DNA from: Escherichia phage vB_EcoM_VR20 | DNA length: 64,000 nt | Sequence record: NC_028894.1 | Direction: 5' to 3' (one strand) | Shown: piece after piece, positions 1 through 64,000 of the stretch | Layout of the letters: the number at the start of each line of letters is the position of its first letter | How positions within the stretch are numbered: position 1 is the first letter of the stretch | Made by a program: the position numbers and the translations under genes | The notes under the pieces: model-generated | The model's input: only the letters and a program-made list of their open reading frames with translations | Told to the model about the DNA's origin: nothing | Databases searched by the model: none

Positions 1-1320
<1,320 letters not shown>

Positions 1321-1349
1321 AAGTAAAGCAAACTATTAGAGGACTCAAA

Positions 1350-3329
1350 ATGGCTTTATTATCCCCGGGCATTGAGCTCAAAGAAACAACGGTCCAAAGC
1401 ACTGTTGTTCGTAACGCGACGGGTCGTGCGGCGCTGGTTGGTAAATTCCAGTGGGGCCCAGCTTTCCAGGTAACTCAGATTACAAACGAAGTGGAACTTG
1501 TCGATTTGTTTGGTGGCCCGAACAATATTACGGCTGACTACTTTATGAGTGGAATGAACTTCCTTCAATATGGTAATGACCTGCGCACAGTTCGTGTTGT
1601 TAACCGTGAATTTGCTAAAAACGCATCCCCGGTAGCAGGGAACATCGAAAGTACAATCGCTACTGCTGGTTCTAACTATGCAGTCGGTGACGCTATCCAG
1701 GTTAAATACAACCAGACTGTTGTTGAAACTTCTGGCCGTATCACCAAGGTTGACGTTGACGGGAAAATCCTCGCGGTCTTCATTCCGTCTGACAAAATTA
1801 TTGCCTTTGCAAAATCTGTAAACCAGTATCCTGCTTTAGGCCCGGCTTGGACTGCTGAAATCCTGACCACTTCTTCAGGTGTGTCTGGCACGATTACCCT
1901 CGGGAAAATTGTTACCGATTCCGGTATCCTGTTGACCGAAGCGGAAAATAGTGAAGAAGCTATTACCTCTCTGGAATTCCAGGCTTCCCTGCAGAAATAT
2001 GCAATGCCAGGTGTTGTTGCTCTTTATCCTGGTGAAATCGGCTCGACTCTCGAAGTTGAAATCGTTTCCAAAGCTGCTTATGATGCTGGCGCTTCGAAGA
2101 TGCTTGACATCTATCCGAATGGCGGTTCCCGTGCTTCTGTAGCTCGTGCAGTGTTTAACTATGGGCCACAGTCTGACGACCAGTATGCAATCATCGTTCG
2201 CCGTGATGGTGCTATCGTTGAAAACGTTGTTCTGTCAACTAAAGAAGGTGATAAAGACGTTTACGGCAACAACATTTATCTGGATGACTACTTTGCAAAA
2301 GGTACTTCCAATTACATCTATGCAACTTCTCTGAACTGGCCAAAAGGTTTTGCAGGCATCATCAATCTGATGGGCGGTATTTCTGCAAACGACCAGGTTA
2401 CCGCTGGTGATTTGATGCAAGGTTGGGACCTGTTTGCTGACCGTGAAGCACTGCATATTAACCTGCTTATCGCTGGTGCTTGTGCTGGTGAAGGTGATGC
2501 GACTGCTTCCACTGTTCAGAAGCACGTAGTTTCTATCGCTGACGAACGTCAGGATTGCTTGGCATTTATCTCTCCACCGAAAGGTCTGTTGGTTAACGTT
2601 CCCCTGACCCGTGCAGTGGATAACCTGATTGACTGGCGTACAGGTAGTGGTGCATTTGATACTGATAACATGAATATCAGCACGACTTATGCAGCGATTG
2701 ATGGCAACTATAAATATCAGTATGATAAATATAACGACGTTAACCGTTGGGTTCCTCTGGCAGCTGATATGGCTGGTCTGTGTGCTCGTACTGATGATGT
2801 TTCTCAGCCTTGGATGTCTCCGGCCGGCTATAACCGTGGTCAGATTCTGAACGTTCTGAAATTGGCTGTTGAACCACGTCAGACCCAGCGTGACCGCATG
2901 TATCAGGAAGCTATCAACCCGGTTGTTGGTTTCGCAGGTGGCGATGGTTTTGTTCTGTACGGTGATAAGACTGCAACTAAAGTTCCATCTCCGATGGACC
3001 ATATCAACGTTCGCCGTCTTACGAATATGCTGAAGAAAAATATCGGTGACGCATCTAAATATAAACTGTTTGAGCTTAACGATAACTTCACTCGTGCATC
3101 ATTCCGTATGGAAACTTCTCAATACTTGGATGGTATTCGTGCACTCGGTGGCATTTATGAAGGTCGTGTGGTTTGTGATACTACTAACAACACCCCGTCG
3201 GTCATAGACCGAAATGAGTTTGTTGCTAGCATTTATTTTAAACCTGCGCGCAGCATCAACTACATCACTCTTAACTTCGTGGCAACAAGCACGGGTGCAG
3301 ATTTTGATGAGTTGATTGGACCACAATAA
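1350..3329 (+). CDS. 18: contractile tail sheath protein
   Basis: 659 aa, T4 gp18 size, and position after gene 17. Confidence 0.95.
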   Translation: MALLSPGIELKETTVQSTVVRNATGRAALVGKFQWGPAFQVTQITNEVELVDLFGGPNNITADYFMSGMNFLQYGNDLRTVRVVNREFAKNASPVAGNIESTIATAGSNYAVGDAIQVKYNQTVVETSGRITKVDVDGKILAVFIPSDKIIAFAKSVNQYPALGPAWTAEILTTSSGVSGTITLGKIVTDSGILLTEAENSEEAITSLEFQASLQKYAMPGVVALYPGEIGSTLEVEIVSKAAYDAGASKMLDIYPNGGSRASVARAVFNYGPQSDDQYAIIVRRDGAIVENVVLSTKEGDKDVYGNNIYLDDYFAKGTSNYIYATSLNWPKGFAGIINLMGGISANDQVTAGDLMQGWDLFADREALHINLLIAGACAGEGDATASTVQKHVVSIADERQDCLAFISPPKGLLVNVPLTRAVDNLIDWRTGSGAFDTDNMNISTTYAAIDGNYKYQYDKYNDVNRWVPLAADMAGLCARTDDVSQPWMSPAGYNRGQILNVLKLAVEPRQTQRDRMYQEAINPVVGFAGGDGFVLYGDKTATKVPSPMDHINVRRLTNMLKKNIGDASKYKLFELNDNFTRASFRMETSQYLDGIRALGGIYEGRVVCDTTNNTPSVIDRNEFVASIYFKPARSINYITLNFVATSTGADFDELIGPQ

Positions 3330-3364
3330 TTATCATCGCTTGGAATGAATTAATCAGTTAGAAA

Positions 3365-3415
3365 CCGTAGAACCATTATACAGTGTTATAAATAAAAGCA
3401 TAATCGGTTCTACGG
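3365..3415. promoter_or_regulatory. 10-bp perfect inverted repeat (CCGTAGAACC / GGTTCTACGG) around a late-promoter box, with a minus-strand GCTTTTA-N12-TATAAT element
   Basis: Seen directly in the 18-19 intergenic region. Confidence 0.45.
3387..3394 (+). promoter_or_regulatory. late promoter box TATAAATA
   Basis: Exact match inside the 18-19 intergenic palindrome. Confidence 0.5.
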
Positions 3416-3473
3416 ACTCCTGTGGTTGATTCTGGGAAGCCATTATCTTGAGATGATGAATCATATTACCTAG

Positions 3474-3481
3474 TATAAATA
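3474..3481 (+). promoter_or_regulatory. late promoter TATAAATA upstream of gene 19
   Basis: Exact box about 50 nt before the gene 19 ATG. Confidence 0.7.
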
Positions 3482-3533
3482 CATGCATCAGGGACGCGTT
3501 CGCGCGACCTGTGTCTATAAAGAGGATTCCTTA

Positions 3534-4025
3534 ATGGAGTTGACCGATATCACACGCGCTTTCGAATCCGGCGACTTTGCTCGCCCTAACCTGTTCGAAG
3601 TCGAAATCCCATTCCTGGGTAAAAACTTTGCTTTCCATTGTAAAGCAGCCCCGATGCCAGCAGGCATTGTAGAAAAAGTTCCGGTCGGTTACATGAACCG
3701 TAAAATCAACGTAGCGGGTGACCGTACATTTGATGACTGGACTATTACGATTTATAACGACGATGCTCATAAAGTTCGTCAAGCAATTGTTGATTGGCAA
3801 AATCTGTGTCACGGTATGACTAACGAAATTACCGGTGCAGCTCCTGCTGATTATAAGAAAACTGCTACTGTCCGCCAGTTCCATCGTGATGGCAAAACTG
3901 TTACGAAAGAAGTTGTTATTACCGGCATGTGGCCAACCAACGTTGGGGAAGTCCAGATGGATTGGGACAGTAATAACGAAATTGAAACGTTCGAAGCAAC
4001 GTTCGCAATTGACTGGTGGGAATAA
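3534..4025 (+). CDS. 19: tail tube protein
   Basis: Start placed at the internal ATG after AAAGAGGA; gives 163 aa, the T4 gp19 size. Confidence 0.9.
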   Translation: MELTDITRAFESGDFARPNLFEVEIPFLGKNFAFHCKAAPMPAGIVEKVPVGYMNRKINVAGDRTFDDWTITIYNDDAHKVRQAIVDWQNLCHGMTNEITGAAPADYKKTATVRQFHRDGKTVTKEVVITGMWPTNVGEVQMDWDSNNEIETFEATFAIDWWE

Positions 4026-4026
4026 G

Positions 4027-4034
4027 TATAAATA
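4027..4034 (+). promoter_or_regulatory. late promoter TATAAATA upstream of gene 20
   Basis: Exact box, followed by a UUCG-loop hairpin at 4043-4060. Confidence 0.65.
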
Positions 4035-4082
4035 AAGTTATTATGAGGCTTCGGCCTCATTTCCCAAACTTCGGAGACTCTA

Positions 4083-5657
4083 ATGGCAGGTTTTAACACA
4101 ATACTAAATTTTCTTAAGCCTTGGGCTAAAGAAGATGAACAAGAATATAAGCAACAAGAAAAAAATAATTTAGAGTCAATGACCGGGCCGAAGTTTGATG
4201 ATGGGGCTCGCGAAATTGAGTCACAAGAACAAAACGTCCCGTATAATGCATTGATGCAACAGATGTTCGGGAGCAATGAACCTGAAGTAAAAAATACCAG
4301 GGAATTAATTGACACTTACCGCAACCTACTAAATAATTATGAAGTTGATAACGCGGTGCAAGAAATTGTGTCTGATGCTATCGTTTTTGAAGACGGTAAA
4401 GATGTTGTAGCTCTTAACCTTGATGCTACCGAATTTAGTCAGAAAATTAAAGACCGAATCCTCGAAGAATTTTTGGAAGTCAATAACCTCCTTAATTTCG
4501 AGCGTAAAGGTTCTGACCATTTTAAACGTTGGTATGTGGATTCTCGAATTTTCTTCCACAAAATTATCAACCCATCAAAACTTAAAGATGGAGTTCAAGA
4601 ACTTCGTCGTCTTGACCCAAGACAAATCCAGTTCATCCGTGAAATCGTTACACGCATGGAAAACGGTACAAAAATTGTCGACGGTTACAGAGAATATTTT
4701 GTATACGATACGGGCCATGAAAGTTATTGTGCCGATGGTCGTATATATGAAGCAGGTACTAAAATAAAAATTCCTCGTGCGGCAATTGTATATGCACATT
4801 CTGGATTACTTGATTGCTGCGGCAAGAATATCATCGGATACTTGCAACGAGCAATTAAACCTGCAAACCAATTAAAACTATTAGAAGATGCTTTAGTCAT
4901 TTATCGTATAACTCGTGCTCCAGACCGCCGAGTCTTTTATATCGATACCGGGAATATGCCGTCTCGTAAAGCAGCAGCACACATGCAACATATTATGAAC
5001 ACGATGAAAAACCGTGTCGTATATGATGCAACCACGGGTAAAATCAAAAACCAACAGCACAACATGTCAATGACAGAAGACTATTGGTTGCAACGTCGTG
5101 ATGGTAAAGCAGTCACTGAAGTTGATACACTCCCGGGTGCACAAGGCATGTCGGATATGGACGATGTTCGCTGGTTTAAGAACAACCTATATCAGGCTCT
5201 CCGAATTCCATTATCTCGTATCCCTAATGACCAAAACAGTGGCGTTATGTTTGATGCGGGCGCGACAATTACTCGCGATGAATTGAATTTCGCTAAATGG
5301 ATTAGGCAACTACAGAATAAATTTGAAGAAGTTTTCCTCGACCCGCTTAAAACCAACCTTATCCTGAAAAAAATTATTTCAGAAGAGGAATGGGAAAAGG
5401 AACTAAATAATATTAAAGTTACGTTCAACCGTGATAGCTATTTCACCGAAATGAAAGATGCAGAAATCATGGAACGCAGAATCAATATGCTAACGATGGC
5501 TGAACCGTTTATCGGTAAATATATTTCGCATCAAACGGCTATGAAGGATTTCCTCCAGATGTCTGATGAAGAAATTAATCAAGAAGCTAAGCAAATTGAA
5601 TTGGAGTCCAAAGAGGCTCGTTTCCAAAACCCTGAAGAAGAAGAAGAGGATTTCTAA
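4083..5657 (+). CDS. 20: portal vertex protein
   Basis: 524 aa, same as T4 gp20; synteny. Confidence 0.95.
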
Positions 5658-5917
5658 TGGATGATTTATTTGAAGCCATTAAATCAAACGACCTCGTAGC
5701 CGTTCGCAAATATTTTGCTGAAAACATTGGCCCAGTATGCGGTAGTTTGATTGAAGAACGTAAGATTGAAATTGCACGTTCCATCATGATTGAAGGCGAA
5801 GAGCCTAAAGAAGATGAAGATGAAGACAAGGACGACGGTAAAGCAGAAAAGAAAGACAAAAAAGAATCTGATGACGCTGACGAAGGCGATGAAGATGAAG
5901 ATGAGGACGATGAATAA
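5657..5917 (+). CDS. 67: prohead core protein, acidic C-terminus
   Basis: 86 aa with a D/E-rich tail; position between 20 and 21. Confidence 0.8.
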
Positions 5918-6345
5918 TGTTTATTATCCCTGATGATTACGAATTAACTCTTGAAAACATCGAAAGTGTTTCCGAAGAAGCTCAGGGACAATTTGATTCA
6001 TTATCTGAAGCCTTAGAAAAAGACGATATAAATATTATTGTAGAAAACATGTTTGCAGCCGGTGAATACGAAAAAGCAACGGTTATCGGCGCTCTGAATG
6101 AAGGTGTTCAGCTTAACGAATTTATCGTTAAACATGTATCGTCTCGCGGTGAGTTAACCCGCACAAAAGACCGAGCTACTCGTAAGCGTAATGCTTTCCA
6201 AACAACTGGTCTTTCTAAAGCTAAACGTCGTCAAATTGCCCGTCTGGCTACTAAAACGAAAAGAGCAAACCCATCTACGCAAATCAGAGCAGAGCGCAAA
6301 CGCAAAAAAGCTCGAGCTAAGCGTAAAGCATTCGGACTTGATTAA
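5917..6345 (+). CDS. 68: prohead core protein
   Basis: 142 aa; ATGA overlap with neighbours; synteny. Confidence 0.8.
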
Positions 6346-6983
6346 TGGAACAGAAACCAGAGTTACTAATCGAACACTGGGGTCAACCGGGCGAAATTAA
6401 AGATGGTGTACCGATGTTGGAATCTCATGATGGTTCCAGCAGCGGTTTAAAGCCAGGACTTTATATTGAAGGTATTTTCCTACAAGCTGAAGTTGTTAAC
6501 CGTAATAAACGACTTTATCCTAAACATATTTTGGAAAAAGCCGTTGCGGACTATATCGCCGAACAGGTTGAAACCAAGCAGTCTCTTGGAGAATTAAACC
6601 ATCCACCTCGCGCAAACGTTGACCCTATGCAGGCAGCAATTATTATCGAGGAAATGTGGTGGAAAGGGAATGATGTATATGGCCGCGCGCGTATTATCGA
6701 AGGCGACCATGGTCCAGGTGATAAACTTGCTGCGAATATAAGAGCAGGTTGGATTCCTGGCGTATCTAGTCGTGGACTCGGTTCCCTGACTAAATCAGCT
6801 AAAGGTTATAGCATCGTTAATGAAGGTTTTAAATTGACGGTTGGAGTAGACGCAGTATGGGGGCCAAGTGCTCCGGACGCTTGGGTCAAACCAAAGCAGA
6901 TTACAGAATCACAAACGGCTGTTGCCGATACCAGTGCCGATGACGCCTTTATGGCTCTCGCAGAGGCTTTAAAGACGTTATAA
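6345..6983 (+). CDS. 21: prohead core scaffold protease
   Basis: 212 aa, same as T4 gp21; synteny. Confidence 0.9.
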   Translation: MEQKPELLIEHWGQPGEIKDGVPMLESHDGSSSGLKPGLYIEGIFLQAEVVNRNKRLYPKHILEKAVADYIAEQVETKQSLGELNHPPRANVDPMQAAIIIEEMWWKGNDVYGRARIIEGDHGPGDKLAANIRAGWIPGVSSRGLGSLTKSAKGYSIVNEGFKLTVGVDAVWGPSAPDAWVKPKQITESQTAVADTSADDAFMALAEALKTL

Positions 6984-6986
6984 ATA
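6979..6986 (+). promoter_or_regulatory. late promoter TATAAATA upstream of gene 22
   Basis: Exact box overlapping the gene 21 stop. Confidence 0.65.
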
Positions 6987-7015
6987 AATGTATATCTTAA
7001 CAACAGGACTACAAA

Positions 7016-7834
7016 ATGCTTAAAGAACAACTCATTTCTGAAGCTCAGAATATCGATGCTTCCGTTGCTCTCGATAGTATTTTCGAATCAGTTAATTTGT
7101 CCCCGGAAGCGAAAGCTACCTTCGGCACTGTATTCGAAGCTACCGTCAAGCAACACGCCATCAAACTGGCAGAATCTCACATTCACGCCATCGCTGAAAA
7201 AGCTGAAGAAGAAGTCGAAAAGAATAAAGAAGAATCCGACGAAAAAGCAGAGAAAAAACTGAAAGAATCTGCAGCTAAATTCCTGGACCACGTTGCTAAA
7301 GAATGGCTCGCTGAAAATAAACTGGCTGTCGACCGCGGCATCAAAGCTGACCTGTTCGAATCCATGTTCACCGGCATGAAAGAACTGTTCGTTGAGCACA
7401 ACGTTGTTGTTCCGGAAGAATCTGTTGATGTTGTTGCAGAAATGCAGGAAGAACTGGCTGAACAGAAAGAAGAAACCGCTAGCCTGTTCGAAGAAGTTTC
7501 TAAGCGTGATGCTTATATCAATTATGTCCAACGTGAAGTTGCGTTGACTGAAGCAACTAAAGACCTGACTGAATCCCAAAAAGAAAAAGTTGGTTCTCTG
7601 GTAGAAGGCATGGAATACTCTGATGCATTCGGTACCAAAATTGGCGCTATCGTTGAAATGGTTAAAGGTCAGGTAGAACCCACCGACAAACCAATCACCG
7701 AAGCCGCTATAAATAAAAATGTAGACGATGCTGCGGCACTGAATTACATTTCAGAAGCAGTTGAAGAAAAAGGCGCCAAGCCTACCCTGTCCTTCGCGGA
7801 CTTGTCTGCTCTCGCAGCATCACGAATTTCTTAA
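7016..7834 (+). CDS. 22: major prohead scaffolding core protein
   Basis: 272 aa, acidic and coiled-coil-like; synteny. Confidence 0.9.
   Translation: MLKEQLISEAQNIDASVALDSIFESVNLSPEAKATFGTVFEATVKQHAIKLAESHIHAIAEKAEEEVEKNKEESDEKAEKKLKESAAKFLDHVAKEWLAENKLAVDRGIKADLFESMFTGMKELFVEHNVVVPEESVDVVAEMQEELAEQKEETASLFEEVSKRDAYINYVQREVALTEATKDLTESQKEKVGSLVEGMEYSDAFGTKIGAIVEMVKGQVEPTDKPITEAAINKNVDDAAALNYISEAVEEKGAKPTLSFADLSALAASRIS
7708..7715 (+). promoter_or_regulatory. late promoter TATAAATA inside gene 22, upstream of gene 23
   Basis: Exact box about 140 nt before the gene 23 ATG. Confidence 0.6.
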
Positions 7835-7855
7835 TTTAATAAGGTTATACAACAC

Positions 7856-9415
7856 ATGAAAAAGAATGCATTAGTTCAAAAATGGTCCGCTCTGTTGGAA
7901 AACGAAGCTCTTCCGGAAATCGTTGGTGCTTCTAAACAAGCTATCATCGCTAAAATCTTTGAAAACCAGGAACAAGATATCCTGACCGCTCCAGAATACC
8001 GTGACGAAAAAATCTCCGAAGCATTTGGTTCTTTCCTGACCGAAGCTGAAATCGGTGGTGACCATGGTTATGATGCTACCAATATCGCTGCTGGCCAGAC
8101 CTCTGGTGCAGTAACTCAGATTGGGCCGGCAGTTATGGGTATGGTTCGTCGTGCTATCCCGCATCTGATTGCGTTTGATATTTGTGGCGTACAGCCTCTG
8201 AACAACCCGACTGGCCAGGTATTTGCCCTGCGTGCAGTTTACGGTAAAGACCCTGTCGCTGCTGGTGCTAAAGAAGCTTTCCACCCGATGTATGCTCCGA
8301 ACGCTATGTTCTCCGGTCAGGGCGCCGCTGAAGCTTTCGAACCTCTGGCTGCAAGCAAGCTGCTCACCGTTGGTAAAATTTATTCTCACTTCTTCGAAGC
8401 AACCGGTTCTGCACACTACCAGGCTGTTGAAGCTGTAACCGTTGATGCTGGCGCTACTGATGCTGCTAAACTTGACGCTGAAGTTACCAAACTGCTCGAA
8501 GCTGGTAAGCTGGCAGAAATCGCTGAAGGTATGGCTACCTCTATCGCCGAACTGCAGGAAGGCTTCAACGGTTCTCAGGATAACCCGTGGAACGAAATGG
8601 GCTTCCGCATCGATAAACAAGTTATCGAAGCTAAATCCCGCCAGCTGAAAGCAAGCTACTCTATCGAACTGGCACAGGACCTGCGCGCTGTTCACGGTAT
8701 GGACGCTGATGCCGAATTGAGTGGTATTCTGGCTACCGAAATTATGCTGGAAATCAACCGCGAAGTTATCGATTGGATTAACTACTCCGCACAGGTTGGT
8801 AAATCTGGTATGACCAACACCGTTGGCGCTAAAGCTGGTGTGTTCGACTTCCAGGACCCGATTGATATCCGTGGCGCTCGTTGGGCTGGTGAAAGCTTTA
8901 AAGCTTTACTGTTCCAGATTGACAAAGAAGCTGCTGAAATCGCTCGTCAGACTGGCCGTGGTGCAGGTAACTTCATCATCGCTTCCCGTAACGTAGTTAA
9001 CGTACTGGCTGCAGTTGATACCTCCGTATCTTATGCTGCTCAGGGTCTGGGTAAAGGTTTCAACGTTGACACCACTAAAGCTGTGTTCGCTGGTGTTCTG
9101 GGTGGCAAATACCGTGTATACATCGACCAGTATGCTCGCGCAGATTACTTCACCATCGGTTACAAAGGCGCTAACGAAATGGATGCTGGTATCTACTACG
9201 CACCATATGTTGCACTGACCCCGCTGCGTGGCTCTGACCCGAAAAACTTCCAGCCGGTTATGGGCTTTAAAACCCGTTACGGTATCGGTATTAACCCGTT
9301 CGCTGACCCGACAGCTCAGGCTCCGACCAAGCGTATTCAAAACGGCATGCCGGACATCGTTAACAGCCTCGGCTTGAACGGTTACTTCCGCCGCGTATAT
9401 GTTAAAGGAATTTAA
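7856..9415 (+). CDS. 23: major capsid protein
   Basis: 519 aa; T4 gp23-like; paralogous to the gene 24 products. Confidence 0.97.
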   Translation: MKKNALVQKWSALLENEALPEIVGASKQAIIAKIFENQEQDILTAPEYRDEKISEAFGSFLTEAEIGGDHGYDATNIAAGQTSGAVTQIGPAVMGMVRRAIPHLIAFDICGVQPLNNPTGQVFALRAVYGKDPVAAGAKEAFHPMYAPNAMFSGQGAAEAFEPLAASKLLTVGKIYSHFFEATGSAHYQAVEAVTVDAGATDAAKLDAEVTKLLEAGKLAEIAEGMATSIAELQEGFNGSQDNPWNEMGFRIDKQVIEAKSRQLKASYSIELAQDLRAVHGMDADAELSGILATEIMLEINREVIDWINYSAQVGKSGMTNTVGAKAGVFDFQDPIDIRGARWAGESFKALLFQIDKEAAEIARQTGRGAGNFIIASRNVVNVLAAVDTSVSYAAQGLGKGFNVDTTKAVFAGVLGGKYRVYIDQYARADYFTIGYKGANEMDAGIYYAPYVALTPLRGSDPKNFQPVMGFKTRYGIGINPFADPTAQAPTKRIQNGMPDIVNSLGLNGYFRRVYVKGI

Positions 9416-9438
9416 TCTTAGATTAAGTTAAATAAAAA

Positions 9439-9462
9439 GGGACCCTTGAGGTCCCTTTCTTG
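9439..9462. terminator. intrinsic terminator hairpin (GGGACC-loop-GGTCCC plus T-run), usable from both strands
   Basis: Seen between convergent gene 23 and the minus-strand small ORF. Confidence 0.7.
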
Positions 9463-9465
9463 TTT

Positions 9466-9747
9466 TCATACCATACCATTTAAATGAACTTCTACCCGGC
9501 GCTTGATGAGGTCTCTGAAATTAACACTGTTCTCTTGAAGTTTCAACCAGGTACCTGATTTGTCTTTGGTGTGAGTAGAATAATTACCATTCCACCAAAA
9601 ATCAGTATCATATGCTAAGTTTTCATATTTTTTAACTAGTTTGTTCAGAGCATTACCATTAACACCATTTGGGTATTTGTTGACCAATGCAACAACTTCA
9701 ATTTCCAGATTTTTAAAGGTATTCCGAAGGAAAGATACTTTGTTCAT
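9466..9747 (-). CDS. hypothetical early protein, 93 aa
   Basis: Minus-strand ORF with GGAG 6 nt before the ATG and an early promoter upstream; no known motif recognised. Confidence 0.5.
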   Translation of the reverse strand: MNKVSFLRNTFKNLEIEVVALVNKYPNGVNGNALNKLVKKYENLAYDTDFWWNGNYSTHTKDKSGTWLKLQENSVNFRDLIKRRVEVHLNGMV

Positions 9748-9782
9748 TTTAGACTCCATTGTTTGGTAACTCAGTATGAAAT

Positions 9783-9813
9783 CATTATGTCTTATCTTAA
9801 TCAGGTTGTAAAC
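9783..9813 (-). promoter_or_regulatory. early promoter (GTTTAC-N18-CATAAT), antisense to the late gene cluster
   Basis: Minus strand reads GTTTACAACC...CATAATGATTTCATACTGAGTTACC, the shared early leader. Confidence 0.55.
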
Positions 9814-9819
9814 AACTTT

Positions 9820-9827
9820 TATAAATA
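9820..9827 (+). promoter_or_regulatory. late promoter TATAAATA upstream of gene 24
   Basis: Exact box about 27 nt before the gene 24 ATG. Confidence 0.7.
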
Positions 9828-9853
9828 AAGTATATCACAAAAGGAAAGCGCAA

Positions 9854-11134
9854 ATGGCAAAGATTAACAAATTACTGCGCGAGTCAACTACCACTACCAG
9901 CAACTCCTTGGGCCGCCCGAATCTTGTTGCTTTGACCCGTGCTACAACCAAATTGATTTACCGCGATATCATCGCTGAACAACGTACTAACCAGCCAGTT
10001 GCGGCTCTGTACGGTGTTAAATATCTTACTCCTGATAATGAATTCAGTTTCCAGACTGGTGCTACTTATGGTGGTGAAGTTGGTTCAAAAGACCGTACAA
10101 CTATTCCGGAATTTACAACCCCAACTCAGGCCGTAGCTAAAGGTGGATACATTAAATTCCAGAATATCGTTTATAAAGCTCTGGTTGATAATCCATTTGC
10201 ATCGACCACAGAAACAGTATTATCTGATGTTCTACAGGAAGGTCTTGTTGCATTAACTATTCGTTTAGTTCCTGATGCTGCACACACCGAAAAATTTGAA
10301 GCTGGTGATGTTGAAATTAGTAACGCTGTATTCCAGGTTAATAAATGGAATGCTCCTGTTAAATCCCGTAAATTGAAAACTGCATTAACTGTTGAGCTTG
10401 CTCAGGATATGGAAGCAAATGGCTTTAATGCTCCTGCGTTCCTGGAAGACCTGCTTGCTACTATTATGGCAGATGAAATTAACAAGGATGTTCTTCAGTC
10501 TCTTATTACCGTTTCCAAGCGTTATAAAGTAACTGGCGTTTCTGACAATGGCACCATCGATTTAACATATGATGCAGCTCCAGAAGGTGCACGTAAACTG
10601 TACGAACTGGTTTGCGAAATGAACTCCGAAATTCAGAAAACTACATCTTATTCCGGTACCTTTGTTGTTGCCTCCAGCCGTGTTGCTGCTATGTTGGCTG
10701 GTTCTGGCTGGCTGAAGCATAAACCTGAAGACGAACAGTGGCTTCCTGAAACAGCGTACGGTTATTTGATTAATGGTCTTCCTGTATTCTGTGATGTTAA
10801 CAGTCCATTGGATTATGTAACCGTTGGCGTTAAAGAAAATTACGGTGGAAACGAAGTCGTAGGCTCAATCTTCTATGCTCCTTATACCGAAGGCCTGGAC
10901 TTAGATGATGAAGAACACGTAGGTGCGTTTAAGGTCATTGTGGACCCAGACAGCTTGCAGCCATCTATCTCCCTGATGGTTCGATATGCGCTTTCAGCTA
11001 ACCCTTACACCGTTGCTAAAGACGACAAAGAAGCTCGTATTATCGATGCAACTAATATGGATTTAATGGCCGGCCAGAGCAATATGTCTTATCTGCTCGG
11101 TGTTAAACTTCCGCCAATCATTTATGAGGCGTAA
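9854..11134 (+). CDS. 24: capsid vertex protein
   Basis: 426 aa; N-terminus MAKINKLLRESTTT matches T4 gp24 as recalled. Confidence 0.95.
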   Translation: MAKINKLLRESTTTTSNSLGRPNLVALTRATTKLIYRDIIAEQRTNQPVAALYGVKYLTPDNEFSFQTGATYGGEVGSKDRTTIPEFTTPTQAVAKGGYIKFQNIVYKALVDNPFASTTETVLSDVLQEGLVALTIRLVPDAAHTEKFEAGDVEISNAVFQVNKWNAPVKSRKLKTALTVELAQDMEANGFNAPAFLEDLLATIMADEINKDVLQSLITVSKRYKVTGVSDNGTIDLTYDAAPEGARKLYELVCEMNSEIQKTTSYSGTFVVASSRVAAMLAGSGWLKHKPEDEQWLPETAYGYLINGLPVFCDVNSPLDYVTVGVKENYGGNEVVGSIFYAPYTEGLDLDDEEHVGAFKVIVDPDSLQPSISLMVRYALSANPYTVAKDDKEARIIDATNMDLMAGQSNMSYLLGVKLPPIIYEA

Positions 11135-12418
11135 ATGCAAAAGATTAACGCACTAATTCACGAATCAACATTAACGGCGGCCAACCAGGTCGCCCGTCCT
11201 AATTTGCTTTCTTATACTCAGGCCACGAATAAACGAATTTTTAAAGCACTCGTGGCCGAACAGAAAACTACTCAGCCAGTTGCAGCGTTGTATGGTGTTC
11301 GTGTTCTGAACCCAGATGATAAAATGACATATCTTGGTGGAGCAACGTTTGCGGGTCAAATTGGTATGTTCGAGCGTAAGAATATTCCAGAATTTACAAA
11401 CAAAGACGAAGCTTATGCAGTCGGCGATATGTTCCAGTTTGAAAGTGTTGTGTTCAAAGTTTTGGAAGCATCACCATTCGCCGGGACTCTTGAAACTGAT
11501 TTGGGTGAAGTTATTTCTGAAGCCATTGCTGCTGGCCATATAAGAATGATGTCGGATGCGGCTTTCACTGATAAATTTGAACAAGGTCATCCTGAAATTG
11601 CTGAAGCCGGTTTCCGTATTGATAAATGGCAGACCGAAGTCAAATCCAGAAAGCTGAAAACTTCTTTAACGGTCGAGCTTGCACAGGACCTGGAAGCAAA
11701 CGGTTTCGATGCAACAGACTTCATTGATAATATTCTCGGTATTCAGATGGCAGAGGAAATTAATAAGGATGTACTGCAATCCCTTATTACTGTCAGTTCT
11801 CGCTTCAAGGTGCAAGGTGTTTCTGAAAAAGGTGTATTGAATCTAACTGACCCGAAATATGATAACGCTCAGGACCGTGCGCGAACCCTGTATTATTATA
11901 TGTGTGAAATGAACTCCGCAGTTCAACGTCAGACTTCGTTTGCTGGTACATATGCAGTCGCTTCTTCCCGGTGTGCAGCTATTTTAGCAGCTTCTGGTTG
12001 GGTTGAGAAAAAGGAAGACCAGGATGAATTAGCCTATGGCGTTCTGAAGAACGGTTTACCACTTTATGCAGATATGAATAGTCCATGTGATTATGTTATT
12101 GTTGGTGTAAATGCTGATATGGGTGAAGGTCAGACGGTCGCATCTTTGTATTATGCGCCTTATACGGAAGGACTTAGTGAAGTTGATGATGAGGGTGATA
12201 CCTCGGTCGGGGAATTCAAGGTTATTGTTGACCCTGAAAGCTTGCAGCCTACTGTTGCGCTATTAGCTCGTTATGCATTGACAGCGAACCCTTATACGGT
12301 TGCGAAAGATGATAAAGAAGCTCGCATTATTGATGGTGCTGATATGGATAAGATGGCCAACCAAAGCCAATTGAGTTCTTATCTTGGTGTTAAACTTCCA
12401 CCACTGGAAAAAGAATAA
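11135..12418 (+). CDS. second capsid vertex protein, tandem paralog of gene 24
   Basis: 427 aa; clearly homologous to the upstream gp24 over its whole length; starts right after the gene 24 stop with GAGG upstream. Confidence 0.9.
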   Translation: MQKINALIHESTLTAANQVARPNLLSYTQATNKRIFKALVAEQKTTQPVAALYGVRVLNPDDKMTYLGGATFAGQIGMFERKNIPEFTNKDEAYAVGDMFQFESVVFKVLEASPFAGTLETDLGEVISEAIAAGHIRMMSDAAFTDKFEQGHPEIAEAGFRIDKWQTEVKSRKLKTSLTVELAQDLEANGFDATDFIDNILGIQMAEEINKDVLQSLITVSSRFKVQGVSEKGVLNLTDPKYDNAQDRARTLYYYMCEMNSAVQRQTSFAGTYAVASSRCAAILAASGWVEKKEDQDELAYGVLKNGLPLYADMNSPCDYVIVGVNADMGEGQTVASLYYAPYTEGLSEVDDEGDTSVGEFKVIVDPESLQPTVALLARYALTANPYTVAKDDKEARIIDGADMDKMANQSQLSSYLGVKLPPLEKE

Positions 12419-12440
12419 GGGCCTTGCGGCCCTTTTTTAT
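12419..12440. terminator. terminator hairpin GGGCC-TTGC-GGCCC plus T-run
   Basis: Between convergent gp24 paralog and rnlB. Confidence 0.7.
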
Positions 12441-13444
12441 TCACTAATTAATGCAATCCAAACATGTCTTAATGTTTCTCTTACATTTGCGATGAGTTGC
12501 TTTTTAACTTCAACAGGATTTTCCGTCAGAGTCAATTCAAGGCCTTCGCGACCGGCTTCTTCCAGAATATCTTGGACCGTTAGCCCCATTACCTTTCCAA
12601 AATCCTTCGGTGATACTTCACCAATCTTACTGATAACATTATTGATGCGGTTAACAGTCACATAATCAGTGAAATTCCACAGTAAATCCATATCATTTTG
12701 GCTCAGAACCACTGCAGCCTTAATAGGCTTATCAGACTTTTTCTTTTCACTGAATTTAGAGTTCTTACATTTAATCGCTACGCGCTCGCCGTTAGGTAAC
12801 CATGCAGGAACATCAGGTTTTAATACAAATCCTTCAGCAGTGAATACTTTACCTTCCACCTTTGCATCAAAATCAGTGGTATTTGCTGTAGTCAAACCCG
12901 CGTTATCCACTGTAAAATTGTAATCAGGGACAACAGAATCCAGGTCATTAGGGAGCTTAATTAATTCTTCAAAACTACCTGTAGCCAGGCGCGGCGCAAC
13001 CTTAAACTTATGGATAATACAGAATGCTTCCATAAGGGTGTCAGTCAGGACAGATTCAGTCCCATCTTCTTTAGTAACGCGGATATCAAATACATAAAAA
13101 TCTTTATCACCGTAATCCACATTCTTCTGGATACCTGCCCCGGCAAACTCACCATAAATCTGGTATGCCTGGTAATTAATATCCTGCAAAAGTTTCTGCA
13201 CAGATTTAATAGAATCTGCATAGTTCTTTAATACAATTTCATAACCATAGAAATCTTCTGCAGGCAGGATAGGTCCAGTGCGTTTCGCACATGTCACATT
13301 GTCTTGTTCAATGATTAATGAAAAGTTGGTACCATGAATCTTCTCGCGAGCTACCCATTCACCGCTGGTGAAGCCTTGCAGGCGAATCTTTTCAATGAAC
13401 TTGTTGTTATAGTGATTTTCAAGGCTGTTGTATTTCTTAAACAT
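12437..13444 (-). CDS. rnlB: RNA ligase 2
   Basis: 335 aa; KIHGTN nucleotidyltransferase motif; close to T4 Rnl2. Confidence 0.95.
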
Positions 13445-13540
13445 AATCTCTCACTTTTGATGTTATAAATATCATTATAAATTAGACCCACTATACTTTC
13501 TTTCTCTGAAAGGAATTAATAGTCACAAAGGGGTCTAGAA

Positions 13541-13575
13541 CCATTATACCACAATTTTATTTTAAGCAAAAAGGT
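13541..13575 (-). promoter_or_regulatory. middle-promoter-like element (GCTTAAA-N12-TATAAT, then GGTTCTAGACCC)
   Basis: Minus strand upstream of rnlB; same downstream block as the uvsY promoter. Confidence 0.45.
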
Positions 13576-13838
13576 CAGAATTTTACATACAATGTTGGTT
13601 TGCCTTCTTGCCAATCATAATTCCAGGTAAATGATGTAAATTTTTCTGCTCGCAGAAATTCAGATATCTTTGCGCGGTTTCCTTCTTCATACTCTTTTTC
13701 AGAAACTGCCATATTAACAAAATCTTTGCCATTTTGAGCAGCGGCAACTGCCACTTTACGGAATATAGCAATAAAATCATTTGCAACTTTATCTTGTGAC
13801 TCTTTTGCGATTTGACGTAGTTCTTCTGCAAATGTCAT
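13575..13838 (-). CDS. hypothetical protein, 87 aa (24.2/24.3 region)
   Basis: ORF in the T4 24.2/24.3 position. Confidence 0.6.
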   Translation of the reverse strand: MTFAEELRQIAKESQDKVANDFIAIFRKVAVAAAQNGKDFVNMAVSEKEYEEGNRAKISEFLRAEKFTSFTWNYDWQEGKPTLYVKF

Positions 13839-14038
13839 TTCTTCACCTTTTTGTTATTCAAACGTTTACGATAAACAATCTTTTCTTTTGCTTTAAATTT
13901 AGCTTTGGCCTGTTCTACATCAACCCAGGCCTTTGCCATTTCTTTAGCAGTCCCGCCTAATACCTTGGCGATTTCAATAAATGTCATACCAGATTCATGC
14001 AGAAAATGTACTTTAACCTTATCCATAATGATTCTCAT
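13835..14038 (-). CDS. hypothetical small basic protein, 67 aa
   Basis: ORF with a lysine-rich C-terminus; coupled to the downstream ORF. Confidence 0.55.
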   Translation of the reverse strand: MRIIMDKVKVHFLHESGMTFIEIAKVLGGTAKEMAKAWVDVEQAKAKFKAKEKIVYRKRLNNKKVKK

Positions 14039-14130
14039 GTTGAGTTAGTGAAGCTATCTTAACATGGAATTTTTAACTTGTAAACAGGGTTTTTATGCCA
14101 GGCAACGTTTGTACAGTACCATAAAAACAA

Positions 14131-14151
14131 AGGGACCCGAAGGTCCCTTTT
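14131..14151 (-). terminator. terminator hairpin AGGGACC-CGAA-GGTCCCT plus T-run
   Basis: Immediately downstream of hoc on the minus strand. Confidence 0.7.
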
Positions 14152-14154
14152 TAA

Positions 14155-15288
14155 TTAATAAACGTAATCGTATATAATACCAGCTTCTAAAGCGGTGCGA
14201 TGAATAATTCGACCATTACGAGATTCTTGTACATCAACCTCTGGATAGTCGGTAATCATTTTTTGAAGGGTATATCGGTGCAAATAATACGGGCTATCTG
14301 GAGCATCAGTTTTCCAGTCTTGCCCAGCAAGAGTCATTTTCTGAATTTCGTCCATAACCCACCAACCACACCAGATATAAGCTGAATTACGAACTGGCAG
14401 CGGATGAACGTAAGGTAGTTCACCCTCTGGTTCAGGTGCGACTTTAGCGGTGACTGTTACATTACCAGTTTTTGTTACCGTCACTGGGTTATAATCAGTC
14501 GCCGAAACCACAACAGAAACTTCAATAACCTGTGAACCTTCGGCGCTTGTATCGATTACCAGAGTATCCGTGGTGCCATCTACAGGAGAACCATCTTTCT
14601 TCCAAGAATAAGCAAAAGTAGCTCCACTCGGCGCGCCGACTACATCCGCTTTAAAAGAAGCTGGAGTACCTTCAGAGACAGTAATAGAAGCAGGCGTTAA
14701 AGTAACAGAAACACCCGACATAGTTTTCTTAACAAACGTTACCTCAGCTCCTTTAGTTGCGGTGCCATTATTATAATCGGGTGCAGAAACAGTAACTTCG
14801 CAGTTCAATGTATAATTTGCTTCTGCTGATTCGGTAACAGTAATAGTTTCACCAGTTTGACCTGGGATTACGCTAGTGTTACGTTTCCAAACATAAGCAA
14901 TTGTTGCACCAGAAGGAGCACCTGTCACGTTAGCAGTAACAACTTGAGATTGCCCTATTTCTTTAGTAACAGAGGCCGGGTCTAAAGTCAGCGTGATTGC
15001 CGGCATTGTTTTATTCTGGATAGTTAAAGTTGTTTCAGCTTCAGCAGTTTCCGGTTCCCCGTCTGCCGGAGTGGTGGTTGCAACAACTTTAATAGTCTTA
15101 CTGCCTGCTGGACCAACAGCGACATAATCCATTGCAGCAGTCACAGAAGATTGAGGAACGCCATCAACGGTCCAGACAAATGATTCGGTACCTTCAGCTG
15201 CAGCGCCAGCGCCGGTTGCAGTGAAATTGGTTGTTGCTCCAATAACGGCCGTAGCCGCCAAAGGAGCAATAGTTACGGTATAAGCCAT
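14155..15288 (-). CDS. hoc: highly immunogenic outer capsid protein
   Basis: 377 aa; C-terminus PYVHPLP...CGWWVMDEIQKMT matches T4 Hoc. Confidence 0.95.
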   Translation of the reverse strand: MAYTVTIAPLAATAVIGATTNFTATGAGAAAEGTESFVWTVDGVPQSSVTAAMDYVAVGPAGSKTIKVVATTTPADGEPETAEAETTLTIQNKTMPAITLTLDPASVTKEIGQSQVVTANVTGAPSGATIAYVWKRNTSVIPGQTGETITVTESAEANYTLNCEVTVSAPDYNNGTATKGAEVTFVKKTMSGVSVTLTPASITVSEGTPASFKADVVGAPSGATFAYSWKKDGSPVDGTTDTLVIDTSAEGSQVIEVSVVVSATDYNPVTVTKTGNVTVTAKVAPEPEGELPYVHPLPVRNSAYIWCGWWVMDEIQKMTLAGQDWKTDAPDSPYYLHRYTLQKMITDYPEVDVQESRNGRIIHRTALEAGIIYDYVY

Positions 15289-15297
15289 AATAAACCC

Positions 15298-15963
15298 TTA
15301 TTTTAAAGTGACAAAAGATGAGTTACGAGTTTCTCGTACTAGAACAGACCCATTACGATTAATGTAATAAATCAAACTGAATAGAGTTTGGTGCGCGGTG
15401 GGATGTGGGAAAGCAGTTGGACGTTCTTTCCAATCTGGAGTCTCGGCAATCCACTGATAAATCCACCATGGAACAGTACAGAATCCAGGGTTCTTACCAA
15501 TAAGCATAAGATTTGGGCTAAAGTTTTTTGGCAGAGCAAATACAGGTTTTTCAGATTCGATAACCTTAGCAACAGCTGCTTCGAACTTTTCTTCGACAAA
15601 CGGAACGTCCTCTTCGACCACAACAACTGGTTCTTCGATTTCAACAACTTCAACCTTTGCTTCGGTTGGAGCATCAAATAAGAGCTTAGCTTCTTCTTTA
15701 GCTGACTCATCGCCATCAAATTTAGCACCTGACAATTCATCATCGGCATCGATAAGGTCAGTGATGCTCAAGCCTTCATTATCATCAGGCATAGGCATGT
15801 CAGCAAATGCTTTAAGTCCTGCTTCCAGGTCAGCCAACATATTATCAAAGGTTTTTGTTTTCTTAACATCAACACCAAGTGATGCTGCATATTCGGCTAA
15901 TTTTTCTTTGGCTTCTTTTTTCTCGAGGACACGAATTTCCTCAATGTAGTTCTTGTCAATCAT
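15298..15963 (-). CDS. inh: inhibitor of prohead protease
   Basis: 221 aa; T4 position between hoc and uvsW. Confidence 0.75.
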   Translation of the reverse strand: MIDKNYIEEIRVLEKKEAKEKLAEYAASLGVDVKKTKTFDNMLADLEAGLKAFADMPMPDDNEGLSITDLIDADDELSGAKFDGDESAKEEAKLLFDAPTEAKVEVVEIEEPVVVVEEDVPFVEEKFEAAVAKVIESEKPVFALPKNFSPNLMLIGKNPGFCTVPWWIYQWIAETPDWKERPTAFPHPTAHQTLFSLIYYINRNGSVLVRETRNSSFVTLK

Positions 15964-15981
15964 GATGAACCTCGGTTAGTG

Positions 15982-15989
15982 TATAAATA
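15982..15989 (+). promoter_or_regulatory. late promoter TATAAATA upstream of uvsW
   Basis: Exact box about 30 nt before the uvsW ATG. Confidence 0.65.
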
Positions 15990-16017
15990 TAGATATATTT
16001 ATTACCTTGGAATCATC

Positions 16018-17517
16018 ATGGATATTAAAATCAACTTTCTAAATTTTAGTCACGTGCATGTTGAATGTGAAGATGGAATCTTCTACGAACTCCGTGATTA
16101 CTTCAGCTTCGAAGCTGAAAACTATCGCTTCAATCCAAAGTTCAAGCAGGGAGTTTGGGACGGACGAATCCGCCTCCTGGATTACAATCGTAAATTACCA
16201 TACGGTTTGGTTAATCAAATTAAAAAGTTCGCTGACCAGTTTGGTTATTCATTCTGGATTGACCCGCAAATCACCGAGAAAGAAGAAATCTCTCGCGAAG
16301 AATTCGACAAATGGGTCGAGTCAAAAGAAATCTATTCAGGCAATACCAAGATAACGCCCCATTGGTATCAATCTGACGCCGTATATGATGGTCTGGTCAA
16401 CAGAAGAAAGATTCTGAACTTACCTACGTCTGCGGGTAAAAGCCTCATCCAGGCGCTTCTGGCGCGATATTATCTCGAGAACTATGAAGGCAAGGTTCTT
16501 ATCCTTGTTCCTACAACTGCCCTTGTCGACCAGATGATTAATGACTTTGTTGATTATCGGCTTTTCCCTCGTGCAGCTTGTCTGGGTATTCGTTCCGGGA
16601 CTAAACGCGATTCTGATGCGATGATTTATGTATCGACTTATCAGACGGCTGTAAAACAACCTAAAGAATGGTTTGAACAGTTTGGCCAGTTTATGAATGA
16701 CGAATGCCACATGGCTACAGGTAAATCGATTTCGACGGTTATCGAAGGCCTTACGAATTGCATGTTTAAATTTGGTTTGTCAGGTTCACTCCGTGATGGC
16801 AAAGCCAACCTTATGCAATATATGGGTCTGTTTGGTGATATCTTTAAACCAGTATCAACATCTAAATTAATGGAAGATGGCCAGGTTACTGACCTTAAAA
16901 TAAATAGTATTTTCCTTCGTTACCCTGACGAATTCACCGTTAAAATGAAAGGTAAAACTTATCAGGATGAAATCAAGGTAATTACAAAAGCTACACGCAG
17001 AAATAAATGGGTAACAAACCTTGCACTCAAGCTTTCTAAAAAAGATGAAAACGTCTTTTTGATGTTTAAGAATATCGAGCATGGTAAATCGATGTTTGAA
17101 ATGATTAAAGAAGCTGGTCATGAGAAAGTGTATTATGTTTCCGGGGAAGTTGATACCGAAACCCGTAATGCTCTGAAGGTCATGGCAGAGAATGGAAAGG
17201 GAATTATTGTTGTAGCTTCATATGGTGTATTCTCAACGGGGATTTCCGTTAAAAACCTCCATCATATTATTTTCGCTCACCCGGTCAAGTCAAAGGTAAT
17301 TGTACTCCAGACAATTGGCCGCGTGCTTCGAAAACATGAATCCAAATCGACCGCAAACGTGTGGGACATTGTGGATGATATGGGGGTCAAACCCAAATCA
17401 GCAAACGCTAAAAAGAAATATGTTCATATTAACTTTGCGCTTAAACATGCACTAGAACGTATTCAGCGGTATGCAGACGAAAAATTCAATTATGTAATTA
17501 AACAGGTGGAAATATAA
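16018..17517 (+). CDS. uvsW: RecG-like DNA/RNA helicase UvsW
   Basis: Start at MDIKINF as in T4 UvsW; GKS and DECH helicase motifs. Confidence 0.95.
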   Translation: MDIKINFLNFSHVHVECEDGIFYELRDYFSFEAENYRFNPKFKQGVWDGRIRLLDYNRKLPYGLVNQIKKFADQFGYSFWIDPQITEKEEISREEFDKWVESKEIYSGNTKITPHWYQSDAVYDGLVNRRKILNLPTSAGKSLIQALLARYYLENYEGKVLILVPTTALVDQMINDFVDYRLFPRAACLGIRSGTKRDSDAMIYVSTYQTAVKQPKEWFEQFGQFMNDECHMATGKSISTVIEGLTNCMFKFGLSGSLRDGKANLMQYMGLFGDIFKPVSTSKLMEDGQVTDLKINSIFLRYPDEFTVKMKGKTYQDEIKVITKATRRNKWVTNLALKLSKKDENVFLMFKNIEHGKSMFEMIKEAGHEKVYYVSGEVDTETRNALKVMAENGKGIIVVASYGVFSTGISVKNLHHIIFAHPVKSKVIVLQTIGRVLRKHESKSTANVWDIVDDMGVKPKSANAKKKYVHINFALKHALERIQRYADEKFNYVIKQVEI

Positions 17518-17744
17518 TGAAATCCTTCGAAGAAATTATGTACGAAGCATCAATTGAAGGCTTTATGGCTAAGATTGGTTCCTGTCAGACCATGGACGGT
17601 CTGAAGGAGTTGGAAGGCTATTATAAGAAACGCAGCAAAGAAGCTGAACTGAAAGATTCCGATGATATCAGTGTTCGCGATGCTCTTGCCGGTAAACGCG
17701 CCGAGCTTGAGGATATGGACGACGAAGAAGACGAAGATTTCTAA
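17517..17744 (+). CDS. uvsW.1: UvsW.1, small acidic protein
   Basis: 75 aa ORF coupled to uvsW. Confidence 0.75.
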   Translation: MKSFEEIMYEASIEGFMAKIGSCQTMDGLKELEGYYKKRSKEAELKDSDDISVRDALAGKRAELEDMDDEEDEDF

Positions 17745-17801
17745 ATAAAAAGGCCCCAACCAAAAGGAAGGGGCAAAACCAAAAATGGTTAACAACACTA
17801 G

Positions 17802-17969
17802 CTAAATTAAAAGTTGGGTCTCGTTCAGTTGCTCTTCTGTATTTTCCGTAACTGGCAAACTCTGAACATAATTATAACAGGCGCCCGGATGCACCGGACC
17901 TTGGTCTGTATCCACAACCAATGCAGAATCGATTGGAGTTTTACAGACAACACAAATCTTATCTGACAT
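17802..17969 (-). CDS. hypothetical Cys-containing small protein, 55 aa (uvsY.-2 position)
   Basis: Hand-translated minus ORF MSDKICVVCK... with GAGGAG before the ATG. Confidence 0.45.
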   Translation of the reverse strand: MSDKICVVCKTPIDSALVVDTDQGPVHPGACYNYVQSLPVTENTEEQLNETQLLI

Positions 17970-17997
17970 GATTGTCTCCTCAGTTAAACTTACATAT

Positions 17998-18114
17998 CTA
18001 TTTAGTGCTCTTCATAATAGCAGCACGAGCTTTCATCTCGTTAACAATTTCAGTTATTCGGTTTGCAGAGATAACCATCTCGTCGAGAATCTTACTAATA
18101 TTCTGTTTCATCAT
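17998..18114 (-). CDS. hypothetical small protein, 38 aa (uvsY.-1 position)
   Basis: Hand-translated ORF whose ATG overlaps the uvsY stop. Confidence 0.35.
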   Translation of the reverse strand: MMKQNISKILDEMVISANRITEIVNEMKARAAIMKSTK

Positions 18115-18545
18115 TTACCTGCCTCGAATTGTCTTATTTCTAACATATGTTTAAGTGCGAAACTTCGTGACTTAACACCATCTAATGCAGCGCTACAGAA
18201 GTCCTGGAGCAGTGCCCAATACTGAATTGAAGTATCAATCTTCAACACGCTTGAATCTGCGGCCATGACTGTTTTCAATTCTGACTTCTCGTATACATCC
18301 ATGCATACTTCTTCCCCTGGGTCACCCCTTCCCGTATAATGGTCTAGTCGTTTTTTCAGTGCAGTTTTCTTCTGAATCTCAAGACGCATTATTTCTTTCT
18401 TGCAGTTGGTATACAATCTCAACCATTTGCTATGCAACAAAACGTTGTTTTGTGTTTCATATTGAAGTTGTGTACCATCAATTTTTAAATCTGCATCTAA
18501 CTCGTCCTGAAATACTTCTAACTTATATTCAATCTCTTTTTTCAT
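18111..18545 (-). CDS. uvsY: recombination mediator UvsY
   Basis: C-terminus matches T4 UvsY; start set at MKKEIEY because the upstream in-frame ATG lies inside the promoter -10. Confidence 0.9.
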   Translation of the reverse strand: MKKEIEYKLEVFQDELDADLKIDGTQLQYETQNNVLLHSKWLRLYTNCKKEIMRLEIQKKTALKKRLDHYTGRGDPGEEVCMDVYEKSELKTVMAADSSVLKIDTSIQYWALLQDFCSAALDGVKSRSFALKHMLEIRQFEAGK

Positions 18546-18562
18546 AATGTATCCAATGTAAG

Positions 18563-18600
18563 GGTCTAGAACCATTATACAGCCATAAAATTAAAGCATT
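18563..18600 (-). promoter_or_regulatory. MotA-type middle promoter for uvsY (GCTTTA-N12-TATAAT)
   Basis: Minus strand GCTTTAATTTTATGGCTGTATAATGGTTCTAGACCC; uvsY is a middle gene in T4. Confidence 0.55.
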
Positions 18601-18988
18601 AACCGTTTTGACTTAGCTGAATCCTGATTTGTTCGAGGGTATCAGGGTCATCAACAATGCTGAACTGAACCGTTACGATAATGGAGTTATCATCATACAT
18701 AGGGACAACTGCAACCTGTAGATTGCTTATCCTTGGTTCGAAGTTCCGCACCGCGGAGACGATGTTGCGTTTAATGGTATCTGTGATTAATGGAGTGATA
18801 TTCTCAAAAAGCTGATTACTTATATCACATCCAAATTCAGGCATAAAAGGCCTTGACCCTTTTCTTGTGGTGATTATTCCCAGAAGACTGTTCTTAACAG
18901 ACCTTGCACCGGTTACTTTAGCAACGTCTTTATCCCAACTCATTGACAAGTCAGGAGACACATCGCTATACATTTTGTTTATATTCAT
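18599..18988 (-). CDS. 25: baseplate wedge protein
   Basis: 129 aa; T4 gp25-like. Confidence 0.9.
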   Translation of the reverse strand: MNINKMYSDVSPDLSMSWDKDVAKVTGARSVKNSLLGIITTRKGSRPFMPEFGCDISNQLFENITPLITDTIKRNIVSAVRNFEPRISNLQVAVVPMYDDNSIIVTVQFSIVDDPDTLEQIRIQLSQNG

Positions 18989-19612
18989 TTACATAAACTT
19001 AAAGAATTCTTTAAGCCCCTTAATTACATGGACAGAATGCGCTCCACACTCGCAAGAGATAGGAATAGCCATTTGGACCTGTGGCTTGAGAAGTTCTTCC
19101 GTTAGTGCATTTATATCATCGAGGGTAATTGCATTGTACAGGTCCTCGATTTCGGCTTCATTTAAGTCATCAACAACGATGCGCTCACCGCCTTCCGTGA
19201 TAATATATTCGATACAACAAGCAATCATTTTTCCTTTATCGCCATCTTCAAACAGTCCCGGATAACGGAATTTAATTTTAAACGCCCCGAAATCACGAAT
19301 AACCTCAGACTCATCCACGATGCTTGCACGACTTATAGTCACAGGAATATCTTGTTCCTTTCCACACTCGCATACCCATGTATGCTCGACGTTAACAGCT
19401 CCGAGACTATTTGCCCAGAGATTAATAAGAAGCAGTTCAGCTTCCTGTTTGTTTAACCCTTTAGCATCAGTGCATTTATTAAGCAGTTCAATTATTGCGG
19501 GTTCCATACGCTTTTCTAATTTTGCCTGAAGCAAATCTTTGTATTCGCGCAAGGTAAAAGCCCTACAATTTATAGTTTTATTTTTAATTTGGACAATAAA
19601 TTCATAAGTCAT
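18989..19612 (-). CDS. 26: baseplate hub protein
   Basis: Start at MTYEF preceded by AGGAG; 207 aa against 208 in T4. Confidence 0.85.
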   Translation of the reverse strand: MTYEFIVQIKNKTINCRAFTLREYKDLLQAKLEKRMEPAIIELLNKCTDAKGLNKQEAELLLINLWANSLGAVNVEHTWVCECGKEQDIPVTISRASIVDESEVIRDFGAFKIKFRYPGLFEDGDKGKMIACCIEYIITEGGERIVVDDLNEAEIEDLYNAITLDDINALTEELLKPQVQMAIPISCECGAHSVHVIKGLKEFFKFM

Positions 19613-19629
19613 AATTTGCTCCTTTACTG

Positions 19630-19641
19630 TATTTATAAATA
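19630..19641. promoter_or_regulatory. divergent late promoters in the palindrome TATTTATAAATA (26 on minus, 51 on plus)
   Basis: TATAAATA reads on both strands. Confidence 0.6.
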
Positions 19642-19665
19642 TCAATAAAGATAAAAGGGGATTCT

Positions 19666-20418
19666 ATGGCCAATATCGTAAGATGTGAAATGCCAGACGG
19701 AGTTCATCGTTTCAAACCGTTTACAGTCGCTGATTACCGTGATTTACTGCTTGTGCGGAATGACATGAACAACAAACCCGTCGAAGAACAAAAACAATTA
19801 TTAGACGAACTGTTGGAAGATTATTTTGGAGAGTATCCGAAAGCATGGAGACCTTACATATTCCTGAAGGTATTCACTTCCTCTATCGGTAAGACAAAAG
19901 TCCCGGTAGCGTTCGAATGTCAAAAATGTAAAAAAACAAAGCAGACTTTGTTTAACATGAGTCAAGGTCCATTGATAAATCCAACGATGGAAACTGCAGG
20001 GATAAAAATACAATTTAAGTTCCCTGAAATGGAATATAAAGATAAGTCGGAGCTTGTTCTAAACACCATCCAGACTGTCGAAGACTCAGAACAAAAGTAC
20101 AATTGGGAAGACCTTCCTGAAGAAACGAAGATGCAGGTTATTGATGCCATTGATATAGAGAGTCTCGAAGAGCTCCTTAAGAAAATGCATTCAGTTTATA
20201 TTCCATTTACATATGGTTGCTGCGAAAAACACAAAACCGAATATACAGACTTGATTGATGTCTTTAAGCTTATCCTTAACCCGGATGAAGTCTTTGTATT
20301 TTATCAAATTAACCACTTGCTGGTAAAGAACCAATATACGCTCGATAGCATCATGCACATGATTCCCATCGAACGAGGTATTGCTTTATCGTTAGTTGAG
20401 AAGGACTTGAAAAAATGA
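19666..20418 (+). CDS. 51: baseplate hub assembly protein
   Basis: 250 aa; synteny. Confidence 0.85.
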
Positions 20419-21584
20419 CAGCTAAATCTATGCAGCGTGAAGGCTTTCCTAATATCAGCATACGCCTTTACGAAGATTATGATGCCTGGCTCGAACACCG
20501 TTTTGTAGAACTGGCTGCAACATTTACAACCATGACCATGCGTGATTCTCTTTACGGAAGAAACGAAGGCCTGTTGCAATTCTACGACACAAAGAACTTG
20601 CATACAAAAATGAACGGTGAACAAATTATACAAGTCTCCGTTAAGAATGCCAACTCAGACCGAACCCAATCCAGGATATACGGAAGTAAGCACTTTGCTG
20701 TTTCCGTGGATTCAAAGGGTGATAACATAATTACAATTCAGCTGGCACCGATTCATGAAATTGAAGACCTGAAATTTAGTCGTATGTTTTATCCGAGTGT
20801 GCAAGAAACATTGGTCGAAATGACCGGGGTAATTTATCAGGACAGACCTTTGCTTGCTCCTCCGATAAACGGTATAAACGTTTATGCTCCTAATGTTCCA
20901 TGGTGTGATTCGATGAGCCAATACATGGAATTCATTAGGGAAGTTGGGCTTGCAGTTGAATCTGATAAATTTGTATTTGTATGGCAGGATATCGACGGCA
21001 TAAGTATCCAGGATTATGAATGGTTAACTACACAAGAACCAATTAATTTTGTAGTAGGGGAACCTCGATTGGTTGGTCAGTTTGTACAAAACCTCGAGAC
21101 TCCATTGGCATTCGATTTCGAATGGTTAACAAAGGCAAACCAACACACAAGAAAACCATACGAAAACGCAACCGTGTACGCACATTCATTCCTTGATAAG
21201 AACGCAACCAGAATAACTTTTGGGGAAGGACAAAACAGCATTCTGGTATCTCGTTCCGGTGGCTATTCGGATTACACATATCGAAATGGTTTCGAGGAAG
21301 CACAACGATTAATAACCATGTCACAATATGACGGTTATGCGCATTGCAAAACATACGGGAACTTTGAATTAACTCCGGGCGATAAGATAAATTTCTATGA
21401 CCCGAAGAACCAATTCAAATATGATTTTTACGTAGACGAAGTTATTCATGAAGTGAGTAACAATACATCAATTACAAACCTCTATATGTTTACCAATGGT
21501 AAGCCTATCGAAGTTGAAGAACCACCGAAGGTTAAAAATGAACTTAAAACTGATTCTGCCGACGAAGAAAATACAGCTGGGTGA
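20415..21584 (+). CDS. 27: baseplate hub protein
   Basis: 389 aa; synteny. Confidence 0.9.
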
Positions 21585-22056
21585 TAAAGAGATTCACGTT
21601 CCCAAGCTTGGACTCAAGCATCACAATCTGATTAAAAACGAACCTAATCCTTATGTTGCATTAAGAAAGATTATGCAATCGATATTCCCTAATCTTACAG
21701 CAGCCGAATCCGACTTTGTATCTTTACATCTTCTGGAATTCAATGGTAAGCTAAAAGACAAACGCGAGATTAATGGATTTACATATAAGCTGGATGATGT
21801 TTATATCTGTCAGCGCCTTGAATTCTCTTATCAAGGAAAGACATTTAAATTCCGCTCCAATAAACCGTATGAAGAATTCGGACCAGTTGACAATCTCCTG
21901 GAGACCCTTTATCTCGGGGAAGATGTTCCAGACTTTCTGGATATGCCTGCTTTTGTTGCTAAGTGGGCAGACGATATCACAAGCACATTAGCAATCCCGG
22001 GTCCGAATGGTCCTGTTAAGGGGTTACTGAAAATAATGGAACTCCTAAATGAATAA
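21538..22056 (+). CDS. 28: baseplate hub distal protein
   Basis: Internal start MNLKLIL gives 172 aa against 177 in T4; overlaps the end of gene 27. Confidence 0.8.
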
Positions 22057-23794
22057 GAACTCCGAACAAACGAGCTTCAGACGCGGTGGACCTAATAAAA
22101 AGCTTATCGAAGAATTAGCACCACAAAGGAGGGCGGAAGCCCTCTCTGCTGAACAGAATGATGAATTATCGAATCTGAATACAACTCTTACAAATACTCA
22201 AGCTGCAACCGAACTTGTGTCGGAAGCTATTGAGGATAAGGGTAATCAGATTATTGAGAATATCCAGACCAACAATGGGGTCCTCCAGGATATCAGTGCG
22301 GGGGTCGAACTGACGGCTGAAGCCACCGAGAAGACTCAACAAGGGATTAAAAACCTCACGGATATTCTCTCGGATAAGCTCGACAAACTCAGCGCAATGA
22401 TAAGCGGTAAAATAGGCGTCACGTCTCCTGTGGCTGGTTCTGAAAGCCTTAAACCTGTGGAGGACGCACTACCAGAGCCTGAAGAGAATAAGCCCACAGC
22501 GAGCGTTCCAGCGCTCATACCGCCAGAAGAACAAAAGCCCGACGCTGACTTCATTCCGGAACCAGAGCAACCAAAAACCGATGCAGAAGGTAAAGAGACT
22601 AATACCTGGTCACTTGGCGATAAGCTTGACACACTTTCGAAGATAACCGAAAAAGGATTTAAGGCATCGATTTCTGTAGCTGACCGAATCTCCGGGATGC
22701 TGTTCAAATATACAATTACGGCAGCAGCCGAAGCAGCCAAGCTTATTGGTGGATTATTGTTGTTAGTATTCGGTATCGATGCGATACGAGTTTACTTCCA
22801 ATATTTCATGAAGCAATTCGAAAAAGGATGGGCCGAATTTAATGACAAGTTCAAAGAATGGGGACCGTTGCTCGAAGGACTAATGACTTGGGCTAAGAAC
22901 GCGCAAGCGATGTTTAGTGAAAAGAATTGGTTGGGATTAGCTGAAGCTATTATCCGTGGGATGGTCAACTTAACGAAGAACATGGCTCAACTTCTTATGC
23001 TTGGTATTTCGAAACTGATTTCAGCTATCTTAAGCAAAATCCCTGGGATGGGCGATTTAGCAGATAATGTGGAAGCCTCAGCTTTGATGTCTTATCAGCA
23101 AAATACAGGGGCAACTCTGGATGATGAAGACCAAACCAAGATAGCAAAATATCATGACAAACGTTCGGCCGAAGCAATGGAAGCTGCAGAGAAGATGAAT
23201 AAGAAGTATAAGGATAAACCTGAACTAATTAATCAAGCCGAAAAATATGGTAACCTTACCAAGGAGCAAGCTGACCAGCTTCGCGCGGGTGGTATTGACA
23301 CAAGCTTCAGAGACCTTCCAGAAGAAGAACGTCTGGACTATTTCAAGAAGCGTGACAAAGCACAGGCTGATATTATTCGTTTGACCCAAACTGCGGATAA
23401 CTTAATGAAGCCAGACGCAACCGATAAAAAGAATGCGATGGAAATGAGAGCTAACATTGAAAAACAATTAGCTGACCCAGCTATGGCAAAAGGTGGAGCT
23501 CCGAAAGACCTGAATATGCGCGCCCTGTTGGAAAAACTTGATAAGTCTCTTGAGAAGTTCAAAGACGAACCGAAAGTTAAACCGCCGGATGTTAAGACTT
23601 CTCCGGATGCACAACAAGCTGCGAAGGTTGACGAAGGCATGAAGGCCAAAGAAAATAAATACAAGGATGCACCAGCTCAGGCACAAATTAACACGGTCAA
23701 TAATATTCAGAAGACTTCCAGGACGCAATACAATATGCCTCCTCAAAGTTCAACCCCTGCCCCTGGCATGAGACAGGCCACGAGAATTAACTAA
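22049..23794 (+). CDS. 29: baseplate hub / tail length determinator
   Basis: 581 aa; synteny. Confidence 0.85.
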   Translation: MNKNSEQTSFRRGGPNKKLIEELAPQRRAEALSAEQNDELSNLNTTLTNTQAATELVSEAIEDKGNQIIENIQTNNGVLQDISAGVELTAEATEKTQQGIKNLTDILSDKLDKLSAMISGKIGVTSPVAGSESLKPVEDALPEPEENKPTASVPALIPPEEQKPDADFIPEPEQPKTDAEGKETNTWSLGDKLDTLSKITEKGFKASISVADRISGMLFKYTITAAAEAAKLIGGLLLLVFGIDAIRVYFQYFMKQFEKGWAEFNDKFKEWGPLLEGLMTWAKNAQAMFSEKNWLGLAEAIIRGMVNLTKNMAQLLMLGISKLISAILSKIPGMGDLADNVEASALMSYQQNTGATLDDEDQTKIAKYHDKRSAEAMEAAEKMNKKYKDKPELINQAEKYGNLTKEQADQLRAGGIDTSFRDLPEEERLDYFKKRDKAQADIIRLTQTADNLMKPDATDKKNAMEMRANIEKQLADPAMAKGGAPKDLNMRALLEKLDKSLEKFKDEPKVKPPDVKTSPDAQQAAKVDEGMKAKENKYKDAPAQAQINTVNNIQKTSRTQYNMPPQSSTPAPGMRQATRIN

Positions 23795-23802
23795 GGAATA
23801 AC

Positions 23803-24897
23803 ATGAAAGTAAAAGAACTCGATATTGATATTGCGGGTTTATTTAACGGAGGTTCTAAGACCTCCGCTGGGCAGTCAAAAGCTGCCCAGACTCAAGCTAC
23901 TATTGTGGCGCAATATCCAGCAGAACGAGCTTCCGGTAATGATTCTTCAGATGATATGCGAGTTAATGACCTTTATAAAAATGGTCTGTTATTCACGGCA
24001 TACAATTTCAGTTCAAGAACATCTCCGGAATTACGCTCAGACAGGTCAAGCCAATTGACTTCATTAAAGAAAGTTTCCAATGGTGCTTCATTTAACCCGG
24101 TTAAAAGTTTAACATCTTTTGCTAAATCGAAATTAACCGGTGCTGGGTCAACAGGTAAAAGTTTTGATTCAAACGCTGTCGCAAATATCCTGTTGCCTCG
24201 TTCGAAGTCTGATGTAGAATCCGTGTCGCATCGATTCAACGATGTTGGTGAGTCTCTTATTACGAAAGGCGGTGGCTCAGCTACTGGTATTCTTAGTAAC
24301 ATCGCATCGACCGCAGTTTTTGGTGCACTCGAATCAGTTACAAACGGTGTAATGGCCGACCATGGTGAACAGATTTACACAACGGCAAGAAGCATGTATG
24401 CTGGTCCAGATAACCGGACAAAAGTTTACACATGGGAAATGACTCCACGTTCGGCCCAGGACTTAATCCAGATAGTGAAGATATACGAGATTTTTAACTA
24501 TTACTCCTATGGGGAAACCGGTAAAAGTTCGTTTGCTTCCGAGCTGAAAGAAAAAATCGATACATGGTATAAATCCACCTTCAAAAAAGAAGCAATCGAT
24601 AACTTTGACGGCAAGTTGCTCGGTGAAGAGATAACAAGCTTCCTAACGAACGTTCTGGTGGTCTCTAACCCTACTATCTGGTATATCCGCAACTTCGGCG
24701 ATACAAGCTCGTACGATGGTCGTGGGGAGCTATTTGGGCCGTGTCAGATTCAGAGCATAAGATTCGATAAATCTCCGGATGGTCATTTCGGTGGATTAGC
24801 TATTGCTCCTAACCTGCCATCGACTTTTGTACTTGAAATCACTTTCCGTGAAATCATTACGCTTAACCGTGGCTCATTATATGCGGAAGGTTTCTAA
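23803..24897 (+). CDS. 48: baseplate tail tube cap
   Basis: 364 aa, same as T4 gp48. Confidence 0.85.
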   Translation: MKVKELDIDIAGLFNGGSKTSAGQSKAAQTQATIVAQYPAERASGNDSSDDMRVNDLYKNGLLFTAYNFSSRTSPELRSDRSSQLTSLKKVSNGASFNPVKSLTSFAKSKLTGAGSTGKSFDSNAVANILLPRSKSDVESVSHRFNDVGESLITKGGGSATGILSNIASTAVFGALESVTNGVMADHGEQIYTTARSMYAGPDNRTKVYTWEMTPRSAQDLIQIVKIYEIFNYYSYGETGKSSFASELKEKIDTWYKSTFKKEAIDNFDGKLLGEEITSFLTNVLVVSNPTIWYIRNFGDTSSYDGRGELFGPCQIQSIRFDKSPDGHFGGLAIAPNLPSTFVLEITFREIITLNRGSLYAEGF

Positions 24898-25856
24898 TGT
24901 TTACTTTACAAGAATTTCAAACACAAGCGATTAATATCGACTTGCAGAGGAATAACCTTTTTAGTGTGGTCTTCGCGACCGCACCTTCCTCTAAATCTCA
25001 GAATCTTCTGGACCAGTTTGGTGGCGCATTATTCAGTAACCTTCCTGTTAACTCAGATTGGTTCGGATTAACACAAGGTGACTTAACTCAGGGGATAACA
25101 ACTCTTGTTACTGCCGGGACACAAAAGCTTATTCGCAAATCAGGGATAAGCAAATATCTTATTGGGGCAATGAGTAACCGTGTTGTGCAATCATTATTAG
25201 GTGAATTTGAGGTTGGTACTTACCTGCTTGATTTCTTTAATATGGCTTATCCAACGGCTGGTCTATTAGTTCACTCTGTTAAGCTTCCGGATAACACATT
25301 GAACTACGAAATGGACCTTAACCATAATGCGCCAAATATCAAGATAACAGGGAGAGAATATTCTCCGTTGGTATTGAGCTTTAGAATGGATTCAGAGGCA
25401 GGGAACTTCAGAGCATTTAACGATTGGGTTAACTCTGTACAGGACCCAGTTACCCAGCTAAGGGCTTTGCCTGAAGACGTTGAAGCTGATATTCAGGTTA
25501 ACCTTCATTCGCGTAATGGGTTACCGCATACGGTTGTTATGTTAACTGGTTGTGTTCCTGTAAGTGTATCAGCGCCTGAATTGAGTTATGAAGGTGATAA
25601 TCAGATAGCTACATTTGATGTGACTTTTGCTTATCGCGTTATGTCAACTGGTGCGGTGGGAAGAGCTGCAGCATTGGAATGGTTGGAAGATAAGGTTATT
25701 AAAGGTGTATCTGGTATTAGTTCAGATAACAACTTGAACGCAGAAGTTGCCAAATTGAGTCGCTTGTCTGGTGCTCAATCTGGATTAACAAGTCTATACA
25801 ATACGTTTACTGGTTCTGGGAGAACAGTCTCTGGTGGAAGTCAACGTATATTATAA
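24897..25856 (+). CDS. 54: baseplate tail tube initiator
   Basis: 319 aa; synteny. Confidence 0.85.
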   Translation: MFTLQEFQTQAINIDLQRNNLFSVVFATAPSSKSQNLLDQFGGALFSNLPVNSDWFGLTQGDLTQGITTLVTAGTQKLIRKSGISKYLIGAMSNRVVQSLLGEFEVGTYLLDFFNMAYPTAGLLVHSVKLPDNTLNYEMDLNHNAPNIKITGREYSPLVLSFRMDSEAGNFRAFNDWVNSVQDPVTQLRALPEDVEADIQVNLHSRNGLPHTVVMLTGCVPVSVSAPELSYEGDNQIATFDVTFAYRVMSTGAVGRAAALEWLEDKVIKGVSGISSDNNLNAEVAKLSRLSGAQSGLTSLYNTFTGSGRTVSGGSQRIL

Positions 25857-25862
25857 AAAGAA

Positions 25863-25886
25863 AGGGACCCGAAGGTCCCTTTTTTA
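25863..25886. terminator. terminator hairpin GGGACC-CGAA-GGTCCC plus T-run
   Basis: Between convergent gene 54 and the alt.-1-like ORF. Confidence 0.7.
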
Positions 25887-26174
25887 TTTGCGGAATGAAA
25901 TGAAACCTGCTGCAGTCATGACAGCTTCTTTCTTAACAAATACTGTAATTGCAATTGGTGCTTCAGATTCAAGTTGTCCAGTTACTACACCATTAAAAAT
26001 ATTTTCTGTTTGTTCAGAATTTACAAAGTTTTCAACAGGGCGAAGGTCAAACTTCTTATCTTCGCCAAACACGCGCCGCAGTTCATTACCCACTGCGCTG
26101 TCAAACTCTTCTGAAGCCGGGATAACATTCTCAACTACCAGTTCCTGACCATTAAAGCGAAAAGATGATTTCAT
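25884..26174 (-). CDS. hypothetical early protein, 96 aa (alt.-1 position)
   Basis: Start MKSSFRF preceded by GAGGAA and an early promoter. Confidence 0.55.
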   Translation of the reverse strand: MKSSFRFNGQELVVENVIPASEEFDSAVGNELRRVFGEDKKFDLRPVENFVNSEQTENIFNGVVTGQLESEAPIAITVFVKKEAVMTAAGFISFRK

Positions 26175-26214
26175 TTTGTTTTCCTCATGTGCAATTGATA
26201 TGAACATTGTATCG

Positions 26215-26234
26215 CACTTCCTTGTGCTTGTAAA
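26215..26234 (-). promoter_or_regulatory. early promoter GTTTAC-N18-TACAAT
   Basis: Minus-strand motif upstream of the alt.-1-like ORF. Confidence 0.5.
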
Positions 26235-26237
26235 CCC

Positions 26238-28298
26238 CTACGAAAGGAATTTAGGAGGAATAGCTTCCAAATTAATACAACTAGCAAGAATACCAAGACC
26301 TTGATTGACTTTCTTCGTTACCCCAGAGGATGCAAACGATGCAAAGTCAACAGATTCTACTGGCTCTTCTGTTTCCTCGCCCTGATAAACGACAAGCTCA
26401 CCAGTTTCCATCAACACATCACCATCATAGATAACTGCATTTTCATCCAGTTGGTCCGTAGTCTGGATATCAGCTTCCAGCATTTTGACGTTCGCGTTTC
26501 CTTGATACGAAGCATCAGTAATTTTGGTAATCTTAACTACAGTCCCACGAGGAAGAATAACTTCCTGCTCGGACGGGTTGCTTGACAATTCACCAGGAAC
26601 AATTACGTTAATTAAGTCCGCCCCAGAAATTTTCCAACCAACATGCATCATTACGTGGTCGCGGCGTGCATCCGGCATATCTGGTAAAACAATTTCGTCA
26701 TCAGCCTGGAAAGATGTCCCATCACGATAGTCCTGATGAACTGCAGCCATAGCAACGTTCGCCACCCAGCCACCAAAGATAATCGGTTTAAACGACGTTG
26801 ATACATAGTTCCTGAAATAAAATAATTTAGATTTCTTAATTTTATCAAATGTAGGAACGTTTAAATATTGACCACGCCAAAGAGTTGTATTAGGCGGCAA
26901 CTTATGTCCAATTTCAAAGGCCGAATCCAATTCCTTAATTGTTTCGACAACTCTGTCTAGATTTAGGAATTCAGCTTCTTCTTCATAATATTTGCCCATC
27001 AAATAATTATTAATATCGGCATAGTTTGCTCCACAATAATCTGCAATTGCTTCTCGCTGGCCATAATGGAAACGGTTGTCAGTATACCCTGCTGTGAAAT
27101 TAAGAGTATTTTCTGATGCTTCTTCGGCAAAGTCTTTAACTGCAACACGAATGGCGCTTGTGTATTCTTTTTCCCAGAGCGAGGCTGCATAAGTGGCTGC
27201 ATCCAGGTTAGGAGGAGCATCATTCATTTTTCTTTCGATAAATGCGGCTTTGCGAAGGTTAAGAATCTCTGCACATGATTCGGCAAAAATCTGCATCTGC
27301 TTCATACTGCCAACAGGAGCACGTTTAAGTTCACGATGCATACGGTTAAAAATTGGGTCAGAGTCTTCAATACGAATTTCTTCTTTCCAAACACCATTTG
27401 CTCGCATAGCCGCATCTGCTGCGCGCATACGAGCCATAGTATTCGTTTCGGAAGGTCGAACAAAAATTTCCAGTTCTTCATAATCATCGATAAGTTCTGC
27501 CGTAGCCGGTCGACTAAACTTAGCAGCTTCTGCATCAATTTCGTCCCAGCCATCGGGCACGGAATCACTTGGAGCATACTGGGCTTGTGCAATAGCTCGG
27601 CGACTGATTTTAGTTTTCTGGGCAACAGCAGCATCGGTCTTTTTGTTTGCTGCGTCAATCAGAACTTCGGCTGCGATTTCTTGTTTGGAGACTTGTGCGC
27701 CTGTATCTTTATTAGTGAATACATCGCCAACTTTAGTTTCAACTTTTTGATATTTCTCAGGGACTGGTGGCATACCATCAACCGAAAGCAGGTCAACACC
27801 CTTTTTGTACATAATTACATAAGCGTTCTTTTTACCGAGGCCAGAAGCATTCGGAAGAACATGATAACGCCCGCTGGTTTTCATTTGAATCAGTCGATTC
27901 ATAATACGAATAACAGCTTGGTCTTGCCCTTTCATTTTTTTGGATGGGAAACGGAACAAGACTACATCAGGTTTGCCTAGTTTAATGCTTTCCCAGACTG
28001 TAACAAAAATCAGGTTAATCGCATCAAGAGGTTTTTCACCTAGACCACCCTTCAGAGGAACAGCATGGCCATGTGAAGTCCCGGAGAGCAGGAATACCTC
28101 GGCAATTGCATCGCCGCGTTTATATTGTTTAACTGTTTCTTTGCCCGTGAATTGCATCAAACGGGCCATAAGAGAATTGGTCCCAGGAACACCGAATTGC
28201 CAAACCTGTGGGACCTTGTATTTCGGATTCATATTAATGACAGGATAACCGAAGGCTTCGATATATTTGTCAAAGAGTTCATTTAATTGTTCAGACAT
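26238..28298 (-). CDS. alt: ADP-ribosyltransferase Alt
   Basis: 686 aa against 682 in T4; synteny between 54 and 30. Confidence 0.85.
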   Translation of the reverse strand: MSEQLNELFDKYIEAFGYPVINMNPKYKVPQVWQFGVPGTNSLMARLMQFTGKETVKQYKRGDAIAEVFLLSGTSHGHAVPLKGGLGEKPLDAINLIFVTVWESIKLGKPDVVLFRFPSKKMKGQDQAVIRIMNRLIQMKTSGRYHVLPNASGLGKKNAYVIMYKKGVDLLSVDGMPPVPEKYQKVETKVGDVFTNKDTGAQVSKQEIAAEVLIDAANKKTDAAVAQKTKISRRAIAQAQYAPSDSVPDGWDEIDAEAAKFSRPATAELIDDYEELEIFVRPSETNTMARMRAADAAMRANGVWKEEIRIEDSDPIFNRMHRELKRAPVGSMKQMQIFAESCAEILNLRKAAFIERKMNDAPPNLDAATYAASLWEKEYTSAIRVAVKDFAEEASENTLNFTAGYTDNRFHYGQREAIADYCGANYADINNYLMGKYYEEEAEFLNLDRVVETIKELDSAFEIGHKLPPNTTLWRGQYLNVPTFDKIKKSKLFYFRNYVSTSFKPIIFGGWVANVAMAAVHQDYRDGTSFQADDEIVLPDMPDARRDHVMMHVGWKISGADLINVIVPGELSSNPSEQEVILPRGTVVKITKITDASYQGNANVKMLEADIQTTDQLDENAVIYDGDVLMETGELVVYQGEETEEPVESVDFASFASSGVTKKVNQGLGILASCINLEAIPPKFLS

Positions 28299-28337
28299 AA
28301 TAGGTTCCTTATAAAATATGATGTATTTATACTAAAA

Positions 28338-28356
28338 AAGGGCCGAAGCCCTTTTG
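28338..28356 (-). terminator. terminator hairpin GGGCC-GAAG-CCC
   Basis: Downstream of the ligase gene on the minus strand. Confidence 0.6.
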
Positions 28357-29889
28357 TTATTTTAATCCAGTCTTTGACCAGTCGCCAAATACATCTTCGA
28401 ATGTGTCTGCATGGTCTTTATCGAAACGGAACCCTTTGATAATCGGCAGGAACAATGCAACCGTATTATCTTTACGAGTCTCGGAAGTCAACCAACCATT
28501 ACATTCACAGTCGGCAATCATTCCAACCAATTCACCTTTACGGGCTTTAACCATCAAGGCTTCACGGTCCATTTCATGACGCTCCTCAATCGGAATAGTA
28601 ACCCATTTTTTGGTTTTCTTATCTTTAACTTGAGTTGTGTCTTTAAAACCAGAACCACAGTTATTTGTAATCTTACCACAAGAAGAACGAAGCACAACAC
28701 CACCAATCTTATTCGGGTCTTTATCGTGCTCGTAATATCCAATGATTTCCATTGCAATGTCAATTACTTCTTTGAACTTGTACAAGTTCTTTGAGCGCTT
28801 GTTTTCCCAAATCGATGCCATGTTCTTAAGGATAATACCTTCAAGACCTTCATCCACATATTTCTTATAGATAACCTTCGCTTCATCGAGATTGTTAACA
28901 ACATGGTTTTCAATCAGAATCATGCGGTCAAAACCATGCAGCACCACGTTATCTGCAATCATCTTTTCCAGAACAGCAAAACGCACATCGTATTTCAACG
29001 GATTGAGAATCTTAACATCAGAATAGACTTCAATCAGTGGAACATAATCCCAAACCTGGAATTTCATACAAGCAGCTTCTGTTGCCGAAATAGTTCCTTT
29101 CAATGATTTGTTTGCCAGACCATTTGAAAAGGTTCTTGATTCCGCAGTTTCTTGTGCAGGGGCAATCTCATTTGAATCGTCAAAAAGGAAGCCCAAACCG
29201 TCATTCTGGGGAGCTACTTTCTGTTCATGGTATACTAACTCACCGTCAATCAAAACGCCCTCAGGATGTCTCTCACGCGCTTCACGAGTAGCTTCAATCA
29301 ATTCCTTTTTAAGGAGGTCAAGCTTGAGGTATTCGTTGCCAGCTCGGGATAACAATCGAACATCATCCAACTCATCGCCACGAACTTCTGCAAAACACCG
29401 AGCGCCGTCGGCTTTCAATTGTGCAAAGGCCGGGAACTTAATGTTCTTGGCAATACCGGCTTCATCATAGGAAGAAGCGAGCATCTGCGGTTGTTCTGGA
29501 ATTAAACCTTTCCAAACCTTATTTGCAATTGATACGGATGCCCCGCATTCCAGGTCACGCATCATCACACGGCGCAGGACTTCAACATCTGCTTTTTTAC
29601 CATCGGCAATATAGCCAGATAATTCCTCGATTGCAGCATTACCTGTTAATTTACGAGAGGCCAATGTGAATTCGATAAAGTCAAGCATATCATCGATATT
29701 CAGCATACCAAAGCTTTGAGTCGTTGTTCCAGGTTTTGGCCATTTCTTGATATAGAACTGGATGCCTTTGGAATATGTCAAACGATACACACGTTTGAGG
29801 GTTTCATTGTCAGAATACGATTCCAGAATAGCTTGTTTCTCTTTAGTAGAATCGGTTGCAGCAATTTCATTTAAAATATCTAAAATCAT
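28357..29889 (-). CDS. 30: ATP-dependent DNA ligase
   Basis: KADGARC adenylation motif; T4 ligase-like throughout; start at second ATG for better GGTGA spacing. Confidence 0.95.
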   Translation of the reverse strand: MILDILNEIAATDSTKEKQAILESYSDNETLKRVYRLTYSKGIQFYIKKWPKPGTTTQSFGMLNIDDMLDFIEFTLASRKLTGNAAIEELSGYIADGKKADVEVLRRVMMRDLECGASVSIANKVWKGLIPEQPQMLASSYDEAGIAKNIKFPAFAQLKADGARCFAEVRGDELDDVRLLSRAGNEYLKLDLLKKELIEATREARERHPEGVLIDGELVYHEQKVAPQNDGLGFLFDDSNEIAPAQETAESRTFSNGLANKSLKGTISATEAACMKFQVWDYVPLIEVYSDVKILNPLKYDVRFAVLEKMIADNVVLHGFDRMILIENHVVNNLDEAKVIYKKYVDEGLEGIILKNMASIWENKRSKNLYKFKEVIDIAMEIIGYYEHDKDPNKIGGVVLRSSCGKITNNCGSGFKDTTQVKDKKTKKWVTIPIEERHEMDREALMVKARKGELVGMIADCECNGWLTSETRKDNTVALFLPIIKGFRFDKDHADTFEDVFGDWSKTGLK

Positions 29890-29898
29890 AATCACCTC

Positions 29899-30180
29899 TT
29901 AGTCGTTGGCTCTATTATATGCCACATCTTCCAAAAGCAAATCCAGACGCTTATGATAAGAGAACACAAATCTCATTCGCCCATCTGGTTTAAACTTAGA
30001 CATAAAGTGAACATAGATAAACCCTTGCTCAACGCATTCACGCCAAACCGGATGGTCTTTGGCTGGGTTAATATCAAACGAGTAATCATGATTCACATGA
30101 CGAATAAACTGATTAACATGGCCATAATCCATGGTAGTAGTAGGACCGTAATCAGAAATAGTATGAACGACAAACATCAA
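29899..30180 (-). CDS. hypothetical protein, 93 aa (30.1 position)
   Basis: ORF and synteny. Confidence 0.6.
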   Translation of the reverse strand: MMFVVHTISDYGPTTTMDYGHVNQFIRHVNHDYSFDINPAKDHPVWRECVEQGFIYVHFMSKFKPDGRMRFVFSYHKRLDLLLEDVAYNRAND

Positions 30181-31001
30181 TTACCCCCTTGGCCACCGGT
30201 CGGTTGATTGTACCAATATTCAATGCCAGTACCTACGCGTGGACCATATTGATATGGATATGCTGGATTATATCCAGGGGTCCATGGTTGACCTGGTTGC
30301 CAGCCTTGCTGCATTTGTTGTTGAAGACGTCGAGTTTCACGAAACAGTTCGTCCAGTTTACGGAGTTCATCAGGGGTGAATTCTGGTTTGACTGGTTCAT
30401 CTTTGTGTTTCAGTTTAAGCTGCCCAGCTACATCGTCCCAATTAAAAACTTTGGAAGCTGTTTTAGGAATAGCATTACGTTCGCCACGGGCCATCCAATA
30501 AACCGGGACTTCAAGGATTTCACTCGCATGGTCGCAATGGTGTGCAAGGTCATCAATATAACAAACGACATTATATTTGGTCTTCGCTTTCTGGAATAAC
30601 TCTTCTTTAGAGGCTGTATGGCCGCACATCATCACTTCTTTAAATGCACCAGGGAACAAAGCATTCAGGTTGAATTGACGATTCAGACGGGCGTCAATGG
30701 AATCACCCAGAGCCGTAACAGCCACAAAATCATATTGCTCTTTGAGGTTATTAATAACCCTTAACGCATCTGCGTAAGGAGACAAATAACGAATAAAATC
30801 TGAACAGTTATATTTCTCAATCAACTGTGCTCCCAACTCTTCATCACAATTGAACAGTTTACCAGGGGTCACAAATTTTTCATCCTGAATCATCTTAAGG
30901 ATATGTTCCAGGGGTAAATTATATTTTTGGGCGAAATAAGGCAAGCCTGACTGCCATGACAAACATACGCCATCAATATCTGTTAAAATAACGGGTTTCA
31001 T
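30177..31001 (-). CDS. HAD-like hydrolase with Q/P/G/Y-rich C-terminal tail (30.2 position)
   Basis: N-terminal LTDIDGV (DxDG) motif; low-complexity last ~50 aa. Confidence 0.65.
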   Translation of the reverse strand: MKPVILTDIDGVCLSWQSGLPYFAQKYNLPLEHILKMIQDEKFVTPGKLFNCDEELGAQLIEKYNCSDFIRYLSPYADALRVINNLKEQYDFVAVTALGDSIDARLNRQFNLNALFPGAFKEVMMCGHTASKEELFQKAKTKYNVVCYIDDLAHHCDHASEILEVPVYWMARGERNAIPKTASKVFNWDDVAGQLKLKHKDEPVKPEFTPDELRKLDELFRETRRLQQQMQQGWQPGQPWTPGYNPAYPYQYGPRVGTGIEYWYNQPTGGQGGN

Positions 31002-31465
31002 AATGCATCTCTCAATTGGTTAAGTATGTCAATAAATTCTTGTTCAGTCAATATTGTATCATGAACAGTAAGGTGGCTCGCCATCGAATGCTTTAAAACT
31101 TTGCCCTTTGTAGCTTGTAATGCGTCGCGGAATCCTTTGTTTTGGAGCGCTGCTTCAAAATATGCATTTGTATACAACTCTTTCCATGATGTAGAGTATC
31201 TTGAAAAGGGAATTCCAAGCCAGAAAAGCGTCCCACGGTCCGCAGCTCTAGCATAAGCTCTTCCACTTTGCTGGGCGGCCAATCCGGACATCCCAAATAT
31301 ACGTTTTTGTTGTTCACAATTTCTCACCTTACACCCTTGCAGGAAGCCTTCAAGACCTCCAAACTGGATGCCCTCCATAACAAAAGGCCATTTAGCAAAG
31401 TTACTTAATGCGCATGATGGCCATGGGAAATTGCTTCTGATTTCTAACTCAGACATCTTTGACAC
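30998..31465 (-). CDS. NADAR/YbiA-like domain protein (30.3 position)
   Basis: LSNFAKWPF...GLEGFLQGCK pattern resembles the YbiA/DUF1768 family; identification by motif only. Confidence 0.6.
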   Translation of the reverse strand: MSKMSELEIRSNFPWPSCALSNFAKWPFVMEGIQFGGLEGFLQGCKVRNCEQQKRIFGMSGLAAQQSGRAYARAADRGTLFWLGIPFSRYSTSWKELYTNAYFEAALQNKGFRDALQATKGKVLKHSMASHLTVHDTILTEQEFIDILNQLRDAL

Positions 31466-31661
31466 TTACTACATCAACGTTTGCCCAATGACCATAACCA
31501 GGTAGACGGTCTTTAATAGATAATCCACCGTCAGATTTCAGCATTTTAATTGTTTTAGTATATGGTTCAATATTTCGGGCCCATGGACTCACGTCAGTTA
31601 CGCGATAAGTAACTTCAACCATTTCTGTGCCCAAAATTTTCTGAATCAGTTTCTTAAACAT
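31449..31661 (-). CDS. hypothetical protein, 70 aa
   Basis: ORF in the 30.x cluster. Confidence 0.55.
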   Translation of the reverse strand: MFKKLIQKILGTEMVEVTYRVTDVSPWARNIEPYTKTIKMLKSDGGLSIKDRLPGYGHWANVDVVSVKDV

Positions 31662-31662
31662 A

Positions 31663-31857
31663 TTATCCTCGCCTTAAACATTTGATTACAGACAGTTCAC
31701 CGTCCATGCGAACGTCTTCAGTTCCATCAACCCACAGGACTACGTAGGCTTCTTTAATTTGTGTATTACCCAATTTAAAAGCAGGCAAAACCTTAGAAAT
31801 CATTCCAGGAATACCTACGCCTTTTAACTGGACAGTTTGTGATAAGAATAGTTGCAT
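31663..31857 (-). CDS. hypothetical protein, 64 aa
   Basis: ORF in the 30.x cluster. Confidence 0.5.
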   Translation of the reverse strand: MQLFLSQTVQLKGVGIPGMISKVLPAFKLGNTQIKEAYVVLWVDGTEDVRMDGELSVIKCLRRG

Positions 31858-32144
31858 TAAAACCTCATCTGAAACCCGTGTGATTTAACATTGCCACCAT
31901 AGATGTCAGACGTATTGACTTCACGAGCAGCACTTGGGTCGATATTGATATCATGGTTGAGCTTAGTGATTGCCAGGGTATCACGACCATTAACAGTACG
32001 AAATTCTACCGGACATACAACATCGGCATAAGCCTTAATAGATTCACGAGTAGGTTGTTTGTCGGCAGGAACGTCTTTACCTGCTTTAGAGAAAACAACT
32101 TCACAGAAATTTTTACGAGTATCAAAATAAGTGGTCATAAACAT
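31857..32144 (-). CDS. hypothetical protein, 95 aa
   Basis: Start MFMTTYF preceded by GAGGAAAATATT; upstream track residues overlap a terminator hairpin. Confidence 0.6.
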   Translation of the reverse strand: MFMTTYFDTRKNFCEVVFSKAGKDVPADKQPTRESIKAYADVVCPVEFRTVNGRDTLAITKLNHDINIDPSAAREVNTSDIYGGNVKSHGFQMRF

Positions 32145-32156
32145 AATATTTTCCTC

Positions 32157-32174
32157 AAGGGGCTTTCGCCCCAT
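32157..32174 (-). terminator. hairpin GGGGC-GAAA-GCCCC
   Basis: Between two minus-strand early ORFs. Confidence 0.5.
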
Positions 32175-32180
32175 TTAAGA

Positions 32181-32546
32181 TTAGATATCAAATTCATTAA
32201 GAACTACATCAAAGATTGCTTCCAGGTGTTCAGGTTTTGCTTTGTTACCCAGGATATGACGAATCCAAGTTTTAACCAACAGCTTGCGATTAACACCATT
32301 CCAGCAAGGATGAGTACCTAAATCACGCTCGCGGAAATCATCATCTAAAGCAATTTTAAAGGTTGAACCAGTCATAGTGATTGAAAGAGTGATACCATTT
32401 TCAAATCGCATATAAACGTAGTTAGGAGTCATGTACTGTTCAATTTCGCACACTGAACCATTTTTATGTTTCCACAGGCAAATAACTTCAGAAGAACCTG
32501 GGATGCAGTTAGAAACATATTTGCGTTCAAAGTTGATGTAGTTCAT
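32181..32546 (-). CDS. hypothetical protein, 121 aa
   Basis: ORF preceded by an early promoter/leader cassette and GGAG. Confidence 0.65.
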   Translation of the reverse strand: MNYINFERKYVSNCIPGSSEVICLWKHKNGSVCEIEQYMTPNYVYMRFENGITLSITMTGSTFKIALDDDFRERDLGTHPCWNGVNRKLLVKTWIRHILGNKAKPEHLEAIFDVVLNEFDI

Positions 32547-32584
32547 TTTATTCTCCAGTTGTTTTCATTTGTTGGTACAGGTCT

Positions 32585-32613
32585 ATAATATCATAACCTG
32601 TACCAAAGTAAAC
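32585..32613 (-). promoter_or_regulatory. early promoter with -10 inside the palindrome GGTACAGGT...ACCTGTACC
   Basis: GTTTAC then TATTAT about 17 nt downstream; 9-bp inverted repeat around the -10. Confidence 0.5.
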
Positions 32614-32617
32614 TGTT

Positions 32618-32986
32618 TTATGCGACTTTAATCCAATTATCTAAATTTAATTCACCCTTAGCTTTCATTTTTTCAATCAAATCATCAGCAGTGGTGCGAC
32701 CATTTTGATACCATGTAACATCTTCAGAATAACCAGTTTCTTCATCTTCATAGGTCTTACAACGAATCTTACCAAGAATCAAAGTTTTCAGTTCGTAGGT
32801 ATCACCAGTAAAAAAGTTTGTTACCATAATTTTCCAGGAGAAGTCATCAGAAGGACCTTCTGGAGTCATGCAAGAAACGAATTCAAATTGTTCTTTATAC
32901 AAGTGCCATTGCATTTCTTTAGTTTCAATGGCTTTGTAGCCGTCGTGGTCTTTACCTTTGATGTATGAGTTAAGATTGATTTTCAT
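32618..32986 (-). CDS. hypothetical protein, 122 aa
   Basis: ORF preceded by the same leader as 48405..48644. Confidence 0.65.
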   Translation of the reverse strand: MKINLNSYIKGKDHDGYKAIETKEMQWHLYKEQFEFVSCMTPEGPSDDFSWKIMVTNFFTGDTYELKTLILGKIRCKTYEDEETGYSEDVTWYQNGRTTADDLIEKMKAKGELNLDNWIKVA

Positions 32987-33026
32987 TTTATTCTCCAGTG
33001 TTTTATTGTGTAACTCAGTATGGAAT

Positions 33027-33057
33027 CATTATGCACTGGACCAACCCTGTTGTAAAC
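33027..33057 (-). promoter_or_regulatory. early promoter GTTTAC-N18-CATAAT with leader CCATACTGAGTTAC
   Basis: Near-identical cassette at 48685..48715. Confidence 0.55.
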
Positions 33058-33075
33058 CTTTTATGGAAATAAAAA

Positions 33076-33096
33076 AGGGACTCCGAAGAGTCCCTG
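33076..33096 (-). terminator. terminator hairpin AGGGACTC-TTCG-GAGTCCCT plus T-run
   Basis: Directly after the 53-aa ORF stop. Confidence 0.65.
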
Positions 33097-33099
33097 AAC

Positions 33100-33261
33100 T
33101 TATGCTTTCGGCTTACCAAAGCAAGCTGCATCGGCACGCAATACCGCACGAGCACGAGCCTGAAGTTTATCAGTTACCTGATTGATTCGCTTGTTGGACG
33201 CACGCTTGTAACCAGCGCGTTTGGAGGAGCCATCAACAACTTTAACTTCTTTCTTAGCCAT
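33100..33261 (-). CDS. hypothetical small basic protein, 53 aa
   Basis: Hand-translated MAKKEVKVVDGSSKRAGYKRASNKR...; AAAGAG upstream; terminator right after the stop. Confidence 0.45.
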   Translation of the reverse strand: MAKKEVKVVDGSSKRAGYKRASNKRINQVTDKLQARARAVLRADAACFGKPKA

Positions 33262-33558
33262 ATTAAATTCTCTTTAAAATAGAATGCAGGACTTATTGAC
33301 ATTGCCTGCGCAAGCCCTCGAAGGGAACATTAGGTTTCGGATATTTAACGACAGGATAACCATAAACCTCGTCATCATACCAACCACGACTTAGACAGAT
33401 AACCTTTTTCTGACGCGTGATAGTACAAAATACATTCAAGAGGTACACCGTAAAACTGCTGGGGTCTTAAAACTATAATGATTCACAAATCATTAATCAG
33501 GCAGTTCGACAGCTCCTCGATTTTCTAGCCGCACTTAAGGTAGCGAATCACCTAAAAC

Positions 33559-33813
33559 TTACTTCAGAGTAACGACAAAATGTCGAACAGCTTTGCGAGC
33601 AGCAGATGCCAGCGGCTTAGCAAATTTCAGTTCATCTTTTGCTTCGAGCACAGCGCGAAGGTCGGTTTGTACCGGGTTAAGATGTTTGAAATACTGCAGA
33701 ATTTCCAGTGCTTCGGCTTCAACATCAATAGATGCGCCGTAGTTTTCGTGACCGTTATTCCATGCAGTGCGTTGCAGTTCAAGAGCGTGTTGTAATTGTT
33801 TGTTTAAAGACAT
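33559..33813 (-). CDS. rIII: lysis inhibition accessory protein rIII
   Basis: 84 aa from MSLNKQLQHALELQ, matching T4 rIII; GAGG upstream. Confidence 0.85.
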   Translation of the reverse strand: MSLNKQLQHALELQRTAWNNGHENYGASIDVEAEALEILQYFKHLNPVQTDLRAVLEAKDELKFAKPLASAARKAVRHFVVTLK

Positions 33814-33970
33814 TTTAGAAGCCTCAATATGAGGTGAATATTTGGTGGACACGTTCTTCTGAATTTCACTTCCTTTCGACAAGTCTCTCAGTTGTAGTCC
33901 ACCGTTTAGGATTCTCCGGGTAACTAACTGGTCCGGCAGCCAATCCATATTATTATTTATAACGCTAATT

Positions 33971-34318
33971 TTACTTATAAAGACAAGGAACAGCTTTATA
34001 ATGACAGGTCACAAATTTCTGCTTAACTTCTTTAGCCTGCTTAAGTCCCAGAGCAACCAGAGGATGTGGAACGTTTGCAATCTTGCCAACCGGAAGAGGA
34101 GTCAAATCGCCTACTTCACAGAAGCCTTCAGGAACATCTGAACCAATCGAAAATACTTCACACATCTCGGGAATTTCACCCTGATGAAGTTTTCCGATAA
34201 CGATACCTGATGCCGTAGTTTCTTCATCACCAGCTTGCTTTGGCTCAGAAACCAAAATAATATATTCACCTACTGCTTTAATTGGTAATTCCATATTTAA
34301 TCCATGTTGTTTGGTCAT
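33971..34318 (-). CDS. 31: GroES-like co-chaperonin for capsid folding
   Basis: C-terminal half nearly identical to T4 gp31; exact start uncertain. Confidence 0.9.
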
Positions 34319-34349
34319 GTATTAATAATAACACGCGTTGTTTGAAGCA

Positions 34350-34649
34350 TTAAAGGACGAGCAGAGTCTCGGTCTGCAAACCATTCACAGAAATCAATTT
34401 ATTGAAACAGAATGAACGCCATTCATTAAGCTTGGTATCAAATACCCGGATATAGCTAACTGGTTCTTTATGAGCTTCTGGACCAGGGGCCTGGATTTCT
34501 TTATACGGCAGCAGGTCCAGGTCGCGAGTGCAAGTCATACGACGGATGCTACCATCTGCTTTTTCAAACAGAACTTCGTGAAAACCAACAGACAAAATAG
34601 TCTTGACTTTTTCACGGAGACGAATTGTTTCTTGTTCAGTTAAAATCAT
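34350..34649 (-). CDS. hypothetical protein, 99 aa (31.1 position)
   Basis: ORF and synteny. Confidence 0.6.
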   Translation of the reverse strand: MILTEQETIRLREKVKTILSVGFHEVLFEKADGSIRRMTCTRDLDLLPYKEIQAPGPEAHKEPVSYIRVFDTKLNEWRSFCFNKLISVNGLQTETLLVL

Positions 34650-34651
34650 AA

Positions 34652-34885
34652 TTATTCCAAAACAGTTTTAATGGTTGTTGCATTACGCTCTTTTAGAGCT
34701 CTTAATAGGCTATGGCAATTTTCAAGAATAGGCACCGTTTTATAGTTCATTTCGGCGCGAGCCCACTCGGATTTATAGTACGATTTCCAACGAGAGAAAA
34801 AGTACTTTTTATATTCTACTGAATAGGCTACCAGGTTTTCACCTTTTGAGTTCAGACCTGAAAACTTAACTAGACGAAATTTCAT
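34652..34885 (-). CDS. hypothetical protein, 77 aa (31.2 position)
   Basis: ORF and synteny. Confidence 0.6.
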   Translation of the reverse strand: MKFRLVKFSGLNSKGENLVAYSVEYKKYFFSRWKSYYKSEWARAEMNYKTVPILENCHSLLRALKERNATTIKTVLE

Positions 34886-35466
34886 TATTCACCACAAAAT
34901 TCGTTAATGTTTTCCCAGTTCAATTTGTCTAAACTACGCTTAGGCACATTGAACACCTCAATTCCTGCATTCTTCAGGATATCATCCCAACCAGGAATAT
35001 TCTTATCATACGTTTCACAGTAAACCAATTTCTTGATTCCTGATTGAGAAATTGCCTTTGCACAATCAGGACAAGGAGAAAGCGTCACATACATAGTAGC
35101 GCCTTCAATTGACGAACCCATTCTGGCTGCGAACAGAATCGCATTAAGCTCGGCATGAATTTCGTTGTTCTTTGACCATGCAGAATGTTCTTCGCGATGG
35201 GCTTTCGCCAATACAAAACGGTCAACCTTACTGAATCTCACACATTCTGGCTTATGACCAGGGACGAGAACGGGTTTAGGTTTATTCAGTAACCAACCTT
35301 GCTCTTCCGCATGCTCGCAACAGTTGACCCCACCTGCAGGGGAACCATTATACCCTGTAGAAATAATGCGACCATTCTTTTCAATAACAGCTCCCACTTT
35401 CCAGGAGCAACATTTTGATTCTTGAGATACAAGGTATGCGATTTGCAGAACAGTAGTTGGTTTCAT
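34885..35466 (-). CDS. cd: dCMP deaminase
   Basis: 193 aa; zinc-binding HAE and PCxxC motifs. Confidence 0.95.
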   Translation of the reverse strand: MKPTTVLQIAYLVSQESKCCSWKVGAVIEKNGRIISTGYNGSPAGGVNCCEHAEEQGWLLNKPKPVLVPGHKPECVRFSKVDRFVLAKAHREEHSAWSKNNEIHAELNAILFAARMGSSIEGATMYVTLSPCPDCAKAISQSGIKKLVYCETYDKNIPGWDDILKNAGIEVFNVPKRSLDKLNWENINEFCGE

Positions 35467-35802
35467 TTACATCACCACGAGATAATTGGTTTTAATAGTT
35501 TCAACACGATATAATTCATGTCGCAATTTAGTAATGCTCTTAACATGTGTTGTAATTATACTATCACCATCGCTGAAGCGTTTTTTCTTATCGTCAAAAA
35601 TCACCCCAAACATTCGCTCACCAATTTCTACAGGAGCTTCTGTGATAACAACCGCATCATAATTACTTGGGTGAATACTTTTAAACAGAGCATCATTCGC
35701 AAGCGTTACTTTGATAAATGCAGTTGTTTCTGGGTCCAACTTACGATGGTCACCTAAATCATTTTTAAGTGATTCTTTGAAAATATCCATTAAATTCATC
35801 AT
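35467..35802 (-). CDS. hypothetical protein, 111 aa
   Basis: ORF in the cd.x region. Confidence 0.6.
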   Translation of the reverse strand: MMNLMDIFKESLKNDLGDHRKLDPETTAFIKVTLANDALFKSIHPSNYDAVVITEAPVEIGERMFGVIFDDKKKRFSDGDSIITTHVKSITKLRHELYRVETIKTNYLVVM

Positions 35803-36044
35803 TGAATATACACTCGCTGCGCTTCAACCAGACCATCAGAACCCAATTTCAGTTGGGTCAACTGGTCACCACCTTTTAGAGTAATTTTCGGATTAATGAC
35901 AATCATAAAACTGCGTGCAGATTCCTGAATAACTTGCAAAGTCGCAGCAGGGAATCGCTGCGATACGCGGTTAATCATCTCTTGAGCAAATGCCTTCACT
36001 TTTTCGTGAAACTCTTCAACAGTAATTGGGGTTTCGCTAAGCAT
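35799..36044 (-). CDS. hypothetical protein, 81 aa
   Basis: ORF in the cd.x region. Confidence 0.6.
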   Translation of the reverse strand: MLSETPITVEEFHEKVKAFAQEMINRVSQRFPAATLQVIQESARSFMIVINPKITLKGGDQLTQLKLGSDGLVEAQRVYIQ

Positions 36045-36586
36045 CAGATTGTCTCCTGTTTTACTTGTTTAACGATAGAAGCTTTTGTGATATCGCCCTT
36101 GATAATATAACAATCTTCTGCAGTACCACGGTTTAACAGACGCTCTGCCTCGCCTTCCGCATATTCTTTTGACACATGACGAGAGTTAATCTCAATCTTG
36201 CCATTTTTAACCACAAGCAATTTCCAAACTGATGCAAGTTTTACTGGCACAGGTTCAACTTCTGGCTTAACGCCAACTTCCGCTTGGATGAAATAATCAA
36301 ATTCATCAGACAATGGACCAGCAGAAACAAACATTGCCCCATGATGCCTGTTTTCTGCACCAGAAATTTTTGCCAAATCCACAAAATTCTTTTCATCAAT
36401 CAAACGAATCTCACAAACTTTTCTTCCACCGCTAGCAGTATCAGGGACAATCTTAACTTCAAACGGAGTCATACCGATGTATTTGGCAATTTGGTAATTA
36501 GCTGCCCAGCCTCCGGCAATAAACTGTTTTTTGGCATTTTCAGATGCGAACTTGTAAAACTTGCCTTCTTCAAAGAAATTACTCAT
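36044..36586 (-). CDS. hypothetical protein, 180 aa, shares N-terminal GKFY...AKKQFIAG motif with 48978..49346
   Basis: ORF with early promoter and GAGGAAAAC upstream. Confidence 0.65.
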   Translation of the reverse strand: MSNFFEEGKFYKFASENAKKQFIAGGWAANYQIAKYIGMTPFEVKIVPDTASGGRKVCEIRLIDEKNFVDLAKISGAENRHHGAMFVSAGPLSDEFDYFIQAEVGVKPEVEPVPVKLASVWKLLVVKNGKIEINSRHVSKEYAEGEAERLLNRGTAEDCYIIKGDITKASIVKQVKQETI

Positions 36587-36613
36587 TTTGTTTTCCTCAT
36601 GTGTTGATGAAAT

Positions 36614-36643
36614 TCATTATACACCATCCGTGGTGAAAGTAAA
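36614..36643 (-). promoter_or_regulatory. early promoter GTTTAC-N17-TATAAT
   Basis: Clean match on the minus strand upstream of 36044..36586. Confidence 0.6.
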
Positions 36644-36646
36644 CAC

Positions 36647-36958
36647 TTAAATTGCTTCGACAACTACCGTTTGTTTCTGGAAGTCCATTTTGCATGAAAT
36701 GGCCAAAATGTGGTTATCAATTTTAAACGGAACAATTGCAAATGCTGCACCAGGCGTGAGTTGAACAGTGATTGCATCAACTGCATCCGGGAACATGATT
36801 TCCAGAATAGCAGACAAACGACCATGCACCTTTAGTTCAGTCGACACGTCGACGCTTTCGTATAGATAATCAGATACAATCTGACTAAAAACTACTTTAA
36901 CAATTTCAGAATACGTAGGAAACATTTTCTTTTCTCGCTTAGTTATTGGGGTATCCAA
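36647..36958 (-). CDS. hypothetical protein, 103 aa
   Basis: ORF preceded by a middle-promoter-like element. Confidence 0.6.
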   Translation of the reverse strand: MDTPITKREKKMFPTYSEIVKVVFSQIVSDYLYESVDVSTELKVHGRLSAILEIMFPDAVDAITVQLTPGAAFAIVPFKIDNHILAISCKMDFQKQTVVVEAI

Positions 36959-36961
36959 AGG

Positions 36962-36997
36962 ACCTAGACCCCATTATAACATAAAATTTTTAAAGCG
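36962..36997 (-). promoter_or_regulatory. middle-promoter-like element GCTTTAA-N11-TATAAT
   Basis: Minus strand CGCTTTAAAAATTTTATGTTATAATGGGGTCTAGG. Confidence 0.45.
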
Positions 36998-37205
36998 TTA
37001 ATGAACGGTATGCACCTTGACATTAACGATAAATCGGTCAATGACTTCAGTCAGCGGAACAAACTCAACATAGTACTCGCCTTTGTAACGTTCATTGAGG
37101 TCATTACGAAGGGCCGCTAGCGAGTTAATGAGGGCAGGAGACATATTCTGCCCTACCAGTTTCTGAAGCTCTTTATAAGCTTCTTCTTCAACTTCATGGT
37201 GTTTG

Positions 37206-37213
<8 letters not shown>
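36998..37213 (-). CDS. hypothetical protein, 71 aa
   Basis: Start MYNKHHE overlaps the upstream gene stop. Confidence 0.5.
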
Positions 37214-38621
<1,408 letters not shown>

Positions 38622-38625
<4 letters not shown>

Positions 38626-39104
38626 ACACCAAGCTCCTTATAAAGTTCTTCGCGACAGGTTTTAAGGATTTTACCAGTTTCATAAGCTGCACTTTCAGAA
38701 ACATCACCAAGTGCAGCGGCAGATTGCATTTGTCCATGGCGTTTAGCTGCATATTCAAAACTTTTTACTAGCTCACGAATACGTTCTTTTTCATTGTATT
38801 CTTCAATGAATTCAGGGTATTCCCAAACTGGGCGCATCATACGATACCAATGCTGAATAGTAATATAATTACTTCCATCCAGATTAATAATTTGCGAAGG
38901 CTTAATAGCGCCCGGAGCATAAAAAGTTACCTGTCTTACTACATCAATACCGTCCACAATAGCCCAAGCAAAATCGAAAGTTGCCTTCTTTTCAATTGGT
39001 GTACTTGCACAGGACCCTAATTTTAAGAGCTTTTGTAATGCAGGGGATTTAACACCTGAAATGTATTCAGGATTAGCCACAAAACTGTTATCGCGTAATG
39101 ACAT
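38622..39104 (-). CDS. hypothetical protein, 160 aa
   Basis: Start MSLRDNSF preceded by GAGGAAAATATT and an early promoter. Confidence 0.55.
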
Positions 39105-39140
39105 AATATTTTCCTCAAATATTTTATAATCCGTGGGAGC

Positions 39141-39169
39141 ATTATACTCTGCTCCCATGAGTTTGTACA
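39141..39169 (-). promoter_or_regulatory. early promoter with -10 TATAAT in the loop of hairpin GGGAGC...GCTCCC
   Basis: Minus strand TGTACA-N17-TATAAT. Confidence 0.45.
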
Positions 39170-39273
39170 CTACTTTCCAAAAAGACCCTGAACACATAAA
39201 GTGGCCGCAATTCCAAAACAAAAACAGAATGCACCAAATCTAACAATATCCCAACCAAGGCTACAGGTCTCTA

Positions 39274-39564
39274 TCATTTGCAACGTTCCTCTTTTAGTTC
39301 AGAACGATAATAACATAACATACCTTTTTGGTCACGTACATATCTTTTTACATCATTCATCCAAATCCTGAATTCTTGCGATGCTTCAAAAGGCATACCA
39401 ACCCAGGCTTGACCCTCAATTACCTTCACTTCCCATTGCTGCTTATAATCAGCCAATGCAACAGGCCAATTAGGATGAACTTGGATTGTGGGCTCCACAA
39501 CGGGCTTCTGGGCGCATGAAACGAGTCCAATAGCCAAACATACTGCCATGATAGATTTCATCAT
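39274..39564 (-). CDS. outer-membrane spanin lipoprotein (pseT.2 position)
   Basis: Signal peptide with lipobox LVSC; 96 aa; starts at the i-spanin stop. Confidence 0.75.
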   Translation of the reverse strand: MMKSIMAVCLAIGLVSCAQKPVVEPTIQVHPNWPVALADYKQQWEVKVIEGQAWVGMPFEASQEFRIWMNDVKRYVRDQKGMLCYYRSELKEERCK

Positions 39565-39914
39565 TTGGTGAGCTCCTGGAAGTCCTGGGCGAACTTATCA
39601 AAAGACTGATTAATCTGTTTTTCAACTAATTTAGGCTTCGCTGCCACAACCTTAGTACGTTTTGCATCTGCGCGAAGTTTATCATTTTCCTTCTGCAGGT
39701 GTTCAACATATTCCTGGCGCTGTTGGTCAAGGAGATTAATTTGATTAACCTGGTCTTTTATTGATTGCAGATTTTTCGCATTATCTTCTGCGACTTTGGT
39801 GACTTCCGCCACCGCTGTCTTGAGATTATCCACTTTTGCTTTTAGATAGAAACCACTACCAGCAGTTACTACCAGGGCGAGCATAAGCCCTGCGGTGAGA
39901 TTACTTATTTGCAT
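39561..39914 (-). CDS. inner-membrane spanin (pseT.3 position)
   Basis: N-terminal transmembrane segment then coiled-coil-like sequence; 117 aa. Confidence 0.75.
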   Translation of the reverse strand: MQISNLTAGLMLALVVTAGSGFYLKAKVDNLKTAVAEVTKVAEDNAKNLQSIKDQVNQINLLDQQRQEYVEHLQKENDKLRADAKRTKVVAAKPKLVEKQINQSFDKFAQDFQELTK

Positions 39915-40408
39915 AACTTGATGATTACCTCAACAATATCATCCTGGGATAAACCATTCAGGAGGATGTGATTTGTACTGTCAGATGCTGAAATGCGGAA
40001 CTGATTACCAACTTCATCCGCCATATCATCCTGGGTTAATACTGGGTGTTTAATTCCCAGGCGGTGCTGAAGTGTCAGGGGTTCAACCACAACATAACAA
40101 ACACATCCATTGATATGCACATTAGGTTGGGTCTGATTGATGAACACTTCTGCATCATATTTAACCAAATGGTTCTTTAAGAAGTCAACCATTTCAGGAA
40201 CAGATTCATGCAGCGCTTCTTTCCGCTCTTCTGATTTTTTATCACGATATTCTTTTTGTTTCGCCTTCAACTTTTTATTGGAGGCGAGTTTTTTCCGCAA
40301 GTCAGTCATGAGACCAATTTTCTTGGTCCCTTTATAGACATAAATTCCGTCATGACGGTCACCATATTCATTGACAATCATTTCATTTGAAATCAGTTGC
40401 ATATCCAT
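39905..40408 (-). CDS. alc: Alc, transcription terminator on cytosine-containing DNA
   Basis: 167 aa from MDMQLISNEM, the T4 Alc length and position; track ORF extends upstream from a GTG. Confidence 0.85.
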   Translation of the reverse strand: MDMQLISNEMIVNEYGDRHDGIYVYKGTKKIGLMTDLRKKLASNKKLKAKQKEYRDKKSEERKEALHESVPEMVDFLKNHLVKYDAEVFINQTQPNVHINGCVCYVVVEPLTLQHRLGIKHPVLTQDDMADEVGNQFRISASDSTNHILLNGLSQDDIVEVIIKLCK

Positions 40409-40421
40409 AATATTTTCCTCA

Positions 40422-40655
40422 TTAGTAGCGGTTGTAACCCCGGGGGCCAAAAGAGTTGGCACCCAGACGTTCATCTTTCTTTTTGGCTCTTGCTCTAAAC
40501 CCAGAATCACCTGTTTGAGCTTTCAGTTCTTTTAACAATTTGGCCTTCAGGTCAGTAATGAAACCAATCCGGCGGTCTCCCTTGTAGACATAGATTCCAT
40601 CATTTCTGTCGCCATATGCCTTTGTAACTCTGTCATTTGAAATTAAGTTTAACAT
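40422..40655 (-). CDS. Alc N-terminal-domain paralog, 77 aa
   Basis: MLNLISNDRVTKAYGDRNDGIYVYKGDRRIGFITDLKAKL is clearly homologous to the Alc N-terminus; GAGGA and early promoter upstream. Confidence 0.6.
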   Translation of the reverse strand: MLNLISNDRVTKAYGDRNDGIYVYKGDRRIGFITDLKAKLLKELKAQTGDSGFRARAKKKDERLGANSFGPRGYNRY

Positions 40656-40685
40656 GTTTTGGTCCTCATCAGTAGTTGATGGAAC

Positions 40686-40716
40686 CATTATGTATAGAAA
40701 GAAGGGGCTTGTACAC
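40686..40716 (-). promoter_or_regulatory. early promoter GTGTAC-N18-CATAAT overlapping the rnlA terminator
   Basis: Minus strand GTGTACAAGCCCC...CATAATGGTTCC. Confidence 0.5.
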
Positions 40717-40725
40717 CCCTTTTTT
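40700..40725 (-). terminator. terminator hairpin AAGGGG-loop-CCCCTT plus T-run
   Basis: Directly downstream of rnlA. Confidence 0.6.
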
Positions 40726-40726
40726 A

Positions 40727-41863
40727 TTATTCAGGCAGGATTACATCCGCTTGGTAGTCCACCGGGATGTAAAGTTTATGATTTTTAAGGAAAACATTAT
40801 TGATTTGAGCGATGGTTTGCTCTGTTTCCTGGGGACGTTGATAGGTGTTCATTAATACGGAGAACAAACCCGGATATGGTTTACACAACTCTTGACCTTT
40901 AATCGCAAACTCGCGTCGGTCTTTTCCCGCCAACTGTTTCTGGGCATCAAGCAACAGTCCCAGGGTATTGGACAGATAATCCAGATGTGCAATGGTAAAG
41001 GCATTAACTTTTTCACGAGCATAATCATCGCCAGTAAACATGGCAATAACATCATCTGCACCGCCTGCAACAACAACTTCAAACAGACGCTGGTTATTGT
41101 TAACAGAATCCTTTGTATGGTGTAAAGCACAATACCATTCTGTCTTAACTTTAAATTTGCGACCATCGACCAGCTCATAGACAAAGCCTTCAATCTCTTT
41201 CATATCACGGACGTTTTCAATTGTAGTCGGGTCATATGCTTCAACCAGGAATGGACGAAGCGCGGCATCTTTAAACAAATCCTGATAAGGGATATATTCG
41301 CCAGTTTCATTATGGCGAACGTTCAGTAAAATCAGGTCACGTTCCTGGTAAGGCAAAACAATGCGGTTGGTTGGTGCAACATATTCCATATTGCATGTAT
41401 AACCAGCTTCAGTAATTTCAGTTACACGCTCACGGAAAGCTATACGGTGTTCTTGTTTGAATACCTGCAGTGCTTCTGCTGCCTGGGAGCTTTTGATTGA
41501 CCCTTTGGATTTAAAAGCAATATTGGTCTGGTCCATATAAGTGGAGACAAGAGAGCCATCAGCCTTGGTCATGACCAGCGCAACTTCATCCATATTGATA
41601 TCCATGGTCAACGGATTTTCACCCAGATTAAAGAATTTTTCCATAGGACGAGCAGCAATGCGAACTGGACCATCGTCATCCATTTCAAACATAATACCAC
41701 GGCACTCCAGTGCGTCATCAAGAAGCCAATCACTATAGGAAGCATAGTTATAGCTAAAGATGCGGAACTTAGTTTCAAATGGAGAAACAAAATCCGTATA
41801 GAAAAACTTACCTTTATCGGATTCGGCGCAAAGCTTCATTAAGTTATCATATAATTCAATCAT
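40727..41863 (-). CDS. rnlA: RNA ligase 1
   Basis: 378 aa; KADG adenylation motif; synteny. Confidence 0.95.
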   Translation of the reverse strand: MIELYDNLMKLCAESDKGKFFYTDFVSPFETKFRIFSYNYASYSDWLLDDALECRGIMFEMDDDGPVRIAARPMEKFFNLGENPLTMDINMDEVALVMTKADGSLVSTYMDQTNIAFKSKGSIKSSQAAEALQVFKQEHRIAFRERVTEITEAGYTCNMEYVAPTNRIVLPYQERDLILLNVRHNETGEYIPYQDLFKDAALRPFLVEAYDPTTIENVRDMKEIEGFVYELVDGRKFKVKTEWYCALHHTKDSVNNNQRLFEVVVAGGADDVIAMFTGDDYAREKVNAFTIAHLDYLSNTLGLLLDAQKQLAGKDRREFAIKGQELCKPYPGLFSVLMNTYQRPQETEQTIAQINNVFLKNHKLYIPVDYQADVILPE

Positions 41864-42276
41864 TTCTTCACCTTATGTTGGTAATTCCACGGGGGATTAA
41901 AAAGCTTGATGAACATCGGCTCTTCCAGAGACATCGTTTCGACTGACATTGTGCCAAGTTCATTGGTCATTGACAGATTGAAACATTGTCGTGCATAGAA
42001 TACCACCTTTTTGCCTTCTTGTAAAGCTTCATGTATCATCCGGGATTTGTTTGAATCACTCGTCTGGTCGATTCTGTTAATCGCAGTCCGGTAATAGTTG
42101 ATACGCTTCTTAAGGTTGTTCGTCTTACCAATATACACTAGTTCATCATCAACTGAAATAGCATAGATAACATTTTTCTTGTTTGCGAGAGTAAGGATAG
42201 GGATTTTACCATCGACTAACTCTAACTCCGCGTATTTTATAAAACTGTATTCATCAGCGATTTGTTTCATGGGCAA
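41860..42276 (-). CDS. denA: endonuclease II (GIY-YIG type)
   Basis: 138 aa; position between nrdB and rnlA. Confidence 0.9.
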   Translation of the reverse strand: MPMKQIADEYSFIKYAELELVDGKIPILTLANKKNVIYAISVDDELVYIGKTNNLKKRINYYRTAINRIDQTSDSNKSRMIHEALQEGKKVVFYARQCFNLSMTNELGTMSVETMSLEEPMFIKLFNPPWNYQHKVKK

Positions 42277-42278
42277 AA

Positions 42279-42294
42279 AGGGCCGAAGCCCTTT
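42279..42294 (-). terminator. hairpin AGGGC-CGAAG-CCCT
   Basis: Between nrdB and denA. Confidence 0.5.
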
Positions 42295-42296
42295 CC

Positions 42297-43475
42297 TTAT
42301 AGATATTTACGGAAACCAGCAAGAACGTTCTCATCGACGTCATTGTCAATCTGGGCTACCAGGTAAGCGGACAACTCAACTTCTTGTGGTGCTGATTGCA
42401 CATTATCAGAGTTAAGATATTCGCGAATCCATGGAATCGGGTGCTTAGTAGATTCTAACACGATTTCACACGGGAGTCCACATTGCTTCATACGAGAAAC
42501 CGTCAGGTAATCGATGAACCGGTTAAGAATCTCGACGCTCAGCCCAGGGAGTCCACCATCTTTAAACAGATGCACGGCCCATTCTTTTTCCTGACGATTA
42601 ACTTCCATGAAAATGGCTGCGGCTTCTGCTTCGCATTCGTGAGCGATTTTAACCCATTCGTCACCGTCAACACCAGTCTGCAGTTGACGAAGAATATATT
42701 GGGTCCCCTTAAGGTGGAGCTGTTCATCACGGGCGATGAACTTCATTATCTTCGCATTGCCTTCCATGATTTCCATGTTCTTATGGAAGTTGAAAGTACA
42801 AGCAAAAGATACATAAAAACGAATGGCTTCCAGGGCGTTAATAACATGCAGGCAGAGATAAAGAGACTTCATTAATGCTCGTTTGGCGATAGCTTCTTGT
42901 TTGATAGCACGTTCCAAACGTTCGTCCGCTTCGGGAGTTTCTTTGGCCAGTTCAACAAAAGCAATCTGGTTTTGCCATTGACGAGTTTTATTCAGAACAT
43001 CATCATAGTAATGACCGATGGATTCAGCTCGCTTCATGATTGCATCATCCAACAGGATTTCGTCGAATACCTTCGCCGGGTCCGTGTAGAGATTTCGCAT
43101 GATGTGCGTATAAGAACGAGAGTGAATTGTCTCACTGAATGTCCAGGTCTGAATCCATGTATCAAGACTCGGGTCAGAAACTAATGCGGCTAATGCTGCA
43201 GCTGGAGCACGACCCTGGATACTATCCAGAAGTGATTGGTATTTCAGGTTGTTGGTAAAAATATTTTGTTGATGTTCAGGAAGCTTATTAAATTGGGCTC
43301 CATCCATCATCAGGTTGACTTCCTCGGGTCGCCAGAAAAAACTCAACTGCTTTTCTGTTAATTCTTCGAAAACTTTATGACGCTGGATATCATAACGGGC
43401 GATGCCCAATCCTGAACCGAAGAACATTGGCTCGGCTAAAACATCCACCGGAGTGGTATTAAAAACTGTACTCAT
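42297..43475 (-). CDS. nrdB: ribonucleotide reductase small subunit, uninterrupted
   Basis: 392 aa continuous ORF; no intron. Confidence 0.95.
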   Translation of the reverse strand: MSTVFNTTPVDVLAEPMFFGSGLGIARYDIQRHKVFEELTEKQLSFFWRPEEVNLMMDGAQFNKLPEHQQNIFTNNLKYQSLLDSIQGRAPAAALAALVSDPSLDTWIQTWTFSETIHSRSYTHIMRNLYTDPAKVFDEILLDDAIMKRAESIGHYYDDVLNKTRQWQNQIAFVELAKETPEADERLERAIKQEAIAKRALMKSLYLCLHVINALEAIRFYVSFACTFNFHKNMEIMEGNAKIMKFIARDEQLHLKGTQYILRQLQTGVDGDEWVKIAHECEAEAAAIFMEVNRQEKEWAVHLFKDGGLPGLSVEILNRFIDYLTVSRMKQCGLPCEIVLESTKHPIPWIREYLNSDNVQSAPQEVELSAYLVAQIDNDVDENVLAGFRKYL

Positions 43476-43513
43476 TTTATTTCCTCAATAGCTCATCCAT
43501 GAGCATAATTATA

Positions 43514-45769
43514 TCAAAGTTTACAGGCGGAGCAGTCTTCTGCTTTAGGAGCTTCGATTTCGTAATCGTCTGTACCGGAACCATCTCTAGTGTTATGATA
43601 ATAAAGGTTTTTTCCACCAAAATACCAGAAGTACATCAAGTCGTCAAGCATAACTGACATCGGAACTTTTCCTTTCGGATAATTCTGCGGGTCATAATAC
43701 GTATTCGCCGATGCTGACTGACAAATCCATTTCAACATAATCGCGACTTGGGTCAGATAAGGTTTGTTACCCTGCTTAGCTAACACCCATGCGTAATCGT
43801 ACAATCCTTTATTGTGCTCAATATTGGGCACGACTTGATTAAAGGAACCCTCTTTTGACTCTTTAATAGAGACTGGTCCACGCGGAGGTTCGATACCGTT
43901 TGTACTGTTAGAAACTTGGGAAGATGACTCACAAGGCATAAGTGCTGATAATGTGCTATTACGGATGCCATGTTCAACCAGGTCTTCCCGCAACTGCGCC
44001 CAGTCACAAACGTAGTTTGGAGCTGCGATTTGGTCAATCTTTTTATTGTACCAGTCGATAGGTAATTCGCCTCGAGCCCAACGAGTGTCTGAATAATATT
44101 CGCAAGGTCCTTTTTCTTTGGCGAGCTTGATTGATGCTCGGATAAGGCCATATTGTAATCTCTCGAACAGTTCATGCGTTAAATCGTTTGCATCAGCGTA
44201 GGAAGCGAAATTGCTTGCCAGCCATGCAGCATAGTTAGTAACCCCAACACCCAGGTTGCGGCGTTTTTTGGCTTTCAGAGCTTCTTTAACCGGATAACCC
44301 TGATAGTCCAACAGGTTGTCAAGAGCACGAACTTGAACTTCGGCTAGCTCGTTAATCTTATCTTGGTCCTGCCAGTCAAAACTATCCAGAACAAATGCAG
44401 ACAATGTGCACAATCCGATTTCAGCATCTTCGCTGTTTACATCAGTGGTCGGGATTGCAATTTCGCAGCAAAGGTTCGATTGACGAATCGGAGCCTTGTC
44501 ACGGATGAACGGAGTGTAGTCATTCACGTTGTCAACGAACTGTGGATAAACCCTGGCTGTCCCGGAACGTTCGGTCATGAATAATTCAAATACATCTTTT
44601 GCTTTGATACGTTTCTTACGAACTGTCGGGTCTTTTTCTAAGGCTTCATATAACTCACGGAATTTATCCGGGTTATCAAAATATGAATAATACAATTCAC
44701 CGCCAGCTTCGTGTGGACTAAACAGAGTGATGTAATCATTCTTGGCCAGTCGTTCCATCATCAGGTTATTCAACTGGACACCATAGTCCATATGCCTGAT
44801 ACGGTTTTCTTCAACGCCTTTGTTGTTCTTCAGAACGAGTAAATTTTCAACTTCCAAATGCCAAATAGGATAATAAGCAGTAGCAGCGCCGCCACGGATT
44901 CCACCTTGTGAACATGATTTAACAGCCGTTTGGAAATGTTTCCAGAACGGAATAACACCAGTATGCTTGACTTCACCCATACCGATTTTCGAACCTTCAG
45001 CACGAATCATGCCAACGTTGATACCGATACCTGCACGCTTACTGATATATTCGATGATTGAATTAGCAGTCTTATTGATTGACTTCAGGGAGTCAGCCGC
45101 TTCGATAACCACGCAGGAACTGAACTGTCTTGTAGGTGTTCTGGCGCCCGCCATGATAGGTGTGGGCAACGAAACCTGTCGTGTAGATACTGCATCATAA
45201 AAACGGCAAACGTGCTTCAGACGGTCCGTTGGTTCATCCTGGTGCAGTGCCATGCCGATAGCCATGATAGCGAATTGCGGAGTCTCGTAAATTTTACCGG
45301 TGGTTTTATCTTTAACCAGGTATTTCTCTTTCAACTGCATCGCGCCTGCATAAGTCAGGTCAAAATCACGTTCGTGCTTGATACGAGATTCCAGATAAGT
45401 AATCTCTTCGGCAGAATAACTTGACAACAGTTCCGGGTCGTATTTGCCTTCATTGACACAATAAGAAATCTGGTCAATAAAAGAACGCGGTTCGAACTGG
45501 CCATAAACATCTTTACGCAGAGCAAACATCGTAGCCTTCGCTGCAACGTATTGGTAATCTGGTTCTTCAACCGAGATAAGCCCAGCAGACACTTTGATGA
45601 TAACCGTCTGAATATCGCGAGTAGTCATACCATCGCGCAGATGTGGTTTGATTGTTTCGTATAATTCATACGGGTCGATATTGGTTCCTTCACATGACCA
45701 GGAAAGAACTTTAATAATTTTCTGGCCATCAAAATCTTGAGATACGCCACTACTTTTTTGTACTTGCAT
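43514..45769 (-). CDS. nrdA: ribonucleotide reductase large subunit
   Basis: 751 aa; synteny. Confidence 0.95.
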   Translation of the reverse strand: MQVQKSSGVSQDFDGQKIIKVLSWSCEGTNIDPYELYETIKPHLRDGMTTRDIQTVIIKVSAGLISVEEPDYQYVAAKATMFALRKDVYGQFEPRSFIDQISYCVNEGKYDPELLSSYSAEEITYLESRIKHERDFDLTYAGAMQLKEKYLVKDKTTGKIYETPQFAIMAIGMALHQDEPTDRLKHVCRFYDAVSTRQVSLPTPIMAGARTPTRQFSSCVVIEAADSLKSINKTANSIIEYISKRAGIGINVGMIRAEGSKIGMGEVKHTGVIPFWKHFQTAVKSCSQGGIRGGAATAYYPIWHLEVENLLVLKNNKGVEENRIRHMDYGVQLNNLMMERLAKNDYITLFSPHEAGGELYYSYFDNPDKFRELYEALEKDPTVRKKRIKAKDVFELFMTERSGTARVYPQFVDNVNDYTPFIRDKAPIRQSNLCCEIAIPTTDVNSEDAEIGLCTLSAFVLDSFDWQDQDKINELAEVQVRALDNLLDYQGYPVKEALKAKKRRNLGVGVTNYAAWLASNFASYADANDLTHELFERLQYGLIRASIKLAKEKGPCEYYSDTRWARGELPIDWYNKKIDQIAAPNYVCDWAQLREDLVEHGIRNSTLSALMPCESSSQVSNSTNGIEPPRGPVSIKESKEGSFNQVVPNIEHNKGLYDYAWVLAKQGNKPYLTQVAIMLKWICQSASANTYYDPQNYPKGKVPMSVMLDDLMYFWYFGGKNLYYHNTRDGSGTDDYEIEAPKAEDCSACKL

Positions 45770-45789
45770 GTTTTCCTCTGTTATAAAAT

Positions 45790-45820
45790 GGGGTCATGCT
45801 TATACTAACACATGACCCCT
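45790..45820 (-). promoter_or_regulatory. 9-bp perfect hairpin GGGGTCATG-N12-CATGACCCC in the nrdA leader
   Basis: Seen directly; the nrdA GAGGAAAAC ribosome-binding site follows. Confidence 0.45.
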
Positions 45821-45835
45821 GGAGCGGAATCGTAT

Positions 45836-46135
45836 TTATGCGCCCAAATCCTCGAGCGAAAAGGTGTCTTTGAAAAGTTTGTTAACAACCAGAGCGATGA
45901 TATCCCCATGACATGACTTTGGTTTGCATGTACAAGCTAATCGCATTCCGCGAAGGGTTTCAAGGTGTTCTCTTTTGATTTCACCCGATTTAATCTTTGA
46001 TATGAAATATTCTTTAAAGTTCTTTATGTTTTCTTCTCGGGTACCATCTTTATATGGGTTTCCCCACATGGTACCCCGTTGAATATTCACATCAAAGTCG
46101 GATTGATATTTGTTAACAACCCGACAGGCTTTCAT
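45836..46135 (-). CDS. hypothetical protein, 99 aa (nrdA.1 position)
   Basis: ORF and synteny. Confidence 0.6.
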   Translation of the reverse strand: MKACRVVNKYQSDFDVNIQRGTMWGNPYKDGTREENIKNFKEYFISKIKSGEIKREHLETLRGMRLACTCKPKSCHGDIIALVVNKLFKDTFSLEDLGA

Positions 46136-46197
46136 AGTAGGAAGTTAAGCCCGACCATTATGGCCAGAAATAAAATACCGGCAATTTGAATTTTCAT
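46132..46197 (-). CDS. candidate 21-aa hydrophobic micropeptide MKIQIAGILFLAIMVGLNFLL
   Basis: Hand-translated; ATG overlaps upstream stop (TAATG) and stop overlaps downstream start (ATGA); GAGG 5 nt upstream. Confidence 0.4.
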   Translation of the reverse strand: MKIQIAGILFLAIMVGLNFLL

Positions 46198-46393
46198 TAT
46201 ACCTCGACAATAAACCAGATAGACCGATTGAAATCATCATATTCATACGATTTAATCACACGCATAACATAAAGTTCTTTACCCTGGACAAAAATCGTTG
46301 TTTTCTCTTTAGGCAGTTCATCGAGACTTATATTCATTTTTTCAAACAGCACCTCATTGGTGCCGTATCTATTGTTTACTATACGAATATTCA

Positions 46394-46394
<1 letters not shown>
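46197..46394 (-). CDS. hypothetical protein, 65 aa
   Basis: ORF coupled to td. Confidence 0.55.
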
Positions 46395-48052
<1,658 letters not shown>

Positions 48053-48056
<4 letters not shown>

Positions 48057-48394
48057 TTTAATTCCTTAACTGCCTTTTTGATGGCAGTAAAATCTTTGCG
48101 AATATCAAGAACCAATTTGTAAAGATGTTTAATTGTATCTGTATCAAAATATGATACCACACAACGAGAATTGCGAATATCTTCTAATGAATACTTGCTT
48201 TCACTTGTGCCATATCCAATGATACCACTAATGCACTTGTCATTAAGCGTATATTTCTGTGGACCATCAATAATATTTTTAGGATAGATGTAAAGACTCC
48301 AATCAAATTTTTGTTCAAGCGTATTAACCTTAACTTCAAGAATCAGTTCAGGATGTGCATCATCTTTAGCAAAACAAGTGTATTCAGTAAGCAT
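48053..48394 (-). CDS. hypothetical protein, 113 aa
   Basis: Start MLTEYT after GAGGAAAATATA; upstream track residues overlap the preceding gene. Confidence 0.55.
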
Positions 48395-48404
48395 TATATT
48401 TTCC

Positions 48405-48644
48405 TCACGCTTTCTTAGCGACTTTCCAGTCAGCTTTAAATTGGTCAACGTCAGAGTGATGAATCCAGAAACCAGATGAGCTACCATCTTCATAAAGAGG
48501 ACAACCATCACACTCATCTTTCCAACCCATTGCACACAAAGTTTCTTCAGCTTTTTCTAGAGCTTCTGGATTGTTACCCTGGATTGTGAAATACCATTTG
48601 CCTTTAACTTCTGAATCTTTGATGCTCTCACGTTGTAATTTCAT
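48405..48644 (-). CDS. hypothetical protein, 79 aa
   Basis: ORF with GGAG and early promoter upstream. Confidence 0.6.
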   Translation of the reverse strand: MKLQRESIKDSEVKGKWYFTIQGNNPEALEKAEETLCAMGWKDECDGCPLYEDGSSSGFWIHHSDVDQFKADWKVAKKA

Positions 48645-48684
48645 TTTATTCTCCAGTGTTTTAGTTGTTAACTCAGTATGGGAC

Positions 48685-48715
48685 CATTATGTCATAGCCC
48701 CATTTGGTTGTACAC
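48685..48715 (-). promoter_or_regulatory. early promoter GTGTAC-N18-CATAAT with leader CCATACTGAGTTAAC
   Basis: Near-duplicate of the cassette at 33027..33057. Confidence 0.55.
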
Positions 48716-48721
48716 TACTTT

Positions 48722-48976
48722 TTAAATTTTATCAAGCCATTTTCCAAGTTTAGTCATTTCCTTGGTGGCCTTTTCCATACTTCTGAACTTAACTAATAAA
48801 GGATGAACATCCATACCCATCACCAGATTGGTTGCAAGACTATGTTCACCAACAAGCCATAATGAGTATGTTTGAACATCCAAACCATAATTTCTGTCTT
48901 TATGCAAACGCACACCCATCACTTCAAATTGCTCACTCGCCTTTTCTACTGCATCCAGGAAATCATCTTTAGTCAT
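48722..48976 (-). CDS. hypothetical protein, 84 aa
   Basis: Start MTKDD preceded by GAGGT. Confidence 0.55.
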   Translation of the reverse strand: MTKDDFLDAVEKASEQFEVMGVRLHKDRNYGLDVQTYSLWLVGEHSLATNLVMGMDVHPLLVKFRSMEKATKEMTKLGKWLDKI

Positions 48977-48977
48977 A

Positions 48978-49346
48978 TTAGACCTCAAAAGTTGCTTTAA
49001 TCAGTGCAATGACTTCTGCGGCATTTTTGTGATTGACTTGCACATGAATGGTTTGGGTATCAACATCAGGAGCATCACTATCAACTTCCAGGAAGTGACA
49101 GAATTCCCATTCAGCGAGTTCAAAGTACTCATCAGCGTCACACATACTATTCAGGATGGTACCATCTTTCATTTCAACTTTTTCAACAAAATAATCACCT
49201 TCAATATAACACATATCCAGGATTTTGAAGGAATTGCCGTGTTGTTCCATCAACTTGACCATGCACGAATTATCATCAGGACTACCAGCGATGAATTGTT
49301 TTTTAGCAGCAGGGTCTAATACGTAAAATTTACCAGTTTCCATCAT
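48978..49346 (-). CDS. hypothetical protein, 122 aa, small-protein paralog family
   Basis: Start MMETGKFY preceded by GAGGAA; homologous to the 49695..50058 gene. Confidence 0.6.
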   Translation of the reverse strand: MMETGKFYVLDPAAKKQFIAGSPDDNSCMVKLMEQHGNSFKILDMCYIEGDYFVEKVEMKDGTILNSMCDADEYFELAEWEFCHFLEVDSDAPDVDTQTIHVQVNHKNAAEVIALIKATFEV

Positions 49347-49377
49347 TTTAATTTCCTCATTTTTGTTGAGGGAACAT

Positions 49378-49405
49378 ATTATCATGTTCCCGTTGGTTTG
49401 TATAC
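49378..49405 (-). promoter_or_regulatory. early promoter with -10 GATAAT in the loop of hairpin GGGAACAT...ATGTTCCC
   Basis: 8-bp perfect inverted repeat around the -10. Confidence 0.45.
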
Positions 49406-49632
49406 TAAGCTTGAATCAAGCCCATATAAAATTCAGCGTCTTCCGGGTGCATCCCTTCGCAATATTCATTTTGCATAAAGCGAGTAAGGTCTTCAAGAGG
49501 ACCTTGAACTTCAATTTGAATACTAAAGAATTGGGTATCTTTAATGTAAGTCATACACAAAGAAGGATACCGATTACGAATAACTTCGTAAGTGTATTCA
49601 AAATCAACGATATCAATATTAACCTTAGCCAT
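49405..49632 (-). CDS. hypothetical protein, 75 aa
   Basis: ORF with GAGGAAAATAAA and early promoter upstream. Confidence 0.6.
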
Positions 49633-49661
49633 TTTATTTTCCTCATGTAGTTGATAGGTCT

Positions 49662-49692
49662 ATAATAACATAATCATAGACCCGTTGTAAAC
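49662..49692 (-). promoter_or_regulatory. early promoter (GTTTAC, -10 inside palindrome GGTCTAT...ATAGACC)
   Basis: Seen on the minus strand upstream of 49405..49632. Confidence 0.45.
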
Positions 49693-49694
49693 TG

Positions 49695-50058
49695 CTATTT
49701 GAAGGCTTTTTGTAGAAGTTCAATGATTTGGTCGACGTTATTAGCATCTACAACACAATTAATAGAAACCGCCCCTGAAGGTGTTTTTGTATAACTGGAG
49801 TATTCACGGAAGCAATAAAACTCTTCTTCACTAAGTTCAAAATAATCATCACCCATACCATCATCATTATAGATTGCACCATTAGCACAAATTATTTCGG
49901 TTACATAATCATAGCCGTCTGCACTTGATATTGATTTAACTTCAAAACCAATCACCATTTTCTTGGATGATGTCGACCATACTAGCATTCGATGAACTAA
50001 TATCAATGAAAGATTTAATACGATGTGGATTGAACTCATATTTTTTGCCAATTTCCAT
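49695..50058 (-). CDS. hypothetical early protein, paralog of 48978..49346, reading frame broken by +1 at a UUU-UGA site
   Basis: ATG with GAGGAAATAAAA at 50058 opens a 38-codon frame ending in TGA; the homologous remainder is the track ORF 49695..50051 in the +1 frame. Confidence 0.45.
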
Positions 50059-50093
50059 TTTTATTTCCTCAGTGGTTATCAGTAGTTGATGGA

Positions 50094-50135
50094 ATCATTA
50101 TGCACCGGGTCAAGGGACTTGTACACTACTTTTTG
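50094..50135 (-). promoter_or_regulatory. early promoter GTGTAC-N18-CATAAT
   Basis: Minus-strand motif upstream of the 50058 ATG. Confidence 0.5.
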
Positions 50136-50146
50136 AAAATAAAAAA

Positions 50147-50165
50147 GGGACCCGAAGGTCCCCTT
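50147..50165 (-). terminator. terminator hairpin GGGACC-CGAA-GGTCCC
   Basis: Directly downstream of gene 32. Confidence 0.65.
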
Positions 50166-50168
50166 ATA

Positions 50169-51080
50169 TTAAAGGCCAGCCAGAAGGTCGTCAAGACCAT
50201 CATCAGAAGGCTCTGGAGTGCTTGGAGCAGTCGCAGTGCGTTCAGACTTAGCAGGTTTGCTGGAAGTGAAGTCTTCCATATCTTTATCAAAATCGTCCAG
50301 GTCAGCGCCCAGTTTATCGGCTTGCGCAGCAGCTTTAGAAGCAGCACCACCGAGAGCAGCTGTACCCATTACTTTAGCGAATTTCTTCTGATTCTCTTCA
50401 AGAGATTTAAATACCAGCAATTCATTCAGGTCAGACATTTCGTCCCAAAGTTTTTTCTGGAATGCTTCATCATTGATGCCAGCGATTTCAGACTGGTTCA
50501 TGAATTTGGAATCATCGTAGTTTTTATAGCCGGAAACCATTTTAGATTTCAGTACGAAGTTCGCACCTTCAAAAGGACAGGTTACATCAATAGCTGTTTC
50601 GCCCATGTCAACATCGACTTCAACCATCTGGTTGATTTTGTCCATGATTTTCTTACCAAAGCGATATTTGAATACTTGGCCTTCGTTAGACGGAACAGCA
50701 GGGTCTTTAATGACCAGGATGTTAGCCCAGTAAGAAGTATTACGCTTCAGTTTACGATATTCGGATTCGTTTGTATTGTACAGGTCATTCTTATTCATGT
50801 ACGCACACACAGGGCAGTTTTCATAATCGCCGTGAGTAGAAGTACAGTTTTCAATATACCATTGACCAGCATTTTTAAAGCCGTGGTTAACGAGCTTGAT
50901 GAATGGAGATGGATTTTCTTCATTCTTAGAAGGCAGGAAACGAATAACCGCAGAGCCGACGCCATCAGTATCTTTCAGTTTCCATTCTTTTTTATCGTCA
51001 GAAGAGAAACCAGCACCACCTTTCAGTGCATTAAGGGAAGCAGCCAGGTCAGCAGGGTTTTTACGTTTAAACATAGACAT
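50169..51080 (-). CDS. 32: single-stranded DNA-binding protein
   Basis: 303 aa; N-terminus MSMFKRK and body match T4 gp32. Confidence 0.95.
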
Positions 51081-51140
51081 ATGATTTTCCTTAGATTATT
51101 TGATTTTTAGCAGTTGTTTTGATTACGTATTAATTATACT
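51081..51140 (-). promoter_or_regulatory. gene 32 mRNA leader, likely translational operator
   Basis: AT-rich 60-nt leader before gene 32; T4 gp32 autoregulates through its leader. Confidence 0.4.
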
Positions 51141-51809
51141 TCAAAGTGATTGAAGCGTTATTTGACAGTTTTTAACGGTCTCGATGAACAATTTACGAGC
51201 TTCAAGAGAATCTATATTTAAGATTTTCTTATAGGCATTTAGTTTGGTCGAATACTTTTCCCAAACCAAGTCGTTAGTCTGTTCATCATGTTTATTTATA
51301 ATACCTAAAAATGAATCAAGCAAACAAAACGTTTCAAATGAGATAACATTCGATTGGAGAAGTTTGAAAATATAACTTGTATTCACTTTAGTATTATACT
51401 CGAAAATCTCTTGGAGCGATTTGACTTCGACTTTCTTACTGAAGTAATAGATGTTCTTTATATCATCTTCGTATACTTGTCTAATTCTTTTAAGTCTGCC
51501 AATGTATTCTCTATAAAATATCAGAGCATCGGCATCACTTATATCGCCTATCCATGCATCCTGGTTTGCAACCAGGTTTGACATGAATATTAACGTTAAT
51601 TCTTTGAGAGTGTACTTATCGCTAAGCTTTTCGAAAAAATACTTATCGCGACGTTTTTGATAAGCACTATCGGAGATTCGCATGGTCCAGTTATATTTGA
51701 TAATATCATAACGACCCGAAAAATGCTGTTTGATGGATAAGTACAGTTGGTATACTGATTTACCATTTATATATCGGTTGTTATTTGGAGGCATGCGAAT
51801 CGTAATCAT
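51141..51809 (-). CDS. 59: helicase loader
   Basis: 222 aa; start MITIRMP; overlaps the gene 33 stop. Confidence 0.9.
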   Translation of the reverse strand: MITIRMPPNNNRYINGKSVYQLYLSIKQHFSGRYDIIKYNWTMRISDSAYQKRRDKYFFEKLSDKYTLKELTLIFMSNLVANQDAWIGDISDADALIFYREYIGRLKRIRQVYEDDIKNIYYFSKKVEVKSLQEIFEYNTKVNTSYIFKLLQSNVISFETFCLLDSFLGIINKHDEQTNDLVWEKYSTKLNAYKKILNIDSLEARKLFIETVKNCQITLQSL

Positions 51810-52099
51810 AACAAAAAGTCCAGCGTATTAGTTTTCTGTGTACGAGACATACTCGGACGAAGCAGGTTATCATCATATGCTTCATTCATAATCTTATCGA
51901 TGATTCCCGCAGGGATATATCGAGCAAAATTGCCTTCAGGGATTCCACGTTCTTCCAACCAGGCAGTCGCAGCTTCCAGATAAGACATTTCAGTTGACTC
52001 AACCATGGCTTCAATATCAAGCCCGTTTTGCTGCTTACTAATCGCCCCGGAAGGCGATTCAGTTTTCTGTGTATCGAAATTAACTAAAGAGGACATCAT
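51806..52099 (-). CDS. 33: late transcription accessory protein
   Basis: Start MMSSLV preceded by GGAG, 97 aa; the longer track ORF overlaps dsbA. Confidence 0.7.
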   Translation of the reverse strand: MMSSLVNFDTQKTESPSGAISKQQNGLDIEAMVESTEMSYLEAATAWLEERGIPEGNFARYIPAGIIDKIMNEAYDDNLLRPSMSRTQKTNTLDFLL

Positions 52100-52349
52100 A
52101 GAGCTCCACAGCTTCGGTTTTTTCATCTTCAAAACGTTCACGAGTGCCTTTATGATACAAGCCGAGCTGTGTATTGAACATCTTACCGTCAACGCCTAAT
52201 TCAGTTTTTGCCTTATCTTTAAGGTCTTTAATTTCGTCTGCATATGCTTCCATTTTTAATTTGGTATCGGAAGCAGCTTTAATCAGCTTGGCCAGTTCAG
52301 CGCCATGAGTATCAGGGCAAAATTCAACTTTCACTTTTTTCTCTTTCAT
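52080..52349 (-). CDS. dsbA: double-stranded DNA-binding protein
   Basis: 89 aa as in T4 DsbA; position between rnh and 33. Confidence 0.8.
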   Translation of the reverse strand: MKEKKVKVEFCPDTHGAELAKLIKAASDTKLKMEAYADEIKDLKDKAKTELGVDGKMFNTQLGLYHKGTRERFEDEKTEAVELYDVLFS

Positions 52350-52357
52350 AATATACC

Positions 52358-53302
52358 TTAATAAAATTCAGCAATATTTGCAGTTAGTTTAGACAGACCA
52401 GACTTAACAAAGTAAGGATAAACTTTACTTTTGGCTGGGATAACGTAGTTATTATATCGTTCTAAGATTGAAGCGGATATTTCCGTTGGGATAAAGTCCA
52501 TATCAATCAACAATTGGTTTTCACAGAATCTATTATATTGCTCTTCTGTTAAAAGCGTTTTCAAAACGTCATGGTCGTAATAGTTGAGTGCAATTTGTTC
52601 AAGCTCAGCTGCGCGGGTTGGCGGAGTACGTTCACCTTCTTCATGAGTGTAATAAAAATCACCACGAACCTTGATGCTCGACACGTTATCTTTTTTGTCG
52701 CCTTTAACAACCTTTGTCACGCAATCCATAAGGGCATCGCCTGATTTAGTTTTGACATATTTTTTCTGCATCGGGGACCATTGTTTCACCCCAGGGAATT
52801 TATGCAACTGCGTAAAGTCACCATCCGAAGAAACAATCATAACCGGATGTCCGAGACCAGTGAGCAACTTCGTTAATACTGCAATATGGTCATCAGCCTC
52901 AACTTTATCCATATTCATCACGATGTAAGGCATATGTTTTTCCATTTCATCGATAATGATGTGCATAGCAGCATGTAGACCTTCCCAATCGAATTGAGAC
53001 TCTTCACGAGCTTTCGCTCGGTTTTTCTTATAATAATAAGATTTCGTCCGGCGCCAATAACCATTCTTCGAGTTATCAACACAAATAATTGGAATCGTAT
53101 AACCGAGCTTCTTGAACTGCACAATATTTTTTCTGATGGAGTTCAGAACCAGGTGACGGGTCATTGCGGTTGTTACCTTTGGATAACCAGCGTCTTTGCC
53201 GAATTCCTGGAAGGCTGCAGCCATGATGAGCTGACTAAAATCGAGTAACTGAAAACCATCTTTTTGACGGTCTTCTTCAGGGAGTAAAAAATCTAAATTC
53301 AT
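52358..53302 (-). CDS. rnh: RNase H (5'-3' exonuclease)
   Basis: 314 aa; T4 RNase H-like. Confidence 0.9.
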   Translation of the reverse strand: MNLDFLLPEEDRQKDGFQLLDFSQLIMAAAFQEFGKDAGYPKVTTAMTRHLVLNSIRKNIVQFKKLGYTIPIICVDNSKNGYWRRTKSYYYKKNRAKAREESQFDWEGLHAAMHIIIDEMEKHMPYIVMNMDKVEADDHIAVLTKLLTGLGHPVMIVSSDGDFTQLHKFPGVKQWSPMQKKYVKTKSGDALMDCVTKVVKGDKKDNVSSIKVRGDFYYTHEEGERTPPTRAAELEQIALNYYDHDVLKTLLTEEQYNRFCENQLLIDMDFIPTEISASILERYNNYVIPAKSKVYPYFVKSGLSKLTANIAEFY

Positions 53303-53359
53303 ATGAACCTCTGTTCAATTAGTTGACTCGATTATATTAGCATAAAATTTTTAAAGCAA

Positions 53360-53367
53360 TATAAATA
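53360..53367 (+). promoter_or_regulatory. late promoter TATAAATA upstream of gene 34
   Basis: Exact box about 30 nt before the gene 34 ATG. Confidence 0.7.
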
Positions 53368-53397
53368 CACGTATACCAATCAATAAGGATAAAGCAC

Positions 53398-56300
53398 ATG
53401 GCCGATATTTTAAAACCAGCATTCAGAGCAACATCCGGTCTCGATGCTGCTGGTGAGAAAGTCATTAATGTCGCGAAAGCTGATTACTCAGTTTTGTCAG
53501 ACGGCGTTAACGTAGATTTCTTTATAGAAGAAAACACAGTTCAACAATATGATGCAACGCGCGGATACAAAAAGAACTTCGCAGTTATTAATGATAACCG
53601 TATTTGGGTTGCTCAGCGTGATATTGATGCTCCAGCAGGAGCATTTACCCCTCAGTATTGGTTAGCAACCCGTACTGACCCTAAATGGGAAACTGTTGCA
53701 TCTCCAACTCGTCAGCTTAATTCAGGTGAATTTATCGCAGTCGACTCAGCTGCAAGCTTTACCACATTTACATTGCCTCCGAACCCGACTGATGGTGATA
53801 CCATCGTTATTAAAGATATCGGCGGCAATACTGGTTATAATGAAATCAAAGTTCAATCGAGCAACGTGCCTGGTCAAGGTAACCAAAAAATTGTTCGTTT
53901 TGGTAATCAGTATTCAGAAGTTTTAATTACCAAACCGTTCTCTTATAATATGCTTATTTTCTCCAACCGCCTTTGGCAGTTCTGGGAAGCAGGTAACGAA
54001 GAACGCGGAATAAGAATTGAACCAAGCTCTGGTAAATATCGAACTCAAGCATCAGATTTTATTATGCGTCATTATACGACTGCAGAAAAAATTACATTTG
54101 TTCTTCCTAAGTATGCTAACCAAGGTGATATTGTCAAATCGGTAGACATAGATGGATTAGGGCCATTATATCACCTGGATGTTGAAACGTTTGACGAGTC
54201 AAGCTCTCTGGGTAAACAGGGCCAACACAGTATGGAATTCCGTACAACTGGTGATGGCTTCTTCGTGTATAACGCAGTTGAAAAACTGTGGGTAACCTGG
54301 GACGGTGATAACAAAACTCGTTTGCGTGTAATTCGTGACAATGTAAAATTGTTACCAAACGAAAGTATCATCGTGTTCGGTAATGATAACAACACCTCGC
54401 AGACAATTAACATTGACCTTCCAACAGGTGTTCGTCAGGGTGATGTTGTTAAGATTGCTCTGAACTATCTCCGCAAGGCACAGACGGTTAATATTAGAGC
54501 TTCGGCTACTGATAAAATTGCATCTTCTGTTCAGTTGCTTCAGTTCCCGAAACGTTCGGAATATCCGCCGGACACTGAATGGGTATTTGTTGACTCTTTG
54601 ACTTTCAATGGTAATATAAGTTATACTCCGGTTATTGAATTAAGTTACATGGAAGATACGGTTAATAACATTAACTACTGGGTTGTTGCTCAGAACGTTC
54701 CGACTATTGAGCGTGTTGACTCGAAGGATGATTTGACCCGTGCTCGTCTGGGTGTTATTGCATTAGCTAACCAGGCTCAGGCTAACGTTGACCATGAAAA
54801 TAACCCTGAAAAAGAATTAGCAATTACCCCGCAGACTTTGGCTAACCGTGTGGCTACTGAATCACGTCGTGGTATTGCACGAATTGCTAACACTGCCCAG
54901 GTGAACCAGGATACGACTTTTGCTTTCCAGGACGACATCATCATCTCTCCGAAAAAGTTAAACGAACGTACAGCTACAGAAACACGTCGTGGTGTCGCAG
55001 AAATCGCCACACAACAAGAAACTGATGCAGGCACTGATGATACTACCATCATCACTCCACGCAAGCTACAAGCTCGTCAGGGCTCAGAAAGCCTATCTGG
55101 TATCGTTAAGTATGTTCCTACTACCGGGACTACTCCAGCGACTTCTAGAGCAACTATAGGTACTAACGTTTATAATAAAAATACAACTACTCTGGTAATT
55201 TCTCCGAAAGCTTTGGACCAATATAAAGCTGACCAGAACAACCAAGGTGCTGTATATCTGGCTACTCAGTCAGAAGTTAACGCGGGGGCAACAAATACAG
55301 GATTCAGTAACTCGGCAGTGACTCCTGAAACATTAGGTGCCCGCAGAGCAACAGATTCAAACCATGGTTTAATCGAGATTGCAACTCAAGCAGAAGTTAA
55401 TACAGGAACCGATTATACCAGAGCTGTGACTCCTAAAACGTTGAATGACCGTAAAGCAACAGAATCATTATCCGGCATAGCCGAGATTGCTACGCAATCA
55501 GAATTTGATAGTGGTACTGATGATACTCGTATTGCAACGCCATTAAAAATTAAAACTAGACTGAATGATACTGCTCGTACTTCTGTTATTGCAGCAAGTG
55601 GTTTAGTAGAAACAGGGACGCTCTGGGACCATTATACGCTGAATATTCTTGAAGCAAATGAGACTCAACGTGGCACCGCAAGACTGGCTACTCAACTTGA
55701 AGTTAATACTGGTACTGACGATAAAACAATCGTTACTCCGCTTAAGTTGATGTCGAAAAAAGCCACAGAAGGCACCGAAGGTATTGTTCGCATCGCTACT
55801 CGTGCAGAAACTATCGCAGGAACAAGTTCAATCCTGGCTGTTTCTCCGGTTAGTCTGAAATGGATTGCACAGTCCGAACCAACATGGGCAGCAACCACGA
55901 CGACCCGCGGCTTTGCTAAGATGTCTGAAGGCGCAATTACTTTTGTCGGTAATGCAACTGCAGGTTCGACCCAGGCTCTTGACCTGTACGAGAAAAATAG
56001 CTATGCTATCTCTCCGTATGAGTTAAACAAAACCCTTGGTAACTTCCTGCCGCGTTTGGCTAAAGCAGCAGACTCGGATAAACTGGATAACCTGGATAGC
56101 ACGCAGTTCATTCGTCGTGATATTGACCAAATCGTTGAAGGTACATTAACCCTTAGAAAGAACATAAGAGTTGATGGTCAGCTGGCGACTGGTGGTACCG
56201 GTGAATTTGGCGGCTCGTTGGCGGCTAACTCCACATTTACTATACGCAACACAGGAACTCCGACCCGTATCGTTTTCGAAAAAGGTCCTGCCTCCGGTGC

Positions 56301-57297
56301 AAACCCGGTTCAGTCAATGAGCATCCGTGTATGGGGTAACCAGTATGGTGGCGGTTCGGATACGACTCGTTCTACCGTGTTTGAAGTCGGTGATGAAACA
56401 TCTAACCACTTTTATTCGCAACGGAATAATCTTGGTAATATTACTTTCAGCATAAACGGTACAGTTCAACCGATTAACGTTAATGCATCCGGAACATTGA
56501 ATGCTAATGGCGCGGCAACATTTGGACGTTCGGTGACAGCACAAGGTGAATTTATAACCTATAGTGCAAACGCATTTAGAGCTATTAATGGTAATTACGG
56601 ATTCTTTATTCGTAACGATAATGCTAATATCTATTTTATGCTAACTAATTCAGGTGACCAGACCGGTGGTTTTAATGGATTACGTCCTTTAGCTATTAAT
56701 AATGCATCTGGCCAGGTTACAATTGGCGAAGGATTAATTATTGCTAAAGGAGCTACTATAAATTCAGGTGGTTTAACTGTTAACTCAAGAATTCGTTCTC
56801 AAGGTGCTAAACCCGCTGACCTTTATTCTAGAAAACCTGATGCAGATAATACAGGCTTCTGGTCTGTTGAAGTTAATGACTCTGCGACATATAATCAGTT
56901 CCCGGGTTATTTCAAAATGGTTGAAAAGACCAATGAAGTAACTGGCCTGCCTTATTTGGAGCGTGGTGAAGAAGTTAAATCACCGGGTACATTAACTCAG
57001 TTTGGTAATACGCTGAATTCACTCTATCAAGACTGGATTACTTATCCGAATACGGCTAATGCCAGCACGACCCGCTGGACTCGTACATGGCAGCAGAACA
57101 AAAACGCATGGTCTGGTTTTGTTCAGGTCTTTGATGGTGGTAACCCGCCGCAGCCGTCGGATATTGGTGCATTGCCTGCTGATAACGCTTCGATGAGTAA
57201 CCTGACCATCAGGGATTGGTTAAGAATCGGTAACGTACGTATTGTTCCGGACCCAGTAACTAAATCCGTTAAATTCGAATGGATTGATACACCATAA
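53398..57297 (+). CDS. 34: long tail fibre proximal subunit
   Basis: 1299 aa against 1289 in T4; internal repeats. Confidence 0.95.
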   Translation: MADILKPAFRATSGLDAAGEKVINVAKADYSVLSDGVNVDFFIEENTVQQYDATRGYKKNFAVINDNRIWVAQRDIDAPAGAFTPQYWLATRTDPKWETVASPTRQLNSGEFIAVDSAASFTTFTLPPNPTDGDTIVIKDIGGNTGYNEIKVQSSNVPGQGNQKIVRFGNQYSEVLITKPFSYNMLIFSNRLWQFWEAGNEERGIRIEPSSGKYRTQASDFIMRHYTTAEKITFVLPKYANQGDIVKSVDIDGLGPLYHLDVETFDESSSLGKQGQHSMEFRTTGDGFFVYNAVEKLWVTWDGDNKTRLRVIRDNVKLLPNESIIVFGNDNNTSQTINIDLPTGVRQGDVVKIALNYLRKAQTVNIRASATDKIASSVQLLQFPKRSEYPPDTEWVFVDSLTFNGNISYTPVIELSYMEDTVNNINYWVVAQNVPTIERVDSKDDLTRARLGVIALANQAQANVDHENNPEKELAITPQTLANRVATESRRGIARIANTAQVNQDTTFAFQDDIIISPKKLNERTATETRRGVAEIATQQETDAGTDDTTIITPRKLQARQGSESLSGIVKYVPTTGTTPATSRATIGTNVYNKNTTTLVISPKALDQYKADQNNQGAVYLATQSEVNAGATNTGFSNSAVTPETLGARRATDSNHGLIEIATQAEVNTGTDYTRAVTPKTLNDRKATESLSGIAEIATQSEFDSGTDDTRIATPLKIKTRLNDTARTSVIAASGLVETGTLWDHYTLNILEANETQRGTARLATQLEVNTGTDDKTIVTPLKLMSKKATEGTEGIVRIATRAETIAGTSSILAVSPVSLKWIAQSEPTWAATTTTRGFAKMSEGAITFVGNATAGSTQALDLYEKNSYAISPYELNKTLGNFLPRLAKAADSDKLDNLDSTQFIRRDIDQIVEGTLTLRKNIRVDGQLATGGTGEFGGSLAANSTFTIRNTGTPTRIVFEKGPASGANPVQSMSIRVWGNQYGGGSDTTRSTVFEVGDETSNHFYSQRNNLGNITFSINGTVQPINVNASGTLNANGAATFGRSVTAQGEFITYSANAFRAINGNYGFFIRNDNANIYFMLTNSGDQTGGFNGLRPLAINNASGQVTIGEGLIIAKGATINSGGLTVNSRIRSQGAKPADLYSRKPDADNTGFWSVEVNDSATYNQFPGYFKMVEKTNEVTGLPYLERGEEVKSPGTLTQFGNTLNSLYQDWITYPNTANASTTRWTRTWQQNKNAWSGFVQVFDGGNPPQPSDIGALPADNASMSNLTIRDWLRIGNVRIVPDPVTKSVKFEWIDTP

Positions 57298-57305
57298 GAG
57301 GTATT

Positions 57306-58442
57306 ATGGAAAGATTTATGGCTGAATTTGGACAGGGATATGTCCATGTTCCCGTGCTTTCTGAAAATAACGCAGTAAGATATAAATTGTCGATTGCTGG
57401 GACTTGTACCAAATCGCCAAACTATCCCTACGTTAAGTTTCAAGATGAGGCCTTCGGGCCTCAGACATTCCAGAATGGATTAAACCTTATTGAGATTGAC
57501 CCAGTAACAAATACAATCACTGCAACCAAAAACTATGGTTTCACAAAAGACTATGATGTCATTTCACAGGCCTTTGTGACTTATATTAATTCCATCCCAG
57601 CGGGTAGGATTGTTTGTTTGATATCGCAGGGAAAATTGAATGCTTCCCAAACTTTAATTGATTGGTTCAGAACACATGGCTCGACTGCATTTCCGGATAA
57701 GTGGTTGATTGACCAAGTTGATACTTCGTATTCGGCTTTTTATATCTCTGGTCGAAATGCAATCGTTAAAGAGCATGTGCTATATAATGACGGGGTAACT
57801 GTTGAGGATGTATTGACTCCATTGGAAATGGTGTACGACGACTTCGCTGATGTGGGTGGCACAGGATTCCCTCTGCGCATCGTGGAAGACGGAAACACAT
57901 ATTATAGTAATAGTACACAAGAAATAAAACGCTTCCCCACAGACTCCCCCATCACTCCTGCGGCCGATTATAATATGGCCCCTGGTGATACTTTTTATCT
58001 GAAGTTTCAGCTGACATATGACCAGGCACTTAAAGACCTTGGAACAACTCAGATGTCTGTTCGATTCTTTAGTGGTCAGACGATGATTCAGTCAAACGAT
58101 TATGATATCCCATCTACAGGTCAAGCAAGTCCACCGGCTGGCGCATGGATGACGTTTGAACGTTATGTAGTTGTTCCACCGAATGCTGATGGATTTACAT
58201 TGTATGCAAGGAAGACCGTTGCTGCTGGACAAGGTGGAGTAAGGAATATTTTCTTTACAGAAATCGCGCGACAAGAAACACAAGCTAAATCTGCAGAAAT
58301 CGGTGTCAACGGCATAAGAATGGTTGTAGCTGGAGAACCGGGAAATCTTGGTAATGTCATTGCACAATTGAATGATAAAAATGCAACTAAAGCAAGTCAA
58401 TCTGGATTTGTATTTGCTGCAGAATTCCGTGAAAAAGAATAA
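57306..58442 (+). CDS. 35: long tail fibre hinge protein
   Basis: 378 aa; synteny. Confidence 0.9.
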   Translation: MERFMAEFGQGYVHVPVLSENNAVRYKLSIAGTCTKSPNYPYVKFQDEAFGPQTFQNGLNLIEIDPVTNTITATKNYGFTKDYDVISQAFVTYINSIPAGRIVCLISQGKLNASQTLIDWFRTHGSTAFPDKWLIDQVDTSYSAFYISGRNAIVKEHVLYNDGVTVEDVLTPLEMVYDDFADVGGTGFPLRIVEDGNTYYSNSTQEIKRFPTDSPITPAADYNMAPGDTFYLKFQLTYDQALKDLGTTQMSVRFFSGQTMIQSNDYDIPSTGQASPPAGAWMTFERYVVVPPNADGFTLYARKTVAAGQGGVRNIFFTEIARQETQAKSAEIGVNGIRMVVAGEPGNLGNVIAQLNDKNATKASQSGFVFAAEFREKE

Positions 58443-58463
58443 GGACCTTCGGGTCCTTTTTTC
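58442..58463 (+). terminator. terminator hairpin GGACC-TTCG-GGTCC plus T-run
   Basis: Directly after gene 35. Confidence 0.7.
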
Positions 58464-58465
58464 AT

Positions 58466-58473
58466 TATAAATA
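58466..58473 (+). promoter_or_regulatory. late promoter TATAAATA upstream of gene 36
   Basis: Exact box about 25 nt before the gene 36 ATG. Confidence 0.7.
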
Positions 58474-58498
58474 CTCTTATCTAATAAAGGGGAATATT

Positions 58499-59158
58499 AT
58501 GGCCGATTTAAGAGTAGGCTCAACGACTGGGGGCTCAGTTATCTGGCACCAGGGCAACTTTCCGTTGACGCCAGTAAGCAATGATTTATTTTACAAAACA
58601 TATAAAGTATATACAGAATTCAATAAACCGCAAGCAGCAGATAACGACTTTGTTTCTAAAGCTAATGGTGGGAATTATTTAAGTACAGTAAACTTTGATA
58701 AAGACTTACAATTTAAAGATTCCGATGGGTATTGGGTTAAATTGGGTAGAAAAACCAATACATCCCCAATGTCTGCTACATATTCTTTCTCATTTAGAAT
58801 GAGCAAAGGTATGGGTCTTGAGACATCGGATGGTACACCGTTTGTAATTTTCGACCCGACTACTGTTATAGGTGCAAACCGTCTTACTGTAATGGGTGAT
58901 ATCCTTGGTCGTCAAATTAAAGACGAATCAGGTCGAGTGTTTTCTCCAGGGAATACTCCGTCAAAAGCACAAGTTGGATTAAGTGATGTGGATAACGCAA
59001 AACAGGTCCAAATAAATAATAGTAACATACAATCTATGGCTGGCGTTCTTTCAGCCCCGAATTTCATATCTAGGAACCCAGGTACATTGAACGAACACGT
59101 TCCTCGTATTGACCAGGTTGTTCTTAGAGGCACATCTGAAGATTTTGGATATTATTAA
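58499..59158 (+). CDS. 36: long tail fibre distal connector
   Basis: 219 aa; synteny. Confidence 0.9.
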   Translation: MADLRVGSTTGGSVIWHQGNFPLTPVSNDLFYKTYKVYTEFNKPQAADNDFVSKANGGNYLSTVNFDKDLQFKDSDGYWVKLGRKTNTSPMSATYSFSFRMSKGMGLETSDGTPFVIFDPTTVIGANRLTVMGDILGRQIKDESGRVFSPGNTPSKAQVGLSDVDNAKQVQINNSNIQSMAGVLSAPNFISRNPGTLNEHVPRIDQVVLRGTSEDFGYY

Positions 59159-59166
59159 GAGGCATT

Positions 59167-62100
59167 ATGGCTACTTTAAAATCAATACAATTTAAAAGAA
59201 GTAAAATAGCAGGAGCCAAGCCTACTGCAGCTCAGTTAGATGAAGGTGAACTGGCTATTAACTTACGCGACCGCACGATTTATACCAAAACCGACCAGAA
59301 CCAGATTATTGACCTGGGTTTTGCTAAAGGTGGACAGGTTGATGGTGATATTCTCCAGAACGGCACATTTAACCTCAATGGTAATATGTTCGTTTACGCT
59401 GGTAAGTATATTGAATTTTTACCTAAAACTGCCGGTAATGGTGCCTGGGCTAACCAGCACTTGAATAAAGCTCCTATCTTTGCAGATTTAAGTTCAACTA
59501 CCTCAGTATCAGAATATCATCCTCTGATTAAGCAACGTTATAAAGACGGTACTTTTTCTGCTGGTACATTAGTAAACGAAGGTAGTTTTAAATTCCATTA
59601 TATTGATGAAACCGGTGATTCGAAATATTGGACTTTTAATCGAAATGGTAATTTCATCGTAGATTCCGGTAGTATTGAAGTTCGTACCGGTAATATTTCT
59701 GCTTCAGGCAATATAAACTCTGCTAATGGTATTATCACCGGTCCTGAAATTGTTACTAAAAATATTAATTTTAGTACAAAAACATTTGTAGCTAATGCTA
59801 ACATTGGATATGATTGGGTTTCTTTACCTACTTGGGTTTATAACCCACCGGCTGATGGTTCTGATAATACTACTAACGGTTTAAACTATTTGCGTAAATT
59901 ACGTGCATCAAGTGCATCAAGTATTTTCCATGAAATTGCCGATTGCCGAAAAGGCAAGCCACAAGAAATTTCTTGGTGGACCGGTGTAGGTCCGGCATCT
60001 TTCCAATGGGCGTTTGATACTAGTGGGCGTATTACTGCAGGTAAATCTATTTCTGTTGGTCTTCCTGATAGTGGTACAAACGGCCGTTATCCTTTAGATT
60101 CTGCGATTTCTATAGGTATTGCCATCGGTGATAACGATACAGGTATTAAATGGGTCCGTGACGGCGTTATCGATTTAATGGCCAATGGTATTTCATCTGC
60201 AACTATTCTTAATAACGGTATTAATAGTACTAAAAAATTGATGGTTGGATATAGTCGAGATTCTGGTTCTACTTGGGATTTCCCAAATAACAACCAAGCA
60301 ATGTTTACTGCTCGTACTGATATTGATGGCAATAATAACGGTGATGGTCAGACTCATATCGGTTATAACAGCAATTCTAAAATGTATCACTATTTCCGTG
60401 GCACGGGTCGTATGGCTGTTGGTATGGCCGAAGGGCTTATTGTTGAACCAGGAATTTTAGATATTAAAACCGGTTCTAATAGCGTTGCTATTAGAGCGGA
60501 CGGAACAATTAACTCCACCCAGCGTATTTCTATGCGTACGGGCTTGTTTTTAAATGGTGATGATAATACTAATGCTTTATCGTTTAAAGCGCCTTCTGGT
60601 GTTGATGGTACTAAAACTATCAATTGGGACGCAGGTATTCGTAACGGTCAAAACAAAAACACTGTAACACTTAAAGCTTGGGGTAACTCCTTTAACGCAG
60701 GCGGCGGTAACAGAGAAACTGTATTTGAAGTATCAGATTCACAAGGTTATTATTTTTATGCCCAGCGTACAAATCCGGCCGTTGCCGGAGGTATAGGACC
60801 TGTCAACTTTAAGTTTAACGGAACTGTTGAAACAGGCCATATCATAGGCCTTGGTGATATTACTGCTTCCGGTACAGGTTCTTTTGGTGGCAATGTTACC
60901 ATGACTAATGGCCTGTTTGTCCAAGGTGGTTCTTCTATTACTGGCCAAGTTAAAATTGGTGGAACGGCAGATGCATTAAGAATTTGGAATGCTGAATACG
61001 GTGCTATTTTCCGTCGTTCAGAAACAGCATTACATATTATCCCGACTAATAAAGATGCCGGTGAAAGCGGTGGAATAAGTAATCTTCGCCCATTAAGTAT
61101 TGGTCTTGATAATGGTATGGTACAAATGCGCCATTCTGTCACGATAGGCGATAATGGTACTGGCGGTAATATGATTACTGTGGACAACGATAGCAAACTT
61201 GTTGTTGTTACTAGTAATAGTCGCATTTCTCCTAATTTCCGTATGCAGATAGGACAAGCATCGTATATTGATGCTGAATGTACTGACACAGTTCGCCCTG
61301 CGGGAGCTGGTTCTTTTGCTTCACAGAATAATGAAAACGTCCGTGCTCCGTTCTATATGAATATTGATAGAGCTGATACTGGTACATATGTTCCGATTTT
61401 GAAACAACGTTATGTTCAAGGCAACGGCTGCTATTCATTAGGGACTTTAATTAATAATGGTAACTTTAGAGTTCATTATCATGAAGGCGGAGATAACGGT
61501 TCTTCAGGTCCACAGACTGCTGATTTTGGATGGGAATTTATTAAAAACGGTGATTTTATTTCACCTCGCGATTTAATAGCAGGCAAAGTCAGATTTGATA
61601 GAAATGGTAACATCACGGGTGGTTCTGGTAATTTTGCTAACTTGAACACAACTTTAGACCGCAAAGTTACCACGGGCTGGATTAATTATGTTGATAGTGG
61701 TTGGTATAAATTAGCAACAGTAACTATGCCTCAGGGTGTGGCTACGGCCCAATTTAAAATTACCGGTGGTTCTGGATTTAACGTTGGTATTTTCAGACAA
61801 GCAACAATTAATGAAATTGTATTACGCTCGGGTAATAATACACCTAAAGGAATTAATGGCGTTTTATGGCAGCGTGAAACGGATGCTATTAAAGACATAG
61901 CATATATTAATATCTCTGGCGATGAATATGATGTTTATATTAATTGTGGCACCTATTTAAATAGACTTACAATCGAATATAGCACGTCAGAAAATGCTTC
62001 AGTAGTAGTTCATGGATTATACGGGCCTACCCAATCACCAATAGCAGAACTTCCTGTAGACAGTGTTAAAGGACGCGTTTTTAAACTTCTTAACAATAGC

Positions 62101-63135
62101 TCAGGTGTTTTTGATGCAGGTAGTTCTAATATTTCTACAAACGCTACATTTGTTGCTAATACAACCATTGGATTCCGTCACAAATCTAATGGTGACGAAA
62201 GCGGTTCCGCTGCTACTTTGTTTTATAATGATGGTACTACGTTCCACATATTATTAACAGATAAAAATACCGATGCTGATAAAACTAAAGCCTCAGGTTC
62301 TTATAATAGCTTGAGACCTTTTTCTATTAATATTGCTTCCGGTAAAGTAACTATTTCAAACTCTATGAGCGTTTCTGGGTTATCAGAGTTTTATAATGGC
62401 CTTAACATCAAAAATAATGGAAGCATTAACTTTGATAAATCAGGTACTAACCCGAGAAACATGCGTATATTCCATGCTGGCGATGCTTCTCGTGGAAACC
62501 GTATTGAAATAGCTGATGACAGTAGTTACTTGGTTTATTTTCAACGTTATGCAGCCGGCGGCATTGTTTGTTCATTTAACAACTCTGATATGACCGGGGT
62601 GCAAACTCTTAACGTCGAGACCAAAATTAATACCCCACAAATTGGCTCATTTGGCGTTAATACGACCAACGCACTTGGTGGTAACTCGATTGCAATCGGT
62701 GATACTGACACTGGTATTAAACAGAGTGGTGATGGTATTTTTGATATTATTACTAATGCCGCCCGCCGCATGAGATTCCAGTCAGGTGATACTTATTCGG
62801 ATATGAATATTAACGCCCCGAACGTTTATATTCGTTCTGATATTCGTTTGAAATCTAACTTCAAACCTATTGAAAATGCTCTTGACAAGGTTGAACAACT
62901 AGACGGTTTAATCTACGATAAAGCAGACTACATTGGCGGTGAAGTTGTTCATACCGAAGCAGGTGTTATTGCACAGAGTTTAGAAAAAGTATTACCTGAA
63001 GCTATTCGTGAAGTTGACGACATTAAAGGTAACAAAGTTCTTACCGTTTCAACCCAGGCACAAGTTGCTCTGTTAATTGAAGCAGTTAAAACTCTGTCGG
63101 CTAAAGTTAAAGAACTTGAAGCAAAACTTAATTAA
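59167..63135 (+). CDS. 37: long tail fibre distal subunit, T2-type with C-terminal intramolecular chaperone domain
   Basis: 1322 aa; C-terminal IRSDIRLKSN...coiled-coil tail resembles self-cleaving chaperone domains. Confidence 0.95.
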   Translation: MATLKSIQFKRSKIAGAKPTAAQLDEGELAINLRDRTIYTKTDQNQIIDLGFAKGGQVDGDILQNGTFNLNGNMFVYAGKYIEFLPKTAGNGAWANQHLNKAPIFADLSSTTSVSEYHPLIKQRYKDGTFSAGTLVNEGSFKFHYIDETGDSKYWTFNRNGNFIVDSGSIEVRTGNISASGNINSANGIITGPEIVTKNINFSTKTFVANANIGYDWVSLPTWVYNPPADGSDNTTNGLNYLRKLRASSASSIFHEIADCRKGKPQEISWWTGVGPASFQWAFDTSGRITAGKSISVGLPDSGTNGRYPLDSAISIGIAIGDNDTGIKWVRDGVIDLMANGISSATILNNGINSTKKLMVGYSRDSGSTWDFPNNNQAMFTARTDIDGNNNGDGQTHIGYNSNSKMYHYFRGTGRMAVGMAEGLIVEPGILDIKTGSNSVAIRADGTINSTQRISMRTGLFLNGDDNTNALSFKAPSGVDGTKTINWDAGIRNGQNKNTVTLKAWGNSFNAGGGNRETVFEVSDSQGYYFYAQRTNPAVAGGIGPVNFKFNGTVETGHIIGLGDITASGTGSFGGNVTMTNGLFVQGGSSITGQVKIGGTADALRIWNAEYGAIFRRSETALHIIPTNKDAGESGGISNLRPLSIGLDNGMVQMRHSVTIGDNGTGGNMITVDNDSKLVVVTSNSRISPNFRMQIGQASYIDAECTDTVRPAGAGSFASQNNENVRAPFYMNIDRADTGTYVPILKQRYVQGNGCYSLGTLINNGNFRVHYHEGGDNGSSGPQTADFGWEFIKNGDFISPRDLIAGKVRFDRNGNITGGSGNFANLNTTLDRKVTTGWINYVDSGWYKLATVTMPQGVATAQFKITGGSGFNVGIFRQATINEIVLRSGNNTPKGINGVLWQRETDAIKDIAYINISGDEYDVYINCGTYLNRLTIEYSTSENASVVVHGLYGPTQSPIAELPVDSVKGRVFKLLNNSSGVFDAGSSNISTNATFVANTTIGFRHKSNGDESGSAATLFYNDGTTFHILLTDKNTDADKTKASGSYNSLRPFSINIASGKVTISNSMSVSGLSEFYNGLNIKNNGSINFDKSGTNPRNMRIFHAGDASRGNRIEIADDSSYLVYFQRYAAGGIVCSFNNSDMTGVQTLNVETKINTPQIGSFGVNTTNALGGNSIAIGDTDTGIKQSGDGIFDIITNAARRMRFQSGDTYSDMNINAPNVYIRSDIRLKSNFKPIENALDKVEQLDGLIYDKADYIGGEVVHTEAGVIAQSLEKVLPEAIREVDDIKGNKVLTVSTQAQVALLIEAVKTLSAKVKELEAKLN

Positions 63136-63136
63136 C

Positions 63137-63156
63137 AAGAGGGCTTCGGCCCTCTA
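63137..63156 (+). terminator. hairpin AGAGGGC-TTCG-GCCCTCT
   Basis: Between genes 37 and 38; followed by TAAGGA then the gene 38 ATG. Confidence 0.5.
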
Positions 63157-63166
63157 AGGATTTTTA

Positions 63167-63955
63167 ATGGCAATTGTAGGTGTTCCTGGTTGGATTGGAC
63201 AATCTGCCGTAGATGAAACGGGACAACGTTGGATGGATGCCGCTATGCGCGATGTGCGAGTTGCAGTACCCGGTTGGATGGGGTCGATGGCAGGACAATC
63301 AAAAGAAATTTATCTATCTATAGGGGCTAATAACTCTTATGATAGAAACTCCCTTATTAACTGGATGAGGGCTCAAGGTGGTGCGCCTGTAGTTATTACA
63401 ATCACCGGTAACTTAGTATCCAATAGCACCGGTAACGCTTGTTTGGAATTTCCTAGCAATCTTCCTAACGCGTATATTCAACTTATCATTAATAGCGGTG
63501 TGACTGTTTATGGCCGAGGAGGTAATGGTTCTACTAATGGTTCGGCAGGTGGAAACGGTGGTACAGCTATCCATAACGCAGCCGGAACTAAACTCCGTAT
63601 TCGTAATAACGGCGCTATTGCCGGTGGTGGCGGTGGCGGTGGCGCAGTATCATTGCAAAATAGCTACCCGACTAATGGTACATGCGGTGGTGGTGGTGGT
63701 AGACCATTTGGCGTAGGTGGCAAAATAGGCTCTGACGCTATATTGTCCGGTTCGAATGCGTCTTTAACAGCTGCCGGTACAGGTGGTGCTACAGTCCAAT
63801 ATGGTGGAGGTAATGGCGGTAACGTTGGAGCTGGCGGTGGACGAGGATGGGGCAAAAATGTTTATACCTCTGCAGGTGGCTCAGCTGGTGCTGCTGTCAC
63901 TGGCAATGCTCCTAACTGGCAAAACGTAGGAACTATTTACGGCTCAAGAGTCTAG
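63167..63955 (+). CDS. 38: tail fibre tip adhesin, T2-type gp38 with glycine-rich motifs
   Basis: 262 aa; N-terminus MAIVGVPGWIGQSAV and the GGGGGG blocks match T2 gp38, not the T4 chaperone-type gp38. Confidence 0.9.
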   Translation: MAIVGVPGWIGQSAVDETGQRWMDAAMRDVRVAVPGWMGSMAGQSKEIYLSIGANNSYDRNSLINWMRAQGGAPVVITITGNLVSNSTGNACLEFPSNLPNAYIQLIINSGVTVYGRGGNGSTNGSAGGNGGTAIHNAAGTKLRIRNNGAIAGGGGGGGAVSLQNSYPTNGTCGGGGGRPFGVGGKIGSDAILSGSNASLTAAGTGGATVQYGGGNGGNVGAGGGRGWGKNVYTSAGGSAGAAVTGNAPNWQNVGTIYGSRV

Positions 63956-63966
63956 TGCAAAAGCAT

Positions 63967-63974
63967 TATAAATA
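63967..63974 (+). promoter_or_regulatory. late promoter TATAAATA upstream of the next gene
   Basis: Exact box followed by AAGGAG and an ATG at 63993. Confidence 0.6.
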
Positions 63975-63992
63975 TCTTTAAAGGAGAAAAGT

Positions 63993-64000
63993 ATGGAACC
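63993..64000 (+). CDS. 5' end of next gene (holin t in T4 order), truncated by window
   Basis: ATG 7 nt after AAGGAG; only 8 nt inside the window. Confidence 0.3.

Follow-up and report, generated by a model that had tools for sequence, protein, structure and literature searches.

The tail sheath gene (gene 18) and the tail tube gene (gene 19) of Escherichia phage vB_EcoM_VR20 (NC_028894.1) are separated by a spacer in which a 51-bp palindromic block carries promoter-like sequences on both strands. Is this block a middle promoter directed against the sheath gene, a late promoter enclosed in a hairpin, both at once, or an accident of base composition? We examined it within a 64,000-nt stretch of the phage genome (hereafter, the window) and at the corresponding sites of other T4-like phages. 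The features are collected in Table 1.

Table 1. Features of the gene 18-gene 19 spacer of VR20, related promoter-like sites in the window and, in the last row, sites in VR25
Feature	Position	Strand	Sequence and remarks
Gene 18 (tail sheath)	1350..3329	+	Target of the predicted antisense RNA
Palindrome, left arm	3365-3374		CCGTAGAACC; 10/10 complementary to right arm
Palindrome, right arm	3406-3415		GGTTCTACGG; 10/10 complementary to left arm
Palindrome interior	3375-3404		ATTAT (3375-3379) and ATAAT (3400-3404) lengthen the stem
MotA-box-like decamer	3394..3403	-	TTATGCTTTT; 9/10 to wwwTGCTTtA
Spacer, 13 bp	3381..3393	-	ATTTATAACACTG; holds 7/8 bases of the opposite-strand late box
Sigma-70 -10 hexamer	3375..3380	-	TATAAT; perfect match
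Predicted transcript start	3368	-	A, seven bases past the -10
T4-type late promoter box	3387-3394	+	TATAAATA; late-box sequence upstream of a late gene
Second, gene-proximal late box	3474..3481	+	TATAAATA; 52 nt upstream of gene 19 ATG (3534), outside the palindrome
Copies of the 13-mer TATAATGGTTCTA	3368-3380; 13536-13548; 18567-18579	-	Candidate; upstream of rnlB; upstream of uvsY
PuvsY/oriF homolog	18567..18598	-	TGCTTTA-N12-TATAATGGTTCTA
Middle-type promoter upstream of rnlB	13536..13568	-	TGCTTAA-N13-TATAATGGTTCTA
P34i/oriG homolog	55624..55656	-	TGCTTCA-N13-TATAATGGTCCCA
Neighbour-opposed PuvsY-like copies in VR25			Between gene 3 and a MobB-like endonuclease gene; between srd and modA

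The inverted repeat

An earlier, sequence-only reading of the window had described a perfect 10-bp inverted repeat that brackets about 30 bp including a plus-strand late box. This description is accurate: the arms are fully complementary, 31 bp lie between them, and TATAAATA is found in this interval. Upon RNA folding the stem extends to 15 bp, with C3405 bulged, once the ATTAT and ATAAT at the two ends of the interior pair with each other; the computed fold of the block amounts to -18.6 kcal/mol (z = -2.9) for the plus-strand RNA and to -25.9 kcal/mol (z = -5.75) for the minus-strand RNA. RNAalifold, run on 16 Gaprivervirus sequences, returned an invariant stem and no compensatory pairs in the hairpin, and pairing further inside is not supported, since position 3386 takes all four bases.

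Taken alone, the palindrome is no rarer than expected by chance. Perfect 10-bp inverted repeats with loops of 3-60 gave 5 matches at 3 loci in the 64 kb, against 6.0 +/- 3.4 in 100 shuffles. A scan of viral and metagenome contigs for the palindrome recovered VR25 and otherwise unrelated chance hairpins, matches to GTATAATGGTTCTA among viral contigs were non-specific among those listed, and Rfam contains no family for the block, its sole match being a spurious snoRNA (E = 0.89).

A candidate middle promoter on the minus strand

Read on the minus strand, the block consists of TGCTTTT (3400..3394)-ATTTATAACACTG-TATAAT (3380..3375)-GGTTCTACGG, with GGTTCTA directly after TATAAT. The MotA box of T4 middle promoters has the consensus w w w TGCTTtA, is centred near -30 and lies 12 +/- 1 bp from the -10; MotA tolerates deviations within the box, while an excellent -10 (TAnnnT, consensus TAtaaT) is required (PMC2988021). 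The candidate has the perfect hexamer, a box that deviates from the consensus in its last base only (T for A), and a spacing at the upper limit of this range. A 13-bp spacing is also found in T4 PuvsY and T4 P34i when the alignment is anchored on the -10, and across 14 elements aligned in this manner, including the two validated T4 promoters, GCT keeps one register to within 1 nt. The TGCTTTT variant of the box is found again at further strong sites of the genus, and validated T4 middle promoters stray far more from the MotA-box consensus than the candidate does. In the earlier proposal this element had been written GCTTTTA-N12-TATAAT; its bases are correct but the register is off by one, the MotA box being TGCTTTT followed by N13. 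The eighth base of the late box (3394) falls within the MotA box rather than the spacer.

The predicted start was placed by registering the candidate with the mapped starts of T4 PuvsY (115371; TATAATGAATCT[A]) and T4 P34i (153011). With this start, the left arm, which on the minus strand reads GGTTCTACGG, would span -6 to +4 of the promoter, running from directly past the -10 into the first transcribed bases. Both regulators of such promoters are annotated in the congeneric phage VR25 (asiA, 161352-161627; motA, 163695-164303), in a region outside the 64-kb window. Transcription would be expected in the middle period and not in the immediate-early one.

No minus-strand gene and no obvious product are found downstream of the candidate. 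The antisense ORF at 2235..3002(-), of 255 aa, was rejected: it lies in the exact codon-complement frame of gene 18, in which, by frame arithmetic, only TTA, CTA and TCA codons yield stops. A 21-codon ORF just past the predicted start is not conserved and was likewise rejected as a gene. In the literature searched we found neither mapped promoters of VR7, SP18 or JS98-type phages nor anti-late RNA, and antisense reads were not treated in the T4 omics paper.

Rarity and likeness to known promoters

The pattern TGCTT-N13..15-TATAAT occurs five times in the window, against 0.215 in shuffles (maximum 2), and all five copies lie on the minus strand, that of early and middle transcription. Among the other four sites are the homologs of two validated T4 middle promoters that double as replication origins, PuvsY (oriF) and P34i (oriG), and one upstream of rnlB. 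The likeness to the uvsY and rnlB promoters that had been noticed earlier turns out to be literal, the 13-mer TATAATGGTTCTA being present without mismatch in all three and occurring exactly three times in the window where 0.01 copies are expected from shuffles. With the window's PuvsY homolog, situated between the gene 25 stop (18599) and the uvsY ATG (18545), the candidate has as many as 16 contiguous bases in common (CTGTATAATGGTTCTA).

Like PuvsY, the candidate has a box of the TGCTTT(A/T) type and the same predicted start, an A seven bases past the -10; unlike PuvsY, which drives uvsY in the sense direction, it has no minus-strand gene to serve. Another parallel is T4 P34i (TGCTTCA-N13-TATAAT-GGTCCCA), a MotA-type middle promoter opposite a late tail gene whose RNA is antisense to that gene; its register and -10 are those of the candidate and its bases past the -10 are similar. 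The homolog in the window is also antisense and falls within the counterpart of gene 34, as located by its offset relative to the annotated VR25 genome. P34i/oriG, inside late gene 34, is thereby a direct T4 precedent for middle transcripts that run antisense into a late gene. The two nevertheless differ: P34i is located within a coding region, has no late box in its spacer and yields a transcript that is a proven replication primer, whereas the candidate, a predicted promoter, lies between genes, overlaps with a late promoter and has a palindrome around it.

Conservation within the genus

Both arms are invariant in 17 Gaprivervirus genomes, and none of the variants present in these genomes touches the MotA box, the -10 or the late box or alters the length of the spacer. 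Overall, one of the 51 block columns varies, compared with 18 of 80 in the intergenic flanks (Fisher p = 0.0007). In the 13 genomes devoid of gene 19.1 the interior varies at 3386 only, where all four bases are found, and variation at 3383 (G/A) as well as a 2-nt insertion after 3402 are restricted to genomes bearing 19.1. The invariance of the right arm (10 nt) is not significant when considered alone (~0.08, as estimated from the rate of variation in the flanks). The late box on the plus strand can explain part of the conservation of the core, and the conserved plus-strand CAUUAUAC could alternatively be an RNA loop motif. VR26 has lost the right arm and with it the palindrome, and possesses a separate GGGGA..TCCCC hairpin directly 3' of gene 18; TGCTTTT-N13-TATAAT and TATAAATA are both kept.

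The promoter pattern and the conservation of the block are well beyond chance. An accidental palindrome coinciding with an accidental promoter-like string in an AT-rich spacer would agree with the ordinary frequency of 10-bp inverted repeats (5 against 6.0 in shuffles) and with the presence of the same arms in unrelated metagenome hairpins, but is scarcely credible given the difference between block and flanks, the excess of both the pattern (5 against 0.2) and the 13-mer (3 against 0.01), and the motif at the corresponding site in three genera (see below). Consensus match, rarity, likeness to known promoters, the presence of genes for MotA and AsiA and conservation all argue for the block containing a minus-strand middle promoter, as first proposed from the sequence.

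The corresponding site in other T4-like phages

TATAAT is present at the corresponding site in Gaprivervirus, the JS98 group and the Klebsiella F48 group, the latter two having nGCTnnn-N13-TATAAT-G on the minus strand. One -10 core is thereby found inside three unrelated inverted repeats in three genera. The JS98 box, CGCTGTA, resembles the box of JS98's own PuvsY, TGCTGT(T/A). A TGCTT-type match at this site is absent from T4 and from 53 of 65 other T4-like loci scanned, and the strict pattern also missed three further Dhakavirus loci; no middle promoter is listed for the T4 late block from gene 3 to gene 24.

Hairpins 3' of gene 18 are more general. A different one was found at each of the 11 other T4-like loci read (T4 and ten more), and that of the F48 type is annotated as a 'terminator' in Klebsiella phage PhiKpNIH-6 (129048-129078). 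In the F48 group the MotA-like TGCTAAA doubles as the T-rich tail (TTTAGCA) of the annotated terminator. The Gaprivervirus hairpin resembles these structures in that it closely follows the stop codon of gene 18 and, in the F48 case, also in enclosing a minus-strand TATAAT; it differs in having a loop of 21-31 nt with promoter signals and no U-tract, and therefore does not fit an intrinsic terminator. The sequence past its stem is ACTCCTGTGG, and a terminator scan returned only a weak, separate 6-bp candidate (3410-3425). Judging from position and sequence, the inverted repeat is best read as the Gaprivervirus version of the post-gene-18 hairpin of the other T4-like phages examined. The suggestion that the palindrome is a processing site, originally put forward as an alternative to the promoter, is in view of these 11 loci and the annotated F48-type terminator probably also true, beside the promoter rather than as its rival.

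The late box and the hairpin

TATAAATA is found 20 times in the window, against 4.2 expected, and the box in the loop is the only one of the 20 bracketed by a 10-bp repeat, so a palindrome-bracketed box is not a general late-promoter architecture. The second box of the spacer belongs to an invariant block (3461-3533); the 18-19 spacer of T4 likewise contains two. In VR26, where gene 19 begins 3 nt past 19.1, the loop box is the only TATAAATA seen from the gene 18 stop to the start of 19.1. T4 late promoters (gp55/gp33/gp45) give replication-coupled transcripts that start ~6 nt downstream of the box, and a start at ~3400 is predicted for the loop promoter, so that late transcripts would carry the right arm only, at about +7..+16; relative to the minus-strand promoter the same arm would lie at about -38..-47.

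Late promoters inside RNA hairpins are known from T4 I-TevI, I-TevII, I-TevIII and segB and from Aeh1 mobE, as well as from soc, e, 25 and 26 (PMC2988022). The block resembles these hairpins in having a TATAAATA promoter between its arms and in that the hairpin can be formed by long read-through transcripts and not by late-initiated ones (PMC2988022). In the I-TevI/segB/mobE/e/soc family, however, the 3' arm pairs with a downstream Shine-Dalgarno sequence or start codon, whereas the right arm of the block contains no ribosome-binding site (none was found within 3400-3420) and is separated by more than 100 nt from the Shine-Dalgarno (AAAGAGGA) and ATG (3534) of gene 19 downstream; the block thus falls outside the family, and a ribosome-binding-site switch was rejected. 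PeSL cassettes (PMC2839356, PMC4122927) similarly combine a small conserved stem-loop with a promoter at indel or replacement boundaries, but their promoters are co-directional sigma-70 early ones in hyperplastic early regions, whereas here a late and an antisense middle-type promoter occupy the core late region. The block contains no co-directional -35-type early promoter beyond a weak 9/12 match, TATACA-16-CATAAT, and only the position at an indel boundary is in common. A plus-strand middle promoter at CATAAT (3399-3404) was rejected as well, there being no GCT-type box at the right distance and only the weak -35-like TATACA.

Could the plus strand account for the whole block? The hairpin would then end or stabilise gene 18 mRNA, the late promoter would serve gene 19, and the minus-strand promoter would be a silent look-alike, generated because AT-rich late-promoter DNA, when read from its other strand, looks similar to the signals of sigma-70 and MotA. 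The hairpins at the 11 other loci, with the annotated terminator of the F48 type, agree with this explanation, as do the stability of the plus-strand fold, the lack of a middle promoter between genes 18 and 19 of T4 and of any minus-strand gene to be served, and seven viral contigs on which the late-promoter-like TGTTATAAATAAAAGCATAAG is followed by a ribosome-binding site and ATG with no minus-strand TATAAT. We nonetheless consider it rather unlikely. The TGCTT-N13..15-TATAAT pattern is present in five copies where 0.2 are expected, all on the early/middle strand; the 16-base identity with PuvsY spans start-site bases that a hairpin does not need; TATAAT with GCT at N13 is kept across three genera with arms of unrelated sequence as well as in VR26, where the palindrome is missing; and the hairpin lacks a U-tract.

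Gene 19.1 and the borders of the block

The block is located at mosaic breakpoints, bordering both a presence/absence polymorphism of gene 19.1 and a replaced downstream segment. In two genera the 19.1 junction is ~15 bp from the left arm. The product, gp19.1, has no Pfam match and a weak endonuclease-VII-like match only. JS98-type phages carry a homologous 19.1 (L180) next to entirely different arms.

This vicinity raises the question of whether the palindrome is a binding site on DNA, either for the nuclease-like gp19.1 (as homing target or operator) or for a dimeric regulator that recognizes GGTTCT half-sites. T4 intron endonucleases do bind operators overlapping their own promoters (PMC2988022), and both the invariance of the arms amid variable flanks and the nearby 19.1 junction would be explained. 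Such a role is very unlikely, given that the half-site centres are 41 bp apart, that the block is identical with and without 19.1 and hence is not a target destroyed by insertion, that VR26 lacks one arm and JS98-type phages have wholly different ones, and that the resemblance of gp19.1 to a nuclease is so faint.

An origin of replication at the same position is a further possibility, though a distinctly improbable one. The minus-strand promoter would then be active, its transcript would form an R-loop that primes the leading strand, and the 18-19 spacer would be an extra origin and recombination hot spot. Both defining T4 examples, oriF and oriG, have MotA-type promoters whose homologs in the window are among the closest relatives of the candidate, and oriG is likewise antisense in a late gene. 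An origin of this type is defined by a middle-mode promoter, an A+T-rich unwinding element past the start, and a lasting R-loop with autonomous replication of plasmids that carry it (PMC3016281); of these features the candidate has, at the level of sequence, the MotA promoter. The breakpoints and the polymorphic insertion of a nuclease gene are consistent with a recombination hot spot. The 60 bp downstream of 3368 are 65% A+T, and their duplex instability ranks at the 82nd percentile for the window, but this measure does not discriminate, the oriF homolog being at the 99th percentile and the oriG homolog at the 41st. The promoter at the rnlB position, moreover, has the same 13-mer, yet T4 PrnlB is not among the origins, and most of the ~58 T4 middle promoters are not origins either (PMC2988021, PMC3016281).

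A proposed set of three overlapping signals

On balance, we favour the interpretation that the 51-bp block combines three overlapping signals: a minus-strand MotA-type promoter, a plus-strand late promoter and a hairpin. Taken singly, the parts are elements of known kinds, here in a new location. The sequences with their statistics and conservation, their homology to validated T4 promoters and the motA and asiA genes of the genus lead us to infer promoter activity, start sites, mutual exclusion and the roles of antisense RNA and hairpin as follows. From the middle period on, AsiA would remodel the sigma-70 RNA polymerase and MotA would recruit it, with transcription beginning near A3368 and proceeding leftwards; the non-coding product would be antisense to gene 18 at its 3' end or, in relatives with gene 19.1, to that nuclease-like gene instead. 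Later, the late box, contained almost entirely in the spacer of the middle promoter, would start transcripts at ~3400 towards gene 19. As the two start sites would be back to back and 32 bp apart, the polymerase complexes are expected to exclude each other, and the site would then change over from antisense transcription in the middle period to sense transcription in the late one. Only plus-strand RNA reading through from gene 18 would carry both arms and form the 15-bp hairpin, 36 nt past the stop, whose role is most likely that of a 3'-end barrier or processing site.

Implications for T4-like phages

PuvsY-like copies pointing against their neighbours were found three times, in the 18-19 spacer and at two places in VR25. 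Two of the three lie just downstream of a free-standing nuclease-type gene, and the 18-19 copy is kept across three genera. That these copies are additional R-loop origins of the oriF/oriG type and recombination hot spots is improbable; if they were, this would explain why they have no gene to express, why they are positioned at mosaic breakpoints and why nuclease genes are their neighbours. Whether T4 origins beyond oriF and oriG use R-loops is an open question in a review of T4 replication (PMC3016281), and the candidate bears on a related one, namely which middle promoters can serve as origins.

Were the promoter inactive, the block would still be a conserved post-gene-18 hairpin with an embedded late promoter, and as such ordinary. 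If it is active, then in three genera or more the sheath gene, or an inserted nuclease gene, is met by an antisense RNA made in the middle period, from a site that T4 lacks, and the spacers annotated within the 'late block' of these genomes would not be purely late-transcribed. With a middle and a late promoter on opposite strands of the same 30 bp, the locus would offer a compact case for competition between MotA/AsiA- and gp55-RNA polymerase.

The palindrome between genes 18 and 19

The window belongs to the genome of a T4-like Gaprivervirus phage; over 3000-3900 its identity is 99.7% with Escherichia phage P896 and 92-97% with SP18, VR25 and VR7. The tail sheath and tail tube genes are separated by a 204 bp spacer containing a palindrome block, for which the sequence-only reading had claimed a perfect inverted repeat with a plus-strand late box between its arms. 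Both are present: the arms are fully complementary and lie 31 bp apart, on either side of the late box TATAAATA. In RNA, pairing of ATTAT/ATAAT lengthens the stem to 15 bp, interrupted by one bulge; the folding energy of the plus strand is -18.6 kcal/mol (z -2.9) and that of the minus strand -25.9 kcal/mol (z -5.75). The palindrome by itself is statistically unremarkable, a search for perfect 10-bp inverted repeats with loops of up to 60 giving 5 hits in the window versus 6.0 +/- 3.4 in shuffles. The same arm sequences also form hairpins in unrelated metagenome contigs, and an Rfam search returned no family matching the block.

Three other features of the window were recorded. The gene 19 leader carries a hairpin with a UUCG-type loop, placed downstream of the proximal late box and ahead of the ribosome-binding site; in relatives the loop is TTCG or TACG and a few stem positions also differ. 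A 255-aa ATG ORF antisense within gene 18 was rejected as a gene, since it occupies the exact codon-complement frame and is the expected by-product of codon usage in a highly expressed gene. Gene 24 (head vertex) is duplicated as tandem paralogs of 426 and 427 aa (57% identity, E = 8e-176), at a position where SP18 and T4 have a single copy.

Features of the window and of relatives' loci
Feature	Position	Strand	Remarks
Gene 18 (tail sheath)	1350..3329		
Gene 19 (tail tube) start	ATG 3534		preceded by AAAGAGGA
Left arm, Gaprivervirus repeat around -10 core	3365-3374		CCGTAGAACC
Right arm, Gaprivervirus repeat around -10 core	3406-3415		GGTTCTACGG
Late box	3387-3394	+	between the arms
TGCTT-N13..15-TATAAT site	18598..18567	-	between gene 25 and uvsY; T4 PuvsY (oriF) homolog
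TGCTT-N13..15-TATAAT site	55656..55624	-	T4 P34i (= oriG) homolog
TGCTT-N13..15-TATAAT site	13568..13536	-	upstream of rnlB
TGCTT-N13..15-TATAAT site	29939..29914	-	box TGCTTTT, same as the candidate's
Copy of TATAATGGTTCTA	VR25 73694 (locus L171 23674-23745 = VR25 73674-73745)	+	TGCTTTA-N13; between gene 3 and MobB-like endonuclease gene
Copy of TATAATGGTTCTA	VR25 11029 (locus L169 10960-11045)	+	CGCTTTT-N12; srd-modA spacer
JS98 group 18-19 element		-	CGCTGTA-N13-TATAAT-GGTTTTA; repeats GCTGTAA/TTACAGC plus CCCAGGC/GCCTGGG
F48 group 18-19 element		-	TGCTAAA-N13-TATAAT-GACTTCA; repeat ACCTGAAGTCAT/ATGGCTTCAGGT, annotated terminator in PhiKpNIH-6
Gene 19.1	L001 1898-2503 (VR7); L002 2037-2720 (VR26); relatives' loci L003, L022, L046; L180 (JS98-group contig)		
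Gene 19 leader hairpin	3489-3511	+	CAGGGACGCG-TTCG-CGCGACCTG
Antisense ORF in gene 18	2235-3002	-	rejected as gene
Gene 24 paralogs	9854-11134; 11135-12418	+	tandem

A predicted middle promoter on the minus strand

By the published definition, T4 middle promoters combine a sigma-70 -10 element with a MotA box, (a/t)(a/t)(a/t)TGCTTtA, at a distance of 12 +/- 1 bp; deviations in the box are tolerated, while an excellent -10 is required (PMC2988021). The minus strand of the block reads TTATGCTTTT / ATTTATAACACTG / TATAAT / GGTTCTACGG, as had been proposed, and agrees with the MotA-box consensus at 9 of 10 positions, with a 13 bp spacer and a perfect TATAAT. The pattern TGCTT-N13..15-TATAAT occurs five times in the window, always on the minus strand, along which the early and middle genes run (chance level in 200 dinucleotide shuffles: mean 0.215, maximum 2). 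The likeness to the uvsY and rnlB promoters also held, an exact 13-mer, TATAATGGTTCTA, being common to all three (3 copies in the window versus 0.01 expected), and the candidate shares 16 contiguous bases with the PuvsY of the window. In T4, PuvsY is a validated MotA-dependent promoter and the replication origin oriF. Registering the candidate on the mapped T4 starts 115371 and 153011 predicts initiation at A3368, and the congeneric VR25 encodes both asiA and motA. Sequence statistics, homology and conservation support the candidate as a predicted T4-class middle promoter in an unusual nested arrangement.

The oriF and oriG homologs of the window are clear counterparts of the two plasmid-tested T4 origins. 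The oriG homolog lies antisense inside gene 34 and is nearly identical to T4 across about 45 bp; the Gaprivervirus PuvsY spacer is 12 bp.

Conservation of the block

Across 17 Gaprivervirus genomes no change was seen in either arm, in the MotA box, -10 or late box, or in the length of the promoter spacer; the block varies only at 3383 (G/A), at 3386, where every base occurs, and through 2 nt inserted upstream of the MotA box. The 13 genomes lacking gene 19.1 vary in 1 of 51 columns of the block, versus 18 of 80 elsewhere in the intergenic spacer (Fisher p = 0.0007). The stem is invariant in the Gaprivervirus genomes compared, which therefore offer no compensatory changes in support of pairing. 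In VR26 the right arm is gone and the left arm is degenerate; this genome retains CCATTATACCGTGTTATAAATAAAAGCATAA, which bears both predicted promoters, and possesses a separate hairpin, GGGGA..TCCCC, immediately 3' of gene 18.

The spacer is mosaic. Comparison of window segments 3330-3364 and 3416-3460 with loci L001 (VR7), L003 and L022 shows that the palindrome block and the 3461-3533 block are kept, but in the VR7 clade an unrelated stretch takes the place of the 45 bp between them. Gene 18 likewise ends in different codons there (GGACCACAATAA versus GGGGTGCAATAA), a difference to be expected close to a homing or recombination junction. Gene 19.1 (201-227 aa) is a presence/absence polymorphism between the gene 18 stop and the palindrome; its product displays, by eye, a DH...N...N His-Me/HNH-like motif, belongs to phrog_5104 and gives a weak endonuclease-VII-like match, and a Pfam search with it produced no match. 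The VR7 gene has its own hairpin (GCGCGTA-tgatataaa-TACGCGC) enclosing a late box, and VR26 carries a different version downstream of the core, in place of the right arm and second late promoter.

We fetched 79 T4-like loci around gene 19 and scanned the spacers of 65 of them for a strict minus-strand match of the nGCTT type, which VR25 alone has. Inspection by eye and folding revealed a relaxed motif at the same place in two long-spacer clades, the JS98 group (Dhakavirus) and the Klebsiella F48 group (Marfavirus). The JS98 PuvsY box, TGCTGT(T/A), is of the same unusual type as the JS98 18-19 element, so that in Gaprivervirus and Dhakavirus this element resembles the PuvsY of its own genus. 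In each of the three clades a different inverted repeat encloses the -10 core, and other hairpins lie just 3' of gene 18 in T4 and 10 further loci whose spacer was read. Our interpretation is that a hairpin is conserved just past gene 18, within which three genera appear to have an antisense promoter and, among these, Gaprivervirus alone a late box.

Related promoters and possible roles

A composite census combined the 64-kb window with about 111 kb of VR25 (1-96600 and 156000-170822), which overlap in part at both joins, and uncovered two further exact copies of TATAATGGTTCTA, both oriented against neighbouring genes. The copy at 73694 sits within a perfect 9-bp inverted repeat (CAGTGTTAT/ATAACACTG); that at 11029 stands back to back with a minus-strand early-type promoter, the two together forming a 15-nt imperfect inverted repeat. 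Of the five exact copies in this census, three are thus antisense-oriented, and two of these three have a free-standing nuclease-type gene immediately upstream in some genomes at least. Elsewhere in the window, at 53334-53367, a MotA-type site on the minus strand, TGCTTTA-N12-TAATAT (53358..53334), directly adjoins a late box on the plus strand (53360-53367), as a divergent late/middle promoter pair at a transcription-unit boundary; its arrangement resembles that of the 18-19 block but differs in having genes on both sides.

The nearest known counterpart is P34i/oriG of T4, where a middle promoter lies antisense within a late gene; its record carries the remark 'primer RNA is opposite direction of adjacent gene 34'. 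For T4, no middle promoter is listed between 75393 and 109763, and the location of the candidate is therefore new relative to T4. In geometry the block resembles the switch of I-TevI, segB, mobE, e and soc, in which a hairpin has a late promoter inside it (PMC2988022), but it lacks the defining feature of that switch, a sequestered ribosome-binding site. PeSL cassettes (PMC4122927) are analogous in indel-boundary position only.

On the most likely reading, RNA polymerase in its MotA/AsiA form would initiate at ~3368 during the middle period and transcribe antisense into gene 18, or, in VR7-type genomes, into gene 19.1 instead. The late box, which lies almost wholly within the spacer of the minus-strand promoter, would give sense transcripts starting at ~3400, and the middle and late polymerase complexes would be mutually exclusive at the block. 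Only read-through gene 18 mRNA would carry both arms and fold into the hairpin. The antisense RNA could pair with this read-through RNA, or could, by analogy with oriF and oriG, prime replication (PMC3016281).

Follow-up and report, generated by a model that had tools for sequence, protein, structure and literature searches.

In the window, by which we mean the whole stretch of 64,000 nucleotides of Escherichia phage vB_EcoM_VR20 (NC_028894.1) that was analyzed, the interval between the genes for the major capsid protein and the capsid vertex protein harbors a small gene on the opposite strand, which is furnished with a putative early promoter, a leader resembling that of other early units, a ribosome-binding site and a terminator hairpin (Table 1). 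The gene order 23, small ORF, 24(1), 24(2) and rnlB is common to the window and VR7. The segment from 9380 to 9860 is 99% identical to its counterparts in the Escherichia phages vB_EcoM_VR26 and VR7 (Gaprivervirus, Tevenvirinae), and 91-98.5% identical to those in the remaining matched records (34 records matched in all). The tandem copies of gene 24 on the right flank code for proteins that are 57% identical to each other; two copies are also found in VR7, where they are named 24(1) and 24(2), and in JS10, and a single copy is found in T4, ST0 and LF82-8.

Table 1. Features of the gene 23-24 interval and its flanks in the window, with the basis on which each was called
Feature	Position	Strand	Basis
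Gene 23, major capsid protein (left flank)	7856..9415	+	ORF list, VR7 annotation
Two-way intrinsic terminator hairpin GGGACC...GGTCCC, T-runs on both strands	9434..9460		Terminator scan
CDS of the 93-aa protein, stop codon included	9466..9747	-	ORF list; ortholog of VR7 ORF190c / JS98 ORF173c, PHROG 6003
Shine-Dalgarno GGAG	9754..9757	-	Sequence; 6-nt spacer to the ATG at 9747
Leader CATACTGAGTTAC near the start site	9766..9778	-	Exact copy; common to two other early units in the window
-10 hexamer CATAAT	9784..9789	-	Promoter scan; same form as in other early promoters in the window
-35 element GTTTACA	9807..9813	-	Promoter scan
T4-type late promoter TATAAATA for gene 24(1)	9820..9827	+	Exact match
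Gene 24(1), capsid vertex protein (right flank)	9854..11134	+	ORF list, VR7 annotation
Gene 24(2)	11135..12418	+	ORF list
rnlB	12437..13444	-	ORF list

The mechanical ORF at this position in the ORF list runs over 9466..9759 on the minus strand and would code for 97 aa; its ATG (9759-9757), which falls within the GGAG, lacks conservation. Initiation at 9747 yields a product of 93 aa, and every ortholog uses this same start (with the N-terminus MNK or MTK); a GGAG or GAGGAG is likewise found at the equivalent position in JS10, ST0, LF82-8 and 04086. The 93-aa minus-strand ORF with a GGAG ribosome-binding site, which had been proposed in the initial annotation, is accordingly placed at 9747-9466, and the claim that the gap between genes 23 and 24 holds a small opposite-strand gene finds support both in signs of purifying selection and in a slot and orientation that are the same as those of segD in T4. 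The protein is 98.9% identical to VR7ORF190c and matches the profile of PHROG 6003 (function unknown) over its full length (E = 5.3e-49; residues 1-90 against profile positions 1-90 of 90). A tblastn search with the small ORF recovered matches in 236 phage records, and orthologs share both slot and strand across three genera: Gaprivervirus (VR7), Dhakavirus (JS10, 64% identity) and Mosigvirus (ST0, 38%). Compared with its JS10 counterpart, the ORF of the window displays a pN of 0.21 and a pS of 0.85, the synonymous sites being saturated, and among the five members checked both the length of the product (87-93 aa) and its pI (~9.5) are kept. The small ORF is a true gene, and the pattern of substitutions indicates that it is under purifying selection. 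It is not new: near-identical phages carry it as “hypothetical” in their annotation, the GenBank label of VR7ORF190c being a hypothetical protein on the minus strand “similar to JS98 ORF173c”, and a PHROG family exists for it; a search of the published literature for its names and accessions returned nothing. No paralog of the small ORF was found within the window.

An additional ortholog, in RB69 (NC_004928; minus strand, 8250-8535 of the locus L014), is interrupted by two indels, one of +1 and one of -1, so that the record lists two tiny ORFs instead, 188c and 189c, and the reading frame is kept only over some 20 codons at either end. This version is either a laboratory-strain pseudogene or the outcome of old sequencing errors.

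Upstream of the gene lies TTTACA-17-CATAAT (9812..9784, minus strand; with a G at 9813), which agrees with the consensus at 10 of 12 positions and has a 17-nt spacer. Taken with the AT-rich stretch upstream and the location on the early-gene strand, this site displays the sequence hallmarks of T4-type early (sigma-70) promoters. A window-wide scan for a GTTTACA-like element, a gap of 15-17 nt and a TATAAT-like element, followed by a Shine-Dalgarno and ATG within 60 nt, recovered 10 sites, every one of them on the minus strand (10/10), against 0.07 expected from dinucleotide shuffles; the promoter of the small ORF is among them. The GTTTACA element is conserved in JS10, ST0, LF82-8 and 04086, takes the form ATTTACA in T4, and is not found in fPS-2, whose slot is empty. 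Conservation of the AT-rich sequence that precedes the early promoter extends to phages with an empty slot, which is explained by the late promoter of gene 24(1) being situated there. This late promoter, TATAAATA, stands back to back with the early -35 element and is kept in every allele of the slot, including the empty one; the window contains 20 occurrences of the motif where 4.2 are expected.

The 13-mer leader CATACTGAGTTAC is found as exact copies at 9766-9778 and 33010-33022 and with one mismatch at 48668, and these three sites align with each other from the -10 element through the leader. Allowing up to 2 mismatches, the window holds 7 matches to the 13-mer, against 1.27 expected. As a 14-mer, the leader of the small ORF reads TCATACTGAGTTAC and not CCATACTGAGTTAC, the CC form being that of the 33010 and 48668 sites. 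The claim of a canonical early promoter in the initial annotation agrees, as far as sequence goes, with the GTTTACA-17-CATAAT site and its 10/12 consensus positions; that of a shared leader holds for the 13-mer, exact at 33010, but not for the CC form of the 14-mer, in place of which this unit has TC. As RNA, the 5′ UTR with the leader is unstructured (z +1.18). From these elements we infer that the small ORF is likely to be expressed early, from a promoter of the host sigma-70 type.

Elsewhere on the minus strand of the window, at 32618-33095 and 48405-48755, small early genes of 122 aa and 79 aa display nearly the same -10/leader/Shine-Dalgarno block, namely CATAATGrTyCCATACTGAGTTAmCA...AAAACACTGGAGAATAAAATG. 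The near-identity of these blocks suggests that promoter-leader cassettes may have been copied or recombined among early genes.

At its other end the unit is closed by the hairpin at 9434-9460, which couples a G+C-rich stem to a T-run and returns an intrinsic (Rho-independent) terminator score on each strand; the corresponding RNA folds have energies of -17 and -18.7 kcal/mol (z -3.1 and -3.8). It marks the end of gene 23 on the plus strand and of the small ORF on the minus strand, the stop codon of the latter being separated from it by 5 nt. The hairpin is also present in JS10, ST0 and T4, with differing stem sequences. The scan and the folds bear out an earlier proposal that the terminator is usable from both strands, but its placement needs correction, with the hairpin lying just outside the start that had been quoted for the region. 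A scan of the region against Rfam detected no family at threshold, and its matches to sraA and SraG, far under the gathering score, reflect the terminator hairpin only.

The 93-aa protein is basic (10.9 kDa, pI 9.6), with no cysteine and two histidines, and it has neither a signal peptide nor a hydrophobic segment. An AlphaFold2 model from a 7-sequence alignment (pLDDT 78.6) comprises a helix (3-24), a loop bearing N30-G31-N32, a second helix (31-47), an aromatic beta-hairpin (~50-75) and a C-terminal helix (77-89), of which the residues 50-75 are only moderately confident (pLDDT ~61-74); the first two helices are predicted to pair as a hairpin. In an alignment of 20 sequences, M1, K3, F6, N30, G31, N32, A45 and Q71 are invariant and L14, L21, N35 and K40 are nearly so; no catalytic motif was found in the protein. 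Scans of the protein and 8 relatives against Pfam, NCBIfam and PADLOC gave nothing credible, the best being single-member chance matches with E 0.004 or weaker. A sequence-profile search of the PDB returned only designed three-helix proteins with E above 0.2, and Foldseek found no match in the PDB at E up to 0.001 and one family member only in BFVD. The model and these searches together predict an orphan, non-enzymatic fold.

Wider searches recovered few relatives. A word-indexed search of 5.8 billion sequences with a 9-sequence profile yielded 22 clusters at 90% identity, whose lengths span 51-104 aa, with 17 of the clusters falling at 87-93 aa. None of the 22 has a Pfam domain or a fused domain, and NCBI names exist for only two fragment clusters (“hypothetical protein”). 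Among 1.84 billion representatives, a profile search matched 10, of which 4 were spurious, being long repeat proteins. These long matches (P0004 and similar bacterial Ig-repeat adhesins) were rejected as homologs, as they share only a short beta-hairpin motif (W.DG..ST..D.SGNW) that is repeated 9-13 times; the beta-hairpin segment FWWNGNYSTHTKDKSGNWLKLQ resembles the repeat motif TWPDGTTSTTKVDESGNWHTKV of P0004, a 1633-aa bacterial Ig-like repeat adhesin, and we judge this likeness to be a short structural motif and not homology. One member of 90 aa bears the JGI name “curcumin reductase”, which is plainly wrong. The protein family of the small ORF is tiny and phage-only.

Homologs with 30-36% identity are encoded by rV5-like phages (Vequintavirinae), as in the Acinetobacter phage ABPH49 (L004, 3001-3267) and in a further locus (L013, 5001-5264). 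There they reside inside long arrays of small genes on the same strand, one of which matches the Pfam family Phage_T7_0_6. This distribution indicates that the gene has been exchanged between unrelated phage groups, the T-even and the rV5-like phages.

The basic charge of the protein is conserved, with a pI of ~9.5-9.6 in all five of the members checked, and this keeps in play, as the main rival to the interpretation that we favor, the possibility that it is a basic DNA- or RNA-binding regulator and not a binder of a host protein, acting for example on host or phage transcription or translation or on the convergent late head-gene transcripts. The polar nature of the invariant N30, N32 and Q71, and likewise of the nearly invariant N35 and K40, together with the helical fold predicted by the model, would suit such a role, and there is a precedent in T4 MotB, which PMC7827196 describes as an early protein with non-specific DNA binding. 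Against this, no match emerged to a helix-turn-helix, HMG, ribbon-helix-helix or other DNA/RNA-binding family or fold, and we regard a nucleic-acid-binding regulator as rather unlikely.

Early “anti-late” transcription is a classical observation in T4. The present unit runs antisense to the late head genes, with gene 23 as its convergent neighbor, which raises the question of whether its transcript, as an early antisense RNA against the gene 23 or gene 24 messages or as a transcriptional insulator, is what matters, with the ORF being incidental. This is most improbable: with the terminator only 5 nt past the stop codon little transcript is expected to reach into gene 23, there is strong selection on the amino acids despite the saturated synonymous sites, the ribosome-binding site and the start codon are conserved, the rV5-like homologs occur in a quite different context, and Rfam provides no match. 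That the gene sits in the 23-24 gap of three genera could alternatively be read as a sign of a head-assembly factor or a minor virion component. However, the gene lies on the opposite strand behind an early-type promoter, with no TATAAATA upstream on the minus strand; T4 and many relatives with the same head do without it; and its rV5-like homologs sit in small-gene arrays and not among head genes. A role in the head is for these reasons highly unlikely.

The slot between genes 23 and 24 is polymorphic, with four states: empty (fPS-2 and many Tequatrovirus), the ORF alone (as in the window), the ORF together with segD, and segD alone (T4). The empty slot, of ~85 bp, comprises the terminator and the late promoter only. 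As the initial annotation stated, T4 does carry segD in this interval; it lies there on the minus strand. Combined arrangements are exemplified by the Mosigvirus LF82-8 (L006, 2064-2993) and the Dhakavirus 04086 (L007, 2076-3017), in which an intact version of the ORF precedes a segD-like gene that is likewise intact and of the same orientation; the product of that gene in LF82-8 is 57% identical to T4 SegD. The segD-like gene starts 3-4 nt after the stop codon of the ORF and has no ribosome-binding site of its own, the insertion falling precisely into the gap that separates the ORF stop from the terminator. A junction probe detected this arrangement in 38 of the 84 records with a JS98-type ORF, the remaining 46/84 having the ORF alone.

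The same slot and strand as T4 segD, and a product shorter than an endonuclease, would be in keeping with a decayed remnant of a segD-type (GIY-YIG) or an HNH homing endonuclease. This reading retains next to no probability: the BLASTP comparison with T4 SegD gives E = 3.9 over 25 residues, i.e., no similarity; neither the protein nor its 8 relatives (9 family members in all) match a GIY-YIG or HNH family of Pfam or NCBIfam at E up to 1; the beta-beta-alpha-metal fold is absent from the model; the ORF is under purifying selection with its length conserved; and an intact ORF sits beside an intact segD-like gene in 38 phages, which makes them separate genes. The lack of SegD similarity and the side-by-side occurrence of the two refute the remnant interpretation. 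The absence of a GIY-YIG or HNH motif, noted at first by eye, is thereby extended to profile scans for nuclease families, and the initial annotation's own caveat, that the ORF might prove to be a degenerate endonuclease fragment, falls away with the coexistence of the intact segD and the intact ORF in one transcription unit.

Given that the inserted segD lacks a ribosome-binding site of its own, it would probably need the promoter of the ORF and translational coupling to it; the junction sequences suggest that segD probably borrows both the promoter and the translation of the ORF. In T4 (NC_000866), the region directly upstream of segD displays a site that resembles a sigma-70 promoter well, TTTACA-17-TATTAT with a TG extension, followed by GGAG...TAAAATG, at a position homologous to that of the ORF promoter (L005, 7254-7282; T4 ~107253-107281, minus strand). 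A 2010 review (PMC2988022) held that no segD-specific promoter had been found and that segD transcripts were presumably vanishingly low. In the supplement of a 2022 time-resolved omics study (PMC9697503), segD is classed as an early RNA and a middle protein, with measurable SegD intensities. The promoter-like site fits this classification of segD as an early RNA, and is likely, on the strength of its sequence and position, to be the early promoter of segD; conversely, the early RNA of T4 segD behind a homologous promoter-like site offers indirect support for the predicted early firing of the ORF promoter in the window. We infer that the T4 arrangement arose from an ancestor with both the ORF and segD through deletion of the ORF.

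The adjacency of the two genes, which are probably translationally coupled in the 38 phages (a 4-nt gap, with segD lacking a Shine-Dalgarno), might alternatively mean that the 93-aa protein assists or takes part in SegD-type homing, for example as a regulator of the endonuclease or as a mobility factor. Yet most carriers of the ORF are without segD, including 30 records with at least 90% identity (the group of the window) and 46/84 of the JS98-type; T4 has segD without the ORF; and the rV5-like homologs have no annotated adjoining endonuclease. Free-standing endonuclease genes commonly insert at the end of an existing expression unit (PMC2988022), and the adjacency is more simply accounted for by such an insertion of segD, which leaves a helper function very unlikely.

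Taken together, we lean, with slightly better than even confidence, to the interpretation that this is a self-contained antisense early unit, the product of which is a dispensable accessory binder acting in host takeover or counter-defense. Under this proposal, the host RNA polymerase would recognize the sigma-70 early-type promoter and initiate near 9778; the ~30-nt unstructured leader and the GGAG would then direct translation of the 93-aa protein, and the transcript would be halted by the hairpin of gene 23, 5 nt past the ORF stop. The protein would be made in the first minutes of infection and would act stoichiometrically, binding a host or phage macromolecule without catalysis, in a role of the class typical of small T-even early proteins, i.e., host takeover or counter-defense. 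The comparison among phages shows the unit to be a landing pad for segD as well. That the ORF is dispensable can be surmised from its absence in T4 and many Tequatrovirus, from its frameshifts in the RB69 record and from the small-gene arrays that house its rV5-like homologs. Takeover or counter-defense is favored because the gene is early-type, small, dispensable, mobile between unrelated phages and without an enzyme motif. On the other side, no homolog of known function, domain fusion or informative neighbor points to a target, and the basic charge of the protein would be equally compatible with the binding of nucleic acids and of proteins.

A more specific version of the takeover or counter-defense proposal, which we put forward tentatively as a possibility more doubtful than probable, is that of an orphan-fold early effector, in which the N30-G31-N32/Q71 patch (with N35 and K40) and the aromatic beta-hairpin might neutralize a specific E. 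coli protein. A target such as a defense component or a core host machine would explain both the selection in three T-even genera and the exchange with rV5-like phages. It is more probable, if less striking, that the ORF unit was the ancestral landing pad, an account that explains why segD of T4 is antisense and early-expressed. Should the protein indeed be a takeover or counter-defense factor, the catalog of such factors would gain a new fold; the ORF alone matters little, as one of many small early T-even orphan genes. The four-state slot documents how a free-standing homing endonuclease gene comes to be inserted at the 3′ end of a pre-existing unit of expression, and the segD polymorphism and the candidate T4 segD promoter are by-products of value to specialists.

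Among characterized systems, the protein is comparable to small early host-takeover proteins of T-even phages, such as T4 Alc, T4 MotB (PMC7827196) and Gp94/Emp of phage AV110, in belonging to the ~10 kDa class and in its predicted early timing, lack of an enzyme motif and orphan fold, but there is no relation in sequence or fold between any of them and the 93-aa protein. Gp94/Emp, for which Foldseek likewise matched no functionally characterized protein, was described along with a systematic toxicity screen of early proteins from the Mosigvirus AV110, the candidates for which were chosen by homology to T4 early proteins (bioRxiv 10.64898/2026.09.14.751387). As it is without a T4 homolog, the small ORF should not have entered that screen, which consequently speaks neither for nor against it. 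Gp94/Emp itself is a different protein, of 109 aa, that is encoded next to a motA-like gene.

The closest parallel in organization is the segD locus of T4, with which the unit shares the slot, the antisense orientation, a homologous terminator shared with gene 23, a homologous late promoter of gene 24 and a homologous promoter-like site (TTTACA-17-TATTAT in T4, GTTTACA-17-CATAAT here) that is followed by a GGAG...TAAAATG start region. They differ in cargo: that of T4 is a 223-aa endonuclease, and that of the window is an unrelated 93-aa protein, predicted to be helical, the two being found in tandem in 38 phages.

A second parallel is offered by the cassettes of RB49 and phi1 that combine a PeSL, in which a stem-loop lies in or adjoins an early promoter, with an ORFan (Arbiol et al. 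2010; PMC2839356); recombination between such cassettes and the formation of mini-circles were addressed there by inverse PCR on infected cells. As in these, a small orphan gene with its Shine-Dalgarno is combined, in one movable unit of expression, with a strong sigma-70 early promoter preceded by AT-rich sequence and with a terminator, and the promoter-leader is repeated at other early genes (the 13-mer at 33010 and the near-copy at 48668). Unlike them, the ORF promoter is without a stem-loop, its DNA fold at 9765-9835 on the minus strand having an energy of -1.4 kcal/mol (z +0.75), and the unit lies inside a conserved head-gene module and not in a hyperplastic region. With the promoter stem-loop, the defining feature, being absent, a canonical PeSL identity was rejected for this cassette. 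Five other early promoters of the window that were tested, all on the minus strand (39110-39180, 49345-49415, 32555-32625, 40655-40740 and 33005-33095), do have a stable stem-loop (z -2.7 to -3.7), which in PeSL-like fashion overlaps the -10 or -35 element or sits just upstream.

Finally, there are the morons, a concept of Hendrix and colleagues, taken up in PMC2839356 too, for autonomous promoter-gene-terminator units; their definition comes from temperate phages, where it is usually the prophage that expresses them. The present unit differs in that its host phage is virulent and its signals point to an early lytic expression. It resembles them in having its own promoter and terminator, in its position between two genes of a conserved module and in being present or absent among relatives, and it fits the broader moron architecture.

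Follow-up and report, generated by a model that had tools for sequence, protein, structure and literature searches.

Two gp24-type capsid vertex genes in tandem in Escherichia phage vB_EcoM_VR20: an already-annotated pair of apparently ancient paralogues

Why should a T4-like phage carry two genes for the capsid vertex protein gp24? The question is raised by Escherichia phage vB_EcoM_VR20 (sequence record NC_028894.1), of which we analysed a stretch of 64,000 nucleotides (the window). An initial annotation had described two full-length gp24-like open reading frames (ORFs) arranged head to tail, and the ORF list bears this out, with products of 426 and 427 residues and a TAA stop that abuts the next ATG:

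9854..11134, plus strand: copy 1 ORF, 426 aa, ATG start, equal to VR20 'capsid vertex protein I' (AIZ02246.1)
11135..12418, plus strand: copy 2 ORF, 427 aa, ATG start, equal to VR20 'capsid vertex protein II' (AIZ02247.1)

The junction reads ...TATGAGGCG TAA ATG CAA...: the stop codon of copy 1 occupies 11132-11134, and the ATG of copy 2 opens on the very next base, 11135. A BLASTP alignment of the two products spans 428 columns, with 57% of them identical and 75% positive (E 8e-176, far beyond chance), and ANPYTVAKDDKEARIID is present in both, which upholds the description of the second product as diverged yet homologous, C-terminus included. We regard the tandem pair of gp24-type vertex genes as a confirmed, real feature. 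The gene order at the locus is gp22, gp23, a small reverse ORF, copy 1, copy 2 and rnlB; the pair are late genes that follow gene 23 closely within the head-gene cluster and have a late promoter of sequence TATAAATA. T4 has only a single copy of gene 24, flanked by segD and rnlB.

To judge by homology, copy 1 and copy 2 both belong to the T4 gp24 capsid vertex protein family, and both are predicted to be full-length, gp24-type HK97-fold subunits. Their homology to T4 gp24 (PDB 1YUE, 5VF3, 7VS5) extends over the full length, at 70.0% identity for copy 1 and 56.5% for copy 2; the first ORF is indeed the close T4 match, and copy 1 is the canonical gp24. For copy 2, the match to the T4 gp24 crystal structure (1YUE) reaches an E value of 2e-148, with residues 1-424 aligned to 1-423, whereas the gp23 chains in the PDB match it at E ~1e-12 only, over residues 156-393. 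Alignment places both copies nearer to gp24 (56-70% identity) than to the phage's own gp23 (~29%), the latter being 519 aa long against their 426 and 427; the long propeptide of gp23 is absent from both. All three proteins match Pfam PF07068 (the Gp23 family), copy 1 and copy 2 each at ~327 bits; both copies also match PHROG 138, and NCBIfam holds no model that matches either.

The gene for gp24 is itself descended from a duplicate of the gene for the major capsid protein, gp23, and the VR20 pair resembles that split, in that both cases involve duplication and specialisation within one HK97-fold capsid family and one gene cluster. The two cases differ in depth: gp23 and gp24 share ~21-29% identity and have distinct roles (in hexamers and pentamers, respectively), whereas the gp24 copies are 57% identical, and any division of labour between them is hypothetical.

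Another point of resemblance to T4 lies in the N-terminal sequence. The propeptide of T4 gp24 is cut after Glu10 by the gp21 prohead protease. As a comparison of cleavage context in sequence only, the N-termini read MAKINKLLRE/ST in copy 1, MQKINALIHE/ST in copy 2 and MAKINELLRE/ST in T4; Glu10-Ser11 is kept in both copies, the first 10 residues of which are encoded by nucleotides 9854-9883 and 11135-11164, respectively. In T4, it is 10 N-terminal residues that are removed from gp24 (PMC9546572). Together with this propeptide context, the pair has in common with T4 gp24 its length, its position after gene 23 and its late promoter. Two differences stand out: T4 uses one gene for all 11 vertices, where VR20 has a second, deeply diverged paralogue downstream; and the N-terminal ~80 residues of copy 2 are unlike those of every single-copy Tevenvirinae gp24 that we examined.

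The novelty that was implied for this arrangement does not survive comparison with existing records. The window proteins are identical in sequence to the two deposited for VR20, the locus corresponds, by its sequence, to the already-annotated Gaprivervirus pair 'capsid vertex protein I / II', and tandem gp24 genes are annotated as standard across Gaprivervirus, Dhakavirus and Gelderlandvirus. Annotated pairs are found in JS98 (24a/24b), VR7 (24(1)/24(2)), VR5, VR26, Bp7, IME281 and Salmonella phage STP4-a; the gene pair is therefore already known, from GenBank entries (JS98, VR7, VR20) that are more than 10 years old. A gene 24 duplication in JS98 is reportedly mentioned in the abstract of Chibani-Chennoufi et al. 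2004. Both gp24 genes are now named routinely by automated pipelines.

Copy 1 is 95.5% identical to its VR7 counterpart and 89.9% identical to that of JS98, the corresponding values for copy 2 being 98.8% and 95.3%. The orthology is one-to-one: each copy forms a clade with its counterparts in VR7, JS98, VR5, STP4-a and kv_tblp2. In these relatives the canonical copy comes first, and stop and start abut or overlap; the VR7 and JS98 pairs also have the same gene order (23, small reverse ORF, 24-1, 24-2, rnlB), abutting junction and late promoter as the window. VR7 and VR5 differ in having a collagen-like gene and a second Hoc-like gene downstream, both of which the window lacks. More widely, a copy-2-type gene occurs in about 105 of the 1450 phage records with a gp24 match. 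We inspected 25 loci with a copy 2: that of the window, those of 5 isolates, 15 from IMG/VR and 4 on Logan contigs, these last with identities down to 66-69%. In all 25 copy 1 lies directly upstream of copy 2, although in one of them it is cut off by the contig end.

The signals that surround the two genes are best read, from their sequence, as those of a coupled bicistron with one late promoter, an embedded Shine-Dalgarno motif and one terminator:

9436..9460, both strands: putative bidirectional intrinsic terminator that separates gene 23 from the minus-strand ORF, with stem-loops on both strands
9820..9827, plus strand: T4-type late promoter TATAAATA, located 26 nt ahead of the copy 1 ATG
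9841..9848, plus strand: copy 1 Shine-Dalgarno AAGGAAAG, by sequence, kept in relatives
11126..11129, plus strand: copy 2 Shine-Dalgarno GAGG, within the last codons of copy 1 (TAT GAG GCG), 5 nt before the ATG
12417..12440, both strands: putative bidirectional intrinsic terminator, AAGGGCCTTGCGGCCCTT then TTTTTT, common to copies 1 and 2 and to rnlB, which converges on them

Since the gene 23 transcript would end at the first of these terminators, gene 24 needs a promoter of its own. The TATAAATA at 9820..9827 is the only exact late-promoter match ahead of the terminator at 12417: the window holds 20 matches to the motif where 4.2 would be expected, and none of them lies on the plus strand from 9828 to 13463. 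It stands at the identical position in VR7, JS98, VR5, STP4-a, kv_tblp2 and T4. No internal late promoter for copy 2 was found within either copy, in the window or in five relatives, and a sigma-70 scan yielded nothing that exceeded shuffle expectation. We propose that a bicistronic late mRNA would be driven from 9820-9827 and would end at the terminator at 12417-12434, and that copy 2 would be translated from the Shine-Dalgarno motif inside the last codons of copy 1; the TAA stop that abuts the ATG points to translational coupling. The copy 2 Shine-Dalgarno is conserved in VR7, JS98 and VR5, where TAA and ATG also abut, and in STP4-a, where they overlap by 1 nt; in kv_tblp2 the overlap is 4 nt (ATGA), and the upstream motif is just the weaker GTGAG.

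How old is the pair? Within a genome, copy 1 and copy 2 are separated by a dN of 0.37 and a pS of 0.65-0.71 (saturated); their nucleotide identity is 62%. In our gp24 trees, all of which are neighbour-joining, the copy 2 clade has 100% bootstrap support and a long stem and falls outside copy 1 and the single-copy T4-type gp24, its deep placement being uncertain; the branching within copy 1 is mirrored by that within copy 2. With synonymous sites saturated and copy 2 forming its own deep clade, this is not a recent copy: the original wording, 'tandem duplication', holds in that there are two intact gp24 homologues in tandem, and needs qualifying as to age. The two genes are most readily described as ancient paralogues that have been inherited together. 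We also considered gene conversion, or concerted evolution, as the source of the C-terminal block that the copies have in common. Codon identity at conserved residues is flat (0.3-0.56) along the gene, and the longest common exact word is 14 nt; we therefore reject conversion between the copies.

Strong purifying selection acts on both genes: copy 1 has a dN/dS of 0.04-0.15 and copy 2 one of 0.02-0.07. The latter copy is intact in 25 of the 25 loci, across lineages in which synonymous sites are saturated, and between genera it is conserved as well as copy 1 or better (80.5% versus 73.3%, window versus kv_tblp2). These observations bear on the idea that copy 2 is a redundant spare, either decaying or merely tolerated. 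It is true that T4 gp24 can be bypassed by single gp23 mutations (PMC9546572), and hence that vertex genes are not absolutely indispensable; nonetheless, the intactness of copy 2, its conservation between genera and above all its dN/dS effectively refute a spare copy or a pseudogene, and we give this reading almost no credence.

The two copies are also asymmetric. There are 25 lineage-specific fixed differences in copy 2 and one in copy 1; the copy-2-specific divergence is concentrated in residues 1-79, and nine of the 25 substitutions fall in T4 residues 25-57. Measured against gp23, the codons of copy 2 are less well adapted than those of copy 1 in every one of 10 phages; the gap is modest (about 0.02-0.11 CAI units), and these phages are not independent lineages.

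We next turn to where copy 2 came from. Instead of being duplicated in place, it may have been acquired through recombination with a distant T4-like phage of deep-branching ancestry, after which the pair spread from one phage lineage to another as a cassette; we hold this only tentatively, as something that could well not have happened. Consistent with capture, the copy 2 clade lies outside the clade of copy 1 and T4-type gp24, copy 2 is about as distant from copy 1 (57%) as is the gp24 of Acinetobacter phage ZZ1 (56-59%), and outgroups show the copy 2 state at 5-8 of the 25 diagnostic sites. Moreover, the gp23 and gp24 trees conflict: STP4-a gp23 is sister to that of the single-copy phage Moon (100% support), whereas copy 1 of STP4-a joins its counterparts from the other two-copy phages and not Moon gp24. 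Homing endonucleases in the gene 23-24 spacer of T4 (segD) and P-KP2 are a further point in favour. Against capture, we found no genome or contig in which a copy-2-type gene is the sole gp24, and hence no known donor lineage; in addition, the copy 2 subtree repeats the branching of the copy 1 subtree as far down as the FBB1-like group, a pattern that one old duplication with at least two losses fits equally well.

A related proposal is that the single gp24 of Jiaodavirus is a copy 1/copy 2 recombinant. Sliding windows and segment trees first suggested this, the N-terminus grouping with copy 1 (84% bootstrap) and the middle with copy 2 (60%). The case was then weakened: the same pattern appears in the gp24 of Tegunavirus, Serratia X20 and Acinetobacter phages, and retention of an ancestral insertion domain fits equally well.

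What, then, might the two products do in the capsid? The account that we consider probable is that this annotated, ancient gp24 paralogue pair encodes two functional vertex subunits, of which copy 2 is specialised and probably minor. Both products would be synthesised late, trimmed by gp21 and incorporated into the prolate head at its non-portal vertices; copy 1 would be the canonical, major vertex subunit, and copy 2 a specialised one that is probably less abundant. The divergent N-terminal arm of copy 2 (residues about 1-79) may alter how it touches the scaffold or the capsomers around it. As to the suggestion that a second vertex protein could mean alternative or mixed pentameric vertices, the sequence neither supports nor excludes it; what the sequence does show is that both copies are kept and co-expressed.

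The prolate head has 11 non-portal vertices: one apical, a distal ring of five and a portal-proximal ring of five. The paralogues could be deployed as separate homopentamers at different classes of these vertices, with the copy 2 arm directing assembly at one class. We rate this division of labour as unlikely, albeit worth weighing, since several observations are in accord with it: the substitutions specific to copy 2 are concentrated in its first ~80 residues, a region that by homology to gp23 and HK97 is the arm that contacts neighbouring capsomers or the scaffold (PMC9546572); copy 2 always comes with a copy 1 and was never found alone; and its consistently lower codon adaptation fits a minority species. 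On the other hand, a coupled bicistron suggests similar, not 10:1, synthesis of the two products, and in T4 one protein fills all three vertex classes without significant conformational variation. Indeed, all 55 gp24 subunits of T4 have nearly the same conformation (PMC9546572), which implies that one vertex protein is structurally enough and that nothing forces a second, a point that weighs on our preferred account as well. A narrower version, in which copy 2 is dedicated through its N-terminal arm to one vertex class (apical or one ring) and the single gene 24 of T4 is a secondary loss and not the ancestral state, is in our estimation somewhat less likely again.

Copy 2 might instead not be a vertex subunit of the virion at all: it could act in assembly only, for instance as a transient partner of vertex or scaffold, or it could be a decoy for a host defence that senses capsid proteins. 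Its lower codon adaptation and remodelled N-terminus are indirect points in favour of such a role. Yet in copy 2 the gp24 architecture is complete from end to end, with the insertion domain region and the C-terminal block that is also found in copy 1, and the protease-site context is kept; the dN/dS of copy 2, at or below that of copy 1, is as expected for a lattice-constrained structural protein; we consider a non-virion role quite improbable. In the full-text literature that could be searched we found neither proteomic, genetic nor cryo-EM work on a two-gp24 phage, nor a paper on the function, virion presence or structure of the second gp24; this counts against our preferred account and against position-specific vertices, and leaves some room for a protein absent from virions. 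Our preferred account remains that both copies are functional vertex subunits.

As a discovery, the gene pair carries little weight, being already in GenBank. The interest lies in why some T4-like phages have held on to two vertex proteins for so long, when T4 builds 11 vertices from one and gp24 can even be bypassed (PMC9546572). If the two products sit at different vertices, they would give natural access to the question of how vertices are distinguished in a prolate capsid, and phage engineering would gain an additional display site of low copy number. Finally, the evolutionary pattern suggests that the single gene 24 of T4 may reflect loss of a second gene, which, if true, would slightly change how the model phage should be read.

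The window carries two intact, coupled gp24-type genes in the same orientation, copy 1 and copy 2, in a setting that is that of the T4 head cluster, although T4 has a single gene 24 at this place. The initial annotation had described two full-length, head-to-tail gp24-like ORFs with a shared C-terminal block, as against one such gene in T4, and all of this is present in the window. The features of the region are:

7016-7834, gp22, head cluster, upstream of gp23
7856-9415, gp23, head cluster, upstream of the gp24 pair
9436-9460, bidirectional terminator, at the end of the gene 23 transcript and also behind the 97-aa reverse ORF
9466-9759, minus strand, 97-aa ORF between gp23 and the gp24 pair
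9820-9827, T4 late-promoter consensus TATAAATA, 26 nt before copy 1
9854-11134, plus strand, copy 1, gp24-type, 426 aa (ORF list)
11126-11129, Shine-Dalgarno GAGG of copy 2, within the final codons of copy 1
11135-12418, plus strand, copy 2, gp24-type, 427 aa (ORF list)
12417-12434, bidirectional terminator followed by a T run, at the end of the gp24 pair and common to rnlB
12437-13444, rnlB, convergent to the gp24 pair
beyond rnlB, homologues of the VR7/JS98 genes 24.2 and 24.3, then a Hoc-like gene (named by position and size against the VR7/JS98 annotation)

The two products align over their full length with 57% identity and 75% positives (BLASTP, E 8e-176); each scores ~327 bits to Pfam PF07068 (Gp23 family) and matches PHROG 138, and both contain the block ANPYTVAKDDKEARIID. 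The match of the copy 2 product to 1YUE, the crystal structure of T4 gp24, likewise covers the whole length (E 2e-148). The identification of both genes as gp24-type is correct. At their junction, TAT GAG GCG TAA ATG, the copy 2 ATG adjoins the copy 1 stop. The late-promoter consensus occurs 20 times in the window (4.2 expected), and is found within neither copy in the window and five relatives. Taken together, the promoter, the terminators, the embedded Shine-Dalgarno and the adjoining stop and start point to one translationally coupled late bicistron, a layout kept, with stop and start abutting or overlapping, in VR7, JS98, VR5, STP4-a and kv_tblp2.

The 97-aa reverse ORF occupies the slot that in T4 belongs to the homing endonuclease segD. 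It has homologues in VR7 (VR7ORF190c) and JS98 (orf173), matches PHROG 6003 (function unknown; E 6e-49) and no Pfam or NCBIfam family, is low in GC (34%), and is preceded by a putative sigma-70-like promoter (TTTACA-17-CATAAT, 10/12; flank 9784-9812).

The tandem pair is a known feature that is annotated routinely, so the novelty implied by the initial annotation does not hold. Among 50,697 phage records searched with positions 9400-12900 (megablast), 62 cover at least 80% of the stretch, led by Escherichia phage P896 (95.8%), with VR26, VR25 and VR7 at 91-94% and JS98, Bp7, VR5 and IME281 at ~82%. Nearly all annotated matches have two vertex genes under the matched stretch, named ‘capsid vertex protein I/II’ (VR26, VR25, VR5, CJ20), ‘24(1)/24(2)’ (VR7) or ‘24a/24b’ (JS98). 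By exact-sequence look-up, the products of copy 1 and copy 2 are identical to capsid vertex proteins I (AIZ02246.1/YP_009207367.1) and II (AIZ02247.1/YP_009207368.1) of the Gaprivervirus Escherichia phage vB_EcoM_VR20 itself. We found no experimental work on the copy 2 product in the searchable literature.

A tblastn search with copy 2 matched 1450 phage records (matching places outnumber records by 125), ~105 of which have a copy-2-type gene at ≥80% identity. Beyond Gaprivervirus and Dhakavirus, the pair occurs in Gelderlandvirus (Salmonella phage STP4-a) and the unclassified Klebsiella phage kv_tblp2; T4, RB69, Moon, CC31, PEi20, Jiaodavirus, ZZ1, Krischvirus, Aeromonas phage 31 and Slopekvirus are the single-copy lineages among those examined. 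In IMG/VR, a copy-1-type gene lies directly upstream of the copy-2-type gene in 15/15 loci, both intact. Deeper copy-2-like proteins (66-69% identity) emerged from a collection of 5.8 billion proteins: Erwinia phage FBB1 has one together with a second, copy-1-like gp24, and four metagenomic contigs, for three such proteins, carry gp23, copy-1-like and copy-2-like genes with overlapping stop and start. We inspected 25 loci in all: the window, five isolates, 15 from IMG/VR and four Logan contigs. Copy 2 comes second in every one and never occurs alone.

We also noted a collagen-repeat protein (GPxG repeats) in several two-gp24 phages and contigs. In VR7 (L001 7768-9383), VR5 (L016 6593-8722) and the FBB1-like contig L032 (2676-4506) a second Hoc-like protein comes after it, with a GWWV.DEI...ESRNG capsid-binding tail, as read from the annotation notes of VR7 and VR5 and from the translation of L032. 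This module is a possible accessory cassette for head decoration. In L032 it comes immediately after copy 2, and in VR7 and VR5 it follows gene 24.3; contigs L033 (4845-6382) and L034 have two uncharacterised genes in its place. The module is absent from the window (13400-18500), JS98 and STP4-a, so its link with copy 2 is not a strict one. Separately, the single gp24 of Klebsiella phage KPV15 (NC_055715; L006 3801-5080) is annotated in the RefSeq record as 540 and 663 nt fragments, and its gp22 is split too; since both genes are whole in the close relative vB_VIPKPNUMC01, sequencing frameshifts are probably the cause, not biology.

Copy 2 proteins share 80-99% identity across genera and 54-58% with any copy 1 or T4-type single-copy Tevenvirinae gp24, and are about as distant from the gp24 of Acinetobacter phage ZZ1; the exception is Jiaodavirus gp24, at 64%. 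The single-copy gp24s of Jiaodavirus (L007 3801-5081), Tegunavirus (P0025, P0026) and Serratia phage X20 (P0083) are copy-1-like over residues 1-79 and nearer copy 2 over residues ~103-174 (the insertion domain); in segment trees the Jiaodavirus N-terminus joins copy 1 (84% bootstrap) and the middle joins copy 2 (60%). These proteins may be either copy 1/copy 2 recombinants or keepers of an ancestral insertion domain.

In neighbour-joining trees, copy 2 forms a long-stemmed clade (100% bootstrap) outside the clade that unites copy 1 with the gp24s of T4, RB69, Moon, CC31 and PEi20, and the order of branching within copy 1 is mirrored within copy 2. Adding FBB1-like sequences leaves the copy 2 clade at 100%, makes FBB1-group copy 1 sister (84%) to all else on the non-copy-2 side, and nests single-copy T4-type gp24s between it and other copy 1 genes. 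All are distance trees, and the deep position that they give copy 2 is tentative. Their pattern would follow from one old duplication and at least two losses, in which case the single gene 24 of T4 would be a derived state, the outcome of a loss. Transfer of a cassette, instead of duplication and losses, is a viable alternative: homing endonucleases lie in the gene 23-24 spacer of T4 and P-KP2, and the gp23 tree conflicts with the gp24 tree, pairing STP4-a (L004) with single-copy Moon (L009) at 100%, whereas STP4-a copy 1 joins that of other two-copy phages (Dhakavirus, Gaprivervirus, IMG26) and Moon gp24 joins T4 and RB69. This conflict suggests a recombination breakpoint in the spacer.

Within one genome the copies differ by dN 0.37 and a saturated pS of 0.65-0.71 (Nei-Gojobori); comparison of orthologues gives dN/dS values of 0.04-0.15 (copy 1) and 0.02-0.07 (copy 2). 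Both copies are under strong purifying selection and have been co-inherited over a very long time; that copy 2 is redundant or decaying is effectively excluded. Concerted evolution was ruled out by 62% nucleotide identity between the copies, a longest shared exact word of 14 nt and a flat profile along the gene of codon identity where the amino acid is conserved (0.3-0.56), so the C-terminal block is kept by protein-level selection. As a separate observation, synonymous divergence between close relatives is 3-5x lower in gp23 (7856-9415) than in either gp24 copy (9854-12418), with dS for the window of 0.08 versus 0.33 and 0.37 against VR7, and 0.46 versus 1.40 and 1.59 against JS98; codon bias is much stronger in gp23 (ENC 33 versus 42-45; GC 0.50 versus 0.43).

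The copies are also asymmetric. Counted over sites that do not vary in the other group, lineage-specific fixed differences number 25 in copy 2, nine of which fall within T4 residues 25-57, and one in copy 1. Windowed comparison over residues 1-79 puts each of the single-copy Tevenvirinae gp24s 15-30 points nearer copy 1 than copy 2; the derived part of copy 2 is thus the N-terminal arm together with the first insertion-domain linker. On sequence grounds, copy 1 is the conventional gp24. Both keep the Glu10-Ser11 context of the gp21 cut (LLRE/S in copy 1, LIHE/S in copy 2); T4 gp24 loses 10 residues (PMC9546572). In 10/10 phages copy 1 exceeds copy 2 in codon adaptation relative to gp23 of the same phage, with copy 1 resembling single-copy gp24 genes, a weak hint that copy 2 may be the less abundant product.

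We propose that both products would be made late, processed by gp21 and built into non-portal vertices, with copy 1 as the main subunit and copy 2 as a specialised, probably minor one whose changed N-terminal arm may alter contacts with adjacent gp23 capsomers or scaffold. A non-virion role for copy 2 has little support, given its fully conserved gp24 fold and very low dN/dS. The two may form pentamers of their own, at particular vertices or distributed at random, or mixed pentamers; it is improbable that the copies are vertex-class-specific paralogues. T4 speaks against a structural need for a second vertex protein: its 55 gp24 subunits all share a similar conformation, and single gp23 mutations can bypass gp24 (PMC9546572). 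To the routinely annotated pair, our analysis adds that it is ancient, obligatorily linked and asymmetric, and that its range takes in Gelderlandvirus, a Klebsiella phage and genomes like that of Erwinia phage FBB1.

Follow-up and report, generated by a model that had tools for sequence, protein, structure and literature searches.

What does the small gene upstream of DNA ligase contribute to Escherichia phage vB_EcoM_VR20, and against whom, if anyone, is its product directed? In the window, by which we mean the whole 64,000-nucleotide stretch of phage DNA analysed here (NC_028894.1), this gene appears as an open frame on the minus strand at 30998..31465, encoding 155 amino acids if counted from a GTG codon. 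The first-pass annotation had read its product as a NADAR/YbiA-like protein, and had suggested counter-defence or nucleotide-salvage chemistry in view of the nearby ligase and Alt ADP-ribosyltransferase genes. Here, we address the identity of the gene, the family and active site of its product, the integrity of the allele and the role that it may play during infection.

Orthology and gene boundaries

The gene is an intact orthologue of T4 gene 30.3 (adfN). Its product exceeds the gathering threshold of Pfam family PF08010 (Phage_30_3; 214.6 bits, E=5.4e-64, cut-off 36) and aligns without gaps to all 152 residues of T4 gp30.3, with 85% identity and 23 substitutions. At the DNA level the gene and its counterpart 30.3 in Shigella phage SP18 (Gaprivervirus, Tevenvirinae) share 98.3% identity, and the source of the window is an SP18-like Gaprivervirus. 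The gene order, alt, 30 (ligase), 30.1, 30.2, 30.3, 30.4 through 30.9, rIII, 31 and cd, is the standard T-even order, and the succession 30.4-30.3-30.2 upstream of ligase places the gene in the orthologous T-even position. Homologues were detected by tblastn in 1509 of 50,697 phage records, and more than 5500 related protein clusters in a metagenomic database; the matching PHROG family, 652, carries the label 'unknown function'.

The open frame proposed by the first-pass annotation is real, but its start at 31465 is merely the first possible start codon. Translation almost certainly begins at the ATG at 31456 instead, because the equivalent ATG is the annotated 30.3 start in SP18 and T4, because the T4 protein expressed in published work has the same N-terminus, MSELEIRSNF (primer sequences, PMC11257639), as the 152-aa product from ATG 31456, and because this codon overlaps the stop of gene 30.4 by 8 nt. 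We therefore delimit adfN, a phage-type NADAR DNA ADP-ribosylglycohydrolase gene by annotation, as 30998..31456 on the minus strand (152 aa plus stop), and regard the in-frame upstream GTG within the nine extra bases GTG TCA AAG (31457..31465, minus strand) as probably not a real start. The 8-nt overlap, ATGTCTGA (31449..31456, minus strand), contains the adfN start codon and the gene 30.4 stop codon; it is equally present in T4 coordinates and may couple translation of adfN to that of 30.4. At the other end, the adfN stop and the gene 30.2 start share the 4-nt overlap ATGA (30998..31001, minus strand), an arrangement that recurs in T4 and every T-even-type locus. All residue numbers below are counted from ATG 31456.

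Sequence profiles and fold

As a single sequence, the protein has no match to Pfam NADAR (PF08719) even at E<=10 and no PDB match by phmmer, and in NCBIfam and PADLOC it remains below thresholds, with no significant NADAR or DarG match; the NADAR assignment therefore draws on profile and fold evidence. The profile search that the first-pass annotation had proposed thus failed for the isolated sequence and succeeded at the family level. Eighteen of the 90 PF08010-family members match PF08719 individually (best E 3.4e-6), and a profile built from nine family sequences reaches E. coli YbiA (2B3W, E=1.4e-3) in an alignment that places LSNFA on FSNFA, E36 on E48 and K43 on K55. Comparison of the 90-member family alignment with a 41-member YbiA alignment by hhalign gave a probability of 97.1% and E=5.4e-11 over 124 columns.

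The predicted structure points to the same family. An AlphaFold2 model of the window protein (pLDDT 95.9, pTM 0.90) adopts the YbiA/NADAR fold, a helical core with small beta-sheets on either side, and a Foldseek search with this model returned NADAR structures as its sole matches, three entries holding the top ranks. The same fold outcome was given earlier for T4 AdfN by Johannesman et al. (PMC11825919). NADAR membership is established by three independent lines, namely sequence profiles, fold and active site, and PF08010 is demonstrably a separate phage family that forms a branch of NADAR.

The hhalign probability, the fold matches and the presence of E36, K43 and H123 bear out the NADAR/YbiA-like assignment of the first-pass annotation. 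The two sequence blocks on which it drew are both present, LSNFAKWPF as residues 17-25 and GLEGFLQGCK as residues 34-43; structure prediction and catalytic-residue mapping, which it had recommended, yielded NADAR matches exclusively and all three residues; and neither of the outcomes it had named as contrary, a lack of NADAR matches or of catalytic residues, was observed.

Active-site residues

The published catalytic set comprises E43, K50 and E125 in PnNADAR, corresponding to E88, K95 and D171 in the E. coli C7 protein, and in phage gp30.3-type NADARs a histidine replaces the third catalytic Glu/Asp (PMC11543638; PMC11125620). In VR20, the codon GAA at 31349..31351 (minus strand) encodes catalytic Glu36, the counterpart of PnNADAR E43, C7 NADAR E88 and YbiA E48, and the codon AAG at 31328..31330 (minus strand) encodes the catalytic and phosphate-binding Lys43, the counterpart of PnNADAR K50, C7 K95 and YbiA K55. 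Both residues are invariant (84 of 84 loci), and the exchanges E36A and K43A each impair T4 AdfN (PMC11825919).

His123, encoded by CAT at 31088..31090 (minus strand), lies where the last beta-strand ends, directly after strand E120-122 of the AlphaFold2 model. It is invariant in all 83 loci having this region and in all 90 alignment rows. In the hhalign comparison K122 falls opposite YbiA V124, so that H123 would be in line with E125, but a one-residue gap then pairs the histidine with YbiA H126; placement of His123 on the catalytic Glu by sequence is therefore uncertain by one residue.

Integrity of the VR20 allele

The VR20 allele consists of the core domain only, is full length and collinear with T4, and has no N-terminal extension. 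Its C-terminal alpha-helix (residues 138-152; 31001..31045, minus strand) is intact, with the terminal helix 138-151 modelled at high confidence, and is missing from the defective allele of RB69, whose frameshifted gp30.3 ends with residue 137. T4 AdfN cut at the RB69 stop point showed reduced activity (PMC11825919).

Most departures of VR20 from the broad family consensus are common to T4. A private exception is the conservative substitution D28E (codon 31373..31375, minus strand): residue 28 is Asp in 87 of the 89 other members of the family alignment, T4, RB69 and SP18 all carry Asp28, and among 84 loci Glu occurs in the VR20 window alone and Arg in six. By hhalign the position corresponds to an Asp conserved in YbiA, and in the predicted structure it is part of the hairpin turn that joins strands 25-27 and 30-32. 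The prevalence of Asp and the uniqueness of Glu could be taken to mean that D28E, or other differences from T4, weaken or inactivate the enzyme as the frameshift does in RB69. Since the change is conservative and six loci carry Arg, however, loss of function through D28E is unlikely, and we treat this substitution as a caveat rather than as evidence of impairment. Residue 28, moreover, falls in a turn and outside the published catalytic set, and neither the reading frame nor any of the three catalytic residues nor the C-terminal helix is disrupted, so that we give an impaired VR20 allele very little credence.

Probable counter-defence function and proposed mechanism

In T4, gp30.3 was named AdfN, for anti-DarT factor NADAR, and described as a guanine-specific DNA ADP-ribosylglycohydrolase that is both necessary for defeating DarTG1 and sufficient to do so (Johannesman et al., Nat Commun 2025). 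Deletion of adfN renders T4 and T2 about 10^4-fold more sensitive to DarTG1, ectopic AdfN rescues RB69, and AdfN does not bind DarT1 (PMC11257639; PMC11825919). Purified AdfN removes ADP-ribose from DarT1-modified DNA in dot-blots (PMC11825919). In vitro, the T4 NADAR cleaves G-ADPr and not T-ADPr (PMC11125620), and T4 AdfN accepts G-ADPr and not C-ADPr (PMC12945103). In the HIDEN-SEQ transposon screen of T4, all adfN insertions were lost under DarTG1 (bioRxiv 10.1101/2025.11.20.689424). The published phage panel consists of T2, T4, T6, RB69 and Bas35-47, for which the paper gives no genus names (PMC11825919).

The idea of a counter-defence function, raised for the VR20 gene by the first-pass annotation, has thus been demonstrated experimentally for the T4 orthologue (PMC11825919; PMC11125620; bioRxiv 10.1101/2025.11.20.689424), and it is correct but published knowledge rather than new. 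Judging from a Mol Cell paper of 2023 that cites an earlier bioinformatic study, the NADAR class of gp30.3 was in the literature by that year; reports of its in vitro activity followed in 2024 and of its biological role in 2024-2025.

With this background, we consider it highly probable that the Gaprivervirus adfN orthologue encodes a 152-aa single-domain NADAR-fold enzyme that reverses DarT1 DNA ADP-ribosylation. We infer its mechanism in VR20 by orthology, hydrolysis of G-ADPr and the role against DarTG1 having been established by others for T4. In a DarTG1 host, the DarT1 toxin would attach ADP-ribose to N2 of guanines in phage DNA, which would block replication. AdfN, presumably made early from a polycistronic 30.8-to-30 transcript, could then bind the ADP-ribose, with Glu36 contacting the distal ribose and Lys43 the pyrophosphate, and hydrolyse the ribose-guanine bond with His123 replacing the usual acidic residue. 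Release of ADP-ribose would restore unmodified guanine and allow phage DNA replication to proceed, and AdfN may thus be seen as an orphan type IV antitoxin that acts without binding DarT1.

A different source of the lesion would be the phage itself. The window contains a single Alt-type ADP-ribosyltransferase gene next to ligase (686 aa; PF03496, E=2e-19; 26238..28298, minus strand), about 2.7 kb from adfN, and AdfN could in principle erase collateral ADP-ribosylation by the phage's own Alt, ModA or ModB rather than that by host DarT1. However, the order of Alt, ligase and the 30.x genes is generic T-even synteny, and most of the distant gp30.3 homologues have no Alt or ligase neighbours within 3 kb. 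Alt, moreover, targets protein arginines (record annotation), whereas the NADAR activities described in PMC11125620, PMC11543638 and PMC12945103 all act on bases of nucleic acids or nucleotides, and adfN is dispensable in the absence of DarTG1 and essential only on DarTG1 hosts. We regard a function in self-repair as most improbable, and a functional link to ligase and Alt found no support beyond the proximity noted in the first-pass annotation, which reflects conserved T-even order and is missing in most of the distant homologues.

Least probable of all, and scarcely to be expected, is a YbiA-type N-glycosidase whose substrates would be small molecules such as riboflavin-pathway intermediates, or which would serve the nucleotide salvage that had been suggested earlier, given that the riboflavin N-glycosidase model TIGR02464 scores only 12.5 bits (cut-off 73.7), that His takes the place of the YbiA-defining Glu in the last strand, that riboflavin or salvage genes were not found adjacent, and that DNA de-ADP-ribosylation fully explains the phenotype of the T4 orthologue.

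Neighbouring genes and a possible AdfN partner

Removal of ADP-ribose from DarT1-modified DNA, our preferred reading, raises the question of whether AdfN acts by itself. According to published work, full activity of T4 AdfN is confined to infections by T-even phages; experiments with T4-GT7 excluded DNA modification as the cause, and the authors proposed a protein partner encoded by T-even phages (PMC11825919). In VR20, AdfA (gp61.2) and the DNA-modification genes should lie outside the window, judged by SP18 coordinates. The genes that overlap adfN encode gp30.4 (70 aa, 8-nt overlap) and gp30.2 (274 aa, 4-nt overlap). Both proteins are present in RB69, where T4 AdfN works, and the arrangement flanking adfN is kept in all 16 T-even-type loci examined. 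The HIDEN-SEQ text, which we checked for other DarTG1-conditional T4 genes, names adfN alone, a slight argument against a cofactor role for a non-essential neighbour, so that gp30.4 or gp30.2 as the proposed partner is a long shot. Obligate pairing of adfN with 30.2 was considered separately and rejected, a 30.2 homologue being found within 3 kb in just 26 of 84 loci.

Gene 30.2 itself (30177..31001, minus strand), whose start overlaps the adfN stop, encodes invariant motifs resembling those of HAD phosphatases in residues 1-199 (D8xD10, T96, K132/K140 and D150-D151). Its sub-threshold matches are to Pfam HAD_2 (E=0.051) and to a PHROG polynucleotide-kinase family (E~1e-3). A Q/P/G/Y-rich tail makes up the C-terminal ~75 residues, and many homologues align over residues 1-199 alone. 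A profile search of the PDB with gp30.2 found nothing, and its single-sequence AlphaFold2 model (pLDDT 49.7) was unusable. We did not adopt gp30.2 as a HAD phosphatase, for although the arrangement of DxD, T, K and DD agrees with that class, the HAD_2 match reaches only the E-value given above and the PDB profile match is missing.

Inside adfN, a 74-aa ORF in frame +1 (31093..31317, minus strand) is the counterpart of T4 gene 30.3', which the T4 record annotates as 'internal translation in a different reading frame'. Its identity to the T4 version is 61%, compared with 85% for the main frame. Of 17 close relatives, 14 keep the ORF open; it is interrupted in SP18, despite a 98% identical locus, in RB69 and in L009, as well as in 65 of 67 distant homologues. 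These interruptions indicate that 30.3' is probably a chance ORF and make the T4 annotation doubtful; low identity and breakage led us to reject it as a conserved gene.

Upstream, a strong terminator-like hairpin of eight pairs followed by a T-run (33076..33095, minus strand) lies just after gene 30.9 (33100..33261), and a sigma-70-like promoter, TTTACA-17-CATAAT (33028..33056, minus strand; a consensus match only), lies upstream of gene 30.8. Together, these predicted signals suggest that the block from 30.8 to ligase, including adfN, may form one transcription unit. With regard to Alt, SP18, the closest sequenced relative, carries both alta (624 aa) and its paralogue altb (686 aa). VR20 Alt is 32% identical to SP18 alta and is likened to altb by its length of 686 aa alone, and the alta copy thus appears to be absent from the VR20 phage.

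Implications for annotation and host range

The gene deserves the label adfN (anti-DarT factor NADAR; DNA ADP-ribosylglycohydrolase). In SP18 and essentially all related GenBank records among the matches listed, 30.3 is still a 'hypothetical protein'. A 152-aa gp30.3/AdfN homologue of Serratia phage 4S carries the name 'DNA ligase' at NCBI, which is probably an error carried over from neighbouring gene 30. A Gaprivervirus of the VR20 type is predicted to resist DarTG1-carrying hosts, which could bear on host-range prediction and on the design of phage-therapy cocktails.

Comparison with known systems

E. coli YbiA (2B3W; PF08719) shares about 20% identity with VR20 AdfN and differs in that its last strand holds Glu125. 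C-ADPr is a further substrate of YbiA-type enzymes but not of T4 AdfN (PMC12945103). The ybiA gene has a chromosomal context beside dinG, rhlE and ybiB, a LexA-controlled, damage-induced operon (PMC11125620).

DarG1 (E. coli C7; G. lovleyi, PDB 8BAT) is encoded adjacent to DarT1, whereas the neighbours of VR20 adfN, 30.4, 30.2, 30.1 and ligase, include no DarT; the sole PADLOC match was weak and unrelated (Type I specificity subunit, E=0.039), and none of the DarTG models was matched. DarG1 proteins of 219-234 aa have an N-terminal extension that the 152-aa VR20 AdfN lacks, the AlphaFold2 model aligning with 8BAT (219 aa) over 133 residues, and they use a catalytic Asp (C7 D171) where VR20 AdfN has His123. 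T4 AdfN is unable to replace DarG1 in uninfected cells (PMC11825919). By this comparison, VR20 AdfN would work like DarG1, yet it is not a DarG1.

RB69 gp30.3 (NP_861905) has the same synteny and is 85% identical to VR20 AdfN over residues 1-137, but is frameshifted and lacks residues 138-152, whereas the VR20 allele is full length; RB69 is the one DarTG1-sensitive T-even phage (PMC11825919). T4 AdfN (gp30.3, NP_049816) resembles the VR20 protein in its length of 152 aa, its position between 30.4 and 30.2, both gene overlaps, E36/K43/H123 and the C-terminal helix. It differs by the 23 substitutions, among them the VR20-private D28E, and in belonging to a Tequatrovirus rather than a Gaprivervirus. 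With 85% identity to this enzyme, the VR20 allele may be expected to act as T4 AdfN does.

Follow-up and report, generated by a model that had tools for sequence, protein, structure and literature searches.

The alcB locus

The DNA analyzed here, which we call the window, is a stretch of 64,000 nucleotides from Escherichia phage vB_EcoM_VR20 (NC_028894.1). Its minus strand carries nrdB, denA, rnlA and alc in the order familiar from T-even phages, with pseT.3 and pseT.2 beyond alc on the same strand. Between rnlA and alc lies a further gene of 77 codons, alcB, whose translation is identical to that of the reading frame in the original prediction; the ribosome-binding site it had been assigned is also there. 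Table 1 gives the coordinates. The alcB stop codon TAA (40424..40422) is followed by a single T and then by the Shine-Dalgarno GAGGA of alc (40420..40416); the alc ATG follows at 40408. We also considered an 88-aa version of the protein beginning at the ATG at 40688 and rejected it: that codon falls partly within the promoter-like -10 hexamer, no Shine-Dalgarno precedes it, and in L016, one of the uncultured relatives described below, it is not in frame.

Table 1. Genes and features of the alcB locus in the window
Feature	Coordinates	Strand	Basis or remarks
nrdB	43475..42297	-	T-even order
denA	42276..41860	-	T-even order
rnlA	41863..40727	-	directly upstream neighbor of alcB
Terminator-like hairpin past the rnlA stop	40702..40721	-	scan; 7-bp stem with 4 GC pairs
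Promoter-like site TGTACA-17-CATAAT, sigma-70/T4-early type	40687..40715	-	consensus scan
alcB Shine-Dalgarno GAGGA	40663..40667	-	7 nt before the ATG; a second copy precedes alc
alcB coding sequence, truncated Alc paralog	40422..40655	-	77 aa plus TAA stop, ORF translation
AlcB residues 1-48, Alc-type N-terminal module	40512..40655	-	AlphaFold2 model and hhalign
AlcB residues 49-77, basic Gly/Pro-containing tail	40425..40511	-	predicted disordered, pLDDT about 50
Tail motif G-A-N-S-F-G-P, residues 65-71	40443..40463	-	followed by N75 and a C-terminal aromatic residue
Duplication unit, copy 1 (31-nt leader and about 72 codons)	40440..40686	-	MAFFT; blastn core
Duplication unit, copy 2 (alc leader and alc codons 1 to about 72)	40193..40439	-	MAFFT, blastn, direct reading
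alc leader within copy 2	40439..40409	-	also encodes AlcB G-Y-N-R-Y-stop and the alc Shine-Dalgarno
alc (alcA), parent gene and operon partner	39905..40408	-	167 aa; Pfam ALC 166 bits, full length

The gene is already known as a sequence feature. The GenBank record of Shigella phage SP18 (2010) names it alcb and notes a similarity to the N-terminal part of Alc from phage JS98, a host transcription inhibitor, the full gene being alca, and in vB_EcoM_VR7 it is ORF243c (ADR32618.1), described as "similar to T4 Alc". The SP18 protein (ADO19581.1) and ORF243c are the same gene in the same place between rnlA and alc, and differ from the AlcB of the window by a few amino-acid polymorphisms only. PHROGs v4 holds a dedicated family of 77 positions, phrog_17715, on which AlcB residues 1-77 align to positions 1-77 with E = 4.7e-54. 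The existing annotations, then, call the gene Alc-related, and not, as the original prediction had allowed for, something widely annotated and unrelated to Alc.

Other labels occur as well. In Escherichia phage EAWsc9 (our L003, at 1746-1979; XLZ23795.1), where alcB likewise sits between rnlA and alc, the protein is a "PRC domain-containing protein"; Pfam does not reproduce this domain and at E-values up to 1 returns ALC only. In Escherichia phage 212, where the product names are apparently one gene off, AlcB is called "RNA ligase and tail fiber protein attachment catalyst". The literature searched yielded no functional study of alcB, and no structure of Alc has been solved. What is new here is the pattern of selection, the tail motif, the leader-derived C-terminus, the distribution among uncultured phages, and a parallel in phage G28.

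Paralogy with Alc

AlcB had been taken for a paralog of the N-terminal domain of Alc that stands alone upstream of alc, and sequence and profile comparisons bear this out. BLASTP finds 50% identity over 64 aa between AlcB and the 167-aa Alc encoded downstream (E = 3e-17). On AlcB the Pfam model PF17527 (ALC) reaches 37.5 bits, where 25 is the cutoff, and the match takes in positions 3-62 of its 177; phrog_1253 (Alc) matches with E = 3.8e-12 over positions 3-63 of 169. When the AlcB orthologs are compared with 21 Alc orthologs, hhalign reports 99.6% probability (E = 1.5e-23), with AlcB residues 2-50 corresponding to Alc residues 3-51. Detectable similarity to Alc ends, by BLASTP and hhalign, at about residue 50-60. 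AlcB thus scores above the Alc-family sequence threshold and lacks the full Alc architecture of about 165 aa. As far as sequence goes, alcB is clearly a truncated paralog of the Alc N-terminus, and the label "inhibitor of host transcription" reads as a transfer from Alc by partial similarity.

Structure prediction gives a compatible picture of where the truncation falls. The AlphaFold2 model of Alc, built from a 23-sequence alignment (pLDDT 92), has a helix at residues 8-15, a beta-hairpin at 23-33 (strands 23-26 and 29-33), a 47-residue helix at 34-80, and an alpha/beta domain at 87-166. The model of AlcB has a helix at 7-14, a beta-hairpin at 22-32, and a helix at 33-48 that corresponds to the first 16 residues of the long helix of Alc. 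Its pLDDT is above 90 for residues 11-40 and falls to about 50 in the tail that follows the module; the tail is probably disordered. A fold search with the AlcB monomer returned no informative match.

The module has kept part of the Alc signature. Of the residues common with Alc, G15, D19, I21, G31, D35 and L36 are invariant in all AlcB lineages, and G20 is altered in one of five sequences. The first helix has diverged: Alc has NEMxV there (M10 in most sequences, V12 nearly invariant), and AlcB has NDRxx, TDLLV or TERLV.

Promoter and probable translational coupling

Between rnlA and alc there is a single sigma-70-like site, TGTACA-17-CATAAT (40715..40687), and it lies upstream of alcB. At the equivalent position, after the rnlA stop and before alc, T4 has GTTTAC-17-TATAGT, and the uncultured lineages L014 and L016 have GTTTAC with TAGTAT or CATAAT before alcB. 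The original prediction gave alcB its own early promoter. A promoter-like site is indeed present, but it is not private to alcB, as it occupies the position of the T4 alc early promoter. Because no more than 13 nt precede alc, alcB and alc form one operon; and because the promoter position matches those in T4, L014 and L016, alcB has gained no promoter, having instead been inserted between the ancestral alc promoter and alc. From the promoter consensus and its conservation, we infer that the ancestral alc early promoter serves alcB and then alc.

In every lineage, VR7, L014 and L016 included, the stop codon of alcB touches the Shine-Dalgarno of alc or overlaps with it (TAATGAGGA or TGAGGA), and the distance from that stop to the alc ATG is 13 nt in the window and 10-13 nt across lineages. 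The arrangement suggests that alcB and alc are probably translationally coupled.

The interval also contains a terminator-like hairpin, AAGGGGTGTACAAGCCCCTT followed by CTTTCT, directly after the rnlA stop, with the promoter-like -35 hexamer in its loop. T4 has no such hairpin at the same position past rnlA.

Origin in a tandem duplication

A diverged tandem repeat in the DNA, also part of the original prediction, is recovered by blastn as 40643..40548 against 40393..40298, with 72% identity over 97 nt (E = 6.6e-10), in agreement with the rough coordinates of that prediction. The MAFFT alignment delimits a duplicated unit of ~247 nt, made of a 31-nt leader that includes the Shine-Dalgarno and roughly 72 codons. 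The copy 2 leader (GGTTACAACCGCTACTAATGAGGA...) aligns with the copy 1 leader (GGTTCCATCAACTACTGATGAGGA...). Because these leader copies align, the final five codons of alcB (G-Y-N-R-Y) and the stop can be read as former 5′ untranslated leader, the copied leader of alc being the apparent source of those codons. The rest of the tail would descend, by position, from Alc residues ~50-72. The "unrelated basic tail" of the original description does not fit: in terms of position the tail is Alc sequence plus copied leader, and it is also where the constraint on the protein is strongest, as we show below.

How often did this happen? A neighbor-joining tree of the N-module groups the AlcB sequences together and apart from their cognate Alc proteins, at 41% bootstrap over 46 sites. 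With a bootstrap of only 41%, the case for a single origin of AlcB rests mainly on common position, length and tail motif. The duplication is old relative to the genus.

The course of events follows from the sequence. A segment of ~247 bp, made up of the 5′ leader of alc and some 72 codons behind it, was duplicated in tandem in an ancestor that Gaprivervirus has in common with the uncultured sister lineages. The copy lying upstream kept the helix / beta-hairpin / helix module and lost the rest of the long helix together with the C-terminal alpha/beta domain. Its reading frame ran on into the copied leader and ended at the alc Shine-Dalgarno, and the region past residue ~50 became a predicted disordered basic tail with the linear motif GxN[S/T]FGP..N[K/R][F/Y].

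The 5′ end of alc itself has a further history. The window at about 40250..40400 (alc codons ~1-50) is a mosaic patch within Gaprivervirus: window-type and SP18-type alc are 81.7% identical over codons 1-42 and 97.6% over the rest, with alcB at ~95%, and synonymous divergence in the N-terminal patch is pS 0.33 vs. 0.10. This suggests an import by recombination confined to the alc 5′ end. Recent gene conversion between alcB and alc was considered and rejected; both alc N-terminal alleles of the genus are equally far from alcB (63-65% nucleotide identity), and since neither is closer, there is no sign of such conversion.

Distribution of alcB

The 1.1-kb rnlA-alcB-alc stretch is 94-97.5% identical in DNA to 34 phage records, and those examined among the 34 are Gaprivervirus (SP18, VR7, TH44 and others). 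Judged by this similarity, the window phage belongs to Gaprivervirus, the SP18/VR7 group. A tblastn search with AlcB against 50,697 phage records gives Alc-like matches in 796, and in only 32 a protein whose identity to AlcB is 90% or more. A collection of 5.8 billion proteins contains just five AlcB clusters, the window AlcB being 97% identical to one of them (P0001). No further AlcB cluster came out of an exhaustive HMMER scan of 1.84 billion representatives, and no new AlcB lineage out of scans of IMG/VR and JGI metagenomes.

Three of the five clusters come from uncultured relatives, namely L014/L015, L016 and L017. The Alc proteins of these lineages are 75-77% identical to the window Alc, and the nearest isolates of L014 and L016 are Gaprivervirus, at only ~70-75% DNA identity. 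In L014, L015 and L016 a gene of 77-78 aa occupies the same slot, in the order rnlA, alcB, alc; in L017 alcB follows an upstream ORF, and the contig stops right behind alcB. The uncultured orthologs have the same length as Gaprivervirus AlcB and are ~47% identical to it. In the next-closest Alc lineages (63% and 60% identity), rnlA is followed directly by alc, with no alcB. Across the phage, protein and metagenome searches, alcB is restricted to Gaprivervirus and close uncultured relatives.

In the exhaustive HMMER scan, the long surface repeat proteins P0029, P0031, P0032 and P0034, with up to 12 "..TLTNNGDGTYTYVNERGVSVIIDVP.." copies, score on the AlcB N-module. We do not accept such Bacteroidetes-type repeat proteins as AlcB homologs: their scores sum a weak beta-hairpin resemblance over up to 12 "..NGDGTYTYVNERGVSVIID.." repeats. 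We judge them to reflect a convergent beta-hairpin pattern (DG-x-Y-x-Y...G....D) amplified by repeat number, and not homology.

Selective constraint and the tail motif

We compared alcB in 14 Gaprivervirus genomes, and it is intact, with 77 codons, in all 14. Its pairwise pN/pS is 0.13, next to 0.11 for alc and 0.11 for pseT.3. Against a neutral expectation of about 23% synonymous, the segregating sites in alcB are 17 synonymous vs. 8 replacement (P = 1.7e-6). The signal is distributed unevenly along the gene. Codons 41-77 have 13 synonymous vs. 3 replacement sites (P = 2e-6) and the last fifteen codons, 63-77, have 9 vs. 0 (P = 9e-6); codons 1-40 have 4 vs. 5, which is not significant. As the 14 genomes are closely related and the test counts segregating sites, not independent events, these results are indicative: they point to a living gene under purifying selection, with the tail as its most constrained part. 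That AlcB is a functional protein derived from Alc we regard as very probable. Between the same lineages AlcB is 47% identical and Alc 75-77%, so that AlcB evolves about twice as fast.

The constrained tail carries a motif, R-x-G-x-N-[S/T]-F-G-P-x-G-x-N-[K/R]-[F/Y], which in the window reads RLGANSFGPRGYNRY (residues 63-77). R63, N67, F69, G70, P71 and N75 are invariant across the diverged AlcB lineages, and the C-terminal aromatic residue and a G-F at residues 52-53 are also kept. Each of the motif glycines at position 3 and position 11 has been replaced in a single lineage, and P0028 alone replaces G65 (by Q) and S68 (by T). In a six-frame translation of the window the motif occurs once only. 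Searches of known families (Pfam, PHROGs, fold search) found no similarity to the tail.

One sequence departs from this pattern. A Gaprivervirus-like metagenomic contig (k141_9694 of ENA ERZ27275844, our L018, at 1660-1700) has a 35-bp deletion within the alcB tail, which results in a 75-aa frameshifted product overlapping the alc start. The allele is either a natural tail-less form or an assembly error. As the deletion destroys the tail, the tail would not be indispensable, unless the assembly is in error.

Possible functions of AlcB

T4 Alc is a transcription terminator specific for dC-containing DNA, by a mechanism that is unknown, and rpoB mutations in dispensable region I of the beta subunit block its action (PMC2988021). 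It is plausible, as the original prediction had it, that AlcB modulates or mimics the interaction of Alc with RNA polymerase. The N-module would dock onto Alc or onto the host RNA polymerase, in the beta region implicated genetically for T4 Alc; in this way AlcB would tune the Alc-dependent shutoff of host genes' transcription, or extend it, and the tail motif would provide a second contact. Put together, our preferred reading is that alcB is a selected gene that originated in a tandem duplication, resides in the alc operon, and encodes a microprotein modulating Alc or RNA polymerase. We hold this statement tentatively as a whole; it may well be correct in all its parts, and we would not be surprised if one of them failed.

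Could the tail be the business end of the protein? AlcB may have neofunctionalized, the N-module serving only as a scaffold for a tail that binds another host or phage target (e.g., nucleic acid or a host factor). The pattern of constraint within the genus goes in this direction (13:3 and 9:0 in the tail, and 4:5, not significant, in the N-module), as does the persistence of the tail motif across lineages that are otherwise ~47% identical and the divergence of helix 1 from the Alc consensus NEMxV; the weak constraint on the N-module and the fast evolution of AlcB are likewise compatible with a function that resides chiefly in the tail. On the other hand, six residues of the N-module core have stayed invariant in all AlcB lineages, the tail resembles no known family that we could find, and alcB always adjoins alc on its upstream side and is apparently coupled to it, which usually marks a functional partnership. 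On balance we find neofunctionalization somewhat unlikely, and a function through Alc or RNA polymerase remains our preferred reading.

A more specific idea starts from the DNA of these phages. Gaprivervirus lack dCMP hydroxymethylase, yet they retain alc, denB and dCTPase (PMC8056088; PMC12115623). In SP18 (GQ981382.1, 19000-36000), the uvsX-imm interval, which in T4 is the site of beta-gt and gene 42, holds two small hypothetical ORFs only, and within the same 19000-36000 interval alpha-gt is absent beside gp47. These empty slots are consistent with the published absence of the genes for hydroxymethylcytosine (hmC) and glucosylation. AlcB could then be an anti-Alc or specificity factor, tied to a putative unusual DNA chemistry of the clade, that competes with Alc or re-tunes it. 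Stated as an adaptation, AlcB would let a T-even clade without hmC keep Alc, acting as an Alc-derived decoy or specificity subunit bound to Alc's docking site on RNA polymerase or to Alc itself; it would protect the phage's own DNA, unmodified or modified in a different way, from termination induced by Alc, or else change the choice of DNA that Alc attacks. The restriction of alcB to Gaprivervirus and close uncultured relatives, with the next-closest Alc lineages lacking it, agrees with this idea, as do the retention of alc in a clade without dCMP hydroxymethylase and the empty SP18 slots for gene 42, beta-gt and alpha-gt. But co-occurrence within one clade amounts to a single evolutionary event. 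We rate the anti-Alc factor as improbable, and the adaptive scenario built on it as equally so. In alcB the Alc N-module has been excised, fitted with a strongly selected linear motif and kept in co-expression with Alc, and this only in the T-even clade without the hmC pathway. If the adaptive scenario were true, AlcB would offer a natural way into a problem that is 30 years old, namely how cytosine modification is sensed by Alc.

The peptide might also be irrelevant, with alcB acting as a translated leader that sets the level of Alc through coupling. The position of the alcB stop, on or next to the alc Shine-Dalgarno and 10-13 nt from the ATG in all lineages, is what one would expect of such a leader. 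However, alcB is conserved at the amino-acid level amid abundant synonymous change, the motif is kept where the DNA is only about 70-75% identical, and T4 and most T-even phages express alc with no such ORF, all of which makes this reading very unlikely. Conservation at the amino-acid level also argues against a neutral, functionless duplication remnant in decay, which we find scarcely credible: a fresh duplication of similar kind is tolerated in G28 and L018 has its frameshifting deletion in the tail, but none of the 14 genomes has a broken frame, the synonymous excess stands at P = 1.7e-6, and gene and motif are both retained in lineages at ~47% identity.

Comparison with known systems

AlcB and T4 Alc (PF17527, phrog_1253) have in common the N-module, the early promoter context and the Shine-Dalgarno. 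Unlike T4 Alc, AlcB is without most of the 47-residue helix and without the C-terminal alpha/beta domain (~87-166), and it has a predicted disordered tail with a motif of its own, so that transcription termination cannot be assumed for it. The operons differ too, alc in T4 and most T-even phages being expressed without a leader ORF like alcB. For the question of what the Alc N-terminus binds, AlcB offers a natural, selection-proven fragment.

Microproteins are truncated paralogs that regulate a multidomain parent, with Id and LITTLE ZIPPER as examples among eukaryotic transcription factors, and they bind the parent or its partner via the retained module. AlcB resembles them in being duplicated and truncated, with one module kept, the presumed effector domain missing, and co-expression with the parent, a likeness that is conceptual only.

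The closest parallel to the origin of alcB is found in the Tequatrovirus vB_EcoM-G28 (NC_054916.1), which we traced from a 63-aa match (P0033) and which is one phage in two records (GenBank and RefSeq). Our L020 from this genome contains at 2300-2950 a perfect tandem duplication of 351 bp, with 2300-2599 and 2651-2950 at 100% identity. Included in the duplication are the 3′ end of rnlA, the early promoter and leader of alc, and its codons 1-48; the result is a 63-aa Alc N-fragment and a 33-aa ORF upstream of an intact alc. The product, gp179 (YP_010069786.1), is like alcB in the order rnlA, Alc N-fragment, intact alc, and in arising from a tandem duplication across the alc 5′ end. It is unlike AlcB in that it ends in out-of-frame rnlA sequence and has neither the tail motif nor evidence of selection. 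The G28 event reads as independent of alcB and very recent. Because G28 has acquired an independent, perfect copy, duplication at the alc junction seems to arise readily and to be tolerated, and by analogy G28 is a plausible picture of the first step towards alcB. G28 and alcB would then make a before-and-after pair for the birth of a small gene by tandem duplication, with a leader recruited as coding sequence.
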